A stretch of 64,000 nucleotides of DNA from an uncultured Spirochaetota bacterium (GTDB taxonomy: Bacteria > Spirochaetota > Spirochaetia > SZUA-6 > Fen-1364). Where the stretch lies: positions 416,001 through 480,000 of the forward strand of contig CAWAHW010000001.1 of NCBI GenBank assembly GCA_963781885.1, in the 5' to 3' direction. The translations under genes and the position numbers were made by a program. Of the stretch, positions 1 through 64,000 are shown one piece after another. Position 1 is the first letter of the stretch; the number at the start of each line of letters is the position of its first letter. The notes under the pieces are model-generated. The model did not search any database and was not told where the DNA came from. It saw nothing but the letters and a program-made list of their open reading frames with translations.

Positions 1-395
1 TCCGCCGTCACGTCTCCCTTCTCCGTGTTGGAATGCACGTGCACCGCGCCGGATATCTCGGCATTCTCCGTGTCGGTGTGAAAGACGACCTTGTTTGCCT
101 TGCCTTCGGTCGCCGTCCCGCCCTTGGAGTCGAACTCCACGAAATGGGCATTGGAGAGCACGGTCTGGTTGCTCGCATTGTAGGTTTCGGCCCGCGTGGC
201 CTCCAGCTGCAGGGAGAGTCTGCCGTCCTTGTGTATCTTGTGGACGATCCCGATCGCCACCGTGTCCGGCAGATTCTGCGAGGTCTGCTCCTCGGCGAGC
301 GCCTCTCCATAGTCGAGGCTGCACGCCGCGAGCACGAGCAGGCACAGGCCGGCCGCAAGGCACGCCCGGCCCGCCCGCGCCGCGTGGGGCTTCAG
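1..395 (-). CDS. lptC: LptC-like periplasmic lipoprotein (3' end outside window)
   Basis: Not in the ORF track. Manual minus-strand translation gives [37 protein letters not shown]...DGRLSLQLEATRAETY...HFVEFDSKGG...EGKANKVVFHTDTENAEISGAVHVHS: lipobox plus LptC-like beta-rich repeat. Abuts the pyrG stop; start codon uncertain. Confidence 0.55.
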   Translation of the reverse strand, partial: MKPHAARAGRACLAAGLCLLVLAACSLDYGEALAEEQTSQNLPDTVAIGIVHKIHKDGRLSLQLEATRAETYNASNQTVLSNAHFVEFDSKGGTATEGKANKVVFHTDTENAEISGAVHVHSNTEKGDVTA

Positions 396-2017
396 GACCG
401 CGACGGATCGTGTTTCTTCTGCGATTCCAGGCATGCGTTTATAAAATGGGAGAACAGGGGGCTGGGGGCAAGGGGCTTGGACTTGAACTCGGGGTGGAAC
501 TGGACGCCGACGCCCCACGGGTGGTCGGGCCATTCGACGGATTCGACCAGCGTCGCGTCCGGCGTCAGGGAGCTCACGATGAGCCCCGCCGCTTCCAGGT
601 CGGCGCGATAAAGGTTTGCAACCTCGTAGCGGTGGCGGTGGCGCTCCGAGATCACCTCCGCGCCGTAGGCGGCGTGGATGCGCGTGCCGACCCTGATATG
701 CGTGTCGCTCTTGCCCAGGCGCATGGTGCCGCCGTAGGCCTTGATGTCCACCTGCTCCTCCAGCAGGCTCACGACGGGCGTCTTCGCCTCCGGGGCGAAC
801 TCGGTCGAGTTTGCTTCCTTGAGACCGAGCATGTTCCGCGCGTACTCGATCACCATGATCTGCATGCCCAGGCAGATGCCGAGGTACGGCACCTTGTTTT
901 CCCGCGCGTACTGAGCGGCACGGATCATCCCCTCGATGCCCCGCAACCCGAAGCCGCCGGGCACCAGAATGCCGTCACAGTCCGCGAATGCCGCCGAGAT
1001 GTCGCGGTCGCTTTCCAGCTCCTCGCTCTCGAACTTCACGAGCTGCACGCGCGCCGAGTTGGCGATCCCACCATGGAAGAGAGATTCGAATATCGAGATG
1101 TACGAGTCGTGCAGGCCGGTATACTTGCCGACGATGCCGATGCGCGCCGTGCGCCGGGCGCTTGCGAAGTGCTCGACGACCTGCTTCCAGCCGTCGCGCA
1201 CGGGGCCCTTTTCCGCCAGCCCGAGCTTCTTGATGATGAGGAGGTCCACCTTCTGCTCCACGAACGTGAGCGGGATGTCGTAGATCGTCGTGCGCACGTC
1301 GTAGGCGGAGATGACCGCTTCCTTCTCCACGTTGGTGAACAAGGAAATCTTGCGCCGAAGGTCCTCGTCCAGGGGGCTTCCCGATCGGCAGAGGAGGAGG
1401 TCGGGCTGGATGCCGATCTCCCGCAGCTCGCGCACGGAATGCTGGGTCGGCTTGCTCTTCGGCTCGCCCCAGTAGACCTGCGGCACGAGCGTGAGATGCA
1501 CGTACAGGACGTTCTCCTTGCCCAGGTCATGGATGAACTGCCGGGCCGCCTCCAGGAAAGGAATCGACTCGATGTCGCCCACCGTGCCGCCGACCTCCAC
1601 GAGGGTGACGTCCACGCCCGGCTGCTCCCCGACGCGGAAGATGCGCGCCTTGATCTCGTCGGTGATGTGCGGGATGACCTGCACGGTCCTGCCGAGGAAT
1701 CGCCCTTCGCGCTCCTTTGTGATCACCGCCTGGTAGACCTGGCCGGTCGTGATGGAGTTGTCCCTCCCGATGGGGGAGGAGGTGAACCTGCTGTAGTTGC
1801 CCAGGTCGAGGTCTGTCTCCGCGCCGTCATCCGTGACGTAGACCTCGCCGTGCTGGTAGGGGTTCATCGTGCCCGCATCGACGTTGATGTAGGGGTCGAT
1901 CTTGATCATGCGGATGTTGAAGCCCCTGTTCTCTAGTAGGCTCCCCATGGACGCGGAGGCGACGCCTTTTCCCAGCCCAGAGCAGACGCCGCCGGTGACG
2001 AAGATGTATTTGCTCAT
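392..2017 (-). CDS. pyrG: CTP synthase
   Basis: [46 protein letters not shown] and QFHPEF motifs. Start placed at the ATG at 2017. Confidence 0.98.
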
Positions 2018-2055
2018 GGGGATTGGATTATAGAACAAAAAAGGGTTCGTCTCAA
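2018..2055 (-). promoter_or_regulatory. sigma70-type promoter of pyrG (leaderless or very short leader)
   Basis: TTGAGA (2055-2050), 17-bp spacer, TATAAT (2032-2027), then CCAATCCCC-ATG. No Shine-Dalgarno sequence. Confidence 0.75.
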
Positions 2056-2060
2056 CGGAC

Positions 2061-2222
2061 CGCGGCCACGCCGGCCACGGTACTCCGTGGCATTTGCGCG
2101 GCCACGCCGGCCACGGTACTCCGTGGCATTTGCGCGGCGACGCCGGCCACGGTACTCCGTGGCATTTGCGCGGCCACGCCGGCCACGGTATTCCGTGGCA
2201 TTCGTACGCCGTGGCATTTGCG
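2061..2222. repeat. 36-bp tandem repeat with internal hairpin (about 4.5 copies)
   Basis: Unit CGCGGCCACGCCGGCCACGGTACTCCGTGGCATTTG at 2061, 2097, 2133 and 2169, plus a partial copy. Each unit contains GCCACGG-N4-CCGTGGC. Confidence 0.95.
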
Positions 2223-2259
2223 GTCGACCATGCTATGATAAGCGACAGGAGAAATCTGC

Positions 2260-4464
2260 ATGCAGAACGGTCAACGGCCCGGCACGAGGACCCTGGCGGC
2301 GCGACTGCGCGGGTCGCCGGGCATCTACCTTCCCCTCGTCCTGATCGTCGCCTTCGGCGTTGTCGTTTCCCTCACGATCTTCTTCATTTTCCGAAACGGC
2401 GAAAAGGCGCGGCTGCAGACTGATTTCCAGGGTTTGGCGGAAGACCGCGCCCAGGCCATTCGCGCGGGGCTGGGCGAGGAATCGATCGAGCTGCAGCTCC
2501 TGGGCAGTTACGTGGCAGCGGCCGCCGAGCTCGCGGAGGGACGGACGGAATCGTTCGCCCAGGAGTTTGCGCGTTTTGCCAAGCCGATCCCCGGTCTCGA
2601 GCCCGACGGCCAGGTGCTCTTCTTTGTGCCTCAGGTGCCGCTTGCGGAGCGCGCTGCCTTTGAGAAGCTCTGGAGCCAGCAAATGGCGCTCGGCTTCATC
2701 ATCCGCGACCAGTCGTCGGTCGGCGAGCTGGTGCCCGCCGCGTCGCGTTCCGCCTATTTCCCCGTGAGCGTCGTCGCGCCTTCGGAGTTCACGGATGCGA
2801 TGCTCGGTTTCGATCTCGGGAACGTTCCCGTTCTGCAGAAGGCGATCGCGCGCGCCCTGACGACCGCCCGGGAATCGATGAGCACGCGTATGGGTCTTCC
2901 TCCCACTCCGGCGGACGTCCAGTATGTCTGGCACTTTCTCCCCGTCACGCGCACAACGTCCATTCCCGGGACCCCGGCGCCGCGCGGCGAGCTTGTCGGC
3001 CTGGTCGGGTCGGCGTTCCGTATCGATCAGCTCGTCGAGCTGTCCCTGCGCAACCTGAGCCCCGCCGGCATCGACCTCGAGCTCACCGATCCGGCGGCGC
3101 CGCTGGATGCGCGCGTGGTGTACTACCACAAGTCGCGCATCCCCAACTATGAGACCGCTGGCGTCGACCAGAAGGCGCTGAGTTGGAGCACGACATTCGA
3201 CGCGGGAGGCCGGTCCTGGACTCTCAAGGCCTATGCGACCCGTGATTTCATCCGGCGTCACGACTCGTTCCTCTCCTGGATCCTTATGGGCGCGGGTCTC
3301 GTGCTCACGATTTTCGCCTGCATCTTCTTTGCCGGCCGCATCCAGCGGGCAGCCCGCATCGAAGGCCTTGTCGAGGCGCGGACGACGGAGCTGGAGCGGC
3401 AGATGGAGAAGCAGGAGAAGCTTGCCGCCGAGCTTGCAGAATCCCGCTCCAACCTCACCGGTCAGGTGGAACGGCTCAACCAGCGCACGCGCGACATTCA
3501 GCTCCTGAACGATCTGGGCGATACGCTCCAGTCCTGCGTGAACACGGATGAGGCATTCCCCGTCATCTCCGCCTACCTGCCGCGGCTCCTGCCGGTCTCT
3601 TCGGGCGCGCTCTACATGCACGACCCTGCGAGCGAGACGTACACCGGCATGGCGGAGTGGGGCGACGCTCCCCCCCGCGAGCAGGCATTCCTTGCCCAGG
3701 ACTGCTGGGCCCTGCGCCTGGGACGCCCGCACGTGGTGACGCAGGCCACGGTCGCCGTCCCCTGCCGACATGCACCGGACGCCGGTGAAGGCGGTGCGCT
3801 CTGCATCCCGCTCACGGCGAGCGGCAAGACGATAGGGCTTTTCCACGTCACCCGCTTCCCGGAGGAGTCCCACGCTTTCGCCCTTTCCGTTGCCGATCGG
3901 ATCGGGCTTTCGCTGTCCAACCTCATGCTGCGCTCCGACCTGCGGCAGCTTTCCATTCACGATCCTCTCACGGGGCTTTTCAACCGGCGCTACATGGAGG
4001 AGACGCTTGACCTTGAGACCCGGCGCGCCGTCCGCAAGGAGCAGTCCATCGGCGTGATCATGCTCGACATCGATCATTTCAAGTCCTTCAACGACAGGTT
4101 CGGGCATGCCGCGGGCGATGAGCTCCTGCGCGCACTCGCAACCCTCACCCTGGGGCACCTCCGCGCGGGCGACATCGCCTGTCGCTACGGCGGGGAGGAG
4201 TTTCTCCTCATCCTGCCCGAAGCAACCCTGGATGCGGCGATGCGGCGCGCGGAAGACCTGCGGCAGCGCGTGAAGTCACTGGAGGTGAAGTACCAAGAGA
4301 AGGCGCTGGGACCCGTGACGATCTCACTCGGCGTGGCGGTGTATCCCGATCACGGCAGGACGCGCGAGTTGCTGCAGGCAGCGGCGGACGCGGCCCTCTA
4401 TGCGGCAAAGGCGGGTGGACGGGATCGCGTCGTTGCCGCGCAGGCCGTGCCGCAGCCGGGGTAG
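2260..4464 (+). CDS. membrane diguanylate cyclase (CHASE-coiled coil-GAF-GGDEF)
   Basis: Two TM helices flank a CHASE-like region; GAF with CWALRLG; DPLTGLFNRR, DIDHFK, RYGGEEF and an RxxD I-site (RAGD). Confidence 0.93.
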   Translation: MQNGQRPGTRTLAARLRGSPGIYLPLVLIVAFGVVVSLTIFFIFRNGEKARLQTDFQGLAEDRAQAIRAGLGEESIELQLLGSYVAAAAELAEGRTESFAQEFARFAKPIPGLEPDGQVLFFVPQVPLAERAAFEKLWSQQMALGFIIRDQSSVGELVPAASRSAYFPVSVVAPSEFTDAMLGFDLGNVPVLQKAIARALTTARESMSTRMGLPPTPADVQYVWHFLPVTRTTSIPGTPAPRGELVGLVGSAFRIDQLVELSLRNLSPAGIDLELTDPAAPLDARVVYYHKSRIPNYETAGVDQKALSWSTTFDAGGRSWTLKAYATRDFIRRHDSFLSWILMGAGLVLTIFACIFFAGRIQRAARIEGLVEARTTELERQMEKQEKLAAELAESRSNLTGQVERLNQRTRDIQLLNDLGDTLQSCVNTDEAFPVISAYLPRLLPVSSGALYMHDPASETYTGMAEWGDAPPREQAFLAQDCWALRLGRPHVVTQATVAVPCRHAPDAGEGGALCIPLTASGKTIGLFHVTRFPEESHAFALSVADRIGLSLSNLMLRSDLRQLSIHDPLTGLFNRRYMEETLDLETRRAVRKEQSIGVIMLDIDHFKSFNDRFGHAAGDELLRALATLTLGHLRAGDIACRYGGEEFLLILPEATLDAAMRRAEDLRQRVKSLEVKYQEKALGPVTISLGVAVYPDHGRTRELLQAAADAALYAAKAGGRDRVVAAQAVPQPG

Positions 4465-4510
4465 GGATCGTGCCTATGAAAACGGCGCGGTCCCAGAACG
4501 GGCATGCCTT
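4462..4510 (-). pseudogene. short remnant homologous to the middle of the 5939-6214 gene
   Basis: 25-bp identity 4482-4506 = 6102-6126. Encodes KACPFWDRAVFIGTI versus KTCPFWDRAVFLGMI. Confidence 0.7.
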
Positions 4511-4726
4511 CTCGGGAGGATGCGGAGACTCCGGCTCCTTGCAGAAATATCGGGGTCCCAAGCTGGCTTGACGAAAAGCCTCGGCGAAGTAGAATGCGGG
4601 CCGAAGTTGGGAAGATCCCAAAGGCTGGCACGTATCACGAAGCATTTGGGAAATCTCGGATAAAATCTCGCAGTGCGGGACCAAGCGACGGTCAACGTCT
4701 TCGGGCAACAAGTTTATTAGGGAGGT

Positions 4727-5534
4727 GTGTCTTTGAAAAAGAGCGGAAGATTGCTTTTCACCGCAGCAATGGTGGCTTCGATAGCGTTTACAGCGCTACT
4801 TTCAGGGTGCTCAGGAGCTTCTGGAAATGACACGTATGCCATCAGCGCTTCGGGCGGCATCGCTGTTTCGTCGGGGACAGTGACGAATAGCAGCGGCACG
4901 TGGACGTTTGATGCCGGCACGGTGCCGCAATACACGACGGAGACCGTTACTTTCACCGTAACAAACTCCGGCTCGGCAGATTTCACAGCAACCGGCTCGC
5001 AGAGCTTCACACCCAGCGCTGATTTCTCTGACAGTCTCAGCGGTGCCTTCACTGTCGCCGCGGACAAATCCAACACTTTCACGGCCAGTTTTGCCCCTAC
5101 TGCTAATACAGGCACAGTTGAAACGGGCACCTTGACACTCACACCCACAAGCGGAAGCGCGATTGTGATCAACCTGAAAGGCACTTCGGGAGATTCATTC
5201 CAAGTTATTGACTTTCAAGGCAACCAGGTCATTCCTGGTACTGCTGCTCTAGTTGGAGTGGGCGGCTATGCCACCACGTACACCATACAAAACATGAGTG
5301 CAACTGCAACGATTACCCTAACCGGTAGCCCGTATGTATCAATCTCGGGCTCTGGCTTCTCAATTTACACAGCCTTCATCCGCCACCATCCTTGCAACCG
5401 GTAGTGAAACTTTCGATATTGGCGATTCAAACACAAATCCGGGCAATACAGCCACCGTTACCATCCAGGGCACAGACTCCACTACAGGCGCGCCGTTTGT
5501 ATTTACGGGATCAATTGTGGATTCGCCCTTTTGA
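4727..5534 (+). CDS. Ser/Thr-rich Ig-like lipoprotein, frameshifted near 5365
   Basis: Lipobox LLSGC, GGGAGG RBS, ASH/Ig-like strands (TVTFTVTNSG). Removing one T in ATTTAC joins ORF 4727 to the QPSSATIL...DSPF frame. Confidence 0.7.
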
Positions 5535-5766
5535 TGGCCAATTAGGCTTCAGGAGTCCGAGAAAAGTCAAAGGGGGCGGCTTGCACGATTGAAGCTGCCC
5601 CTCCGCCGACGGCCAGTATGTCATGGCTTTACAGTATTCTGCGTACCTTATACCCATGCTCGGGTTTCCGCAGCGTAGCTTTCGCTGCCGTTCCGCATGT
5701 TCGCGAAAGATGGGATGCCATAATAGGCGGCAGTAAGCTGGATGCCTCTTCTCTCATCTCCCTATA

Positions 5767-5826
5767 AGCGCTCTGGTCAATAGCTGCTTGTATGCTCTCC
5801 GGGGTCCCGGTCCGCACAAGATCAGA
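5767..5826 (-). pseudogene. remnant of an ankyrin-protein N-terminal cap
   Basis: DLVRTGTPESIQAAIDQSA resembles ELAGSGTPQEVQAAIDNGA (59140 ORF) and ELVKNGSAKSVQAAIGHGA (50567 ORF). Confidence 0.5.
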
Positions 5827-5938
5827 TTATTCCATGCTCCGCGCAACATTTTGCCTTTTCAAATGGGGAATGCAGGGTAAACAGCACGAGACCGCACTCA
5901 CGTGGCCCGAATCGCGCGTCCCGGCGCCGCGGCCCTGG

Positions 5939-6214
5939 CTAATCCTCGATCACGCTGATTTTTGAGCGCAGATTCCAGCGCACGTAGGGGCGGAGCGCTT
6001 CGATCTGCGACCTGTTCACGTAATAGATTCTTCCGTCGTACTTGACGATGCCTCCGTCATAGTTCGCGACGGGCGTCTTATAGGAGATCATTCCCAAGAA
6101 GACGGCGCGGTCCCAGAACGGGCATGTTTTCAGCTGCGGGATCTTCCGAAGATTGCTCGCCTTGATGGTTTCCTTGGAGACGGAGTTCTTCAACACATCC
6201 TGCCATTTGGGCAT
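5939..6214 (-). CDS. small hypothetical protein (91 aa)
   Basis: MPKWQDVLKN... with protein-like composition; preceded by TTGAAG-17-TACAAT. Confidence 0.75.
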   Translation of the reverse strand: MPKWQDVLKNSVSKETIKASNLRKIPQLKTCPFWDRAVFLGMISYKTPVANYDGGIVKYDGRIYYVNRSQIEALRPYVRWNLRSKISVIED

Positions 6215-6273
6215 TTCGATGTCATTGTAGCGTAGCGGGGGGCCCTCTTCAACAGGCTGGAGGCATTCTCCCG

Positions 6274-7110
6274 CTATTCGGCCGGCGGGACGTCCTGCTC
6301 TTTCGCTGCGGGAGGCGGGGGCGCGCAGGGCTCGCGAACGCGCTCGATGGAGACGGCCTTGCCTGCGTCGTCGATCTCGACGACCACCCCCTGCAGCTCC
6401 AGCATCGCCCATGCTTCCTTCGAATACTCGTGCACGAGGGTCGTCAGCTTGCGAATCTCGATCTCAGGATCCAGCCCTGCCACCGATCCGAGGCTGCCGG
6501 TCCTTCCGGCATCCGTAATGACCGCGGTGCCGCCCGCCATGACATGGTCATCGGCCGTGAGCGCCTTTGTATGCGTACCGATCACGGCGGAGACCTTGCC
6601 GTCCGCCATGGCGAACATCGTCGCTTTCTCCGCTGTGGTGACCGCGTGGAAATCGAGTATCACGCTCGTTGTCTCGGGGTGGATGGATTCCAGCAGTTTC
6701 GAAAGCAGGCTGAAGGGGTTCTTCAAGTGCACCCTCTTGAAACCGGCGATTCCCAGGAGGCTCATGACCGCGATCTTGCGGCCGTTTTTCTCGAAGATCA
6801 TGAAGCCACGACCCGGGTTGCGCGGCGGATAGTTCGCAGGTCTCACCATGTACGGGGCGTGGTTGAAGTGTTCGACGATGTCTTTCTTATAGTAGGAACA
6901 TTCGCCGGTCGTGATGGCATCGATGCCCAGCTTGTGCAGGTACACGGCGTGATTCTTGCCGATGCCGAATCCGCCGGTTGCCCCTTCTCCATCGGCCACG
7001 ACGAAGTCGATGCGTTTTTCCTGCCGGATTTTCGGGAGCAGCTCCTTCACCACCCACACCCCCGACTTTCCGACGATCTCACCGATGAAGAGGACGCGCA
7101 GGGGTGCCAT
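6274..7110 (-). CDS. ymdB: YmdB/TIGR00282-family metallophosphoesterase
   Basis: LFIGEIVG, RPANYP, DFHA..T.EK, GTHT, TDAGRTG motifs. Confidence 0.9.
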   Translation of the reverse strand: MAPLRVLFIGEIVGKSGVWVVKELLPKIRQEKRIDFVVADGEGATGGFGIGKNHAVYLHKLGIDAITTGECSYYKKDIVEHFNHAPYMVRPANYPPRNPGRGFMIFEKNGRKIAVMSLLGIAGFKRVHLKNPFSLLSKLLESIHPETTSVILDFHAVTTAEKATMFAMADGKVSAVIGTHTKALTADDHVMAGGTAVITDAGRTGSLGSVAGLDPEIEIRKLTTLVHEYSKEAWAMLELQGVVVEIDDAGKAVSIERVREPCAPPPPAAKEQDVPPAE

Positions 7111-7167
7111 CACACGAGGATAGCGGCCGGAGCCATCCTTGACAAGTTGAACCCCGGTTGCTACGGT
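7111..7167. promoter_or_regulatory. divergent promoters with overlapping -35 boxes (ymdB and tRNA-Leu)
   Basis: Plus strand: TTGACA(7139-44)-17-TACGGT with extended TG. Minus strand: TTGTCA(7145-40)-17-TATCCT-6 nt-ATG. Confidence 0.65.
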
Positions 7168-7176
7168 TTCTCCTGC

Positions 7177-7261
7177 GCCCGGATGGTGAAATTTGGTAGA
7201 CACGCTAGATTCAGGGTCTAGTGCCAGCAATGGTGTGGAGGTTCAAGTCCTCTTCCGGGCA
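7177..7261 (+). tRNA. tRNA-Leu(CAG)
   Basis: Acceptor stem GCCCGGA/TCCGGGC-A, D arm with TGGTAGA, anticodon arm CTAGA-TTCAGGG-TCTAG, long variable arm, GGTTCAAGTCC T arm. CCA not encoded. Confidence 0.97.
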
Positions 7262-7263
7262 AA
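7210..7263 (+). repeat. attL core (54 bp)
   Basis: TTCAGGGTCTAG...TTCCGGGCAAA, identical to 20935-20988. Confidence 0.95.
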
Positions 7264-7330
7264 CGTAACTTCTTAATTTCAAACAAGTTAACGGAACACC
7301 GGAAACTCCACCGGTTTACAGAAACCGGGT

Positions 7331-7351
7331 CTTTGGTTTATCCTTTGGTTT
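7331..7351 (+). promoter_or_regulatory. putative integrase arm-type sites (left)
   Basis: CTTTGGTTT twice with 12-bp period; same motif at 20794-20814. Confidence 0.7.
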
Positions 7352-7380
7352 TCAAGAGTGAGACCGAAGGAGGCCGGGTC

Positions 7381-8565
7381 ATGCCGAGACCTAAGAAGCC
7401 CTTCCAAGTTCTCCGCCGCCGAGTGAAGTCGAAATATGTCTTCTACGTCTCTTTTCGACTCACGGACGGCACCGTGACTTCGCCGCGCTCCAGTGGCCAA
7501 AGGTCGCGCGGCGCAGCCGAGACGTGGGCCGTGGAGCAGATCAACGAGGGTAGGATCCCTGTCCCGAAGGCGCAGCCCGGGAACGTCCGCGAGGAACTCG
7601 TCGCGTTCCTCACCGACTTCTGGAACTACGACAAGTCCAAGTACGTTCGGGGCAAGTTGGCCCGGGGCGGGACAATTGGAAAAGCCTACTGCCGGACCAT
7701 GGGCTACATGATCGGCAAGCACGTGAAGCCCTACTTCGAGGGCCGGAGGATTCGCACTCTCACCGCCGAGGAGTTCGACGAGTGGATGAACGACCTCGCC
7801 GCAGACGATGTACTACCAGGGCAGATCAACCTGGCGCGGACGTGCATCAACGTCGCCCTGAACCAGCTAGTGATCATGCGGCGACTCCCTTGGAATCCAC
7901 TCTCTGCGGTGAAGCCCTACAAGGAGGTGCACGGTAAGCGGGGCACCCTCAGCGTTGAAGAGTTTCGGATGCTCCTGGACCTCGACGGCCTCGACCCCCG
8001 TGTCTACGTCGCCATCGCTCTCGGTGGCCTATGCGGAATGCGCATGGGCGAGATACGCGGGCTGCGCTGGGCCGACGTGGACACGGCCGCGGAAGTGCTG
8101 CACATCCACACGAGCTACGTGGAGGTCGACGGCGAGCGCGACCAGGCCAAGCACGGGAGCAGCCGCGACGTGCCGGTCCCGTCCGCCGTGAGCGAAGCGT
8201 TGGGCGGCTGGCGGAGCGAGTCTCCGGCCATTCGGCCCGAGGACTGGGTCGTCTGCGACATAGAGCAGCCGGACAGGCCCATGCTTGCCGACCCGATCCG
8301 CGTGGCCTTTTACGAGGCGTTGGAGCGCATAGAGATCAAGAACCGCGAGGAGCGGAAGATTGTCTTCCATAGCTTGAGGCACTGGTATAACACGCAACTT
8401 CGTGGCTCGATCCCAGAGAACGTGCTCCGCCGGTTCACCGGCCACCATAGCGAGGAGATGACCGACTTGTACGACGCGGGGAAGGAGATCGACTTCCGGA
8501 AGGCGCGAGCGAGGTTGGAGGAGCTGACGAGGCCGGGGGAGGCTAAGAAGACTTCGAAGACCTGA
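7381..8565 (+). CDS. tyrosine integrase
   Basis: GMRMGEIRGLRW, FHSLRH, GHHS..MTDLY catalytic motifs; GGAGG RBS before the ATG at 7381. Confidence 0.95.
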   Translation: MPRPKKPFQVLRRRVKSKYVFYVSFRLTDGTVTSPRSSGQRSRGAAETWAVEQINEGRIPVPKAQPGNVREELVAFLTDFWNYDKSKYVRGKLARGGTIGKAYCRTMGYMIGKHVKPYFEGRRIRTLTAEEFDEWMNDLAADDVLPGQINLARTCINVALNQLVIMRRLPWNPLSAVKPYKEVHGKRGTLSVEEFRMLLDLDGLDPRVYVAIALGGLCGMRMGEIRGLRWADVDTAAEVLHIHTSYVEVDGERDQAKHGSSRDVPVPSAVSEALGGWRSESPAIRPEDWVVCDIEQPDRPMLADPIRVAFYEALERIEIKNREERKIVFHSLRHWYNTQLRGSIPENVLRRFTGHHSEEMTDLYDAGKEIDFRKARARLEELTRPGEAKKTSKT

Positions 8566-8567
8566 CC

Positions 8568-9326
8568 TTAACCCTTACTCGGGTCCAAACGCAAACGAAC
8601 GGGCTCGATAGGGTCGTCCGGGAGTCGATATGCCTTGAATACGTGTTCACGACCTGCATTCGGGTTGGTAACAAGCTTCGTGGTGAGCTTGTTCGTCCGA
8701 AGGTCAAAACTGTAAGCGATGGCAACTTCCTCAACCTCACGCCGAACAAGGACTCCTACTTCTTTGAGATCACGCTCGGCTGGCTCATCTTCTGGCAGAA
8801 TAATGCTGCGACGATGAGCGGTCCCTTCGGCAAGCGCGAACGGCGTCGGAGCTACGTACATCTTCCGATCCCTCACAAGTATGTCACCGTAGCTCCCGAA
8901 CCCACGAAAACTCTTGTTCTCGTGGACATATGCGTTGTCGGCGTTCAGAAAACTACCATGGCAGATAACGAAGTCGAGTACTGGATACCTGTTGCCGTCC
9001 GGTTCATCGGGATAGCGTCCAAACACATAGTAGACTTGTCTACCGTTGTGTTCGCCAGAAGGTACTTGACTGTTGCAGTCATAGTCAGCTTCTCGCCCTG
9101 GGTAGGCAAGCGCCTTGAGTTCATAGCCTTCTGAGAATTGAACGAGCCTAAAATCTGGATAAGTGTTCCGGCCGGGCGAGTCATACTTCAATCCGAGTTT
9201 GTCTAGTCGTTTCCGAAACCAGTTCTGGAAATGGAACTCCTTATCTCCACGGCCCTCGCGTTCGATCAACTCGCCCGCAATGATCGCTTGCGCACATACT
9301 TTGAAAATTAAGCACGCCTGGGACAC
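8568..9326 (-). CDS. putative PD-(D/E)XK restriction endonuclease
   Basis: KEFHFQ...YPDF...GYELK motif; lies directly downstream of the methyltransferase. Confidence 0.65.
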   Translation of the reverse strand: MSQACLIFKVCAQAIIAGELIEREGRGDKEFHFQNWFRKRLDKLGLKYDSPGRNTYPDFRLVQFSEGYELKALAYPGREADYDCNSQVPSGEHNGRQVYYVFGRYPDEPDGNRYPVLDFVICHGSFLNADNAYVHENKSFRGFGSYGDILVRDRKMYVAPTPFALAEGTAHRRSIILPEDEPAERDLKEVGVLVRREVEEVAIAYSFDLRTNKLTTKLVTNPNAGREHVFKAYRLPDDPIEPVRLRLDPSKG

Positions 9327-9361
9327 GAGACCCCCCGTCCATTCGATTCTTCAAGCGCAGA

Positions 9362-11629
9362 CTACCGCGCTCGCAGGGGTTCACCATACAACTTTTCAAT
9401 CGAATCTGCAATTTCAGTCTCAAAGCTGTCGAGCGTTTGCGCGGCAGTCTCGACGGACTCGCAAGCGGAGAGGTACATCAGGGTTTGTGCCATGACGACA
9501 ACGCGAACGTCGTTCCTGCTAAGCCTCCGATCTGATCGGCGAAGACGTTCTACCTGATCCGCGGCTCTTGAGACAGCCTGCTCTTGGAGGCTTTGGTCCC
9601 AACACCTAAGGTCCGTCTGCGACCGCTTTCTACACACTATGATGATGTCTATATCAATCGGCTCTTTCGCCAGATGCTTGGGCATGGCAACGGACATCTC
9701 AGACTTGATTGGATGAGCTGCAGTGATAACGAATCCTCCCTCCATGATCGCTGTGAGGACGGATCGCCAACCATCGGGTCTTGAGTGGTGGTAAGTGAAG
9801 ATCAAGACGCCATTATCCTTTAGAACACGATGACATTCCTTCCACACTGCTGTGAGTCGGCTCGTGAATATCGCGGCATCTTCGTTCTGCACCTCGCTTT
9901 CTAAGCGCGTGGAACTGTCGACCATGTGACCATTGGCACCGGAAATGTGTCGCTGCCAGACATGGAAGAAGTCGGCAAGTTGCGAGTAGTGAACATTGTC
10001 GAAAAAAGGGGGATCCGTGACTACTGCGTCGACGGATTTCTCCGCTATTTCGGTCTGGCTGGAGTCCCCGCAAGACAGATATACGCGCCCGCCTGATTCA
10101 AATGCACGGTATTCCTCTTCGATAGGAAAACCGATCTTTTCGGACAACCCGAAGACTTTCCTGCTGCCGTGCTTCTGAGCTACGCCATCCACAACTATTT
10201 CAAATGGGTTCTCCGCATATCTCATCGCTCGTCGGATTCTTCCCTCGAACAGAGTGGAAAACGAGCCCGAACTCTTGGGCGTTCCCCAGAGATTTGCCTC
10301 AAGCGGAACGCGCTCCGGCTTCAAAATGTGATGAGCAAACATGTGTCGGACAGCGCCAGTGCCTTCGCCTTTGTAGGACGCGAACATATTGTTGAACTCA
10401 AGCACGCCCGACAACAGACAAACGAACAAATCCCGCATCGCTGGCTCAGGAATTGCCCTGATTCTATCCGCCAAGATCGAGATACACAGAAGTTGCCGCG
10501 CATTGAACATTTCGTGCCAAAAGCGATAGTTGTACCCAAGGGCTTGGTTCGTATTGTACCCTGGAGCAATAGCGACTATCGGATAAGCGTCCTTCCTTTT
10601 TTTCAGTTCCTCTTCCGCCTCTGCGTACAGCAACGAGTCTTCTCCTGTAGCTTGGAGGTACATTTTCGATCCGTTTGGCATAAGAACAAGTTTGGCGAAC
10701 AAACGATGTCGCGGGACATGACCGTTGTTGCGAACCGTTCGCGCGATTTGAAAGACTCCATGACAGGAGGGACAAGTCGCTAGCTGTCCGGCCACGGGGC
10801 CATGCTGCGGATTGAATGAAACGGCGCATCTTGAGCAGGCTGCCTCTGTGGAATCGAAGTTCACCCGATTGACGGCTCCGCAGTTCGGGCAAAGTGCCTG
10901 CGCGTCGGGATATCTCCTTGGGTAAGCGTGCTGCGCAAAAACGTATGAAGAGAATAGATCAACGGAGTAAGAGCACAGTGGGCAGTCAATGGTTTTGACC
11001 CAAAAGAAGTAAAGAACATCGACTTTTTGGCCAGTTGGCAGTTTGGACTTGTAGTAGCGTCCGATCTGATCCGCCACTGCTTCTTCTATCTCGAGAAATG
11101 TCGCCGTGATTCGGGAGCTGTCGTGAATCGAGAGTGCGTTGCGCACCATGAAGAAGGAGACAGGATTGATATCTCGTCCGATCACACGCATTCCAAGCTT
11201 TAGTGCCTCAACAAGAGTAGTCCCACTACCCATGAACGGATCGAAGATGACAGCCTGTTTGGTGCTAGTTGCAGAGTAGAAAAGCTTGAGAATATCAGCG
11301 CCTTTGGGAGCGAACGTGGCAACCAAGATAGCCCTGAAGACCGTCCCGAGACGCTGCGCCCACCATTTGTGAATATGAGAAAGCGGCCGGTTGATCTCCT
11401 TACGCCAGCTCTCGATCTCTGCGATCTGACTCAATGCGTCAAATGGGAACGAGATTTCCTCAATCGCAGGAGCCTTGGGCGCAAAAGGAAGTTGCAAGAG
11501 GTCCTCGTCAGTGATCAAGTCTGGCTGTATAGGGCTTGCCAATTTGTAACCGACTCTCCTTTTATTCAAGATACAACGGGCACGAGTGTCTCTGCGCTTG
11601 AGTATCCCAGTTTCGACTATGAGGTTCAA
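9362..11629 (-). CDS. amino-DNA methyltransferase (DUF1156-like, Zn-ribbon insert)
   Basis: HKWWAQRL, motif I DPFMGSGTT, four CxxC pairs, motif IV DPPF. True start may be the TTG at 11542. Confidence 0.9.
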   Translation of the reverse strand: MNLIVETGILKRRDTRARCILNKRRVGYKLASPIQPDLITDEDLLQLPFAPKAPAIEEISFPFDALSQIAEIESWRKEINRPLSHIHKWWAQRLGTVFRAILVATFAPKGADILKLFYSATSTKQAVIFDPFMGSGTTLVEALKLGMRVIGRDINPVSFFMVRNALSIHDSSRITATFLEIEEAVADQIGRYYKSKLPTGQKVDVLYFFWVKTIDCPLCSYSVDLFSSYVFAQHAYPRRYPDAQALCPNCGAVNRVNFDSTEAACSRCAVSFNPQHGPVAGQLATCPSCHGVFQIARTVRNNGHVPRHRLFAKLVLMPNGSKMYLQATGEDSLLYAEAEEELKKRKDAYPIVAIAPGYNTNQALGYNYRFWHEMFNARQLLCISILADRIRAIPEPAMRDLFVCLLSGVLEFNNMFASYKGEGTGAVRHMFAHHILKPERVPLEANLWGTPKSSGSFSTLFEGRIRRAMRYAENPFEIVVDGVAQKHGSRKVFGLSEKIGFPIEEEYRAFESGGRVYLSCGDSSQTEIAEKSVDAVVTDPPFFDNVHYSQLADFFHVWQRHISGANGHMVDSSTRLESEVQNEDAAIFTSRLTAVWKECHRVLKDNGVLIFTYHHSRPDGWRSVLTAIMEGGFVITAAHPIKSEMSVAMPKHLAKEPIDIDIIIVCRKRSQTDLRCWDQSLQEQAVSRAADQVERLRRSDRRLSRNDVRVVVMAQTLMYLSACESVETAAQTLDSFETEIADSIEKLYGEPLRAR

Positions 11630-11782
11630 TCGCGACTGTCGTCACCTGATTGAAGGGCTCCGCTACTCGAAGCTTCTCTCGAAGCCGTAGGTGTTGACGA
11701 TCAACTCATATGCCTGGTTGAACGTCCGCCCGCACTCCCGTGTTGTCAGTAGCTCGTCGAGGGTCTTCTGTTGTTCAAGTGA

Positions 11783-12184
11783 TCATTCCGGATTTGCATT
11801 CGTGTCTTTCTGCAATGCCGGCCTGACTATAAGGAATGCATAGACCAACTGCATGTCCAGGTTTGCCTTGTCTGCATAAAATGTATCAATGGCCTTGATC
11901 ATCTTCGTGAGACTGATCTTGAAGCCTAAGAAGTTATTCCAGAATTCCTTCTCGCGCGTGGTCTCGTGATCTCGGGCTATTTCATTGGAGCTAAACATCT
12001 CAGCATAAGCAAGTTCAGCTCCTATGACATAGCACGCTTTTTCTTCCTTGCTCCAATTCAACCACTCTGAACCCGCGAAATCTCCGCCATCGTCCATCCA
12101 ACGAAGAGCAGAAATGCTGCTTTGAGCAAATCCCATTATTCCCACAAACAGAAAGAAGACAATAAGCCGACACCTTCTCTTCAT
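11783..12184 (-). CDS. secreted hypothetical protein
   Basis: AAGGAGG RBS; signal peptide MKRRCRLIVFFLFVGIMGFA. Confidence 0.75.
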   Translation of the reverse strand: MKRRCRLIVFFLFVGIMGFAQSSISALRWMDDGGDFAGSEWLNWSKEEKACYVIGAELAYAEMFSSNEIARDHETTREKEFWNNFLGFKISLTKMIKAIDTFYADKANLDMQLVYAFLIVRPALQKDTNANPE

Positions 12185-12279
12185 TTCGCTTCCTCCTTTC
12201 CTCGCACTCATTTCGTATCGTCAATTAGACAATCTGATTATACAGCCCTTTGCCGATAATGCCTATGACCCTTTTTCGC

Positions 12280-12303
12280 TAAGCTGTAAACGGGTACAGC
12301 TTA
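12280..12303. promoter_or_regulatory. operator-like inverted repeat overlapping the XRE start codon
   Basis: TAAGCTGTA-aacggg-TACAGCTTA. Confidence 0.55.
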
Positions 12304-12653
12304 TGGTTGATAAGAAACGGGCACGAAAACCGGCCAGGATCCAGGAGCTACTCGCCCGGAACATCAAAGAGGCGAGGGGCCGCTTGAAGTTGACTCAAGA
12401 GATGCTAGCCGAGAGGACCGGCCTCACCACCTCGTTCATTGGGGAGGTGGAAATTTGCAGGAAGTACCCTCGTCCGCAGACACTTCAGAAGGTTGCGGAC
12501 GCCCTTGGGCTTAAGCCGTACCAGCTATTCGTGGAAACGGAATCGAGCAAGGAACTTGAGAAGCACAAGCTTTTGGCAAGAATCCTTTTGGAGCTGAAGG
12601 GCAACATCAACCGGGAACTCGAGGCGACTTTGATGAGGCACGGCAGAGGATGA
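12303..12653 (+). CDS. XRE-family HTH regulator
   Basis: NIKEARGRLKLTQEMLAERTGLTTSFIGEVE...LQKVADALG. Confidence 0.9.
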   Translation: MVDKKRARKPARIQELLARNIKEARGRLKLTQEMLAERTGLTTSFIGEVEICRKYPRPQTLQKVADALGLKPYQLFVETESSKELEKHKLLARILLELKGNINRELEATLMRHGRG

Positions 12654-12699
12654 TCTCCTTCTGCGGCATCTCTTGATGATGAGCGCAGTGTAAGTCCTA

Positions 12700-13053
12700 C
12701 TATCGTCTCTCCCGTGGGCCGGGGAGGTAGCTCAGGATGACTCGCTCGATTTCGGAATCCATGGCCGTCCGCAGTTTCGAGAGAATCTCAGTAAGAAGAT
12801 CATACCTGTCAGAGGACTTGTCCGCACCGTCCAAGAAGAGCTGGTGGGGCTTCACTCGAAGTTCTCTGGCAATCTTCGCCAGCGACGCGGCGCTAACCCA
12901 CCTGCGGCAAGCCTCGATATCGTTCATGTGTCCGGCGGAGATGTCCGCGCGCTTTGCCAACTCCATTTGGCTGATCCCGAGCTTTTTTCGAGACTCCTTG
13001 ATGTTCTTGGCGACGAGTCTCTGGATTTCCTTTGCGGTCTGCGGATTCTCCAT
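12700..13053 (-). CDS. XRE-family HTH regulator (paralogue of the preceding gene)
   Basis: NIKESRKKLGISQMELAKRADISAGHMNDIE...KPHQLF. Confidence 0.9.
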   Translation of the reverse strand: MENPQTAKEIQRLVAKNIKESRKKLGISQMELAKRADISAGHMNDIEACRRWVSAASLAKIARELRVKPHQLFLDGADKSSDRYDLLTEILSKLRTAMDSEIERVILSYLPGPRERR

Positions 13054-13093
13054 GAGAATCCACTCTTCGTCGAAAGCTACAGTATGCCTACTT

Positions 13094-13129
13094 GCTTAGG
13101 ACGAATTGAGGATGTAGCTTAGGACGAAT
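13094..13129 (+). repeat. 13-bp direct repeat in a divergent promoter region
   Basis: GCTTAGGACGAAT at 13094 and 13117. Confidence 0.8.
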
Positions 13130-13155
13130 CACGCCAACCCGCAGGGGAGGGCCCA

Positions 13156-13830
13156 ATGGCCACGGACTCTGACTCGCTCGCGAACGCCCGGGAACTGTCG
13201 CAGCTGCTCGTCTCCAAGGCAAACGATATTCGAGGAAAGCTCGAAAACAAGGAAATCGAGAAATACTTGTTCCTGATGGATCGGTTCAAGAATTCGAACG
13301 GTCGCATCAGTCGTGACGAGGAATTCCAACGCCGCTACGGCGTCTTCTATGGCCTCTACGCGGCGCGTCTCTCCGATGATTTCAGGTCCGAGTACTTCAA
13401 GCTCATGGAGGAGTTTTCGCATAGTGCGGAAGTCGACCTGGCGGGAATCTGCAGCAAACTGAAAGAGCAGAGCGGAGGGAAGCTGCAATTCTCCTTTTGC
13501 ACGAAGATGGCCGCCACTCTGGACCCCGACTACCCCATCTATGATGTCTGCGTTGCCGAGGTATTCAGCTTTGATCCGCCGCTACCTACGAAGCAGTATG
13601 AGGAACGGGTCCAGCGCTACCTGACCTTCTACGACCACCTCCAATCAACCATCAAGGCGCTTTCCTCACGACGAGAGATTGCTCGAATGAACCCTGCGCT
13701 ACGCAGCAAGTTTCCGCAGTGGGACAACTTGTCAAGCACGAAGCAACTTGACTTTCTGATTTGGACGGCTGGCAAGCTCCGGCAGGAGGAGAAACGGCAA
13801 GAGATACGCCGCGAGGCCGGTTCGCAATGA
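13156..13830 (+). CDS. hypothetical protein, HhH DNA-glycosylase-like
   Basis: GGGAGG RBS; SFCTKMAATLDPDYPIYD and LDFLIW motifs. The CDS is likely real; the function is inferred. Confidence 0.6.
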   Translation: MATDSDSLANARELSQLLVSKANDIRGKLENKEIEKYLFLMDRFKNSNGRISRDEEFQRRYGVFYGLYAARLSDDFRSEYFKLMEEFSHSAEVDLAGICSKLKEQSGGKLQFSFCTKMAATLDPDYPIYDVCVAEVFSFDPPLPTKQYEERVQRYLTFYDHLQSTIKALSSRREIARMNPALRSKFPQWDNLSSTKQLDFLIWTAGKLRQEEKRQEIRREAGSQ

Positions 13831-14146
13831 CTGACTTCTCCTGGACCTCATGCGGAACATCCCAAAGACCCTCCTCAACGCGGCCCTCCGCCTCTCGCGC
13901 CTCCACTCTTTCTTGAAGTCTACCGGCCTGCCACGCCTGTTGACGATCACCTCGTTCCCCATCGCCTGGCACTCGGGGCAGGAGCAAGCGGGATCGTGCT
14001 CCTCGCCGTCTGACTTGAGGGGAACGCCGCGCTCATCCACGAATTCCTTACCCGTGCGCCAGCCAGCAGTCCAGGCAGTTGCATCCGGGGCCGTGGTCGC
14101 CGTTGTCGTCCCCGTCGAGTCTCACGAAGCGCTTCTCTCTCCTCAT
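13732..14146 (-). CDS. small protein with two HxPxCxCxxC knuckles, frameshifted near 14051
   Basis: ATG overlaps the recombinase stop (ATGA). HGPGCNCLDC and HDPACSCPEC join in frame if GGG is read as GG. Confidence 0.6.
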
Positions 14147-15201
14147 TCCATCCCGAGCCCCTGCAAGTATACCTGCGTTACGTTCAGCGACGCGTGCCCG
14201 AGCGCCCGCTGCACGGCCAGCACGTCGCGTGTCCGCCTGTACAGGTTCGCGGCGTACCTGTGGCGCAGGTCGTGCGCCGTGTAGGCGTGGCGGACGCGGC
14301 CTTGCTTGCGGAGCGCCGCCCCGAGTCTGGCGATGGCTGCACCGGTGCTCTGTAAGTTCCAGCCCGCGAACGGCCGCTTGTGGCCGCCCCTGAACCGCTT
14401 CAGCAGCTCGTCGGGCAGAGCCAACACCCTCGTCCCCCCGCCCTTCACTTTGAAGCTCGCCTTGTCCCCGTCCTCAAGCTTCATGCTCAACGCGTCGCCA
14501 AGGCGAAGCCCCGTCTCGCCGAGCAGTCGGACGAGCGGAAGCAGCCGCCTCGCGCTCTCCTTCATCCTCCGCGGCCCGACCGTCACCGCCTTGATCCTCT
14601 TCCTATTTGAAAGCTCGCGCAACATCTCCGCATACTCCCGGTCGCTCATCACCGGCACGGTGAGCTCATCGCTGTCCGGCTTCGGGCGGTGCTTGAACTC
14701 ATGCTGGGGGAGGGCGAGTCCCACCCACGGGTTAGTCTGCACCACCTCCGTCACCTCCAGGTACTTCCAGAACGCCGACACCGCCGCGAGGACGAGGCGC
14801 TGGGAGTTGGCCTTGAGCTTCCCTTCCCTGTGCTTGGCGGGCCTCTCCTCCAGCCACTTGCGGAACCTGTTGGCGTCCGCCCGGCCCATCTGGAGCAGCG
14901 GCAAGCCCATCATGTCCACGTACGCGAAGAGCTTGGACAACGCCAGACGGTACGCCGCCTGAGTGCGCGGCCCACGGTTCCCGTCGATCAGGAAGTCCTC
15001 CACGGCCTTCCGCCTGTTGAACTTCGCCGCCTTCACCGTCTCCGACAGCGCACCCTTCACCTTGTCCCTTCGCAAGTCCTTCAGCGCCTCGATGACCTCG
15101 TCCTTCGAGGGACTACGCTCCAGGACTGCGATCACCTCGTCAATGGCGATGGTCTCCCCGCCGTGGTCACTCCTCAACTCGATCTCGATCCACTCTTTCA
15201 T
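14143..15201 (-). CDS. second tyrosine recombinase (XerC/D- or resolvase-like)
   Basis: TGLRLGD, KVKGG, HDLRH, LGHASLNVTQVY motifs. Confidence 0.92.
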   Translation of the reverse strand: MKEWIEIELRSDHGGETIAIDEVIAVLERSPSKDEVIEALKDLRRDKVKGALSETVKAAKFNRRKAVEDFLIDGNRGPRTQAAYRLALSKLFAYVDMMGLPLLQMGRADANRFRKWLEERPAKHREGKLKANSQRLVLAAVSAFWKYLEVTEVVQTNPWVGLALPQHEFKHRPKPDSDELTVPVMSDREYAEMLRELSNRKRIKAVTVGPRRMKESARRLLPLVRLLGETGLRLGDALSMKLEDGDKASFKVKGGGTRVLALPDELLKRFRGGHKRPFAGWNLQSTGAAIARLGAALRKQGRVRHAYTAHDLRHRYAANLYRRTRDVLAVQRALGHASLNVTQVYLQGLGME

Positions 15202-15368
15202 ACAAATAATCTTAATTTATTTTATAGATAAAATCAACCCCTCACTCTTGACCACATTTCTCGGTAAACCCCCTCTTTCGCCCTTCAAGAGAATTACGTT
15301 GCTTCCGGCCAGCGAGCACCGTATTATAAGCCCCAATCCATAGGAGACATCCGACAAGGAGGAGAGCA

Positions 15369-16421
15369 ATGCTTTTCCGACTTGATGCAAAGAACCTTAG
15401 TCCAGTCGCTTTCAAAGATATCGGGACGATAGGCGGGGTAGAAAAGGACTTGGAGAACATATTGGCCGACAATATGCTTCCGACCCTCTTCGAGGATAAC
15501 CCCTATATGGTGATCTTTCAGGAAAGGGCATATCAAGCGGAACCAGACATAATTGCACTCGATCGTGCAGGCAATCTTGTGCTGATCGAAATAAAGCGAA
15601 GCTATGTGGCAGCAAATGCGCTTGAGCAGGTATTTCGATACGCGCACACCCTCTATAGGTGGAACTACGAAATCCTCCAGTCGAAGTACAACCAGTATCT
15701 TGAAGCTTTGGGGCAACCTACAATCACCTCCCTCCGCGAATGCCACAGAGAAGTGTTCGGCCTTGACTCCGCTGTCGACGAACGAGACTTTAATGGGAAT
15801 CAGAAGCTCATCATAGTTGGCAATAGCACGGACGAGGCTCTAATCAGCTATGTGGACTACTGGCGTTCGCGTGGAATCGACATCGACTTCATTCCGTATC
15901 GTATCTATGAAATAGAACACCAGCTATTCCTCGAATTCTTCGCAAAACCATACGATCTGCACTCCAACCCGTCCGATCTCAAGGGGGTCATCTTCGACTC
16001 CAATCGAAGCTACGACCCCAAAGCTTTGGAGCATATGCTGAAGAACAACAGAGTGTCAGCATTTGGTGACCGGCAGGATGCCGTATCTTGCCTCCGGCCG
16101 AACGACTTTGTGTTTCTCTCCCATAAGTTCGTTGGCGTAGTCGCTGCTGCTCAAGTAAAAAGCAGAGTGAAGAACGCTGAGACCGAAGACGGGGATGAGG
16201 AATGCTACGTTGAGGTCAAATACTTGACACCAGCAGCCGACCCAATCGACGACACCATGCCGCGAATTTCATATTCCGAAATCTACGAAGAGATTGGAAA
16301 AACCTTCTTTCATGCCCGAATCGACAAGCGACCGTTTTTGACCAAGGAGGAATCTGAGAAGCTGGTGGCGTTTATGATCAAGCGATTCGCAAGCAGAAAG
16401 AAGTCGCGCGCCCCGTCCTGA
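15369..16421 (+). CDS. NucS-like PD-(D/E)XK nuclease with a C-terminal EVE/PUA-like domain
   Basis: EKDLE...PDIIALD...LIEIKR...Q..RY; C-terminal DFVFLSHKFVGVVAAAQV; GGAGG RBS. Confidence 0.75.
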   Translation: MLFRLDAKNLSPVAFKDIGTIGGVEKDLENILADNMLPTLFEDNPYMVIFQERAYQAEPDIIALDRAGNLVLIEIKRSYVAANALEQVFRYAHTLYRWNYEILQSKYNQYLEALGQPTITSLRECHREVFGLDSAVDERDFNGNQKLIIVGNSTDEALISYVDYWRSRGIDIDFIPYRIYEIEHQLFLEFFAKPYDLHSNPSDLKGVIFDSNRSYDPKALEHMLKNNRVSAFGDRQDAVSCLRPNDFVFLSHKFVGVVAAAQVKSRVKNAETEDGDEECYVEVKYLTPAADPIDDTMPRISYSEIYEEIGKTFFHARIDKRPFLTKEESEKLVAFMIKRFASRKKSRAPS

Positions 16422-16541
16422 TCTATACCCGTGCGACGTAGCACGTGGTTGAAGCTGACACTTTATGAGGACTTGACTACGTTGTCATGCCCACTCACAG
16501 GCGCCCTGGCGAAAGGTCACCTCGTCGCGGATTTCGCAAGC

Positions 16542-16766
16542 TCACTTCTCCGTCTTCTGAGGTGTTGTCGGCGTTTTCGCCGGAGTCGAGCCACCGGTTT
16601 GGCTCTGACTGCTTGTCCCTGAAGCTGGCTGCGGTGGTGTGGCTCTCGGTGCCTGTTTCTGCTCCCCTGGCGGCAGGGGGCGCTGCTCTGGTGCGGCAAG
16701 TCTTGGAGCTTGGTCTCCTAGCGCCACCCGCTTCGATGTCTCTACAACCTTCTTCTTGTCGTTCAT
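16542..16766 (-). CDS. small Pro/Gln/Thr-rich disordered protein
   Basis: GGGAGG RBS and ATGA overlap with the upstream gene. Confidence 0.5.
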   Translation of the reverse strand: MNDKKKVVETSKRVALGDQAPRLAAPEQRPLPPGEQKQAPRATPPQPASGTSSQSQTGGSTPAKTPTTPQKTEK

Positions 16767-17335
16767 GCAAAGTCCCTCCCTAAGCTTTCCATCTCGTGGA
16801 TCGTTGACAGATTCCAGCCAATTCCAGCCTTTTTTGTCGGATTGTTCACATACGAGTATACGGCCACGGTACGAACCGCGATCTCGAAGACAAAATCAAA
16901 GGCAAAGTCCTGTGTCTCTCCGGGCTCAATCTCAACGTTCTTGGTCTCGACGATCCGATTGGAGACTCCTCGAACACCAGGCCATTGGTAGTGTCCTTGA
17001 CCGGCCTCCAGCATTTTCTGTTCGTCGAGGATGGCTTCCGGCCACGGGTTCATCTGGTAGAGCCAGGTATCAACTTCGTCCAGGCCGACCAGGACTTGAC
17101 CTTGGTTCTCAATTGTCAACGTGACCCTGAGAAATCGGTGTTGGCTGTCTATTGTCGAAGTGTAAATAGAATGAGCCAGTCTAATTCTTGGGAATTCCTC
17201 CCTCTTCTTAAAAACCGTTCGCCGGGACCAGATTGCTCCGACAATCAGGGCACCAACCGTTGTCAACGTCAGTAGCAAGTCCGCGTATGGCTTGACCTCC
17301 GTTATCCATGCCGACAACTTTCGGGTCCCTTTCAC
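16763..17335 (-). CDS. membrane-anchored hypothetical protein with a beta-sandwich domain
   Basis: N-terminal TM helix; VTLTIENQG and IEPGE motifs. Confidence 0.7.
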   Translation of the reverse strand: MKGTRKLSAWITEVKPYADLLLTLTTVGALIVGAIWSRRTVFKKREEFPRIRLAHSIYTSTIDSQHRFLRVTLTIENQGQVLVGLDEVDTWLYQMNPWPEAILDEQKMLEAGQGHYQWPGVRGVSNRIVETKNVEIEPGETQDFAFDFVFEIAVRTVAVYSYVNNPTKKAGIGWNLSTIHEMESLGRDFA

Positions 17336-17551
17336 TCTCGCTCTTGATCGATTCTACCTACACCTTCTTGGGTTGTAAACACCTTACCGTAGTCAGCCCC
17401 GGTCCCTCAATCTCCTCCCCCCTCGCCCTTCTCCAACACCGTCTTCATCACCACTGCGCCCTACCCCTCATCCAGAAAATGCCCTAGATTATGTGGATGT
17501 GGCTTTTCGCGTATTTTCTCCACCTGTAACGTTCACTCGCCTAGATCCGGC

Positions 17552-17944
17552 TCAAGGTGGGCGTCGATTGAGAAACTTCTCGATGTTTCTTTTATGTTTT
17601 TCATATATACGCTTGGCGCCCTCTTCGAAGCCGAACCTTGTCGATAGCTGAATCATATGCTCATCTGCAATTCGCTCCGCCGCGACTCTGTTGGTAGGTA
17701 GCATTCCAGGTTTCCAATTGACGACATGCCCAAGTTCATGGGCTACGACTATCGGCCAGTTTTCGTCGTCCGTATCGGTGCAGTACTCTTCGCTTATCCA
17801 TATCACAGTGGGATCGCTCGGGTTCCAGCACCCTTCGGCTTCTTTTTCGGTTCCCTCGAAACGGCGGCATTTGATCTCAAGAACACCGTATTCTTTTGCA
17901 AGGCGGTTCACTTCATTCTTGAATGCGGGCAAGCCTTTCTTCAT
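17552..17944 (-). CDS. ImmA/IrrE-like zinc metallopeptidase
   Basis: VAHELGH followed by ERIAD. Confidence 0.75.
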   Translation of the reverse strand: MKKGLPAFKNEVNRLAKEYGVLEIKCRRFEGTEKEAEGCWNPSDPTVIWISEEYCTDTDDENWPIVVAHELGHVVNWKPGMLPTNRVAAERIADEHMIQLSTRFGFEEGAKRIYEKHKRNIEKFLNRRPP

Positions 17945-18639
17945 GCTAGATCACAGTGGGCTCAATCGTGCGCCGACTGTCAACCTCCTCGGACTCCTGT
18001 TCCCTCGCGCCTCTTTCTTGGCCTTCTTCAACTGCCCTCAACGCATCTGGGAGCGCGACGAGCCCCACGGCCCAGCCTCAAGATTGCCTTATACGCCTCC
18101 CTGCTGGGCGCGCATCGCGGTCTATGATGGTAGCCCCTATGATTCCCCATCTCTCGCTTAATCCTCCCAATGAGCCCGGTTGTCGCGGGCACCGTCTTTG
18201 CTTTGGGTCGTGAGGTCGGTCACATGGACCGCCTCACCTTTGTCCTGCTCTCCTTGCTCCACCTTTTTTCTCATGCACCACGCCACACCTCAATTCCTCC
18301 ACAGCTTTACTGTCCGTCTCTTTCTCCTACTGCCTTGATAGATCCTCCCCTAGATGCCTCTTCCACAGCAAACGATCCGGTGCCACCTGCGCGCGCCGCG
18401 AACTTGGAGTGGAGAAAGTCGCATAGAGAATGATCCAAGAGGGGAAGAAAAAAGAGCTGTTCTGACGTAGTGCAGCCGCCGTCCATCCGGACACGAGCAG
18501 ATGGGAGCGCTTGGCCCTGTGCCCGAACGCCTCCGCCTACTCCAGGTTCCACTGGGGGGTTCGTAGTGAAACCCCTGGTAACACTCTCTTACGTATCCCC
18601 TTCGCGCGCGCTCACGCGCTTCGTGCTGGTCGCTTCATG

Positions 18640-18830
18640 CGCATTACTCCTTCCCAGGGTACTCCTGGAAGAGGAGAGCGAAGCGAGCACAGGGAGGCGG
18701 AGACCCGGAGAGCGCTCCGGGTCTCTACTACTTCTTTACTAAGAAGTAGTCTTCATATCACGATATTACATATGTAGGTGTACGCGGGGGTTTGACTACC
18801 TACCGGTCCGTAGTCAAACCTACCTACCCT
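18640..18830. other. hairpin cluster, putative replication or transfer origin
   Basis: Perfect stems at 18700-18725 (11 bp), 18727-18750 (10 bp) and 18789-18820 (11 bp), palindrome TACATATGTA and CTACCTACC repeats, directly downstream of the rep-like gene. Confidence 0.5.
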
Positions 18831-18853
18831 TGTGTGGAGTGAACACGAATGAG

Positions 18854-19474
18854 TCAAGGTGCCTCCACGGGCTCTTTCAGCACCTCCATCACCTTCTGGT
18901 CGAGCGCGTAGACGGTCCAACGCCCGGGGGAATTGAATTCCGCCGGATGCGGCCTCGCATCGCCCCTGGTGATGTCGATGGGGTGCGAGAAGAGCACACC
19001 GGCCTTGACGAGATTCCGGAGCCGCTGGTACATCCATTCCTTGCTGGCGATGTTCAGCAAGGGTAGTGCTCGGACAGTGGCCTGAAGGGACATCCAGTAG
19101 TAGGTTCGCCCCTCGATCTTGACAGCGCACTCCTCGAACTCCGGGCTGGAGAAGGCCTTGGCGAGGTAGGCCAGCAGCTCCCCGTCCGTGAGGTCCAGAC
19201 CGAGCGCACGCAGCACGGCCTGTCTGTACAGGCCGGTCGTCATGCGCCAGACGTAGAAGTGCCCCGCCGCCTTCGCCTCTCTCTCGGTGTCTGCGCCGCG
19301 CCGGCGGAGCGCCTGGTACCACTGAGCCCTCCCAACTTCGGCCTTAGGAGGAAGGAGAAGGTCCGGTTTCCGGGCGGTGATGGTCTTCTGAAAGTGCTTC
19401 TGCGCTTCTTCGTGGTTCTCCTTCTCTTGCTGCGCATCCCACTCATCGCGTCCCTTATAGTCAATTTTGCGCAT
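18854..19474 (-). CDS. winged-helix replication-initiator-like protein
   Basis: LDLTDGELLAYL...YYWMS..LPLL.I....YQRLRNLVKAGVL resembles phage replication-protein N-terminal wHTH domains. Confidence 0.55.
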   Translation of the reverse strand: MRKIDYKGRDEWDAQQEKENHEEAQKHFQKTITARKPDLLLPPKAEVGRAQWYQALRRRGADTEREAKAAGHFYVWRMTTGLYRQAVLRALGLDLTDGELLAYLAKAFSSPEFEECAVKIEGRTYYWMSLQATVRALPLLNIASKEWMYQRLRNLVKAGVLFSHPIDITRGDARPHPAEFNSPGRWTVYALDQKVMEVLKEPVEAP

Positions 19475-19554
19475 ATATTCGCTCTGTTCTTTTCCTCACT
19501 CTTGTTGCGAAGCGGCGTTTCCCATTCAGCAAACCTAATGCCGCTTCCCCACGG

Positions 19555-19998
19555 CTATTCGTACTTGTCCGGTTTCCCAGCCTCGTCTTCTATCGTCTTC
19601 TGACGAGCCCGCTCGCGGCGCCGCTCTTTTTCCTTCAGAAGCTCCCGAGCGTCACGAGCGTACCGCTTGATTTTCTTGGCGTGACTCCCCTTGCTCAGTG
19701 CGCGGTCCTTTGGCTTCTCCGTCCCGGACTTCATCAGAGCCTTGCCGTGCGACTTGTCGTCTTGACTCTTGCCCTCCGACTTGTTTCCCGGGCCCTGGCC
19801 TGTGCTGTCACCGATGGACTCGATTCGCCGCTCGGCGATCCAGGACTTCAACTCTTCACGGCTTAACATGATATGGTTGCGGCTGATTCGGACAAACGGG
19901 ATGAGCTTCTTGCTAGTCCACTGGTACAGCGTCGTACGCTCAATACCGAGCATCTTCGCAGCTTCTGCGGTATCAATGAGTTCGCTCTCACCTTTCAT
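19555..19998 (-). CDS. excisionase-like HTH (HTH_17/AlpA-like) with a charged tail
   Basis: LIDTAEAAKMLGIERTTLYQW...IPFVRI; GAGGTG RBS. Confidence 0.85.
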   Translation of the reverse strand: MKGESELIDTAEAAKMLGIERTTLYQWTSKKLIPFVRISRNHIMLSREELKSWIAERRIESIGDSTGQGPGNKSEGKSQDDKSHGKALMKSGTEKPKDRALSKGSHAKKIKRYARDARELLKEKERRRERARQKTIEDEAGKPDKYE

Positions 19999-20230
19999 CT
20001 CCGCACCTCTTTGACTGGGACCGAGTGGCCCGTCGCGTTGGACGGATGTCTTCTGTTGAAAAGGAGAATACAACGTTCTTTCTCGCTGGTCCAGAATTGC
20101 ATAGCAGGCCGCTTGTCGCCGGCTTGGGCTCGACACTCATCCAAGCGTGCGTTTCGTCGTCCTCGCCTAAAGGGCAACACTTGACCCCCCAAGCCTCGGG
20201 CTTTATGGTTGAACACGGAGGGGATCAAGA

Positions 20231-20709
20231 ATGAGTGATCCGATCACGACTGGGCTGACCGCCCTGCAAGCTGCCGTCGGCGCAATGAGATTCATTTTGG
20301 AGTCGAAAAGTGCGTTCGTGAAGGCGGAGTATCAAGCAAAGATGGCGGAAGCCTACGGTGCCTTGGTCGATGCGCAGACCAAGTTGGTAGAAGCGAAGAC
20401 TCTTCTGATGCAGAAGGACGAGGAAATCAGGAAGAGAGACGAGATTATTCGGACCCTGACTGAGCAGAAGAACACCTCCGAGCAGATGGTCTTTGAGGAC
20501 GTTATTACTTCAAGATCGCCGACGGCCGCAAAGATGGTCCTTTCTGCGCCTCATGCTGGGACGACAAGCGCAAGGCGATCAGGCTCAATGGCCACAACAA
20601 CGGGGCGTGGACCTGTCCCGTTTGCAGCAACCAAGTCGCTGACAAGAGCTGGTACCAGGGTGGTAGGGACGAGCCCATTGAGCCGTTCTGGACAGACAGG
20701 CACCGCTGA
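20231..20709 (+). CDS. coiled-coil plus Zn-ribbon protein, frameshifted near 20497
   Basis: The alternative frame after EQMVFE reads GRYYFK...GPFCASCWDDKRKAIRL...WTCPVC and stops at 20709. Confidence 0.65.
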
Positions 20710-20793
20710 TCGAGGCACAGCGGGAAGAACTGCTCAGATTTGTTCCAGGACAGCATGGGATGTTTCAGTCGTGCAGTTCTACGGGCTTTCGGT

Positions 20794-20814
20794 CTTTGGT
20801 TTACTCTTTGGTTT
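20794..20814 (+). promoter_or_regulatory. putative integrase arm-type sites (right)
   Basis: CTTTGGTTT twice with 12-bp period. Confidence 0.7.
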
Positions 20815-20934
20815 ATTCCGCAGAGACCGGTGCAGACCGGCAGACCCAGACATAGACTGAGACCGCTTTGAAATGCTTGCTGCATATGCCTATAGTGAGC
20901 CTCACCTAGACCGGCGAAAAGGCCATGAGGTACC

Positions 20935-20988
20935 TTCAGGGTCTAGTGCCAGCAATGGTGTGGAGGTTCAAGTCCTCTTCCGGGCAAA
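20935..20988 (+). repeat. attR core (54 bp)
   Basis: Identical to 7210-7263. Confidence 0.95.
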
Positions 20989-21602
20989 GTTCTACTAGGC
21001 CATCGAGAAGTACAGCTATTTCTGCTTTTCTCTCAAGGATAATCGAAATGACTCTCGGGGTAGCGCGGAGGGTACTAAAAACGCTCGATGTACCCTTATG
21101 CTGAATAACATGGGAACCTTCGAACTCGCACATGGGGTCAGGTTCAAAGAACTTCCGAAACGCGTCGACCGTACTGATGAAGTTGCTCGCCGTCTTTTGA
21201 GAGGCTCGCCAATAACTTCCTCCGACCTTCAATGAGGATGTGTCCTCTGATCGTCTCTTGCCATAGATAAGCCCATCAACGAGCAGAGTAACCGTGTGCC
21301 GAGCATGGTCGGGTGCGCGATCGTAAGCTCTCCATGCGAGTCGTCGTCCCCGCATCTGTCTTATGCGTCGGGATGCAAACAAAGAAGTTTGGCAACAGCC
21401 CCTCAATGTGCCAAGCGGGATTTCGGTCCAGGGCGCGAGGCGCACTTGGAACAGCAGCGATCGCGTTCATGCTGCCCAGTCCTCCGGGGCACAAATTCGC
21501 CGAAACCTTAGAACGGCGTGGCGGCCGTCGAAAGTAAGGCATCGGTCATGTCCTTGAAGACAATCGGGTGAGTGAGATGAGCTCCTCGAGAAGATCCGCG
21601 CG

Positions 21603-22247
21603 CTATCCCTTGAGGGCGTTCCTCAGGAGAGCCGACTTCCCCATGTAGGCCTGGACGAATTTCTCCCCGTTCTTCCCGGTCCACGGCAAAAGGCCGTAGT
21701 GGATGGGTACGGTGATTGTCGCAGCGAGCCCCCGAGCGGCCTCGACCCCCTCCTTTGCGCCAAAAGTCGCGAACCCGGCGATGGGCAAGAAGGCAAGGTC
21801 GGGTCTCATTCCGACCAGCTCAGCCCCCGAATCGGTGTCGCCACAGTGGTACACACGAATCCCGTCGAAGGAGAGAAGGTACCCGACCCAGTTCTTGGAC
21901 CGATGGTGGGGAAAGCCCCGGCGGTTATAGGCCGGAAAGGTCTTAACCATGATCTTGTCGATTACAATCTCTTCCCCTACGGCCATCACGCGCGTGGCGA
22001 CGACCGCCAGGTCTTTCGGCGTCACCACATGAGTCTCAGGCTTCCGAATCTTTTTGAGGGTCTGGGGATTATAGTGGTCACCGTGGGAATGGGTCAGGAA
22101 GACGTAGTTGGCCGGCAAAGGGTCGGAAGACAGGGAGTGGGGATCGATGTAGATCGTCTTGCCTCCCGCCGTGGTGATGCGGACACCCGACTGCCCGAGC
22201 CAGAGGACCCGTTCTGCCAAGAACTTGCGCACCTCTTGAACGTCCAT
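21603..22247 (-). CDS. MBL-fold metallo-hydrolase
   Basis: WLGQS, IDP, THSHGDH, YHCGDT, PIHYG motifs. Confidence 0.9.
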   Translation of the reverse strand: MDVQEVRKFLAERVLWLGQSGVRITTAGGKTIYIDPHSLSSDPLPANYVFLTHSHGDHYNPQTLKKIRKPETHVVTPKDLAVVATRVMAVGEEIVIDKIMVKTFPAYNRRGFPHHRSKNWVGYLLSFDGIRVYHCGDTDSGAELVGMRPDLAFLPIAGFATFGAKEGVEAARGLAATITVPIHYGLLPWTGKNGEKFVQAYMGKSALLRNALKG

Positions 22248-22309
22248 GAAATTCCTCTCCCTTATTCACCTATAATAATCAGTCCCACTCCGAGTTATTT
22301 TCCAAAACA

Positions 22310-23740
22310 CTAGTAAGTTTCGTTAGCGTGCTGTTCAGCCGCCTTGGGCAGCGAAATAGGAAGCCACATCGCGGATGCAAACAAAAGAGCGTGCAAGGCG
22401 CAAAGCAGGAGAAACGCCGCCGCGAAGGGCCCGAGCGCAGCGTCCCGTGGAATAGCTGGTGATAGTCTCCATCCCAGGAAGGTCGCGCATACGGTCGTTA
22501 GCGTAGGCCCCCCGAGACGCTGAATGATATTGAGAGCTGTCGTTGCCATTGGCAGCTGCTGCCGCTTGACCGAGGCGTATGCAGATGCTATCGACGGCAT
22601 ACCGACTGCGCCCAAGCCAAAGCCACGGACAAAGAGCGCGGACGCGAGCACAACGCGAACCAGCCCATGGCTTGCCAGGAAGAGAAAAGGCAGCGTCCCG
22701 GCTAACGCCAGAAGCGCGCCACCAGCCGACACTTTGCGAATGCCGAAGCGTTTCGTCAAAGTACCCAACATTGGGTAGCAGCACATCATCCCCAAGCCGA
22801 GAGGAGCCAGTAGCCAGCCTGTCGCGCTGGGTGACAGCCCACATGCACGGATCAGATAGATCGGAATCAACATCTGACCGGCAAACGTGATCCCGTTGGC
22901 CACGAACTGCGTGACGGCGGAGGCTGAGAAGATTTTGCTCTTGAACAAGCGAAGGTCGATAAGGGATCTGTCTCCCTTTTTTGCAGCGGTCCAGAAAAAT
23001 ACCGCAAGCAGAGCTATGGAGACGATGAGAGCTCCAAGACCAGTGCGATTTCCCAGATTATCCGCGCCATAGAGGAAGAGCACAAGTCCGGGCGACAAAA
23101 GCACCAGCCCAACCAGATCGAGGTCTCGCGGCCTCAGCTCTTCATGATCTTTGGGCAGGATGAGAACAGCCAGCACGATTGCCAGCATGCCGAAAGGAAG
23201 ATTGATCAGAAAAAGCCAGCGCCAAGAAGCATATTGCAGAATCGCTCCTGCAATCACCGGGCCGAGAATCGGTGCGAACAGAATCGGCACAGCCGCATAG
23301 CCCATCACGCGTACCATGTGCTTCCCCGCATGGCGCGCCATCATCATCTGGGCCATCGGTGCCAGCAATCCTCCGCTCATCCCTTGCAGCACGCGGAACC
23401 CGATGAGCGAGTTGGCAGACCAGGAAAATGCGCACAGGGCCGATGAAAGAGTGAACGCCGCGAAGCACCACAAATACAGTGCTTTGGCTCCGATCCGATC
23501 CACCAGCCAGCCGTTTAGCGGAAGTATCAGCGTCAGCGCCAGAAGATAACCGCTGGTCACCCATTGAATTGTCGCAAGGGTGCTGTGCAACTCCACGGCA
23601 AGGGCGGAGAGGGACACGTTCACGACCGTCGCATCGAGTTGAGCCAGAAACGAGCCGAGCACGGCGACGGCTGAGATCTTCCAAATGGCCGGGTCGGGCC
23701 GATCGCTCTCGCTGGACAGATTGGGCGAAATGTCTTTCAC
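22310..23740 (-). CDS. DHA2-family MFS efflux transporter
   Basis: LDATVVNV, QWVTSGYLL, WRWLFLINLP. GTG start overlaps the MarR stop. Confidence 0.9.
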   Translation of the reverse strand: MKDISPNLSSESDRPDPAIWKISAVAVLGSFLAQLDATVVNVSLSALAVELHSTLATIQWVTSGYLLALTLILPLNGWLVDRIGAKALYLWCFAAFTLSSALCAFSWSANSLIGFRVLQGMSGGLLAPMAQMMMARHAGKHMVRVMGYAAVPILFAPILGPVIAGAILQYASWRWLFLINLPFGMLAIVLAVLILPKDHEELRPRDLDLVGLVLLSPGLVLFLYGADNLGNRTGLGALIVSIALLAVFFWTAAKKGDRSLIDLRLFKSKIFSASAVTQFVANGITFAGQMLIPIYLIRACGLSPSATGWLLAPLGLGMMCCYPMLGTLTKRFGIRKVSAGGALLALAGTLPFLFLASHGLVRVVLASALFVRGFGLGAVGMPSIASAYASVKRQQLPMATTALNIIQRLGGPTLTTVCATFLGWRLSPAIPRDAALGPFAAAFLLLCALHALLFASAMWLPISLPKAAEQHANETY

Positions 23741-24213
23741 CGTGCCCCCCGCGCATCTCCGGAGGAGTCTGCGAGGCGTTTGAGCAGCTCCAGGGCACCT
23801 GCGAGCTGTTCCACTTCCGCGGGCGAGAGTTTCGTTTGGACGGCGCGGAACAGCCAATCCTCTTTCGCCGCCCGCTTGGCCTTGAGCAGTTCTCGGCATG
23901 TATCGGTGAGAGACAGGATGGTCTGCCTTCCGTCAGCAGGGTCGGGCGAGCCTTTCACGAGGCCAGCTGCCTCAAGCGTGGCAACCGTGGCACCCATGGA
24001 TTGCGATCTCACGCCATCAGCCCGCGCGAGAGCGCTCACCGTCGCGGGGCCATCACGCTCCAAGCGGGTGATCACAGCCGTCTGAGGCCAGGTGTAGTCG
24101 CCCAGATGAGTCTGTTCCCTCACACGGCCTCTCAGCTGGCTTATGACGAGACGCAGTTCTCCTGCAAGAGCCAACGCCCGTGCACTGTTGGAATTGGTCT
24201 TCTGTTTGCTCAC
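23737..24213 (-). CDS. MarR-family regulator
   Basis: LARADGVRSQSM...LEAAGLV...DPADGR. Confidence 0.9.
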   Translation of the reverse strand: MSKQKTNSNSARALALAGELRLVISQLRGRVREQTHLGDYTWPQTAVITRLERDGPATVSALARADGVRSQSMGATVATLEAAGLVKGSPDPADGRQTILSLTDTCRELLKAKRAAKEDWLFRAVQTKLSPAEVEQLAGALELLKRLADSSGDARGAR

Positions 24214-24263
24214 GGACCGAATATGGCACATATGAAGGAAAGCTGTCAAGTTTTCCTTCATAT
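24214..24263 (-). promoter_or_regulatory. marR promoter and palindromic operator
   Basis: TTGACA-18-CATATT-6 nt-GTG. A 12-bp perfect inverted repeat ATATGAAGGAAA-N10-TTTCCTTCATAT (24230-24263) spans the -35 box. Confidence 0.75.
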
Positions 24264-24732
24264 TAATCGAGTCTCAAAGTAGCTGGAATAAACCAAGATT
24301 TCCCAGATTAACTCGTGGTTCGCATCGGCCATAGGGACAGGTAGGAGAAGTGAGAAACCTATAGAAATACCGATCCGATCTTGTGTAGGACGTTTGGCCC
24401 AGGAAGGAGCCCAAACTGAGCTCTCCCTTTGGAGCAGTTGAGTCGCGCCCTTCAGTTAAAGGAGGCTGTTATGAAGAACCCGGGAAAAATGCCATCGCAA
24501 TGCGTGTGGCATCCCAATGAGCATTGGAGACCGAAAGGGGACCCGATCAATAAATGGCTCTGGCGGCGCCGCAGCGAATTTGCAACCGCTTGACTGTGAC
24601 TCTGAGTGTGACCCTGAGCGCGAACACACAGGGATTCGGTGCAACATTGAGAGGCACGTATTACTTGACTTATGTCCTTTACCAATCTACAAATAAGCAC
24701 AGAGCCACGCACAAGCGAAAATGGACGCCATC

Positions 24733-24918
24733 TTCAGGGTCAGTGCCAGAAATGGTGTGGGGGTTCAAGCCCTCTTCCGGGCAAACTTAGTTCCTTAATT
24801 TGAAATGAGTTAAAGAGATACCCGAAATCTCACCGGTTTACAGTCCCCGGGTCTTTGGTTTTTTTTTTGGTTTTCAAGAGTGAAACCCAAGGAGGCTGGG
24901 TCATGCCGAGACCGAAGA
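24733..24918 (+). mobile_element. decayed third att site with integrase leader and 5' stub
   Basis: Degenerate copy of 7210-7398: tRNA 3' half, arm repeats, GGAGG RBS and ATGCCGAGACC start, then truncated. Confidence 0.85.
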
Positions 24919-25674
24919 CCTTGGCAAATGTCAAGATCGGGTGTAAGAAATGCGGGCTATAGCATCTATGGGCCGAGACGGAGGCGGGGACCAGGAAGCC
25001 CAGATGGCCTGTAGCTCATAGCGGCCTCCGGTTTTCATATGGGGTTGCAACCATGGCGAGTACTTTATCAAAGCACCAGAGCGCATAGAGGATAGCCAAG
25101 CTTTGAGCGGGGATTTTGGGAGCCGCTTTGACAGGCAACATGGCGATGGCCAGAGGAAGACCGGTCTGACGTAAAAAAGTAGCTGTGACAAAGCTGCATT
25201 ATGTATGCACCGGTCCTACAGCGCTAAAACGATCGATCCGGATCGTGCGGCCACGCGTAGAAAAGACTGCCGCAAGAAGCGGCCTTTTATGCCCCCTGGC
25301 GCAAGGGTCCGGACCTAACTATTTGATTTCGCGAATCTCGTTGTTCAGGTAATCAGCGACATAGAGGTTGGTGCCGTCTGTGTGATTGTTTGCGCAGCAT
25401 GCACTTCCTCCAGATGACCACTTCTGAACTACTCGCTGTTCTTGGGCTGAGATTTCCCAATTTGAACTCTGAATTTCTGATTACTCCGTGAGACCGATCT
25501 CTTGTTTTCGTCTTTGCTATCCCCCTCCTCCGCCCAGTCAAGTCTATCTAGTAAGCTACGGCCGGTTATGAGAACTACTTTTTGTTTTAGGTGTAAGCTC
25601 ACTGGGAGGATGCCACTAGGTACGCTTTCGATGGACATTTATGGGCAAGTGCTTTGCCATCCAGGAGGACTGTG

Positions 25675-27264
25675 ATGAAACCACGTTTTCCCCTAGGCGT
25701 GCTGACGGGGCTACTGTTAGCGGCCATGCCGGTGACTGCAGTCAACATTAACATTTTCAACGCAGCAGCGTTCGGCGATGTCGAGGCAGCAAAGAGTTAC
25801 ATTAGCAGTGGCGGCGACGTGAACGCCCAGAACGACGACGGTTGGACGCCGCTGATGCTGGCGGTGAATGCGGACGAAGCCGAAATGGTTCAACTTTTAC
25901 TGGCAGCTAAGGCCGATGTCAACATTAAAAATCACCAGGGCGAGACCTCGGTGTCGCGGGACATCGAAGGCAGCGGTGCAAGCGCACATGGGGTGTACGC
26001 CGTAGGAGCAAAAGAGGGCGACATCAGGATCTTTGACAACGGCAGTACAGCGCTCATGATCGCGGCGACTAAGGGGCTGGCGCATATGGTCAAGCTGCTC
26101 ATCGCCGCAAAAGCGGATGTGAACGTAGTCTCCGACGTAGGCAATACCGCGCTCATGGCGGCCATCGATAGCTGGGAATACGAGAAGGGCAAGTTGGAAC
26201 TCGTGCGACAGCTTGTGCGAGCCCAAACGGACCTGAACGTGGCCAACCAAGAGTATCTTACCGCCTTGATGCTCGCGTTGAGACGAGTGGGTGAGGATGC
26301 GACCACCATCGAGGAGGACCAGCCCATCGCCGACCTACTCATCAAGTCTGGAGCGCGCTTGGAATACAAGGACGACGACGGATGGACCGCGCTATTTTTT
26401 GCATCCTACAATGGCAAGCCGGAGGCCGTGCATCACCTGGTTCTCGCCAACGTCAACATCGAGACGAAAGACAAGGATGGTTGGACGCCGCTGATGTACG
26501 CGGCAATGGAGGGCCATGCCAATGTAGTTGATATTCTGATTCGCGCCAAGGCAAATGTCAACGCGAAGAATAGTGATGGCTGGACGGCCTTAATGATTGC
26601 AGCTGACAATGGCTACGCCGACGTTGCAAAGCTGCTGATCGGCGCCAAGGCAAATATCAACGCGAAAGATCCATATTTACAGACGGCCATAATAGCGGCA
26701 GGTGAGGCTGGCCATGATGACTTAATCGCGTTGCTAAAGAATGCAGGGGCTTCTATAGGAGTTTATGAGGCAGCCGCCATTGGTGATACGAACTTTATTG
26801 CTTCCTACATCAAGCGCGGCGGTGATGTTGTCGACACGATAAACAACAACGGTTGGACTGTTTTGATGGAAGCGGCCAAAGCTGGCCGTGCTGATGTCGC
26901 AACGCTTGTGATCGGTGCAAATGCAAAAGTCAACGGAACGGATAATGACGGAAACACACCTCTGATGATTGCGGCTAATCATGGCCATGCTGATATCGCA
27001 AAGCTACTGATCGATGCTAAGGCAAATGTCAACGCAACGAGAAAGAACGGAGAGACGGCCTTAATGATTGCAGCTGACAATGGCTATGCTGACGTTGCAA
27101 AGCTGCTGATCGATGCTAAGGCTGATGTCAAGGCAACGGATAAGGACGGCAAAACGGCTCTAACATATGCGACTGAAAGATTCGACAAGCTCCCAAATGA
27201 TGCAGATCCAAAGCCCTGGAATGACCTCATTGAGTTGCTGAGGAGTGCCGATGCCACCCCGTGA
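25675..27264 (+). CDS. secreted ankyrin-repeat protein
   Basis: Signal peptide; many GxTPLMxAA...LLxAKAxVN repeats; AGGAGG RBS. Confidence 0.92.
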   Translation: MKPRFPLGVLTGLLLAAMPVTAVNINIFNAAAFGDVEAAKSYISSGGDVNAQNDDGWTPLMLAVNADEAEMVQLLLAAKADVNIKNHQGETSVSRDIEGSGASAHGVYAVGAKEGDIRIFDNGSTALMIAATKGLAHMVKLLIAAKADVNVVSDVGNTALMAAIDSWEYEKGKLELVRQLVRAQTDLNVANQEYLTALMLALRRVGEDATTIEEDQPIADLLIKSGARLEYKDDDGWTALFFASYNGKPEAVHHLVLANVNIETKDKDGWTPLMYAAMEGHANVVDILIRAKANVNAKNSDGWTALMIAADNGYADVAKLLIGAKANINAKDPYLQTAIIAAGEAGHDDLIALLKNAGASIGVYEAAAIGDTNFIASYIKRGGDVVDTINNNGWTVLMEAAKAGRADVATLVIGANAKVNGTDNDGNTPLMIAANHGHADIAKLLIDAKANVNATRKNGETALMIAADNGYADVAKLLIDAKADVKATDKDGKTALTYATERFDKLPNDADPKPWNDLIELLRSADATP

Positions 27265-27320
27265 GATCATGGCTTTCCGCTAACTTCGTAGGCCTTGTCC
27301 TTCTCACATAACCTCGCAGA

Positions 27321-27430
27321 CCGTCCTGGAAGCGTTGTGTGAACTATTCATCAAGCGAGGCCAACCTGAGTTTATCCGAAGCGATACCGGAAGCGAGTCT
27401 ACAGCAACGGAGCGAAAGAAGCTTCTGAGC
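27321..27430 (+). pseudogene. IS3-family transposase remnant
   Basis: VLEALCELFIKRGQPEFIRSDTGSE resembles the IS3 integrase-core segment P..IRSDNGxEF. Confidence 0.7.
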
Positions 27431-28088
27431 CCATCTTCCCCAAGGGGACGAAGCATGGGGTCGAGGTCGTCCTCGGCTGAGAGCGGAGGAAATCCGCATC
27501 AGCCGGGCCGTGCGCCTACCAGCGAACCGAGGCGCGGCGCGCGCGCATGGATCGAATCGAGATAGGCCGCTATCTCCTTCGATAATTGCTTCACCTCGTC
27601 AGCGCTGCCCGCGTAGTCATAAGTGATGACCTCTCCAAGCTTCGAGTTCAGGATCTTTTTGAATCCCGATTTGATCCATGAAGTCGGCAAGGCCAACGCC
27701 ATATTCATGCTGGAAGGCAGGACTTTGCGTCCGACCGACTTGAAGAGCTCGCGCACTAATCGCCAAAGAGCCTGCCTTTCACGTTCCCCGACGGAGCACT
27801 TCTATGGGCTAACACGGCGCCGGGTTCGAGGGGCTTCGCAGTCAACGCCTTTCCCCCGCTGGTTGCAACCCACCACATGCGAACGAGGCCCTCTTGCAAT
27901 GGAATCGGCGAGAGTGTTATTATGCGCGACAAGATCCACCTGAAATGGCACGCCAAGATAAAGGAGAGACGCCCTGGACGGCGAGGGCTGCCAGAGGACG
28001 TGACGCGACATGTGCGTGACAGACTTGGTGCAAAACACAGGAGGGCTTTTTTGAACGGCAGAAATTGCTACCATCTGGGATATCGCGA

Positions 28089-28529
28089 ATGAGACCACGT
28101 CGCAAGGGAAATGGCGGAGCGCATCTCCGCTTCATCGTGTACGTCATGAGTGGATGTTCAATCCTGCTGTTTTGCGGATGCGGGGTGTTCGATTACATCT
28201 CCCTTAGCTCAAGCTCGCCCGTGAGTGGATCGGTCTTGCACGCCGGTGACATGGTCACTGCCACTGTGGAGTATAGCTGCGAATTGTCTCATAACAGCAC
28301 TTCATATGACGTATATGCATTCATACGAGACAAGGACGACAATGTCTCCTACCTGGGAAATAGTACCATCGTCACAGCCAACAGCGGCACCGCAACGGTT
28401 GGTGGCACATTCTCGGGGTCGACCGCAGGTTCACCCTACACTCTCGAAGTGGCTGTCGGCTATTGGGACGAACAATACCAATACTACCAGGATGCCACGT
28501 ACGGAGTGTATAGCAACTATTACAACTGA
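28089..28529 (+). CDS. putative lipoprotein
   Basis: LLFCGC lipobox-like motif and Ser/Thr/Tyr-rich beta domain; start uncertain. Confidence 0.65.
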   Translation: MRPRRKGNGGAHLRFIVYVMSGCSILLFCGCGVFDYISLSSSSPVSGSVLHAGDMVTATVEYSCELSHNSTSYDVYAFIRDKDDNVSYLGNSTIVTANSGTATVGGTFSGSTAGSPYTLEVAVGYWDEQYQYYQDATYGVYSNYYN

Positions 28530-29173
28530 ATTATCTGAGATAGCTTGTTTGGATCGCGGCCCTGCGGTAGCTCAACGGGGTCTTCAAAGCCGCCGACCGG
28601 GCCCCCGACGTGTCGATCACAGCGTCATTCAGTTGCGACTGCCTCACTCCGAAAGGATAGTCAGGCAGACTGCGCTTTCATCGGGATGCGCGCTACTTTG
28701 TTGCAGCTCTTGGGCTGGTTGTCTTGCGCGTTAGCATATTCGCAGAGAACCAAGGAATGGCAATCCCTATCAAAAAGTGAATACGGTTGGAGTCACACGA
28801 TCAACAATTCTTCCTTCCGCCACGGTATTGATAAAGCCGCCAATATCCGACTGCTTCCCCATATTCCAAAATTTCGGATGGCACCGCGCGACCTTTAGGC
28901 GATTACTGCCAGGCAGATCAGCCTGGCGAAGGATTTCGCCTGGTACACGGAGCTTGAGGGAACGGCCACCTATACCCTCCCCAAGTAACAGTCTTTGAGA
29001 CCGGGCGGCCGACGTTGTGCAACCTCGGCCGCGCGTCAATACAGTCAGGGTGGGCTTGCACTCACGGAGGCCATCTCGGGGACAGAAGGAGCCCCTTCTC
29101 ACCAGCAACAAGCGGGCTGCCGAGAGTCCCCCCCGACAGCCCCGATGCTCTCTCGCGGTCCCCGCGCAGGACG

Positions 29174-30649
29174 TCAGGTACTAGTTCCCGCCTCTGCCTG
29201 CGAACCTGTTTGCTGCGGAGCCGTTTCCGGCGCTGATTTTTTACGCACTGTCAAGAACAGCGTGGGGACCGCGGCAACCACGGTAAAGCCAATTGCCCAC
29301 CAGAAGGAGACGTTGAATGCATTGGAAATCGCATGAAGATCGGAGACGGCGTGGCCCGCCGTCTGGCGCTGGAGGACGGTCGCAAGAATGGCCGCCCCGA
29401 AGGCCCCGCCGATGGTGTTGAAAATCCTTGTGGAGATGCTCGCGTGGGGAGCCTGCTCTCTTGGAAGTCCGATATAAGCGGATGCCATGATTGCGATAAA
29501 CAAGCCGCCAAGCCCCGCTCCTCTGATCAGCAAGGCGGCAGCCAGAAGGACCAGATTCGTATCCGCAGCCGCAAAAGCAAACGGCAGCGTCCCGATCACG
29601 ATGGCGGCGAGGCTGAGCAGCACGATGGTGCGTGCACCGTCGCGGTCGGCCGTTCTCCCTGCCCAGCCTCTGGTCAGCAGCATCCCTATGCCTTGCGGAA
29701 GCAGCAACAACCCGGCAGACAGGACGCTTGCTCCGCGCGCCTCCTGGTAATAGAGCGGCAGCATCAATAAAACCCCGTTCATAATGATTCCCTGCAACGT
29801 CAGCAGGATATTGGAAGCGGAAAAATTGACGGATTTGAACAGCCGCACATTCAGAACCGGTTCCCGTTTCGTATTCAGAGCATAGACGACATAGGATGCC
29901 ATCAGGACAACGCCGAAAATGAGCGGAAGATAGACCGCGCTGCTGCCTAATCCCCCGTGCGTGGCGATCTGGGCAATGCCATAGACCAGAAGGGCAAAGG
30001 CGGGCGAGAGCAAGAGCAGGCCGATCCCATCAAGGGACGCTTTCTTTTCTACATGCTTGTCGGCCGGTATTCCCCACATGGACAACGGAATCGCCACGAT
30101 GCAGATGGGAATATTGATCCAGAAGATGGCGCGCCAGCTCAGACTGCTGACGACAATTCCTCCTATGACCGGGCCAAGGATCGGCCCAAGCAGACCGGGC
30201 ACGCTGATCATCGACATCATCCGCCCGAGATTGCGTCCGCCGGATATCTGCACAAGCTCGGTTTGCATGACCGGCACCATCAAGCCGGCGCCGACCCCCT
30301 GGATGACCCGGAAAGCAATCAGGCTCTGTATGTTCCATGACAGCATGGAGCAGACAGAGCCGACAAAGAAAATCACCAACGAAAAGATGTAGGACCGTTT
30401 GGCTCCAAATCGCTTGGTGGCCCAACCTGAAATCGGGAGGGTCAGCCCCATCGCGAGAATGTATGCCGTCGCGACCCACTGCACCGTGGAAATGGTCGCT
30501 TTCATCTCAACCGCGACCGTATGGATCGCCACGTTCATCATCGTCGAATCCAGCAATGGGACGAGCGCGCCGACGATCAGAACAGTGATGGCCCTGCGCA
30601 CGACCGGATCGAGTTTTTCTTTTGCTGGTTTTACAATCTCTGTGCTCAT
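29174..30649 (-). CDS. DHA2-family MFS efflux transporter
   Basis: LDSTMMNVA, QWVATAY, WRAIFWINIP; about 14 TM segments. Confidence 0.92.
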   Translation of the reverse strand: MSTEIVKPAKEKLDPVVRRAITVLIVGALVPLLDSTMMNVAIHTVAVEMKATISTVQWVATAYILAMGLTLPISGWATKRFGAKRSYIFSLVIFFVGSVCSMLSWNIQSLIAFRVIQGVGAGLMVPVMQTELVQISGGRNLGRMMSMISVPGLLGPILGPVIGGIVVSSLSWRAIFWINIPICIVAIPLSMWGIPADKHVEKKASLDGIGLLLLSPAFALLVYGIAQIATHGGLGSSAVYLPLIFGVVLMASYVVYALNTKREPVLNVRLFKSVNFSASNILLTLQGIIMNGVLLMLPLYYQEARGASVLSAGLLLLPQGIGMLLTRGWAGRTADRDGARTIVLLSLAAIVIGTLPFAFAAADTNLVLLAAALLIRGAGLGGLFIAIMASAYIGLPREQAPHASISTRIFNTIGGAFGAAILATVLQRQTAGHAVSDLHAISNAFNVSFWWAIGFTVVAAVPTLFLTVRKKSAPETAPQQTGSQAEAGTST

Positions 30650-30779
30650 GAGAAAACTCCTTTCATCGCCAGAGTAAGAAAAGTGACGGCATGTTGTATA
30701 AACAATGCTCTATCGCTATACTGAAAATGTAGAGCACGTCATGGCGAGTTCAATCGATAGTTCACGGTAGATATCGCAA

Positions 30780-31425
30780 ATGCGACAAAAACGCGAAAGT
30801 GTCGTGGAAAAGGAGGATCCTCGAATCCTGCGAACGCGGAAGTTGCTTGCAGGACGCCTTTATCGAGCTGATGGGTGACCACAGCTTCGAATCGATCACG
30901 GTCCAGGATATTACCGATACCGCAAGGGTCAACCACGCAACCTTTTACCGCCACTACCAGGACAAGTATCACCTGGCCGACGCGATTTTCGCTGAGGCGC
31001 TGGACTCCATGGTCCGCGCGTTTGGTCCCCCGAAGTCACTCCCCGAAGTTGACAGGACAGATTCAACGGTGATCCTGAAATCCTGGGGAATTATTTTCAG
31101 GCATGTCGCCGACAATGATCGCCTCTATCGAACTCTTTTTAACTCAAGTGGCAATACGGCGTTCATTCGCCGTATTCGTGAACATTTCGCCTCCATTGTG
31201 AAGGAGAGGATGGAGGCGAGAATCAAGCAGAACAAGCCGGGCGGGGCGCGCCGCGCGATGGTGAAGAACCCGAATTTTGACATTCATTATGCGCTCGCAG
31301 CCAATCTGATGATTGGGACGATCGGTTGGTGGCTCGAAGAAGGTCAGAAGTACGACCTCGATGAGGTGATCGTGTGGACTCGTAAACTTATGCACAGCGC
31401 TTTCGGAGAACTTCTGAGGGACTAA
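30780..31425 (+). CDS. TetR-family regulator, frameshifted near 30847
   Basis: EKEDPRILRTRKLL in one frame joins QDAFIELM...ITVQDI...ATFYRHY in the next; divergent from the MFS gene. Confidence 0.85.
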
Positions 31426-31533
31426 TCGAGCCGGAGCCGACAGGAGGAGCATTGTCAGCCGTTTGGCATCTGCGAACGCCTTCACGCAACCCTGGGCACG
31501 GCTCGAAGAGTCGGCGTCGTCGCTGCGGGTCTA

Positions 31534-32663
31534 CTAAGCTCCGTATACCGGCATTTTCATGGTCAACACCGGTGTCGCCACAGTCATGTCTTGGACCAGC
31601 CCTGTACTTCCATAGAGACCTTCGAAGTCGAAAATTTCCGGATCAGAGACAATATCCGTGCTTTTCAGTGCAGCATCGAATCCATCTATTTCCGCTTCAA
31701 ACTCATTTGTGCCAACGGCCACCGTGATTCCAGTATTCCAAGCCTGGATCACCGATTCGGTATCTGAACCACCGTTTAGGTAGATACTGGGTGAAACAAA
31801 GTCCATCCACACCGCTTTTCTTGCAGGACTTATGTAAAGATAAAAAAAAGTGCCCGACGATTCCCTGGGTTGCAAACTATAGACATAGGTGGCGTCCGTC
31901 GGGAAGCTGGAGTCCGTCTTCAAGTAAATAAACAGGGTGCCTGTCGTTCCCTTTGCCATTTTCATTTGTACATTTCGTCGGTGGGGATATAGGTGATATC
32001 CGTCCCCCACACTGTCGAGGGCAGCGACACGGAGAACTCCTGTGCCAGCAAGTTCGCTGCCACCGGCAAATGATGCTTGGAGTCTGTCGTGACTTTAAAC
32101 TTTTTCTGCTGGATGCACTTCAGTCCCATCTCCTTTCTCAGGCGGGAAATATGATCGCGCCCAACCTGCTGGTTTTCAGCCGCCAGTTCCTCTTGGAGCC
32201 TGAGCGGGCCGTAGGTGCCCCTGCTTCGTTTGTGCGCGCAGCTGATCAGCCTCTTCAACACTGAATCCTGAATCTCTCTGCGTGACGGTCCACGGGTCAG
32301 CCACTTGTAGTATCCGCTACGGGATACCTCAAGCACCCTCGCCATGAGCTTTGTTGGATACACGAGCCTGTAGGCCTTCATGAACGCGTACCGGGCAATG
32401 ACTCCTTTGCGAAGTACGCCGTGGCTTTTTTTAAGATTTCCCGCTCCATGCGGGCTTCGGCCAGTTCTTTCAATGCCGCCGGGGTCCTGGGAAGAGTTGC
32501 CAGTCAGGGTAAGAATGCTTCCGTCGGTCCAGTCGCTGAAATTTCCGTCGATCTGAATGGCCGCGCTGCTCACGGTTGGTGCAAATGTGGCAGCGAGATC
32601 ACACCCAAACAAAAGAGAGACTGCGGCGGCAAGAATGAACGCACCAAAATATGAGCACTTCAA
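31534..32663 (-). pseudogene. lipoprotein gene interrupted by an IS3 fragment
   Basis: LLFGC lipobox and IDGNFSDW. Removing 31974-32470 restores a 210-aa ORF. Confidence 0.75.
31974..32470 (-). mobile_element. internal IS3-family fragment (orfA end, A7G frameshift site, orfB start)
   Basis: ELAEARMEREILKKATAYFAKES, AAAAAAAG at 32432-32425, VSRSGYY...TYG...TTDSKH...VWGTDITYIPT. No terminal inverted repeats. Confidence 0.9.
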
Positions 32664-32894
32664 CCGAGTTCTCCCTTAGGCGACTTTCCATAAGTGTTGG
32701 CCATGCATATCGTTGTTTCTTCCCCATCTTACAGGGCTTGCGCCTTTCGTCAAGATAACTTTGGTCGCGTCATGACCTGCTTTTTCGAGAAGCGCGGCCT
32801 CAAGCTTGGTCGAGGGAGCAAGCAGGAAACGGGCCGCTTCGCCCAAGAGAAGCTCGCGTTGGTGCTCCTTTCTTGGAGCGCTGAAAGGACGCCA

Positions 32895-33833
32895 TCATGG
32901 AGCCTCCTGCAGAAAGAGGACGACTTCTTGGGCGATCAGGTCCGGGTATTGAAAAATCAAGCCGTGGCCAACTCCTCGAAGGCGAACAAGCCATGCGTCG
33001 GAAATGGCTTTGACCAAAAGGTCTGAGTTATCGGGCGGATCAATGACGTCATCTTCGCCAGTGATAACCAAGGTAGGCTGCATGATCTGCCCCAACCGAG
33101 AAAAAGATCCACTCCAATTCTGGATCGCCCGGTACTGACGTTCACAGTTCTCGACGGGGTTTATTGTCGTTCGGACCGGAAAGTAGCTGGGGATATTCGG
33201 GTTCTTCTGCAACCAGGCGTTCGGAAAGAGGGCCCGGATCAGGCGCATGCCGCGGTCTTGGGGAGTTCCCGAATTGTCGGTAAAGATCCCCATTCCCTCG
33301 GGCCGCGTCGGTATCTTCTCGTTTCCGCCAGGCGTCCCCGCCAAAAGGACGAGCTTCTCCACGCGGTCGGGACGGGTGAGGACGAGCTCCTGAGCGATGT
33401 CGGTGCCCATCGAGTAGCCTAGCACGGCGGCTTTCTCGATGCCCAGGGCGTCCATTAGCCCCAGGGTGTCGGCTGCAAAAAGCGGAATAGTGTATTCCTG
33501 TTCGGAGGATTGCGACCGCCCCATTCCTCGATTGTCGAACACGATAACCCGGTACGAGTCAGACAGGCGCTGGATCAAACGGGGGCTCCAGAGGTCCAAA
33601 GAACCCGCATACCCCATGATCATCACCAGTGGTTCCCCTGAACCGAATTCCTGATAGGCGACGTCGATATCTCCGACATGGACGAACTTGTCTTGGGCCG
33701 GATCGAGGATCGGCGTTTGCGCCGATGTCGAAGGGACCAAAATGGTCAATAACAGCAACGCCAGAATGGCAGAAGCCGCTTTCCGATAAGGAGTCAAAAC
33801 CCTCTTAAGGCCTGTTTTTTTCACGTCGATCAT
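32895..33833 (-). CDS. secreted alpha/beta hydrolase
   Basis: FDNRGMG, GYSMG nucleophile elbow, GEDD and GH. Confidence 0.9.
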   Translation of the reverse strand: MIDVKKTGLKRVLTPYRKAASAILALLLLTILVPSTSAQTPILDPAQDKFVHVGDIDVAYQEFGSGEPLVMIMGYAGSLDLWSPRLIQRLSDSYRVIVFDNRGMGRSQSSEQEYTIPLFAADTLGLMDALGIEKAAVLGYSMGTDIAQELVLTRPDRVEKLVLLAGTPGGNEKIPTRPEGMGIFTDNSGTPQDRGMRLIRALFPNAWLQKNPNIPSYFPVRTTINPVENCERQYRAIQNWSGSFSRLGQIMQPTLVITGEDDVIDPPDNSDLLVKAISDAWLVRLRGVGHGLIFQYPDLIAQEVVLFLQEAP

Positions 33834-34533
33834 CGGTTTCTCCTTTTTTTGACGCGGGTCCTTTGCCTCTTGCAGTGCATATACCACGGGCCTTGTGGGT
33901 GACGGGTAGTGCCAAAAGTCATGGAATGGTCATGGTGCCTGGGAAAGAAAAGGCAATGGAGCTGGCACCCTATCCTCTTATAGCGGCCGAAAAGCCAAGC
34001 GACCGAAGGCGACTTATCGGTCTTTGCCTCCGCTTGTTCGTGCGATGAGAATTTTCTGCCCCGTCTGGTAGGTGAAATCGAGATTGGGTGGCTGCTCCGT
34101 ATGGCTTGGTCGGCAGTTTGTGCCTATATTCAATTCCTGACGCGCAGGCGAGTGGGGCGGTTTTCGTGAGAGGAGGGCTGAAGCAGTGGATCCGAAAAGA
34201 ACACGACTGTGCTCGCACCTGCCTTCAGTCCATCATCGCGTCTGTGCAGGAGCGGTTCTCCATCATTTCTGAGTTGGTCCAATCCGATCGTGTGCGACCA
34301 TTCTGCAAGGTCGCACACGCCGAGCAAAGCCCTTTGTAGGGATGGGTTGTTCCGAACCCCTCGTGTCACTGCCCTATTCCTGCCTTCTTGAAATATGGGA
34401 GAATAGACTTTATGTGGGCAAAGGTGAGTGCGTTGAGGATGTTGAAAATCCGGCCTAAGTCGAACACGCGGGAATCGGCGGCGCAACCGTCCTCGGGATG
34501 TTTTGAACTGCCTGCCGGGCGGGGGGGAGCAAG

Positions 34534-37137
34534 GTGAGAAAGCGAGTAAAACGCCTCCAGCACAACCTCGAACAAGAAAAAGCCATAGTGCGGACACTGA
34601 TTGACAATCTGCCCGATGGCATTGTCTTGAAAGACAGAGAAAGCCGCTTCATCTTCGCCAATCGGGTCATTGCGGAGCTGATGGGAGCGGCTGACCCATC
34701 GGTTCTGCCTGGCAAGACAGATCGCGATTTCTATCCCCAGGAGGTGGCCGATGCGTTGCTTGCAGAAGAGCGAGTTGTTATCGAGACCCGCAAGAGTTTG
34801 GTCAACAAGGAAGAGTCCAAATCGTTGTTGGGCGGGATGAGACGGGTCCTGACCACAAAGGTCCCGGTTTTTGACGCCGCCGGCGAGGTCACCGGCCTGC
34901 TTGGTATAACGCGCGACATCACGGAACGGCACAACGCGGAAGAAGACCTTCAAAGAAGTGACCGCCGCTACCGCGATCTCCTGGAGCAAGCCCCTGACGG
35001 GATCTTTCTCCTGGATGAAAAGGGGAACTTCCTCATCGCGAACATGACGATCTGCAATATGTTGGGATACTCGGAAGAAGAGCTGCTTCAGCGAGACATC
35101 CTGGATACCTACCCGCAAGAGTTACGGGAGGTGGGCAAGGCGCGTCTGGAAGAAATCATCTCAGAGGGGGCGGTACGATTCCAACGGCAGATGATGAGGA
35201 AGGATGGGTCTTCCTTTCCAGTTGAGATGAGTGCCCGAAGACTGGCAGATGGAAGGCTGCAAGGGATCGCGCACGACATCACGGAACGCAAACGCACCGA
35301 ATCTAAACTGGCTCTCGAGCGCAGGCTTCTCGAAGTCCTCCTGGACAATATTCCGGACTATATCTACTTCAAGGACACCCAAAGTCGCTTCATTCGTACA
35401 TCAAGGGCGCACGCAAGGATATTTGGCTTGCATGACGCCAAAGAGGCTATTGGAAAGACCGACATGGATTTTTTCTCCGAGGAGCATGCTCTGAAAGCTC
35501 TCGAAGATGAACAGCGCATCATTCGTACTGGCGAGCCCATTCTGAATGTGGAGGAAAAGGAGACCTGGCCAGATCGGCCGCAAACATGGGCCTTGACGAC
35601 CAAGATGCCCCTGCGTGATCAGGAAGGAAGCATCATCGGCACCTTCGGTATCTCACGTGACATCACCGAAACGAAGCGGGCCCAAGAAAGCATTTTGAGC
35701 CTCGCCCGATTTCCCGACGAAAGTCCTCACCCCGTCATGCGAGTCAAATCAGATGGGGCGGTCATTTACAAAAACAAGGCGAGTGAGGCTATGACATCAT
35801 CCTGGGCGGGTGTGGTTGACAGAAAAGCTCCCGAAGAGTTCTTACGTACGCTCACCCTTTCATGGGAATCGGGTGAGCAGAGGGAACTCGAGCTTCTCGA
35901 GGGCCAGAAGTCGTATGTTGTGACATTTGTGCCGTTTGCCGCCGAGGGGTATGTCAACATCTATGGCAGAGATGTGACAGAAGAAAAGAAACTGAGTGAA
36001 CGACTGAATCAGGCCCAGAAAATGGAGGCAATCGGTCAACTGACAGGAGGGGTCGCCCACGATTTTAACAATATCCTTCAGGCCATCACCGGCTATTGTG
36101 AGGTACTCAGACCGGGATTGGCCGAGAAGGACCAGAAGTTTTTGGCAGAGATCACCAAGGCGACTCAAAGGGCCGCGGCGCTCACCGCACAGCTTCTCGC
36201 ATTCAGTCGAAAGCAAATCTTAAGGCCTCAGGTTGTCGATACGAAGGATCTCATTGCCTTCATTCAAAAGATGCTCGAAAGGGTCATCGGGGAGGATATC
36301 GAGCTGCGAACCTCCATCGATCCCGATACGGGGAACTTTCTGGCAGACCCCGGGCAGATGGAACAGGTCCTGCTGAACCTCGCAGTCAACGCGCGGGACG
36401 CAATGCCTTCGGGGGGAACGTTCAGTATTGAAACTTCAAATCGCACATTCGACGAGGCCTATGTTCGCGATCACCCTGGGGCCAAGGCGGGGCTGTTTGT
36501 TTGCATCGCCGTGAGTGACACCGGAATCGGCATGGATCAAGAAACCCTCTCGCACATCTATGAACCGTTCTTTACCACCAAGGAGCTCGGGAAAGGGACC
36601 GGCTTGGGCCTGGCAACAGTTTTTGGGATCGTCAAGCAGAGTGAGGGCTATATCAACTGCTACAGCGAACCCGGCAAAGGAACGACGTTCACGATTTATC
36701 TCCCGGTTGTTCGCGCGGAGGCCGACAGACCGAAGGTTGTAGCCTCTGGAGTGCTTGCCCCGAGAGGGACGGAAACAATACTCCTCGTAGACGATGATAC
36801 GTCGGTTCGCAGCATTACACGGATCGCACTTGAGGGGGCGGGGTATTTCGTCATCGAGGCCTCAAGAGGAAAAGAGGCTCTGTCCGAGATCTCGACGCGC
36901 CACATTGCCGTCGCGCTGTTGGTCACCGATGTCGTCATGCCACAAATGAGCGGGAGAGAGCTCGCCCAGAAGCTGGAAGAGGCTTGCCCGGGAGTGAAGG
37001 TCCTTTATGTTTCGGGGTACACGGCGAATGTCATTTCGCACCATGGTATCCTTGAGACGGGAGTGGAATATTTGCAGAAGCCTTTCAGCACGATTGAGCT
37101 GCTCACCAAGGTGCGAGAGATACTGGACAGGCGATAA
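34534..37137 (+). CDS. multi-PAS hybrid histidine kinase
   Basis: PAS repeats, AHDFNN H-box, NARDAM, GTGLGL, C-terminal receiver domain. Confidence 0.95.
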   Translation: MRKRVKRLQHNLEQEKAIVRTLIDNLPDGIVLKDRESRFIFANRVIAELMGAADPSVLPGKTDRDFYPQEVADALLAEERVVIETRKSLVNKEESKSLLGGMRRVLTTKVPVFDAAGEVTGLLGITRDITERHNAEEDLQRSDRRYRDLLEQAPDGIFLLDEKGNFLIANMTICNMLGYSEEELLQRDILDTYPQELREVGKARLEEIISEGAVRFQRQMMRKDGSSFPVEMSARRLADGRLQGIAHDITERKRTESKLALERRLLEVLLDNIPDYIYFKDTQSRFIRTSRAHARIFGLHDAKEAIGKTDMDFFSEEHALKALEDEQRIIRTGEPILNVEEKETWPDRPQTWALTTKMPLRDQEGSIIGTFGISRDITETKRAQESILSLARFPDESPHPVMRVKSDGAVIYKNKASEAMTSSWAGVVDRKAPEEFLRTLTLSWESGEQRELELLEGQKSYVVTFVPFAAEGYVNIYGRDVTEEKKLSERLNQAQKMEAIGQLTGGVAHDFNNILQAITGYCEVLRPGLAEKDQKFLAEITKATQRAAALTAQLLAFSRKQILRPQVVDTKDLIAFIQKMLERVIGEDIELRTSIDPDTGNFLADPGQMEQVLLNLAVNARDAMPSGGTFSIETSNRTFDEAYVRDHPGAKAGLFVCIAVSDTGIGMDQETLSHIYEPFFTTKELGKGTGLGLATVFGIVKQSEGYINCYSEPGKGTTFTIYLPVVRAEADRPKVVASGVLAPRGTETILLVDDDTSVRSITRIALEGAGYFVIEASRGKEALSEISTRHIAVALLVTDVVMPQMSGRELAQKLEEACPGVKVLYVSGYTANVISHHGILETGVEYLQKPFSTIELLTKVREILDRR

Positions 37138-37325
37138 CAAGAGATGGTGAATCTGAAAAGGCGTTATTTGGGCAATGACCGCCGGCACCATGATGTTGAG
37201 CAGGCTGTTTTCGCAGATGACCCGCAGCTTATTGATTGATCCCCTCTCCTCGCAGGAGACAGAAAGCCCTTTAAGAGAGTATCCCCGAAAATGGAGATCG
37301 ATTATATTGATGAGGGTGGAGAGAC

Positions 37326-37568
37326 ATGGAAAGCCTCCTTCTGGACCTGCTGGAGTGGCTGGCAAAACACGATCGAAGCTATGATGAAGTAATGGACGCG
37401 TGGAGGACCTCCTGTCCCAGACTGCCGGTCTGGGAGGAAGCGAATGATCGCGGCCTTGTCGCAAGGACCCCCCTGCAGGGGCGCATTATGGTCGGGATCA
37501 CCCCATTGGGGCGAGCCTTGCTGGAGCAGCGCCGGCCCGGCGCAGTTGAAACGTTCCGCACCGCCTGA
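37326..37568 (+). CDS. small wHTH-like hypothetical protein
   Basis: LLDLLEWL...[12 protein letters not shown]; closely coupled to the next gene. Confidence 0.7.
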
Positions 37569-37573
37569 TTCCC

Positions 37574-38558
37574 ATGAAGGTCTCGATACTGGATGACTAC
37601 CACGACACGCTGCGCACGCTCGAATGCTTCCGCAAGCTTGACGGCCATGACGTCGAGGTCTGGAACGATCATGTACAGGACGCGGAGACGCTGGCCCGTC
37701 GCCTGAAGAACACGGAAGCCCTGGTGCTGATCCGCGAGCGAACCAGGATCGAGGCTCCACTCCTTGATCGCCTTTCCAAGCTGAAGCTGATCAGTCAACG
37801 GAGCGTCTACCCGCACATCGACGTCGACGCCTGCACCCGTCGCGGCATCATCGTGTCCTCGAACATGCACGCGGGCGCTCCATCGTATGCAGCGGCGGAA
37901 TTGACCTGGGGGCTCGTTCTTGCCGCAATGCGCGAGATTCCCGGACCAAGTGGCCGCGCTCAAAGCGGGGAAGTGGCAGGTTGGTGTCGGCAGCAGCGTG
38001 CGCGGGAAAACCCTCGGGATCTTCGGCTACGGTCGCATCGGGAGTGTGGTGGCGGGGTACGGCAAAGCCTTCGGCATGAGAGTGCTGGTGTGGTCGAGCG
38101 AACGGTCGCGGGCGCGGGCGTGGGCGGACGGCCATGAAACGGCGGTCGGGAAAGACCAGCTCTTTGAAGAATCCGACGTCGTGTCACTGCATCTACGCCT
38201 GGTGGAGGGCACACGCGGGATCGTCAAAGCGGGGGATCTGTCGCTCATGAAGCCCACGGCACTCATCGTGAATACAAGCCGAGCTCCTCTCATCGAACCG
38301 GGGGCGCTCGTGGAAGCGCTGCGGCGGGGTCGCCCGGGAATGGCGGCGGTGGACGTGTATGAAGAAGAGCCAATCGAGGACAGGCACAACCCCCTGCTGG
38401 AGATGAGCGGCGCCATCTGCACGCCGCACATCGGGTACGTCACCCGGGAGGAATTTGAAATACAATTCAGCGACATCTTCGACCAGATCACGGCATACTG
38501 CGCGGGAACGCCGATCAATGTCGTCAATCCGGAAGTGATAGCCGAGCTGAAGCGCTAA
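37574..38558 (+). CDS. D-2-hydroxyacid dehydrogenase family protein, frameshifted near 37940
   Basis: ILDDY...IRERT, then GYGRIG, VNTSRA and TPHIG in the next frame. Confidence 0.88.
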
Positions 38559-38623
38559 AGCCCGCCGGGGAATAGGCGATGGATGCGTCTACCGTGATGC
38601 CGCTCTTGTTAATCTTGTATCCC

Positions 38624-39871
38624 TCACCTATCTTCATTCAGCTCCCGTTCGAGTTTCGCCAGGCATTCAGGGCAGATCCCGTGGCTGAACTCCACCTCGG
38701 CGTGGTCCTTCATGTATGTCTCTACCTGATGCCAGTACCCCTTGTCATCACGGATTTTTTTGCATGAAGCGCAAATAGGTAGCAGGCCTCTGAGCTTCTT
38801 GACGTTCATAAGCGCGTCGCGCAGCTCGCCGATCAGTTTCTCTCGCTCTTCCTCAGCGCGCCGGCGTTCACTGATGTCGCGCAACAGAAGGATTCTCCCC
38901 ATCTTTCGCCCCGATCGGACCGAAATCTCAGCGACAGAGATTTCCAACGTTACTGACGGGTCACTCGAAAGAGATGGGGTGAGGGTTTCGCTCCCTGCGC
39001 GACGGCGAAGAGCTTCGGCAAGAGCCGGGAAAACTTCATCGAACTTGGTTCCGATCGCGAGGGAGTCGACGTGCAAGGCTCGTACCGCATTCTGGTTGAA
39101 ATCAGTGATCCGATCGAGTGAGTCCAGTACCATGAAACCCTCCTGAATGTGTTCCACCAGCGTCGCGCGCCCCTGGGGAACAAGGTCCAGGAAGTGAAGG
39201 CGATTGAACGCCGTGACGATGAGCACCGCGCTGATTGCAAATCCAAGGGAGGCGGTGTCCATTCCGGGGAATGGACCGTCGGGGATCAAGTAAAGGATGA
39301 CGCCAACCCACGGGATGAGAACGCTGACCACGAGGATGCCTGCTTGCGCGATATAGAGCCGAGCGGTCCGCATGACAACTCGCAGCAGATGGTAAAAGGC
39401 AATGAGGCATTGAGCGACGAACCAAGACAAGGCGATGTAGTACCAGATGCCTTGCTTGTAAATGACGGTGTTTGTCCCGCGAATCGGCCCTGGGGTGAAA
39501 CCAGTCCAAACGAGGTGGTGAAGGCCGTTGGTGAAGGCCAAAATGATTGTCGTTGTGGGGACAGCCCAAAAGCCTAAAAGCATCCACCCGTTCAGCGGCC
39601 AATCAGAACCAGCGTATTGGAGTGAGAAAACGAGGAACAGAGGCGGGACGTTGCAGAGGCCAACGTAGCTTACGGCGCGCCACAGGTATCTGTGTGAGGC
39701 ATCCAAGGAGGTCGTCTCCATCGCCGAGAAGAAGCACCAAATGGCGATCCCCAGGAGCGCAAAGGTCAAGGCCGAGCCTCCCGGGACCCTGCGCTTGCGC
39801 CACGCCGTGCCTGCCGCAAACAGGACGATCAGGGATGTGCCGAATAATATGCTTGAGAAGGGCGTGATCAT
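38624..39871 (-). CDS. 7TM sensor-PAS protein with a C-terminal Cys/His-rich domain
   Basis: HisKA_7TM-like region (TNGLHHLVW), PAS domain, LPICASCKKIRDD...SHGICPEC. Confidence 0.85.
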   Translation of the reverse strand: MITPFSSILFGTSLIVLFAAGTAWRKRRVPGGSALTFALLGIAIWCFFSAMETTSLDASHRYLWRAVSYVGLCNVPPLFLVFSLQYAGSDWPLNGWMLLGFWAVPTTTIILAFTNGLHHLVWTGFTPGPIRGTNTVIYKQGIWYYIALSWFVAQCLIAFYHLLRVVMRTARLYIAQAGILVVSVLIPWVGVILYLIPDGPFPGMDTASLGFAISAVLIVTAFNRLHFLDLVPQGRATLVEHIQEGFMVLDSLDRITDFNQNAVRALHVDSLAIGTKFDEVFPALAEALRRRAGSETLTPSLSSDPSVTLEISVAEISVRSGRKMGRILLLRDISERRRAEEEREKLIGELRDALMNVKKLRGLLPICASCKKIRDDKGYWHQVETYMKDHAEVEFSHGICPECLAKLERELNEDR

Positions 39872-40243
39872 TCTGGTGGTGCGATATGAGCCGAGGGCCT
39901 TACCGTGCGAACTGAAGTCGGCATGCGCTTTTCCTCGAATTGGGAGGTATGACTCACTCTTGACCTTCGATAATACAATGGTTTCGAGGTTTTCCAGTAG
40001 TTCTTTCGTCGGAATGCCAGGCCACCGAACATTGGCGCGAAGGGGCTTTGCGGCGCATTTCTGGGTCGCTCGTGGTGAACCCGTAGATCTCTATTCTCGC
40101 CCACTGCCGTATACTATGCTGCTCAGGGCACATCTCGGGGAGCGTGCGTGGCGTTTATCTGGACGCTGCATGAAGCCGAACGCGGGGGACGGCGGCGCGG
40201 ACGGCAACTTGCCTGAGTTGAATGTCTTGGCTGGAGGCAACGA

Positions 40244-41963
40244 ATGACACTGAAGTCGTTATTGATCAAACTTGTGTTTTCGACTGCTCTCATCTCGGGC
40301 GCCGCGTTTGCAGATGGCAGGAGTATCGAGCTTAGCCAAATCGACAAGCTGCTGCCGAACCTTCCAAAGAACCCATCCAGCATAAGCGAGCTGGCCGACA
40401 GCGTGAAAAAGGCGTCAGACATGGATTTGGTTCGCGCTCGACTGATTTACAAATGGATCATCACCAATATCCAGTACGACTACGCAACGCTGGTTTCATA
40501 TGAGATCGGAGCCAAGGGAGTGCTGGAGAGCACAAGCTGGGACCAGTTGGCGGCGAGGATTCTTCGGGAGAAGAAGGGCGTCTGTGGTGACATGTCCTTC
40601 CTCTACTGGGTCGCCGCCAAGGACGCTGGCCTCGAATGTGAGAGCATTCTTGGCTGGTTCTCGATGCAGGATGGTGAGCTTCCCAACGATGCGTGGCAGA
40701 GAGGCGTACCGAATCATCGTTGGAATGCGGTCAAAATCGACGGCAGCTGGAGACTTCTTGACTGTGCTGCGCAGGAGTTCCTTGACCCTCCAGATCAAAT
40801 GATACGAACCCATTATCCACTTGTGCCTTACTGGCAGCTTATGGACTACAGACGGCCGGCAAAAACCCCGACTGCTCCCCCACTGGACTACCCTGGCGCC
40901 GCCTCATCAGGAGTTCGCTTCATCACTCCTGTCAACTGCCTTAACTTCACCAATAGGGGTCCCTTCGAGTTCGAGCTGGCAAACCCATCCGGCACGCCCC
41001 TCTCCGTCGCTGTCTCCAAAGGCTGGGAGACCGAAACGGTTCCCGCAAAAGCTGAAAACAAGGACGGCAAGACCTATGTCACTGTCGACTTCACTGGACA
41101 CGACGAGAAGGACTACTACACTGCGTCTGTTTTCACTGACAAGGAACCGCTGTACTGCTTCTTTATTGTTCTAGATAGTGCACTGGGAAAGGATCCCTGC
41201 TTCTGGGTCTCGGTTTCGCCGGGCTCGGTTGCCGAAGCCCAGGGGGCCATCGCGACCAGTACGTTGAAAATACAGAGCTTCAACAAATTCGAAATCCGCA
41301 ACGGCAATAAGCGTTTCAGGTTTGCCACGCGGAGTGACGGCGACGCTCTCGACCAACCCGGCGACGCCCGTCGCCGACGGGAATCTGACTTCAACCCTGG
41401 TCTTCACTTCTTCCGCTTTTGCAGCAAGAGGTACAACAAATGTGACCGTCACAGGAACATCAGGATCAATGGATCAAACCGTTACAGTTCCCCTGACAGT
41501 GACCTCGAACATCACGGCGCAGTTCGCACTCGGCACCGGTCTCATAAACGGCGATGTCGATTTCTATGGGGGTGTGCGCTATGGCCTTGGCGGATTCCTG
41601 GTCGGCGGGAAGGTACCGCTTTGTTATGGAGTTGCGGCAAGATTGTCATACTTTGGAGCTGTCGATTCCGGAAGCAAAGTCTACTACAATTATATCGGCA
41701 TTCATGCGCTGGGCACTCTCGACCTTGCGTGGAAAGACGTCCTTCCCAATTCTGCCTGGGCCGCGCCAATCGATTGCTACATTGGTTTCGGGGCTGGTAC
41801 CTACCTTTACGGCGATAGTTCGGGGTCTTTCCAGCCCACTCCAGATCTTATGGCGCTCGTCGGTGTCAGTTGGACCATCACACCCACCCTTACGCTCAAC
41901 GAGGAGGAAAGCTACTGCGGCTATGGCTTCAGTGGAGGAATCGGCTTGCTCATTGCGCTCTAG
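40244..41963 (+). CDS. transglutaminase-like protease fused to Ig and beta-barrel-like domains, frameshifted near 41292
   Basis: GVCGD, HRWNAV, LLD triad; SGLPRGVTA Ig motif; amphipathic beta-strand C-terminus. Confidence 0.7.
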
Positions 41964-42070
41964 TGTTCTTTGGCAAATGCAGATCGTGCTCGACCGTGCC
42001 GCCGGCAAACACACCGGAGACGTGGCATCGACGTGAAAGGTCAGCGCACGCACAATGCAGGAGCCTTGCA

Positions 42071-44017
42071 TCACGTGGTGTCTAGGACCTGACGCACTTT
42101 GCTCGCCAAAGTCGTGAACTGCAGAGGCTTTTGCAGGAACTGTATACCCTCGTCAAGTACACCATGATTGACCACGACGGCGCTTGTATAGCCGGACATA
42201 TAAAGCACCTTCAAAGCCCTCCTGCCGGAGCGCAGACGCTCGTAGACCTCGCGTCCGTTGGATTCCCGAAGCACAACGTCCGTGAGAAGCAGATCGATTG
42301 AACCATCATAGCCGCTTGCGAGGCTCATGCATTCCTCGGGACCTTCGGCAGCGAGCACGTTGTAGCCGAGCCGACGCAGCATCTCGCAAGCAGTATTGCG
42401 GACCAACTTGTTGTCCTCGAGCACCAAAATGGTCTCGCCAGTGCGCCCCTGCGCCGAAGCCGGCGCAGGAGCGGCCCCGCTATACGTCGGGGCGTCGGTT
42501 TCCGCGACAGGCAGATAGATTTTGAAAGTGCTGCCGTGGCCTGGTTCAGAGCATACGGTGATGCTCCCGCCATGCTGCGTGACGATGCCGTAGGCCATCG
42601 ACAAGCCCAATCCGGTGCCGCGACCTCGCGCCTTGGTCGTGAAAAATGGCTCAAATATATGGGCCTGTGTTTGTTCATCCATTCCGTTGCCTGTATCGCT
42701 GACGGCGAGCTGGACATAGGAACCAGGATGAACCTCGGGATGGTTGGCGGCGTATTCCGCGTCGATCTGCACCTCCTGGACTTCGATAGTCAGCGTACCA
42801 CCCGCGGGCATAGCGTCCTGGGCATTGACGGCAAGGTTAAGCAGTACCTGTTCGATCTGCCCTGCGTCGGCGAGCACGGAGCGAGAGTTTGATACTGGCA
42901 CCATCAGCATGCGGATATCCTCGCGAAGCGTACGCCGTAGTATGAGCTCGAAGCGCCGTACGACTTCTCCCAAGTTCGTCCGTCGTAGCTCCAGAACTTG
43001 TTTGCGGCCAAAAGCAAGCAAGTTCTGAGTCAGCTCCTTGAGTCGCTCGGCTGCGTGCTGCATATCGCGCAGAAGAGTGGTTCGGTCGTCGTCGTTTGAG
43101 TCGAGAAGGAGTAGATCAGACCCGCCCAAAATGGGTGTCAGCAGGTTATTGAAGTCATGCGCGATGCCACCCGCGAGCATCCCGATACTTTCCATTTTCT
43201 GGGATTGGCGGAGCTGCTCTTCCAAGCGCTTGCGCTCGGTGACGTCGCGAACGATCCCGACGATGCGCTTCTCGCCGCCCGGGTCCGAAAAGCAGGTCTT
43301 CTTTGTGACGATTGTCCGCGTGCCCGCCCCCGCGGTCGTGACCTCCTCCTCGTTGATGTTCTCCCTGCCCGTCTCAAGGACAAGCTCGTCGAATGCACGG
43401 AAAATGCGTGCTTCGCTTTCTTGGAAAAGTTCGAAGTCGGACCTGCCGAGCAACTCGCCACGCGTGCGTCCGAGAAAGTCGCACATCGCTCGGTTGGCGA
43501 GCACCCAACGGTATTGATTGTCCTTGACGAACAGTGGATCGGCAATTGAGTCAATGATTTCGTCTAGATAACGGTTTGCGTGGGCGAGCTCCGCCGTACG
43601 CTCGGCTACACGCAACTCGAGCTGTGATGTAAGCTGACCGAGTTCGATATTTGTTGTTTTGAATGCCTCCTCCAGAGATACCCGGTTGGAGACGTTACGG
43701 CAAACCTCCGCGAAGGCGACAAGGAGACCCGACTCATTGAAAATGGTGGAACAGGCATTTTCCCAGAATGAGGTCGCCCCATTCGTATCGAACGCGGTCC
43801 GCAGGACTGTTGCGGACTGGCCCGTGCGGAACGCGGTCTTTAGACCACATCCTTGGCAGATCGTGCCTCTCTTTTCGTACACCTCATAACACTTCTCGCC
43901 GATATGGTTGCCAAAAACGCGCTGCATCGCCCGGTTCTGGTAGATGATAGTGAAATCGCAATCCTGAACGGTGACGCTATCGGCGAGGTATTCCAAGACC
44001 TGTTCTTGCAGCGACAT
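42071..44017 (-). CDS. PAS hybrid histidine kinase
   Basis: [20 protein letters not shown], receiver domain. Confidence 0.95.
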
Positions 44018-44350
44018 AATCCCATCTCCCTCGAGCGCCAGCCCATTGGACTCGCCGCGAGTCGATAGCAAACGGCATCCGCGGATACCTCGACGCAAGA
44101 CCTATCTTCTAAATAAGCAATATCTATGCCATATGTGGAGGTGGCGGTGAGCTTGGGCTATTTCTGAAAATTAGCTTGTGTATTGGCAACCAACTATAGT
44201 GAAATGATTGCGAAAGCAACAAATGTGGCTATCTCAGAATAAGAGTTGCTCACCTGATCATTCTCAACTGGAACGCTATTGGAACGGTGTGGAACATCCC
44301 GTTCAGCCAACCATGTCTCGCGAGTTTCCTTAGGTATCGCCGCACCTACC

Positions 44351-45787
44351 TTACAGCGCCACACTGATCTTGGTGCCCCCACGGCTGATCTCCAGCGTTG
44401 CGCTCCGGCCCCCGGTCGCATTTAGGGCCCTGTAGAAATCCAAAAGCGTCTCCACCTGAACTCCGTTGGCTTCCGTGATGACGTCTTGAACATGGAGCCC
44501 CGCGACGGCGGCGGGAGACTTCTCATTCGTCATCGAAGCGACAGCCACCCCGCGCGTATCCTCTGGGATCCCCCACTTGGCGCGGAGCTCCGCTGAGAGA
44601 TTCGCCACGACGAAGCCGGGCCAGAGGTCCTGCGGCTGTGCCAAGGGAACCTTGTCCCTGATGTCGCGCTCGCCAATCGTGAGAGGCAAGTTCTTCTCCT
44701 CTCCGAGTCGGACGACTGTTACGCTCGTGCCGGTACCGCTGGCGAGAGAGAGAACAGCTTGTGTCAGTTGGGCGGAGCTCTCAATCGGTGTCGACCCGAC
44801 AGCCGTCACATAGTCGCCCACCATCAAACCCGCCGCGTCCGCTGGAGAGCCTTTGTAAATTCCAAGAACAAACGATCCATTGGTGGCTGAAAGATCCATG
44901 TCCTTGGCAAGCTGTTGTGTTGGGTCAATGTGCTTGATGTCATGAATGAAAAGCCCTATCCAGCTACGTCGAAACGGCTGAAAGTCCCTCAAGACCGCAA
45001 CCGCCTTTTTCTCATAGTCTGCATAGCTAGTTCTGCGATCAAACAGATCCTTCAGCTGCTTCTCTGGCCCGGAAAGTTGAGGGTAGCCGGAGAGGGCGAA
45101 ATAATCCCCGGCGTGAACGACGTTCGGCCAGAAGTCCCTCAACCGTGGATCGTCAAGAATGAGAACGGGGGTGATCTCAGAGAACGCCCAGACCTGCCAG
45201 TCACCGATTTCAGAACTGCGATATCGCTTTCGCACAAGTTGAAAGACATTGGAAAGCAAGATCTCGTGTGCAAGCACCCTTCGCTTGAGCTCTGGACTGC
45301 CGTCGAACTTGACCCCAACCTTGTTCCCTGACCAGCTGCTGACACCCGGATGAATTGAGGAGACAACGCACGTGTACGCGGAATGAACCCACGGCGATTC
45401 TGTAGACTCCATAACCACTTGTGAATACAACGGAAGCAGGTCCTTCCACTGGGCTTCAAAGTCCGCCATGGACGCCTCAATGGCTGCACCGTTACTCTTG
45501 AAACGCTCATCAACGAGCCTGTCGGCCAAAACCCGGGCCTCAAATGGATTGACGTCGCGGATCATGCGAGCCAGTTCAACGTCGACACCCATGCTCATGG
45601 CACGAGATTCAAGCCCAGCGGGGTCGTCGTTACGGAAGAGATTCAGAACATTCTCCGCATCGGCACGTTTGTCGATGCGGAAAGAAAGTCTCAGGCCGGG
45701 AACTTCAACAGCTCGTGTCGGGGTTGTCGCGCAGCCCAGTAAAGCCAACAAGAGGCCAACGCAACACACGACTCTGTTGACCTTCAT
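44351..45787 (-). CDS. lipoprotein with two HtrA-type PDZ domains
   Basis: LLGC lipobox; RRSWIGL...GSPADAAGL.GD and SPAAVAGL..DVI PDZ motifs. Confidence 0.8.
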   Translation of the reverse strand: MKVNRVVCCVGLLLALLGCATTPTRAVEVPGLRLSFRIDKRADAENVLNLFRNDDPAGLESRAMSMGVDVELARMIRDVNPFEARVLADRLVDERFKSNGAAIEASMADFEAQWKDLLPLYSQVVMESTESPWVHSAYTCVVSSIHPGVSSWSGNKVGVKFDGSPELKRRVLAHEILLSNVFQLVRKRYRSSEIGDWQVWAFSEITPVLILDDPRLRDFWPNVVHAGDYFALSGYPQLSGPEKQLKDLFDRRTSYADYEKKAVAVLRDFQPFRRSWIGLFIHDIKHIDPTQQLAKDMDLSATNGSFVLGIYKGSPADAAGLMVGDYVTAVGSTPIESSAQLTQAVLSLASGTGTSVTVVRLGEEKNLPLTIGERDIRDKVPLAQPQDLWPGFVVANLSAELRAKWGIPEDTRGVAVASMTNEKSPAAVAGLHVQDVITEANGVQVETLLDFYRALNATGGRSATLEISRGGTKISVAL

Positions 45788-45959
45788 GCCTTGCCTGCCT
45801 TTCTGACATATTCCGAATATAACTCGATACTCATCGCGGCGTCCCTGCAATCGCGAATCGTTCGCCGTTTCGCGTTCTTATGGCGAATCGACCACGCCAT
45901 GTCCACCTTGCGTTCTCCCCGAGTGCGCGCAGCGATTCCGCCCAGTCGCCACGCGGTCT

Positions 45960-46514
45960 TCACCGCCTGAGGAGACGAAGCGCGTATACAAGGCAGCCAA
46001 GATCGAGGAGTACGAGCAAAAGCATCAGCGCGAACGGAATCCGCAGGGAGAGGGCAAGCCCGCCACCGGCCGCAAGCAGTCCCAGCGCAAACGCCTTTGC
46101 AAGAGAGACGACGTGCCTTTTCATCTCCTGCTCTTCGACCCGATCGTAACGACCCGGCCGCCTGTCGGTATGCGGCGATTCTCCAGGGCCCGCCGCTCCG
46201 TCCCCGTCGCGCAGGAAACGTTCGTGCTCCGCCAGGTCCCAGGCGGCCAGCGCCAGCGCACCCCCGGGAACCACGAGCAGCGCGGGCGCTCCTGCGACAG
46301 CCGCCGCTGCCGCGGCGCACACCATCGCCGCCAGGAAGACGTGCGCCGCCCACCCGCCGCGAGCCTTTGCCGGGAGCAACAGAAGCGCGCCCGGCAGCGC
46401 CGCGAGGCAGGCCGCGGGACCAAGGCCGATTTCCACGTACGCCGCCGCAAGGCACGCCACCGAAGCCGCAAGAGTGCCGAGAAGCGGGAGGCGGCGCGCG
46501 AACCCCGCCGTCAT
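45960..46514 (-). CDS. membrane protein (MoxR operon)
   Basis: Hydrophobic with AAWDL motif; overlaps the DUF58 stop. Confidence 0.75.
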   Translation of the reverse strand: MTAGFARRLPLLGTLAASVACLAAAYVEIGLGPAACLAALPGALLLLPAKARGGWAAHVFLAAMVCAAAAAAVAGAPALLVVPGGALALAAWDLAEHERFLRDGDGAAGPGESPHTDRRPGRYDRVEEQEMKRHVVSLAKAFALGLLAAGGGLALSLRIPFALMLLLVLLDLGCLVYALRLLRR

Positions 46515-47794
46515 CGTCCGACTCCTCCCGCACATCCACGGGACCGCTGCAAGGCGCGGCGGACCAGCGGCGCCAGAGACGCTCCGACCTTCCAGTCGAT
46601 GACGCGAATCCCCAGCTCCGCCACCCGTTGCAGGTCAAGTCGTCTCTCCACGCGGGCCAGTCGGCTGGCGAGCCGGCTCACCGCGTCCCGGGCATCATGT
46701 TTCATGAAGTCGACAGGGTCCGGAGAGACGAGAAGCCCTTCGTTGCCCCTCGCGCGCAACCGGGGGAAGAGCTCACGCTCCTTGCCGGTCAGTGGGCTTA
46801 TGACGACGATCAAGGCACGGGTGGAAAACACACGCAGCGGTACCCTGTCGAGGGTGCAGCGGGATGACTCGGCATCCGCGTGGACCCCGGCAAGAGCACG
46901 GAGGATTCTATAGAGCTGCACCTTCCCGTAGCCCGGGGGCACGATGCCAATGGTTGCCTGCAGAAGGGCCAGGCCCACGCGATTTCCTCCCCGCAGGAAC
47001 ATCTCGGCGAGGGACGCCGCCGCGTCGACGGAAATCCGCGCCAAATCACGCGTGCCGGATCTGAGGTTGATCTCCGATCGCGCATCGAGGACGAGCCCGA
47101 CATCCGCAATCTCCTCCTGCTCGTTCTCACAGGTGAAGAGCTGCCCGGGATGTCGGGCGGCGCGCCCCCAATCCAGTCGGCGCATCTCGTCCCCGGGCCG
47201 ATACTCGCGAATACCCCAGAAGTCCGTTCCGCTTCCGGCCCGGCCCCCGAGTATCGACCCGGGAGAGTGCAGCGTCCGCTCCGGGCTCAAAGCGAAGGGC
47301 CGGAACCTTCTGACGCGCGGGAGAATGACGATCCCCCCCTCCGCCGGAAGGTCCACCGCTTTTTTGAACAGGCGAAATTGATCCGCGGCGACAACGTGCA
47401 CAGCGTCCCAGTGAATCACGCCCGTCAGCGCGTGAAAGACGTACTCCAGATTCATGGTTTGACCCGGGCGGAGGCTTCCGCATTTTGACGCGCTTCCGGT
47501 TCTGAGGCCTACACCGCCCGGAAGGGCGTCCGAAAGCCGCAGCGCGCCGACGGAAGCTCCCTCGTTCCTCACCCGCACGGTGACGTGCACGAGGGCGGTC
47601 GCCGCTGTCCGAACCGAATCCACCGAGCGTTCTGCGCTCAACTGCAGGCGGGAGGGCGGCGCCTCCCGCAGTCCCACCGCGACGTACGCGATGAATGGGA
47701 GAGACAGCAAGGCCAGCGTACCGCTGCGGGTGACGAGCGCGCCGAGCAGGAGCCCGATCCCGATCATGCAGATGAAGAGGCCCCGGCGGCTCAT
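46511..47794 (-). CDS. DUF58 domain protein
   Basis: GSGTDFWGIREYRPGDEMRRLDW motif. Confidence 0.9.
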   Translation of the reverse strand: MSRRGLFICMIGIGLLLGALVTRSGTLALLSLPFIAYVAVGLREAPPSRLQLSAERSVDSVRTAATALVHVTVRVRNEGASVGALRLSDALPGGVGLRTGSASKCGSLRPGQTMNLEYVFHALTGVIHWDAVHVVAADQFRLFKKAVDLPAEGGIVILPRVRRFRPFALSPERTLHSPGSILGGRAGSGTDFWGIREYRPGDEMRRLDWGRAARHPGQLFTCENEQEEIADVGLVLDARSEINLRSGTRDLARISVDAAASLAEMFLRGGNRVGLALLQATIGIVPPGYGKVQLYRILRALAGVHADAESSRCTLDRVPLRVFSTRALIVVISPLTGKERELFPRLRARGNEGLLVSPDPVDFMKHDARDAVSRLASRLARVERRLDLQRVAELGIRVIDWKVGASLAPLVRRALQRSRGCAGGVGR

Positions 47795-48819
47795 GTCTCA
47801 CGGGCCCGGCCTGCGGCCGCCCGGGCCGGGACTACCGGGACGGGGACCTGGCGCAGGACTTCGTCGATCACTCCCCGATCCGACATTTTCACGTCCCACA
47901 GCGATGGGTCCAGGATGACGCGGTGAGCGAGGACAGGCTGGACGAACGGCTTGACATCATCCGGAATGACGTAGTCCCGCCCCTGCATGGCAGCCCACGC
48001 GCGTGCGAGCTTGAGCATCGCGAGTGACGCCCGCGGGCTGGCACCGACGACAACGTGGCGGTGCTGGCGGGTCTTGCCTACCACATCCACGATATAGCGG
48101 CCGACGTCAGGATCCACCCAGACCCGTTCCGCCGCCTCGCGCATGGCCAGGAGATCCTCCGGGCGAATCACTGCGTGCAAGTCCACCCGGTCCGTCATTC
48201 GCTCGGCCCGGCGGCGGAGGATCTGCGCTTCCTCTTCAGCGGTCGGGTACCCGACGGAAAGGCGGACGATGAAACGGTCGAGTTGGGCCTCCGGAAGAGG
48301 GAAGGTGCCTTCCGCCTCGATGGGGTTCTGCGTCGCGACGACGATGAACGGCGACGGCAGCCTTTCGGTCTCTCCTTCCAGCGTCACCTGCTGCTCCTGC
48401 ATGGCCTCCAGGAGGGCGGACTGCGTCTTGGGCGAGGCCCTGTTGATCTCGTCGGCGAGCAGCATCTGCGCGAAGATCGGTCCCCTGCGCAGGAGGAAAC
48501 TGTTCTCACTGCTGGAGAACACGTATCCGCCGGTGATGTCCCCGGGAAGCAGGTCGGGTGTGAACTGGATGCGCTTGAAGCTCATCCCCAGCGCCTCGGC
48601 GAACGAGTTGGCGATCAAGGTCTTGGCGAGGCCGGGATAGTCCTCTAGCAGGATGTGGCCTCCGGAGGAGAGCATCGCCGCCATCATCATCTCGAGAACG
48701 GGCCGCTTGCCGATGATGGCCTTTTCCACTTCCTGGATGACCGCGGCGCAGGTATCCGCGACTTGTTGTGCAGAGAGGGGCTTCTGTCGATCAGTGTCGG
48801 GCATCGGAATCGAGCTCAT
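47791..48819 (-). CDS. moxR: MoxR-family AAA+ ATPase
   Basis: PGLAKT, RIQFTPDLLPGD, DEINRASPKTQSALLE, ATQNPIE motifs. Confidence 0.95.
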   Translation of the reverse strand: MSSIPMPDTDRQKPLSAQQVADTCAAVIQEVEKAIIGKRPVLEMMMAAMLSSGGHILLEDYPGLAKTLIANSFAEALGMSFKRIQFTPDLLPGDITGGYVFSSSENSFLLRRGPIFAQMLLADEINRASPKTQSALLEAMQEQQVTLEGETERLPSPFIVVATQNPIEAEGTFPLPEAQLDRFIVRLSVGYPTAEEEAQILRRRAERMTDRVDLHAVIRPEDLLAMREAAERVWVDPDVGRYIVDVVGKTRQHRHVVVGASPRASLAMLKLARAWAAMQGRDYVIPDDVKPFVQPVLAHRVILDPSLWDVKMSDRGVIDEVLRQVPVPVVPARAAAGRARET

Positions 48820-49480
48820 CTGTCATCTCCAATCGTGTCTCCAGGAATGCCAGGACTTCGTCGACGGACCGTTCGTAGGCCGTCTCCCGGCGGCGTCTGG
48901 ACAAGGGGGCCCGCGCCGTCGCCGTGAGCGACCCCAGGGCGGCCTGCACGCGCCTGCGGGGATTCTCAAAGAAAGAAGGGGCGTGCCCTCGTGGAAGGGT
49001 CGACGCAAACAGAAAATCGTAGATGCCCGGCGGAATCGCGATCTGCCGCTCCTGCAGCGCATCACGCACCTGGTACGGCGCACCTCCGGGATGGGACGTG
49101 GTATAGAGGGACGACAACAGCCACCCCAGGTCGCGCCGAAGGGAGTCCTGAGACGGCTCAGAATCGATGTTCAGCAGGATCACGTTCCTCCAGTCGCGCG
49201 CCGGGTCCCACGCCGCTGCAGAAAAGAAGAAGCCCGCGACGCCGGACGTGGTCGTGCCGTGAGCCAGGAAGAGGACCAGGCCGATGACGGCTGCCGCAAT
49301 GACACCCCACCAATAGACCTCCTGGCCGATGCTCAGGACGAAGATGCGAAGAACGAGCCACAAGGACGTTGCTGCAGGCAGGATGATCTCTTGTAGAAAG
49401 AATTGCGGGAAGAGGAGAACCAGCAGGAGCACGACGCCGGGAAATGCAGCCGCGAGAACGAGACGAACCGGTTTATTCAT
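48791..49480 (-). CDS. membrane protein (MoxR operon)
   Basis: N-terminal TM helices; coupled to flanking genes. Confidence 0.75.
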   Translation of the reverse strand: MNKPVRLVLAAAFPGVVLLLVLLFPQFFLQEIILPAATSLWLVLRIFVLSIGQEVYWWGVIAAAVIGLVLFLAHGTTTSGVAGFFFSAAAWDPARDWRNVILLNIDSEPSQDSLRRDLGWLLSSLYTTSHPGGAPYQVRDALQERQIAIPPGIYDFLFASTLPRGHAPSFFENPRRRVQAALGSLTATARAPLSRRRRETAYERSVDEVLAFLETRLEMTDELDSDARH

Positions 49481-50358
49481 GCGGTCTCCCCCGCCGGCGC
49501 GGCTCGACGGCTGTGCTCGAGAATGGCATCCAGGCATGCAATGGCGGTCCTTTCGTCGCCTGAAACCGGCTCCTGGAGACTGTAGCGTGCCGCTTCGAAG
49601 AGGCGCGTGAGCTGGTGCACGGGATCTCGTGGAATGCCCTTGTCCGTCAGGAGCGACTCGAACTCACCGGCGGTCATGAACGTCTCACGCTCGATCCCCC
49701 GCTCTTCCTGAAGGGCCGCGGACATGAAGGTGTAGCACCGAATTATCACGTCGCGGAGGTCGCCACCGTTCAGGAGAGCCTGTCTGGCCCGGGCCACTTC
49801 CTGCACCCACGGACGCGTCTCCGGGCGACGTCGGGCCAGGAGCACGCGGAGGGACAGCGCCACCAGGAGTGCGCCCAGCACGATCCCTGCCACCCAAAAA
49901 AGGAACGCCGGCACAGGCCCAAGGGGCGCGGTCGCCAGTGGTCGAGGCTGAGGCAGCGGCCCCTCCCTCGCACTGCCTCCCGACCGCGGGAGCAGGCTTG
50001 CCACCACGAGCACGACGCACGCGACGAGCCCGATCTTCCATAATAATGACCATGAATCCGCAAGCAGTTTCTTCCAGGGAACACCGCGCATGGCGCGGAT
50101 CAGGAACGCGAGCAGGCACACGCCGAGCACGATCAGCCCCAGGATTGCGCCAAAGGACCCCATTCCCATTCCCACCGGGGCCTCGTCCCGCGCCGGCGCA
50201 AAGATCTGGCCGTTTTCGAAGGAGGGGAGAGGCATGCCCGGCTGGAACACCAGGTGCGGCAGCCCCGCCGCGATGACCGCAGTCAGGCAGAGGGAAAGGA
50301 GGAGGAGAAACAGGCAGCGCTTGTCTGATCCTGAAGTTGCACGTCTCTTTTGCGACAT
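49477..50358 (-). CDS. DUF4129-like membrane protein
   Basis: IIRCY..M...TAGEF...LTRLFEAARYS motif. Confidence 0.8.
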   Translation of the reverse strand: MSQKRRATSGSDKRCLFLLLLSLCLTAVIAAGLPHLVFQPGMPLPSFENGQIFAPARDEAPVGMGMGSFGAILGLIVLGVCLLAFLIRAMRGVPWKKLLADSWSLLWKIGLVACVVLVVASLLPRSGGSAREGPLPQPRPLATAPLGPVPAFLFWVAGIVLGALLVALSLRVLLARRRPETRPWVQEVARARQALLNGGDLRDVIIRCYTFMSAALQEERGIERETFMTAGEFESLLTDKGIPRDPVHQLTRLFEAARYSLQEPVSGDERTAIACLDAILEHSRRAAPAGETA

Positions 50359-50566
50359 CTTCCGTTTCGCGTGCCTCGAGTGGCGATTCCCCGCCAATGG
50401 GTTCGCCCACGTAAAATTTCAACGTCCTTCGAAGGATTCCCGATTTTCAACGAACACTCCATTATCCTCCGGAACGGAGATCTGGCAACCTCCCGATGCG
50501 CACCCGGTCAAGGAAGAAGCTGCGTCTCTGCGCCGGTAATGAGACGATTGCCAGGAACCTGCGCGC

Positions 50567-51211
50567 TTACTGCGAGGCTTCCTGGAGTTGTCGATAGCCG
50601 GCGCTCCCTCTCGCCTGCGCATTGTTCTGCGCGTAATCAAAGGCCGTCTTTCCCGCACCATCTCTGGCTCTCGCATCAGCGCCCGCATTCAAGAGAGCCA
50701 AAATCACCTGGGGGTTTGGGTTGGACTTGGCAGCGTACATGAGCGGGGTGAGACCGAGATTCTCGTCCTGAGCGTTGACGTCGGCGCCAGCGGCAAGAAG
50801 GGCACCGATCGCCGCAGCATTCGTATTGTTCGCGGCTGCATACATCAAGGCAGTCGCACCATACAGGTTCCTTTCCTCGATATTTGCACCTGACTTGATG
50901 AGCGTCATGATCACTTCTGGATTCTGGTTTCGAGAAGCGGCCAGCATGAGCGGCGTCTCACCGGATATGTTCTGCGCATTGATGTGGGCACCGGCTTTGA
51001 GGAGCATCGTGATCACCTCCATGTTTTCGGTGAACCCGGCGGCTTCCATAAGGGGAGTGAGGTCGTCCTTGTCCCAGGCATTCACGTCCGCACCGTGACC
51101 AATGGCAGCTTGTACGCTTTTTGCGCTTCCGTTCTTTACAAGCTCTGAGAAATCCTCCATCTGTGCATATGCCGATGCCGCCAGAAGGAATGAAAGAAAC
51201 AGAACGATCAT
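50567..51211 (-). CDS. secreted ankyrin-repeat protein
   Basis: Signal peptide MIVLFLSFLLAASAYA and TPLMxAA repeats. Start placed well downstream of the ORF-track start. Confidence 0.88.
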   Translation of the reverse strand: MIVLFLSFLLAASAYAQMEDFSELVKNGSAKSVQAAIGHGADVNAWDKDDLTPLMEAAGFTENMEVITMLLKAGAHINAQNISGETPLMLAASRNQNPEVIMTLIKSGANIEERNLYGATALMYAAANNTNAAAIGALLAAGADVNAQDENLGLTPLMYAAKSNPNPQVILALLNAGADARARDGAGKTAFDYAQNNAQARGSAGYRQLQEASQ

Positions 51212-51700
51212 TCGCTTCGTTACTTTTCCTCCAATGCGCCCATAGAGCGTCCTCTCATTCCAGAAAGACAAAGGGATGGGCCATCGTCGACTCTCGACTC
51301 TTTCGAAAAGTCCGGCGCGATTCGCCAAAGGCGCCACCGCGCCATTCCACGCCGTCCCGGGTGGGCCCGCAAGACGCATTTTTCCCCCTTTGCCATGTCT
51401 TTCTCCGTGCGGCGTCGGGTCTTTTGGAAAAGGTCCGTGGCCCTCGAATATCTGAGGCGTTTTCTTTTCTGTAAGACGGCCGTGAGCTCGTTGGACGATA
51501 CACCCCGTACCAGGGTCGGTCAACGACGGAAGAGGGGCGAAAGGCACGGCGTGTTCGCCATCCCGACCGTATCTCCTGCGGGAGCCGTTGCGCAGAATGG
51601 GTGTGGTATAATCCAATACGGCGAGCAGTCGGATCGTTCTTTGCAGACCCGCCACGCGTATCGTCTGATCGTCGGCCGTTCTTCTTGAGGGAGGTGAGTC

Positions 51701-51907
51701 ATGGAAGGCTTTGCCTTTTTTTCAAGTCTGGCTGATTTTCCTTCGGCCCTTCAGCTTGGTATGCAAGAATTCAACAAAAAGAACCCCGATGCGATTGTGA
51801 AGTTCATTTCACAAAGCCAGAGCGGAACGCATCCTGATGAAACCGCGGTGTGCCTGACCATTTTCTACGAACGATCCGATCAACAGACAGGGAATCGTCC
51901 GCTGTAA
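51701..51907 (+). CDS. small hypothetical protein
   Basis: GGGAGG RBS; 68 aa with globular composition. Confidence 0.6.
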   Translation: MEGFAFFSSLADFPSALQLGMQEFNKKNPDAIVKFISQSQSGTHPDETAVCLTIFYERSDQQTGNRPL

Positions 51908-52193
51908 GCTCGCTGGCATCCTCTTGCCAGGAGAGGTGCAACTCATATCCTCAGTCGCCATTGCATGGAAGAGCTCCGCCGTGTTTCGGTGAACCCTCAC
52001 CGGGGGTTCCAACGGTAGATGTCGCGCCAGTCTGGCTGCGAGGTGATATAATAAGCCCAAAAATGAAAGATCGAGCTGTCAAGATTCAACCTTAAGTCTG
52101 GCAAGCTTCTACAGTTCACTCCGATCTCCGCTGCCATGCGAATGGTTTGTTTGCAGGAGAACCTGAACTGTGCGGTCCTGCGGAGGCAGTGCA

Positions 52194-54588
52194 ATGGCGA
52201 GTGAAAAAAAAGGTACGCGCGACTCCTTCCATGAAAAAGGCAATCAGGGCGAGGCCGAGCGTGCGCTCCTGAAGACGCTGATTGATGCCGTGCCCGATCT
52301 TGTCTACCAGAAGGACCTGCGTGGACGATATGTGTTTGCGAATCGATCGTTTGCAGAAATCGCCGGATTGAGCGATTCGAAGGACGTGATCGGCAGGACG
52401 GACCGAGAGGTCTTCCCAAGAGAGATTGCGGACAAGCTCATCTGCGGATGACCGAATTGTCATTGAAGCAGCCCGGCAGCAGGAAAACATCGAAGAACCC
52501 GTCGTGTCCGCATCTGGATCGCTCTCGTGGGTGCTGACCACCAGGGTGCCTCTCTTCGACGAGACAGGACGCGTCACCGGGCTCGTTGGCATCGGCCGCG
52601 ACATCACCAGGCGAAAGGAGCGGGAAGACAAGAACCAGCAACTCGCAACGCTGGTGGAATCATCCGACGACGCCATCGTCAGTTTCGATCTTGATCGCAG
52701 GGTCACGGCGTGGAACGGAGCGGCGGAGCGACTCTACGGATACACGGCAGAGGAAATGATCGGCGCACCGACGTCTCTGACAATTCCACCCGAGTTGGAG
52801 GCGGAAGCGCGGCTCGTGCGCGAGCGCGTCATGCAGGGCGAACAAGTCACGCGCTATGAAACGACGCGTCTGCGCAAGGACGCATCGAGGGTCTCGGTTT
52901 CCCTGACTCTCTTCGCAACCCGCAACGTGGAAGGCGCCATTGTGGGCCTTGCGTCGGTTGCCCGCGATATCACGGAGCAGAAGAGAGCAGAGGAGGTGCT
53001 GCGGGAATCTGAACGGCGACTCACCGATATCTTCGATTTCCTGCCAGATGCCACGTTTGCCATCGACACGGGAGGAACAGTCACCGCCTGGAACCGGGCC
53101 ATTGAAAAGATGACGGGCTGGACGAAAGAGCAAATGCTCGGCTGTCGCGACAATGACTATGCCATCCCGTTCTACGGCGAGCGCCGCCCCATCCTCATTG
53201 ATCTTGCATTCTATGACCAAGAGGAAATTGCGCAAAAATACGCGTTCGTTGAACGAAACGGGGATACCTGCACCGCGGAAATCTTCGCTCCTGTGCTCCA
53301 TGATGGCGAAGGGGCCTATTTGTGGGGGGTCGCCACTCTCTTGAGGAATGAAAAAAGCGTCGTTGTCGGTGCCATCGAATCGATCCGCGACATCACTGAC
53401 CGAAAGAAGGCGGAGGAAGAGAAGGCCAGGCTCGAAGCGTGGCTTCTGCAGGCTCAGAAGATGGAATCCGTGGGGCGCCTGGCAGGCGGTGTCGCCCACG
53501 ATTTCAACAACATGCTGGGCGTCATCCTCGGCCATACGGAGATGGCACTGGAAGAGGTGGACTCGACAGAGCCGCTCCATGCCGACTTGGAAGAAATTCG
53601 CAAGGCAGCCTCGCGCTCCGCCGACTTGACTCGTCAACTGCTGGCCTTTGCCCGCAAGCAGGCCGTTGCGCCCAGGGTGCTGGACTTGAACGAGACAATT
53701 GGAGAGATGCTCACGATGCTGAAGCGGCTGGTCGGGGAGAATGTCCACCTTGTATGGCAGCCGAAGGCAGACCTGTGGCCGGTCATGGTGGACCGCTCCC
53801 AGATTGACCAGCTCCTGACCAACCTGTGTGTCAACGCCCGTGACGCCATTGTCGACGTGGGCCAGATCACCATCGAGACGGGAAACAGCATAATCGATGA
53901 CGCCTTCTGCGCCGATCACGCGGGATTCGTGCCGGGAGAGTATGCGCTGCTTGCCGTCGCCGATGATGGCCACGGCATGGACAAGGAAACGCAGTCTCAT
54001 CTTTTCGAGCCTTTCTTCACCACGAAGGGGATCGGGAAGGGAACCGGCCTGGGACTGGCGACAGTCTACGGCATCGTCAAGCAGAACTACGGCTTCATCA
54101 ATGTTTCCAGCACGCCAGGCAATGGATCAAGGTTCACGATCTATATGCCTCGGTATTTGGGCAACACGGAGCAAACGCGGGGACAGCGGGCGGAGCCGTC
54201 GGCCATGGCCCCGCGCGGGCGGGAGACCATCCTGCTGGTGGAAGACGAGCCGGCCAGCCTGAGACTGATCAGCAAGATGCTCGAAAAGCAGGGGTACACC
54301 GTATTGGCCGCAGGCACGCCAGGGGAAGCAATCCGCATGGCCCGCGAGCACGCCGGGGAGATTCACTTGTTGGCAACCGACGTGATAATGCCCGAAATGA
54401 ATGGCCGCGATCTGGCCAGGAATCTGCTGTCCCTTTTTCCGCGTCTCAAGATCTTGTTCGCGTCGGGATATACGGCCGATGTCATCACTCACCAAGGCGT
54501 CCTGGATGAGGGAGTGCACTTCATCCAGAAGCCCTTTTCGAGAAAAAAGCTGGCGGAAAAAGTGCGCGAAGTGCTGGAGAGCGAATGA
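52194..54588 (+). CDS. multi-PAS hybrid histidine kinase, frameshifted near 52441
   Basis: First PAS domain split across two frames; AHDFNN, NARDA, GTGLGL, receiver domain. Confidence 0.9.
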
Positions 54589-55003
54589 GGAGACATCGTG
54601 CGCTTCCCCCGCGCTCGACAGGACGGTGAGGAGAACACGCGCACCACTTTAAACCAGCGTGCAGCGCGAGGCCGGAGCGACGACGAGCAAAGCTGCGACA
54701 TCGCTGTTTTGCGAGGGCGGGGAGCCTCACGATCAGGCCATTCGCTGCCGCCCAGAGGGAGGTAGACGCACCCCGCGGCGAGGCAGCCGATCGCCATGGA
54801 GTTGTGCATGGGCTGCTTGTCTCTTGCCGTCAGTTGGGCGCCTGCGTAGAACAGGATGCCGACCGCGCACGCCAGAAGCAGGTGCGGCATGGGCTATTAT
54901 CTCCTGGTTCAGGAAAAAAGTTCAAGTTTTTTTCTTGGACGAAAGTCCCGTCCCCTTTGCTCTACAATGGCTGTATTCCTACGACTTATGCGCGCCTCAA
55001 GCG

Positions 55004-55170
55004 TCAGCGAAAGGGCAGCGCGCCCACGTGCGACAACTGATCGGTAATCCGCGCTGTGAAGCTCTTCGAGCCGTCCGTACCCAGTGTCGCGCCATTCACA
55101 GAGAAGGGGACCCCGTTTGAAATTTCCGATGCCGTCAGTGTATGTGTTGCGATTGAGCCGCCATTGAGAA
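55004..55170 (-). pseudogene. inverted Ig-repeat adhesin fragment
   Basis: LLNGGSIATHTLTASEISNG...LGTDGSKSFTARITD is typical of bacterial Ig-like repeats. Confidence 0.55.
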
Positions 55171-56394
55171 GTGTCAACGTTACCGGCACCTTTGGCGGAT
55201 CAGGCACGGCCTGGTACGTCACCTATACGGTATCCAGCGGGGACACGAACCAAGCGCAGGGTGGCATTCCCATCAGCGTCGCGCTCAAAGATGCCGCGGG
55301 AAACACATGCTCCCCCTATACAACAGTGACGGGCGGCACCCCGGGAGTGGATACGTTTGCGCCTGTCATCACCTCCGCCAGCTTCAGCCAGCCCAGCGGC
55401 TGGCTCAAGGCCGGCTCTTCCGTCACGCTGAGCATCACGACCGCGTTATCAGAGACCGGGCTGACGCCAAGCTCTATCACCGTCAACGGTGTCAACGTTA
55501 CCGGCACCTTCGGCGGGTCAGACACTAACTGGCACGCAACCTATATGGCCTCCGTCGGGGATACATACCGCGCGCAGGGTGCCATTCCCGTCAGCATCGC
55601 GCTGACAGATGCCGCAGGGAACACGTACTCCACCAGCGCGGTCACGGGGAACACTCTGGGGGTAGATACGGTTGCGCCCAGTGGCTACTCGGCGTCGATC
55701 ACGCAGCCGTATGTCAACAGTTCCAACGTCTCCTCAGTGAACATGAGCTTTGCCGGTGCGGAGACGGATGACTCCTACAGTTACAGCATATCCAGCTCGG
55801 GGGGAACGTGGGGTCCAATAACGGGTACTGTCAGCTCTTCCAACCAATCATTCTACGGTCTCAACCTGAGCGGCCTGGGCGACGGCACGCTCACGGTGTC
55901 GCTGACCCTCACCGACCCTGCCGGCAACATGGGCACACCTGCCGTAACCACCAAGACAAAGGATACCATGGCGCCCAGTGGCTACTCGGCGTCGATCACG
56001 CAGCCGTATGTCAATGCTTCCAACTTCAATTCAGTGAGCATGAGCTTTGCCGGTGCGGAGAAGGATGACTCCTACAGTTGCAGCATATCCAGCTCGGGGG
56101 GCGGAACGTTGATCCTATCGGGTACCGTGACATCTCCCACCCAAACATTCTCCGGTCTCAACCTGAGCGGCCTGGGCGACGGCACGCTCACGGTGTCCCT
56201 GACCCTCACCGACCCTGCCGGCAACCTGGGCACACCCGCCGCAACCACCAAGACAAAGGATACCATGGCGCCCAGTGGCTACTCGGCGTCGATCAACCAG
56301 CTTTATGTCAACAGTTCCAACGTCTTTTCAGTGAACATGAGCTTTGCCGGTGCGGAGGTGGGCGCCTCCTACAGTTACAGCATTTCCAGCTTAG

Positions 56395-57686
56395 CAGGGT
56401 GTTGAAAAACTCAGCTTTTCATTGAGTAAGGCTTCGTTCCTTGGTAATCTTGTGAAGCAGGATTTCCAGGGAGGGAGTCGATGAGAGGCGCGAATCAGGA
56501 ACAAGACAGCATCTTTAGTTATCACTCACCTGCAGACCGTGTGCCGTCTAACCATCCGCTACGGGTGGTAAAGGAAATGGCGAATCGGGCTTTGAAGGGA
56601 CTGTCGGCAGATTTCAACAAGATGTATTCCGCTACCGGTCGGCCATCGATTCCGCCGGAGAAGCTCATTCGGGCGCTGTTGCTCCAGGTGTTGTACTCCA
56701 TCCGCAGTGAAAGGCTACTGATGGAGGAATTGAACTATAATCTGTTGTTCCGCTGGTTCGTCGGACTGTCGATGGAAGACGAGGTTCTGGGACCACTCCA
56801 CATTCTCCAAGAATCGGGATCGGCTGCTGAACGCGGACATCGTGGCGAAGTTTTTTATCCAGATTAGGGAGCAGGCCCGAGAGCAGGGGCTGCTGTCTGA
56901 TGAGCATTTCACTGTCGACGGGACACTCATTGAAGCCTGGGCATCTCAAAAGAGCTTCCAGCCGAAAGAGGGAGGACCCTCGGGACCAACAAGTGGCGAA
57001 AACGGTCGCAACGCAGATGTTGACTACCGCGGAGAAAAGAGGAGCAACGAGACACACGCCTCGACGACGGACCCCGATGCACGGCTGTCAAAGAAGAGCC
57101 ACGGAGGGGAAGCACGGCTGAGCTATATGGGCCACCTGCTGATGGAAAACCGCAACGGGTTGGTGGTGGAGCATCGCCTGAGCATCAGCAGCGGTACCGC
57201 CGAGCCAGAGGCGGCCGTGGAGATGGTGAAAGCGATCCCGGGCAATTACCGCATTACCGTTGGCATGGACAAGGGCTACGACAGAAGATCTTGTGTCAAG
57301 GAGTTGCGTAAGCTGAACGCTACTCCCCACGTTGCGCAGCGCAAGGATCATTCCGCCGTTGATGGACGCACCGTTCGTTGCGAAGGCTATGTGATCAGTC
57401 AGCGCGTTCGCAAACGAGTGGAAGAGATCTTTGGCTGGATGAAGACCGTCGGAGGATATCGAAAGACTCGCTTCCGTGGGGTACAACGCGTCGGTTGGGG
57501 ATTCACTCTTGCCATGGCCGTCTACAATATGGTCCGAATCCGCAATCTGTCGGCTCAGCTATCCGTGTAGAGGCCAAACGGGGCCAAGCCCACAATGGCC
57601 CCAATTTCTGATCCGCAATCGAGGACCCCAAATAGCACCGCTGAGGAGATAATGATTTCTCCAACAAGAACTTCTTCAACACCCTG
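56395..57686 (+). mobile_element. IS5-family insertion sequence (1292 bp)
   Basis: Terminal inverted repeats CAGGGTGTTGAA/TTCAACACCCTG; TTAG target duplication at 56391-56394 and 57687-57690. Confidence 0.93.
56481..57570 (+). CDS. IS5-family DDE transposase, frameshifted near 56788
   Basis: GRPSIPPE..., VDGTLI, DKGYD, RKRVEEIFGW motifs. Confidence 0.9.
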
Positions 57687-58391
57687 TTAGGAGGAGGAGC
57701 GCCGGTCACGGGAACGGGCACTGTCATCTCGCCCACCCAATCCGTCTCAGGTCTCAACCTGAGCGGCCTGGGCGACGGCACGCTCACGGTGTCCCTGACC
57801 CTCACCGACCCGGCCGGCAACGCGGGCAGCCCTGCCGTAACCACAATAACAAAGGACACCGTGGCGCCTACAGCGTTCAGTGTGCAGTGCATGCGCCCAA
57901 ACGTAAACGTCTATTTCTCCGAAGGTGTTTATGGGGACTTAGGTGCTACCAGCCAACTGGGCATCAATAGCGTGTCGATATTTGATCAAACGCATCCCTC
58001 CTACACCGCGAACGTCACTGGGGTCGGGCACGGCCCGGGAATGCCCTCCGCAACATTCTACGTCAACTGGTCATATACGCCGCCCGGCGGGAGACATAGT
58101 CGTGGTGGTGGCGAATATGAACCAGATCTTCGACGCCGTGGGAAATGCGATCCCCGCCGGCCCGCTCGGCCAGGTAACGTGGCAGTGAAATGGAAGAGGC
58201 GCCCGCCGTGCGGTCACCCCCGTTGACGCTCCGCACAGAGGACGTCGACAGAGTCTGCCCGGTTGTCACGAAGAGGCACAGCTTGATGCGACGTTGACGC
58301 GTTTCTGTCTTCTGCCTATAAAGGGTGGCATATACCACGCGTCGGAAAACCCTTACAAAGTGAGCAAACGCTCGATTTCCAGAAAGCCGGA

Positions 58392-59108
58392 ATGAGGGGT
58401 TCTGCATTTTGCGCCGTGGTCCTTTGCCTATGCGCTCTCTCCGCCTGCGCCTCTCGGGGACATATCTCGGGCATTGAGATCGACCCGGCTGCATACTCCC
58501 ACCTGCCGGAAAGGGCCGTGATAAAGGTCGTTCTCATTCCACAAAACGACACGAAATCCTGCGCAACAACCTCCATCGCCATGGTCATCTCGTACTTCGA
58601 GGGGCGAAATAATGATCCCTTGGACAAGGAAGAGGTTTGGAAGATCTCAGGGACGAGCGAGCTTGTCGTGCATACCGTGGGCAACGACATGGCCGGCCTT
58701 TCGCAGATTGCGAAGCATTACGGCTACAGGAGTGAGTACGCCCAGGGCGTCACGCTGGAGCAGCTGGAGTACCTGCTCTCGAAGGGCATCCCCGTCATGG
58801 TGAATATCCGGCCCGATCCGATGAAATCGGCCACGCATGCATTGCTGATCGTCGGCTATGACAGGAACAGCCGGCTTTTCTACCTGAACGATCCCTCGCT
58901 CGTATTCAATGTGATGACTTTCGACGCTTTCGAGGCGCGGTGGTTTGCTTATTTGAGCTCGCCTCTTGGGATGTCGCGCAGGAGCGTCTTTATCGTCTAT
59001 CCCAAGGACGGCTGGAAAGTGGACGATGGTGTTCCAGCGGGCAGGGCGGACTTTCGGATATCACCCGGTCAAGGAACGTCTTGGCGAGTGTCACCGGATA
59101 TGGGATGA
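58392..59108 (+). CDS. C39-family cysteine peptidase lipoprotein
   Basis: LSAC lipobox; PQ...SCA, HALLIVGYD, LNDP motifs. Confidence 0.85.
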   Translation: MRGSAFCAVVLCLCALSACASRGHISGIEIDPAAYSHLPERAVIKVVLIPQNDTKSCATTSIAMVISYFEGRNNDPLDKEEVWKISGTSELVVHTVGNDMAGLSQIAKHYGYRSEYAQGVTLEQLEYLLSKGIPVMVNIRPDPMKSATHALLIVGYDRNSRLFYLNDPSLVFNVMTFDAFEARWFAYLSSPLGMSRRSVFIVYPKDGWKVDDGVPAGRADFRISPGQGTSWRVSPDMG

Positions 59109-59139
59109 CTCAATGTGCAGATGATACCGGAGGCAACAA

Positions 59140-60501
59140 ATGGGAAAGATGGCAAGCGTAGCGATGGTTCTTGCGGTGGCATGGGTGACGTCTACATATG
59201 CACAGACAGACCTTCTTGAGCTTGCGGGAAGCGGAACACCACAGGAGGTTCAGGCAGCCATCGACAACGGCGCGGACGTGTCGGCTCGAGACGCGAATGA
59301 AAGAACCCCGATAATGTACGCCGCCTGGAAGAATCCGGATCCCGACGTGATCACGACGCTTCTGAAGGCGGGGGCGAAGGTAAATGTTCAAGACATGGAT
59401 GGCAGCACCGCGCTGATGCTCGCCGCAGGTGGGGACCCTATGAATAGCAACAGCATAGAAGTGATGGCCGCGCTTCTGAAAGCGGGCGCAGACGTGAATG
59501 CCGGGGATAGCGTCGGCACCACCGCGTTGATGCTCGCCGCCCGGCATAATCACCCCGCGGCGATCGCTCTGCTCCTCAAGGCGGGGGCAAAAGTGAATGC
59601 GCAGAACAGCAGCGGCAGCACGTCTCTGATGTGGGCCGTCTATAACCCGGATCCCGAGGTGATTGTTGCACTCTTAAAAGCCGGCGCGGATGCGAAGGTG
59701 AAAGACGTAGAGGGAAAGACCGCCTTTGATTCTGCCCAGGAAAATGAAAACTTGAGAGGGACCGATGCCTGGGCTTCTTTGGCGGCGGCGGACTTCTTGA
59801 GCTTTGTAAAGGACGGAACGGTACAGGACATCCGGGCCGCCCTTGACAATGGCGCGAGCATCAAGACCGCAAACCGCGACGGAACGACAGCGTTGATGAG
59901 TGCTGCCGGCTACAATCAAAATCCTGAGGTCATCACGGCGCTCATTGCGGCGGGAGCGGACATCAAGGCCCGGGACAAACATGGATTTACTCCGTTGATG
60001 TGGGCAGCCACGTACAATCCAAACCCGGATGTGATCACCGCGCTTGTTTCGGCGGGAGCAGATATCAAGACCGTTGACAAGGATGGTGCGCCGGTTTTGA
60101 AGTGGGCCATCTGGAACCAACAGAACACTGATGTGATGAACGCCCTTCTTGCCGCGGGAGCGCAGGTCAAGACGCGAGATGCTGCGGGCGTTACTCCGTT
60201 GATGTGGGCGGCGGCATACAGCCAGGAACCCGCGGCGCTCCGTGTGCTTCTTGCAGCCGGTGCGGACGTGAATGCGCGTGACAGCGATGGCTGGACTCCC
60301 CTGATGTACGCTCTCAGCTCAAAGGACGCGGAAAGGCCAATCAAATACGTCTATCCCGAAGTGATCATTGCTCTTCTGGATGCGGGCGCCGACGCAACAA
60401 TAAGAAACAAAGCGGGGAAGAATGCCCTTTCTTACGCAGAACGTGTCCTGAGCCTGAAAGGGACGGACGCCTTTCAGAAACTTGAAGAAGCGTCGAAGTA
60501 G
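59140..60501 (+). CDS. secreted ankyrin-repeat protein
   Basis: Signal peptide; repeated TxLMxAA..NP.VI..LLxAGA. Confidence 0.92.
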   Translation: MGKMASVAMVLAVAWVTSTYAQTDLLELAGSGTPQEVQAAIDNGADVSARDANERTPIMYAAWKNPDPDVITTLLKAGAKVNVQDMDGSTALMLAAGGDPMNSNSIEVMAALLKAGADVNAGDSVGTTALMLAARHNHPAAIALLLKAGAKVNAQNSSGSTSLMWAVYNPDPEVIVALLKAGADAKVKDVEGKTAFDSAQENENLRGTDAWASLAAADFLSFVKDGTVQDIRAALDNGASIKTANRDGTTALMSAAGYNQNPEVITALIAAGADIKARDKHGFTPLMWAATYNPNPDVITALVSAGADIKTVDKDGAPVLKWAIWNQQNTDVMNALLAAGAQVKTRDAAGVTPLMWAAAYSQEPAALRVLLAAGADVNARDSDGWTPLMYALSSKDAERPIKYVYPEVIIALLDAGADATIRNKAGKNALSYAERVLSLKGTDAFQKLEEASK

Positions 60502-60609
60502 GCGCAAAGTCACCCGACGACGTGCGACGGCAAGCCGCCGCGGCGCGCGGCGTCTTTGGCGCTTTTCGGTGGTGCCGCGGGTCAATAGTCTCTGCCGTTC
60601 AGCCGCAGC

Positions 60610-61101
60610 TCACTGACTGAAGAAAGCGCCGACGATGGGTATCACCATTCCCAGGAAAGTCGTGGCCAGGTTCTTCACGATATCGGGTGTTTCAGGGCTC
60701 CGAAAAATCCAGGTCGCAATGGCAGCGGCTCCCCACACGATGTACACCAGCGCATAGGCGCTGAGAAGGGCGGGTTGCAGAACGACGGCTGTTGGGGCCC
60801 CGGGAATACTGCTCAGACCTTTGAGGTTTCTCTTCAGTCGGCTGGTCGCGCCGTCCTGGGGCGGCTTCAAACCGAAGCTGACCGCCACGATTCCTCCCAC
60901 GAGCGCGGCTACTGCCGTCGCAACATAGAGGAGCGCTTCGCTGTATTCCGGAGGTAGGCCGGGGGAGGCTGCCCACGTCTGATACATTGCCCATGCAAAA
61001 ATGCCGGCGAAGGCGAGCCCCGTCAGGATGACCATCAAGGCCGTGAGGATTGTCCGAACGACTTCCGGCAAGGCTCCCGCTGGCGTGGTTGGACTTGACA
61101 T
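60610..61101 (-). CDS. 4-TM membrane protein
   Basis: AAGGAG RBS; four hydrophobic segments. Confidence 0.75.
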   Translation of the reverse strand: MSSPTTPAGALPEVVRTILTALMVILTGLAFAGIFAWAMYQTWAASPGLPPEYSEALLYVATAVAALVGGIVAVSFGLKPPQDGATSRLKRNLKGLSSIPGAPTAVVLQPALLSAYALVYIVWGAAAIATWIFRSPETPDIVKNLATTFLGMVIPIVGAFFSQ

Positions 61102-61452
61102 TTCAGTCTCCTTTTTAAAAATAGCTTTTTCGACATGATATACCCTGGTCCGAACCGGCGCCAGAGGCCCCTCCCGAACGCGGAAGAAGCTTCGCGGCGC
61201 TTGACATGCCGGAGGGGCATGATATTCTGAAAAAAAGGAGAGCAAAAAGCAGCAAGGAAAATATATCTGCGAATTGCGGTCTGAGCTTCAACACGGAGCG
61301 GCCGCAGGAACGGTTGCCATTGCGGGTGTCGAGGCACTCGCCCCACCAGCCAGCGCCATTGCAGCATGTGCCATCATCGACACAATCACCAACCATGGAC
61401 GGATGGATGCCCATCTCAATAAAAGAGTAACCAGGAAAAAAGGAGCAATGTC

Positions 61453-63092
61453 ATGGCGACAATCGATATGAGTGATCGCAAAGTATTTCACGACAGCGTG
61501 ACCGCGATTCAAGCGGAGCACGGTCTCACGGTGGACGGGCTGATGGTCAGCGAGGCCCTGCCCGAACATCGAACGGAAAAGATGACGCTTCACTTCTCGC
61601 TGGATATCCCGCCCCGGCGCAGGCGGAATTGGAAGAAAAGGTCGCCGGCGGCCAAGTTGTCACCCCAGAAGAGCTGAAGAAGGACTATGGGCCGGCCGAT
61701 GAGGACGTCAAGAAGCTTGAGGCGTGGCTGAAACAGGAAGGGTTCGAGATTCTGCCCGTTCAACAAGACGGCAGCAGCATCTATGCGCGAGCGAGCGTGG
61801 GCCAGATCGAGAAGAGTCTGGCCGTCAGGACGGTTCGCGTGACCAAGGAAGGTGTCACGTACACCGCCGCGCAGGACGCGCCGAGCCTGCCGGTCGATGT
61901 GGGCAGGGCCGTTCATGCCATCATCGGGTTGCAGCCGTATCGGAAAGCCCGCAAGCATTTCCGGGTCATGAGTCCCCGGGAGGAAAATCGGATCTCGCTC
62001 GGAACGGGCGATGGTCCGGCGGCATCTCCATCACCGAACGTGGCAAATCACCCGCCCTACCTCGTGTCGGAGATACTCGGCGCTTATGACGCAAAGAACC
62101 TGGGCGTCACCGGACATGGCCAGACGATCGCCATCCTGATCGACACTTTCCCCGCCGACGCGGACCTGACGGCGTTTTGGAGGGCGAATGGCGTGCCCTG
62201 CACCCTGACGCAAATCCAGAAGATCAATGTCACGGGCGGAGCGCTTCCCGCGCAGGAAGGCGAAGAGACGCTTGACGCTTCATGGGCCAGCGGAATCGCG
62301 CCGGGGGCGACCATCAGAATCTACGCCACCGGCTCGCTCAGCTTCGTGAACCTTGACATGGCTCTTGACCGCATCATCACGGACCTGGCGACGGTGCCGG
62401 GCATGCGTCAGTTGTCCATCAGTCTCGGCCTTGGCGAACACTACATGGGGGGCGCCAACGGCGAGGTTGCCACGCAGCATCAGAAGTTCTTGAAGCTTGC
62501 CGCTGCCGGCGTCAATGTCTTCGTTTCCAGCGGAGATGCGGGGTCAAATCCCGACAGCACGGGGCATAGCCCGAGCGGTCCCACCCAGGCCGAGTACGAG
62601 TCTTCCGATTCCTGCGTCGTCGGCGTCGGCGGCACCAGTTTGAAGCTGAACGCAACGGGCGCCATCGCCGGTGAAACGGGATGGACGAGCAGCGGCGGCG
62701 GAAAGAGCATTTTTTTCACTCGCCCTTCTTGGCAAACCGGGGCTGGCGTGCCGGCGGGAAAGAACAGGCTGGTTCCCGACGTCAGCCTTACCGCCGATCC
62801 CAACGAGGGCGCCTATCTCGTGCTGCACGGGCATGTCGTCCAGATTGGCGGAACAAGCTGGAGCGCGCCCGTCTGGGCCGGTTTCTGCGCACTGATCAAT
62901 GAGGCACGCCAGAAGGCGCGCAAGCCCTTGCTGTCATTTCTCAACCCGTTGCTGTACCCGCTGGCACGCACGCCGTGTTTCCGCGACATTCAATCCGGGA
63001 ATAATGGCGCATACAGCGCGGGGCCTGGATACGACATGGTCACCGGACTCGGCGTGCCGGATATCGCGCAGCTCATCAAGATACTGAAGTAA
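61453..63092 (+). CDS. S53 (sedolisin/kumamolisin) peptidase, frameshifted near 61612
   Basis: Pro-domain, EETLD, SSGD, VPDVS, GGTS, YDMVTGLG motifs. Confidence 0.9.
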
Positions 63093-63105
63093 CTGATTTG
63101 AATGG

Positions 63106-63131
63106 AAACGGCCTCCGCCAGGAGGCCGTTT
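63106..63131. terminator. bidirectional hairpin terminator
   Basis: AAACGGCCTCC-gcca-GGAGGCCGTTT between convergent genes. Confidence 0.7.
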
Positions 63132-63133
63132 GA

Positions 63134-63580
63134 TCATGAGCGGTCTTCTTCCTGGGACAATCGATACAGATTCTGCAGAAAGCCGTCCTTCCGATTTCCC
63201 AGGCGATCGAGAAAGAACTGCCGGTCAAAGGTCTCGACGATGGGGACGGCCCGGTCGGCGACCGTGGCGCCCTTTGGGGTGATTCGCAGCACCTTGGCGC
63301 GCCGATCCCGATCGTCGTCCTGCCGGTCGACCCAGCCTTTGGTTGCCAGTGTCCTGATCACCGCCGAGACGGTCATTTCATCGCATCCCGTATGCTTCGA
63401 CAGCTCGACCTGGCTTGATCCATCGAGCCATCTCAGGCTGGCAAGAAGGACATATTGGGTATGGGTCAGGTCGAGGGGGGCCAGCAGATCGCGGATACCC
63501 CGTTGCCAGAGGGCCGAGACCTTCCAGAACAGGTATCCCGAGCTCTGGTTGGCGGTCTCAACCGAGAATGGTCCCTTCAT
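63134..63580 (-). CDS. MarR-family regulator
   Basis: LTHTQY, SQVELS, DRRAK...ITPKG. Confidence 0.9.
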   Translation of the reverse strand: MKGPFSVETANQSSGYLFWKVSALWQRGIRDLLAPLDLTHTQYVLLASLRWLDGSSQVELSKHTGCDEMTVSAVIRTLATKGWVDRQDDDRDRRAKVLRITPKGATVADRAVPIVETFDRQFFLDRLGNRKDGFLQNLYRLSQEEDRS

Positions 63581-64000
63581 AGTCCCACTGTAACCGATCG
63601 TGCCCGTTCGATCAGCGCCTCAGTCTGTTCCTTCATGCCTGCGGCAATTCCGCGGACGACCAGCTTGTTCCAGAGGGCGGCCAGCGGACCCCGGATACGC
63701 ATGATCGTGATGACGTCCGTGCCTCCCTCAGCGAGGGGAAGGAAGCGGTGCTCGCCTTCCAGGACAGCCAGCGGAAAGGTCGTGCGGTCGGTCCACAGCC
63801 GCCCCTCCTCCCAGGCGGCCACGCGGATCGTGACGGCCTTCCCACCCCGGGGCTTGAGCGAGAATATCCTCCGGTCCCGGTCGACCCAGTGTGTTTCTTC
63901 CAGGCCCTTGTCCCAGAGATTCCAGTGCTCAAGGTCGTTGAAAGCAGCCCAGAGGCGATCCGCTGCAACGCCGGTCCGAAGCTCATGACGGTATGTCTTC
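63577..64000 (-). CDS. SRPBCC/polyketide-cyclase-like protein (5' end outside window)
   Basis: ADRLWAAFNDLEHWNLWD...EHRF...GPLAALW; overlaps the marR start. Confidence 0.75.
   Translation of the reverse strand, partial: KTYRHELRTGVAADRLWAAFNDLEHWNLWDKGLEETHWVDRDRRIFSLKPRGGKAVTIRVAAWEEGRLWTDRTTFPLAVLEGEHRFLPLAEGGTDVITIMRIRGPLAALWNKLVVRGIAAGMKEQTEALIERARSVTVGL

Follow-up and report, generated by a model that had tools for sequence, protein, structure and literature searches.

A putative Int/Xis-driven defence island at a tRNA-Leu gene of an uncultivated Spirochaetota bacterium

The tRNA-Leu(CAG) locus and the ends of the island

The 64,000-nt stretch of DNA that was analysed (the window) contains an island of 13.7 kb at a tRNA-Leu(CAG) gene (Table 1). 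The island is bounded by a 54-nt repeat that is the duplicated 3' part of this tRNA from the anticodon loop onward, starting 2 nt before the anticodon (tRNA position 36, at 7212) and ending 2 nt past the tRNA. The element with its attR core copy extends from 7264 to 20988, and the GC content of the island is 0.553 compared to 0.631 for the genome. A 9-nt word, CTTTGGTTT, is found in two copies beside each att core; the window includes five copies against 0.33 expected, and none of 100 shuffles reached five. These pairs look like integrase arm-type sites on both sides of a would-be attP, the left one being a candidate for its P' side. The left-end arm repeats ahead of int are conserved in the related genomes G041, G042 and G043, and the right end of G043 carries the same arm pair about 150 nt before its attR core. 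G041 also includes a 100% identical copy of the att core ahead of a related integrase.

A third att core is located 3.7 kb downstream of the element. The remnant that accompanies it includes an arm repeat, a ribosome-binding site and the first five integrase codons, i.e. a decayed integrase copy (24794-24918) that retains the upstream region and these codons. In G041 a tandem array of elements occupies the site. The third core with its remnant and the G041 array show that this att site has been used repeatedly, and integrase homologs directly follow the tRNA-Leu target in nine of 20 loci of the genus. No att joints were found in the one public sequencing run with words in common with the island (share 0.08), which yielded only short, low-depth contigs. 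A search for a clean empty site likewise found none, the nearest being G009, where a distance of 4-7 kb and another integrase separate the tRNA from the right-flank genes, which are inverted. The island is putatively still competent for excision at present.

Table 1. Features of the island and its surroundings, in window coordinates
Feature	Position	Strand	Evidence or remark
tRNA-Leu(CAG), integration target	7177..7261	+	ARAGORN; Rfam RF00005, 49.9 bits
attL core, 54 nt	7210..7263	+	Perfect direct repeat with 20935-20988
Candidate arm-type repeat pair, CTTTGGTTT x2	7328..7351 (words at 7331, 7343)	+	
Tyrosine integrase	7381..8565	+	PF00589 6e-17; phrog_1 2e-44; ORF opens at 7333
Candidate restriction endonuclease, 252 aa, PD...ExK	8568..9326	-	Motif and methyltransferase neighbour
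DNA amino-methyltransferase (N6_N4_Mtase), 755 aa	9362..11629	-	PF01555 1e-17; phrog_10183 8e-109
142-aa ORF, N-terminal hydrophobic signal-like segment	11783..12211	-	Lowest GC in island (0.457)
XRE-type HTH regulator, 116 aa, backbone	12303..12653	+	HTH_3 2e-10
XRE-type HTH regulator, 117 aa	12700..13053	-	HTH_3 5e-8; 96% in G041
orf224, 224-aa backbone ORF	13156..13830	+	87-92% in G041
Small Cys-rich ORF (GCNCLDC...CSCPEC)	13860..14139, approximate	-	Just downstream of second recombinase
Second, Xer-like tyrosine recombinase, 352 aa	14143..15201	-	PF00589 2e-13; internal backbone gene
NucS-like PD-(D/E)xK nuclease fused to EVE/YTH-like reader, 350 aa	15369..16421	+	PADLOC PDC-S11 1e-17
190-aa ORF, one N-terminal hydrophobic helix	16763..17335	-	Backbone partner of second recombinase
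HExxH metallopeptidase-like ORF, 130 aa	17552..17944	-	phrog_87 metallo-protease 4e-6
Palindromes, three in a row, downstream of orf206	18700-18726, 18727-18752, 18789-18820		Read from sequence
orf206, 206-aa ORF	18854..19474	-	
Excisionase/AlpA-type HTH protein	19555..20136	-	HTH_17 4e-13; TIGR01764 40.7 bits (cutoff 28.8)
209-aa ORF, doubtful as annotated	20231..20860	+	Coiled N-terminus; low-complexity tail overlapping arm repeats
Candidate arm-type repeat pair, CTTTGGTTT x2, attR side	20791..20814 (words at 20794, 20806)	+	
attR core, 54 nt	20935..20988	+	Perfect direct repeat with 7210-7263
Outside element: third, decayed att core (92.6%) and 125-nt left-end remnant of related element	24733..24918	+	

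Gene content of the island

The integrase is full-length and its likely start is the ATG at 7381, preceded by AAGGAGG. The excisionase-type HTH protein at the other end likely starts at M47 (19998), giving 147 amino acids, and a 146-aa homolog adjoins attR in G043. The second recombinase might serve to resolve or maintain the circle after excision, or might be left over from a fusion of elements, both of which are guesses. A preliminary description of this DNA had listed perfect att cores beginning at the anticodon loop, an intact integrase, a xis-like gene, a second recombinase and an apparent restriction-modification (R-M) system, all of which stood. Its rep-like gene and the second of its two candidates for targeting modified DNA did not: the latter could not be substantiated, and the former, orf206, has no family match (Pfam, PHROGs, NCBIfam, PADLOC), no PDB sequence match and no phage match, and at a pLDDT of 53 its fold model cannot be used. 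Five relatives of orf206 were found among 5.8 billion proteins and none in G041-G044. The palindromes beside it are candidates for a terminator, an operator or an origin-like structure.

The 116-aa XRE regulator shares 88-92% identity with G041 and 88% with G042; the 117-aa regulator is its paralog and is divergent from orf224. No family match in Pfam, PHROGs, NCBIfam or PADLOC was found for orf224, which has four relatives among the 5.8 billion proteins, or for the 190-aa ORF (88% in G041, 87% in G006). The small Cys-rich ORF is broken in frame in the window and intact in G042, according to a six-frame comparison with G006, G041 and G042; the break may reflect decay or a fault of the assembly. 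The 130-aa ORF, previously called ImmA-like, is so only weakly, having the HExxH motif and the phrog_87 match, while PF18894 stayed below its cutoff and no Peptidase_M78 was among the matches listed at E ≤ 0.01. In line with the preliminary description, the 14 main ORFs have no match to capsid, terminase, relaxase or T4SS families in Pfam, PHROGs, NCBIfam and PADLOC, and the 107 further ORFs of at least 40 amino acids have no Pfam match at E ≤ 0.001.

The 755-aa methyltransferase has a MTase_II/HmaB-like match in PADLOC, with FxGxG near residue 130, DPPF near residue 530 and a Cys-rich insert in between. In the adjacent 252-aa protein, P57, D58, E69 and K71 are invariant in 20 aligned sequences. 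It has 4224 homologs, the best 120 of which share 73-80% identity and are spread across phyla, and on all three plasmids inspected its homolog adjoins a homologous methyltransferase. The motifs and the kept neighbourhood point to a putative type II-like R-M pair aimed at unmodified DNA.

The 350-aa protein gave a structure model with a pLDDT of 92.8, in which residues 24-188 match 2vld (Z 10.1) and residues 204-337 match 1wmm (Z 11.9). The closest matches of the reader domain are PH1033-type EVE and YTH domains (Z 10-12). In the nuclease D60 is invariant and E74 and K76 are near-invariant. The protein is predicted to be a modification-dependent (type IV) restriction enzyme of the PDC-S11/Madara family. 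As described in a preprint, a PDC-S11 protein of the same two-domain layout restricted T4 with glucosyl-hmC and did not restrict unmodified T4 (bioRxiv 10.64898/2026.09.05.749240). The Madara protein of E. coli ECOR34 is there likewise reported as an N-terminal NucS-like PD-(D/E)xK nuclease with a C-terminal EVE-like fold; D60 lies where the preprint mutated D63, and Madara is located beside BREX, as the 350-aa nuclease accompanies a system targeting unmodified DNA. However, the PADLOC match of the 350-aa protein is limited to its nuclease half (residues 25-189). As had been claimed, the cargo pairs an apparent R-M system for unmodified DNA with a predicted system for modified DNA, though with one candidate for the latter and not two. 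Enzymatic activities of the island nucleases and methyltransferase are predicted ones throughout.

Shared backbone and exchanged cargo in related genomes

Among the 14 loci returned, integrase relatives share 86% identity in G041, 82% in G042 and 67% in G043. That of G042 lies in the same ymdB-tRNA-Leu synteny and that of G043 at a tRNA-Leu; in all, three MAGs encode a close relative of the integrase at this tRNA or att core. The second recombinase shares 92, 84 and 74% identity with those of G041, G042 and G043, three of the four genomes G041-G044, 81% with that of G006 and 50% with that of G019. Four further species of the genus have it, with 81-92% identity in three; at E ≤ 1e-40, it occurs in four of 20 other genomes of the genus and in none of 71 genomes of the order outside it. 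In two genomes a single contig carries both recombinases, and G042 and G043 have both types as well. In G019 the two are more divergent (27% and 50% identity) and are arranged in the same way at tRNA-Pro.

Comparison with G041 revealed four conserved DNA blocks, 7210-8534 (88%), 12217-14160 (90%), 14132-15241 (91%) and 16544-17166 (96%), separated by unrelated DNA. The family backbone consists of the integrase, two XRE regulators with orf224, the small Cys-rich ORF with the second Xer-like recombinase, the membrane-anchored ORF and Xis. Between these blocks are at least three slots, in which the defence genes differ by species; relatives carry a Lamassu-like ATPase (LmuB-like SMC ATPase, PADLOC 5e-26), HEPN_AbiU2 with ankyrin (PDC-M72A, 5e-62) and PDC-M49A (4e-295). 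All relatives are MAG contigs, several of which break within the element.

The preliminary description had named a lack of relatives with the same backbone as its refutation; since such relatives, with variable cargo, exist in related spirochaete MAGs, that objection fails. A search of 50,697 phage records with the backbone DNA gave no match, and two plasmid records matched over a 130-nt patch only, so the island cannot be recognised as the remnant of a phage or plasmid already known. Identity of the element exceeds that of the flanks in G041 and G006 and not in G042, and with such a mixed result vertical descent with loss is possible.

Nature of the element

Taken together, we consider the island to be, quite probably, an Int/Xis-driven, site-specific integrative defence element of a narrow family within one genus of uncultivated Spirochaetota. 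Through its integrase, a circular form would have entered tRNA-Leu(CAG) in its 3' part; the core brought in by the element restored the tRNA, and the core thereby displaced became attR. For excision, the integrase and the excisionase-type HTH protein from the far end would be required, and the pairs of 9-nt arm sites that flank the core fit a lambda-type attP. The R-M pair is predicted to cut unmodified DNA and the Madara/PDC-S11-type nuclease hypermodified DNA; jointly, the two systems would act against phages whether or not their bases are modified. The family, earlier suggested to be undescribed, is so as far as a topical literature search reaches, but tRNA-targeting Int/Xis defence islands are a well-known kind of element.

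Alternatively, a conjugative element resident in the cell might mobilise the island once Int and Xis have excised it, acting on an oriT that has escaped recognition, such as the palindrome cluster at 18700-18820, as happens with relaxase-less MGIs. Such an integrative mobilizable element (IME) is an unlikely reading, although the island combines Int and an RDF-type gene with a lack of transfer genes, three palindromes adjoin orf206, the host genome encodes a VirB4-like ATPase above the Pfam cutoff (823-aa ORF, contig 4), and IMEs carrying only an oriT are described in a review (PMC5704250). Relaxase, coupling protein and accessory mobilisation families are absent from the 14 main and 107 further ORFs of the island, and PF03432, the one relaxase family searched, has no match in the genome. 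Moreover, recognising an oriT needs a known helper, and the palindromes may be mere terminators. The helper-dependent satellite lifestyle that had been proposed, in which a phage would induce the island, package it in hijacked capsids and suffer interference, fared worse and is very improbable. The 13.7-kb size, end-placed integrase, AlpA/MerR-type HTH protein and XRE regulators resemble the satellite layout outlined in the SatelliteFinder paper, as does the absence of structural genes together with defence cargo, and small hypothetical proteins from phages came up as atlas look-alikes of orf206, which is a lead only (score 0.92). Yet the island has just two of five PICI core components and two of seven P4 components, and its ORFs include no homologs of primase-replicase, terS, capsid-morphogenesis genes, psu, sid, delta or ash. 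Searches of IMG/VR contigs and phage records yielded no relative of orf206 or the second recombinase, the phage records giving only integrase matches at 23-31%. Terminase_6N, TerL_ATPase, Phage_capsid and Phage_portal had no match in the host genome (92.6% complete), so no resident helper is visible.

Accretion at the site, seen in the third core and in G041, would also suit two fused or nested elements, one contributing the integrase side with the XRE module and the other the second-recombinase side with Xis, now fixed as an immobile unit whose cargo has diverged through homologous recombination and deletion. Relatives show frame breaks in several of their backbone genes, and G041 retains a duplicated integrase 3'-end fragment beside extra DNA. 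The second-recombinase module of G006 adjoins an att core lacking arm sites, and no integrase of the window type was found near it, within 6 kb of the contig end; the backbone halves may therefore not always travel together. We nevertheless regard such a decaying composite as distinctly unlikely. The two 54-nt cores have not diverged, neither of the recombinases nor Xis is truncated, and no internal att-like repeat separates the halves. The two recombinases also occur together in some relatives, including the divergent G019 pair with its same layout at tRNA-Pro.

An integrative defence island driven by Int and Xis shares features with several known systems. Relaxase-less MGIs mobilised by SXT/IncA/C have Int and an RDF and no conjugation proteins, and MGIs and CIMEs accrete in tandem at one att site, but MGIs are defined in the review by a helper-related oriT and helper-controlled excision (PMC5704250), neither of which is recognisable here. 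P4/P2 hotspots (PMC9122126), E. coli defence islands (PMC10121019) and pipolins (PMC11551731) are reported as integrase-bearing mobile elements at tRNA genes, whose conserved backbones flank hotspots of interchangeable defence systems. In contrast to P4, P2 and pipolins, no primase alpha, psu, sid, delta or family-B DNA polymerase was found among the island ORFs scanned, and the backbone genes orf206 and orf224 each have fewer than ten relatives in the protein set searched.

On our best reading, the island is organised like the cargo tycheposons described from Prochlorococcus and other marine bacteria (bioRxiv 10.1101/2020.12.28.424599). These are reported to have an inward-facing, site-specific tyrosine recombinase at the tRNA-proximal end, a partial tRNA duplicated as att, a size of about 10-20 kb and few hallmark genes with variable cargo, and successive integrations push older elements outward, leaving partial tRNA copies and remnants. 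The preprint defines them by an integrase particular to the lineage and by hallmark genes held in common, usually including a replication module (primase, helicase or polymerase), whereas no replication gene was found among the island ORFs scanned. Tycheposon cargo is described as serving nutrient uptake, that of the island would serve defence, and the island differs further in its conserved second internal recombinase and in its host, a freshwater or soil spirochaete.

Attachment site, integrase and putative excisionase

The 13.7-kb region bounded by the att cores is a genuine Int/Xis integrative island. It belongs to a narrow family in which the backbone is conserved and the defence cargo can be swapped. 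The two ends of the island are a direct repeat identical at 54/54 nt, which starts in the anticodon loop of tRNA-Leu(CAG), two bases before the anticodon, and ends two bases beyond the tRNA. Such a tRNA-overlapping repeat is the classical signature of integration into the 3' part of a tRNA gene. This tRNA is the only one in the window (ARAGORN, in agreement with Rfam), and an Rfam scan of positions 6000-23000 returned nothing besides it. A tyrosine integrase gene (PF00589, 6e-17; phrog_1, 2e-44) starts approximately 118 nt after attL. Its reading frame is open from 7333, and an ATG at 7381 is preceded by AAGGAGG. This ATG is the likely start, because what lies upstream of it is a conserved arm region, and precisely this start survives in a decayed copy elsewhere. 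The gene near attR encodes a protein with the TIGR01764 excisionase domain (40.7 bits, cutoff 28.8) and HTH_17 (4e-13), a putative recombination directionality factor (Xis) by a call at the domain level; its start is likely M47, in line with a 146-aa homolog in a related genome (G043). Perfect att cores beginning at the anticodon loop, an intact integrase and a xis-like gene had all been proposed in the preliminary description and were borne out, the last at the domain level, and the cores duplicate the 3' part of the tRNA at both ends.

Features of the island, its surroundings and related loci. Positions are those of the window unless preceded by a genome (G), contig (C) or locus (L) handle; G000 is the window's own genome.
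Feature	Position	Remark
tRNA-Leu(CAG)	7177-7261	
attL core	7210-7263	
Candidate endonuclease (orf252)	8568-9326	
755-aa methyltransferase	9362-11629	
Two XRE regulators		paralogous
orf224	13156-13830	
Second recombinase	14143-15201	Xer-like tyrosine recombinase
orf350	15369-16421	
orf190	16763-17335	one hydrophobic helix
HExxH ORF	17552-17944	130 aa
Conserved patch	18058-18188	130 nt, 72% conserved in related genome G006
Palindromes	18700-18820	three, back to back, where 0.9 kb with few genes separates the HExxH ORF from orf206
orf206	18854-19474	
Xis	19555-20136	
attR core	20935-20988	
142-aa ORF		signal-like N-terminus
209-aa ORF		doubtful
Conserved stretch right of attR	21242-21337	
Third att core	24733-24785	homology to the island's left end continues to 24918
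IS3-type transposase fragment (HTH_21)	31962-32663	within a low-GC region, approximately 4 kb to 46 kb of the window
Single-position frame breaks in conserved small backbone genes	13860-14139; L025 7087-7436, 5935-6604; L034 18040-18500	
Large ankyrin-repeat proteins	25654-27264; L007 11042-12337; L036 5838-8168, 11242-12735	
Element preceding the window-type element in G041	G041:C2:15400-41000	L076/L077
VirB4-like ATPase match	G000:C4:783227-783868	in an 823-aa ORF
Integrase paralog	C4:713101-714048	

The motif CTTTGGTTT is present as two copies 12 nt apart approximately 70 nt inside attL, and again approximately 120 nt inside attR. Five copies were found in the 64 kb against 0.33 expected, and none of 100 shuffles reached five. 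In three related genomes the pair also lies upstream of the integrase gene, and in one it lies ahead of the attR core. We infer that these pairs are putative arm-type integrase sites, which would flank attP on both sides. The GC content of the island is 0.553, that of the genome 0.631. A search for reads of the excised circle in one public run (share 0.08) gave 19 short contigs with a depth of approximately 2-4 and without joints.

Elements accrete at the tRNA-Leu site, which is a hotspot in this sense. To the right of the island lies a third att core, decayed to 92.6% identity, and the 125 nt after it are homologous to the island's left end, including the arm repeat, the ribosome-binding site and the first five integrase codons. 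They are a remnant of the left end of a related element whose integrase gene has otherwise been deleted. Genes for an MBL-fold hydrolase, an MFS transporter and a MarR regulator occupy the 3.7 kb that separates the second core from the third. In the related genome G041, a 24-kb non-phage integrative element separates tRNA-Leu from the window-type element, so that the two elements stand in a tandem array. It encodes its own integrase (34% identity), a 691-aa primase-helicase, ParA/ParB, a methyltransferase-like protein and an HTH-metalloprotease fusion, and no capsid genes were found in it. Among 20 ymdB-tRNA-Leu loci of the genus, nine have an integrase homolog (27-82% identical) directly downstream, five have at least 1.4 kb of downstream sequence with no integrase homolog, and six end at the tRNA; a clean empty site was found in none of 20 genomes of the genus. 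In this search, the right flank of the window was conserved only in G009, another related genome, where it is inverted. Accretion of this kind is described for tycheposon islands (bioRxiv 10.1101/2020.12.28.424599) and for CIME/ICE elements (PMC5704250). Just right of attR, a stretch of about 95 nt recurs in six further genomes of the genus, at 75-88% identity. The genome from which the window comes contains one copy of it, and Rfam gave no match.

Backbone, cargo slots and the second recombinase

Relatives of the integrase were found in four Spirochaetota MAGs, with identities of 86% (G041), 82% (G042), 67% (G043) and 77% (G044, a C-terminal fragment). The G042 gene shares the ymdB-tRNA-Leu synteny of the window and the G043 gene lies beside tRNA-Leu. 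At the DNA level, the window and G041 align in four blocks of 88% to 96%, namely the core with the integrase, the XRE pair with orf224, the second recombinase and the orf190 region, and the DNA between these blocks is unrelated. A backbone without relatives had been named as grounds for abandoning the proposed family, and a search for such relatives found them in related spirochaete MAGs, with differing cargo. The slot behind the integrase holds an LmuB-like SMC ATPase in G041 and a HEPN_AbiU2 protein with an ankyrin protein (PDC-M72A) in G042, and the slot beyond the 3' end of the second recombinase holds PDC-M49A (4e-295) in G006. G043 has a minimal right arm consisting of the second recombinase, one ORF, Xis, the arm repeats and the att core. 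In G041, 69 nt from the 3' end of the integrase gene occur a second time, next to approximately 1 kb of extra DNA. We attribute this duplicate to recombination between related elements, the simpler explanation, and site-specific cassette capture at the integrase 3' end was therefore set aside. In three genomes, the cargo beside these integrases includes large ankyrin-repeat proteins, and one of these proteins matches the PADLOC candidate PDC-M72A at 5e-62.

Counterparts of the second recombinase in G041, G042 and G043 have identities of 92%, 84% and 74%. A search within the order found it in 4/20 other genomes of the genus, at 92, 84, 81 and 50% identity, and in none of 71 genomes outside the genus. 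No relatives were found in IMG/VR, and its only matches among phage records are phage integrases at 23-31% identity. Variable DNA abuts both ends of the gene in three species, a 3.2-kb insert lies within its last codons in G041, and in another related genome (G019) a divergent integrase (27%) and a second recombinase (50%) are arranged in the same layout at a tRNA-Pro site. These observations hint that the second recombinase, together with a small Cys-rich ORF and a membrane-anchored ORF, might be no passenger but a second functional recombination engine, able to load or exchange defence cassettes at the ends of its own genes or to mobilise a sub-element. We regard this as improbable; if true, the island would be a two-recombinase "defence platform" distinct from single-integrase islands. 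A shufflon or invertible segment around the gene was dropped as a candidate, as the inverted repeats there are only short, imperfect pairs.

A six-frame comparison with relatives shows that the small Cys-rich ORF immediately following the second recombinase is conserved. Its frame is broken in the window and in G006, and G042 has it intact. Since several of the relatives are long-read MAGs by title, these breaks may be assembly errors. The single-position breaks in conserved small backbone genes, whose places differ between MAGs, likewise resemble errors of long-read assembly more than pseudogenisation common to the MAGs. The two XRE regulators match PADLOC "Control_protein" profiles; a role as restriction-modification (R-M) controller proteins was rejected, since G041 retains both regulators but lacks the R-M pair, and they are counted as backbone regulators for the same reason. 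The HExxH ORF matches phrog_87 (4e-6), with PF18894 below threshold, and has no Peptidase_M78 row at E≤0.01. The XRE genes lie approximately 4.5 kb away from it, so the ImmA-like protease proposed earlier, understood as a Peptidase_M78-type HExxH protein beside its cognate XRE repressor, was not recovered, although the HExxH motif itself is present.

Two further genes have very few relatives, five for orf206 and four for orf224 in 5.8 billion proteins. For one relative of each, the ENA contig given is 10,704 nt long, and this is probably one further element. For orf206, put forward as rep-like in the preliminary description, there was no family match (Pfam, PADLOC, PHROGs, NCBIfam), whether to a known Rep, primase or initiator or otherwise, no PDB sequence match, no match in phage records and no relative in IMG/VR; JGI metagenome contigs gave one match (32%). 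Weak domain matches to it occur in 4/400 other Spirochaetota genomes, within ORFs of 323-411 aa that have no Pfam family. Its fold model, built on 6 sequences, has a pLDDT of 53, and the Atlas look-alikes (score 0.92), small hypothetical phage proteins with HTH_24 in 14% of one cluster, are leads only. PDB sequence searches with orf252, orf224 and orf206 gave nothing usable. As several backbone genes are almost without relatives anywhere, they are candidates for new excision-control or maintenance functions.

The predicted restriction cargo

The 755-aa protein is an N6/N4 amino-methyltransferase (PF01555, 1e-17; PADLOC MTase_II rows), in which we take FDPFMGSG and TDPPFF to be the AdoMet and DPPF/Y motifs. 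A search with the neighbouring orf252 gave 4224 homologs at E≤0.001. Of these, the best 120 are 73-80% identical although they belong to unrelated phyla, and all lack a name. In an alignment of 20 sequences P57, D58, E69 and K71 are invariant, giving a PD...ExK nuclease motif. The protein is also encoded in four plasmid records, and in all three that were inspected its gene overlaps the start of a methyltransferase gene whose product is 40-46% identical to that of the window. By sequence, orf252 and the methyltransferase form a conserved type II R-M-like pair in which orf252 is the candidate endonuclease.

The PADLOC PDC-S11 profile PDLC04916 matches orf350 (1.1e-17) over residues 25-189 only, and 654 representative relatives were found. 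The model of the protein, from a 47-sequence alignment, has a pLDDT of 92.8. Residues 20-189 superpose on the nuclease domain of NucS/EndoMS (2vld, Z 10.1, rmsd 2.7 over 107 residues), and residues 199-344 on EVE and YTH domains, namely PH1033 (1wmm, Z 11.9, rmsd 2.8 over 119 residues), YTHDF2 (Z 10.8) and the EVE domain of VcaM4I, a modification-dependent enzyme (Z 10.0). D60 is invariant in the alignment and E74 and K76 are nearly so. The model thus points to a NucS-like PD-(D/E)xK nuclease and an EVE-like reader in one chain. EVE fusions to PD-(D/E)xK nucleases are described as predicted type IV enzymes (PMC7641849, PMC6765204). The E. coli PDC-S11 protein Madara is reported to have the same two-domain layout, to restrict glucosyl-hmC T4 and not unmodified T4, and to complement BREX (bioRxiv 10.64898/2026.09.05.749240). 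We therefore predict from the modelled fold that orf350 is a candidate Madara/PDC-S11 type IV restriction enzyme acting on modified DNA, and a second, phylogenetically remote reader-nuclease of this type alongside a system targeting unmodified DNA. The preliminary description had paired an R-M system with two candidates against modified DNA. The pairing is supported, because orf350 shares Madara's layout and Madara shows this T4 restriction pattern, but only one modification-dependent candidate, orf350, was found.

Kind of element

The 14 main ORFs of the island were scanned against Pfam, PADLOC, PHROGs and NCBIfam, with defence calls resting on PADLOC profiles; 107 further ORFs of at least 40 aa gave no Pfam match at E≤0.001. 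Within the reach of these libraries, the 14 + 107 ORFs include no capsid, terminase, relaxase or T4SS gene, and to that extent the absence claimed earlier stands. A DNA comparison of the backbone (12217-20200) with 50,697 phage records gave no match, and its only match in plasmid records is a 130-nt patch inside orf350, in two plasmids. Together with the 23-31% identity of the phage integrases, this indicates that the island is no visible remnant of a known phage or plasmid, and the origin by deletion of a known prophage that had been raised against the proposal found no match.

A helper-dependent phage satellite had been suggested, and lacks support. Component sets were taken from the SatelliteFinder definitions as described in PMC10085698 and judged by family hits from the same four libraries. 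Two of the five PICI core components are in the island, the integrase and an alpA/merR/stl-type regulator (the HTH_17/MerR-type Xis protein). No primase, helicase or Rep family of the primase-replicase module and no small terminase or capsid-morphogenesis gene was found in the 14 + 107 ORFs, the sole terS row being phrog_57 on the Xis protein (E 0.0056) without a significant stretch. The P4-like set is represented by 2/7 components, int and the AlpA-type HTH only, with no psu, delta, sid, ash or alpha primase-helicase in the same ORFs. The host genome (92.6% complete) has no match to Terminase_6N, TerL_ATPase, Phage_capsid, Phage_portal or Relaxase PF03432. A rival reading is that of an integrative mobilizable element whose oriT would be recognised by the relaxase of a helper, with or without a relaxase of its own. 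The host encodes a VirB4-like (CagE_TrbE_VirB) ATPase on a contig other than the island's, which shows only that a possible helper exists, and against this reading the 14 + 107 ORFs include no relaxase family. The closest organisational match is a cargo-carrying tycheposon and integrase-linked defence hotspot. An inward-facing site-specific recombinase at the tRNA end, cargo, and tandem accretion with partial tRNA copies are all present here. Tycheposons are further defined by an integrase of the tycheposon lineage and by shared hallmark (replication) genes; no replication gene was found in the 14 + 107 ORFs, and the likeness is one of organisation.

The open-access literature searched, which was not exhaustive, holds no description of this family, which thus appears to be undescribed, as had been supposed; nothing relevant was found there on Rectinema integrases or on spirochaete genomic islands with tyrosine recombinases and defence. 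Nothing in the island overturns current ideas. It puts on record a family of integrative defence islands from a lineage of environmental spirochaetes whose mobile elements are barely described, and the natural slots of the family allow mining of the unannotated neighbours of known defence genes. As a separate observation, the VirB4-like ORF of the host lies approximately 70 kb from an integrase paralog, and may represent a conjugative element in the host genome.
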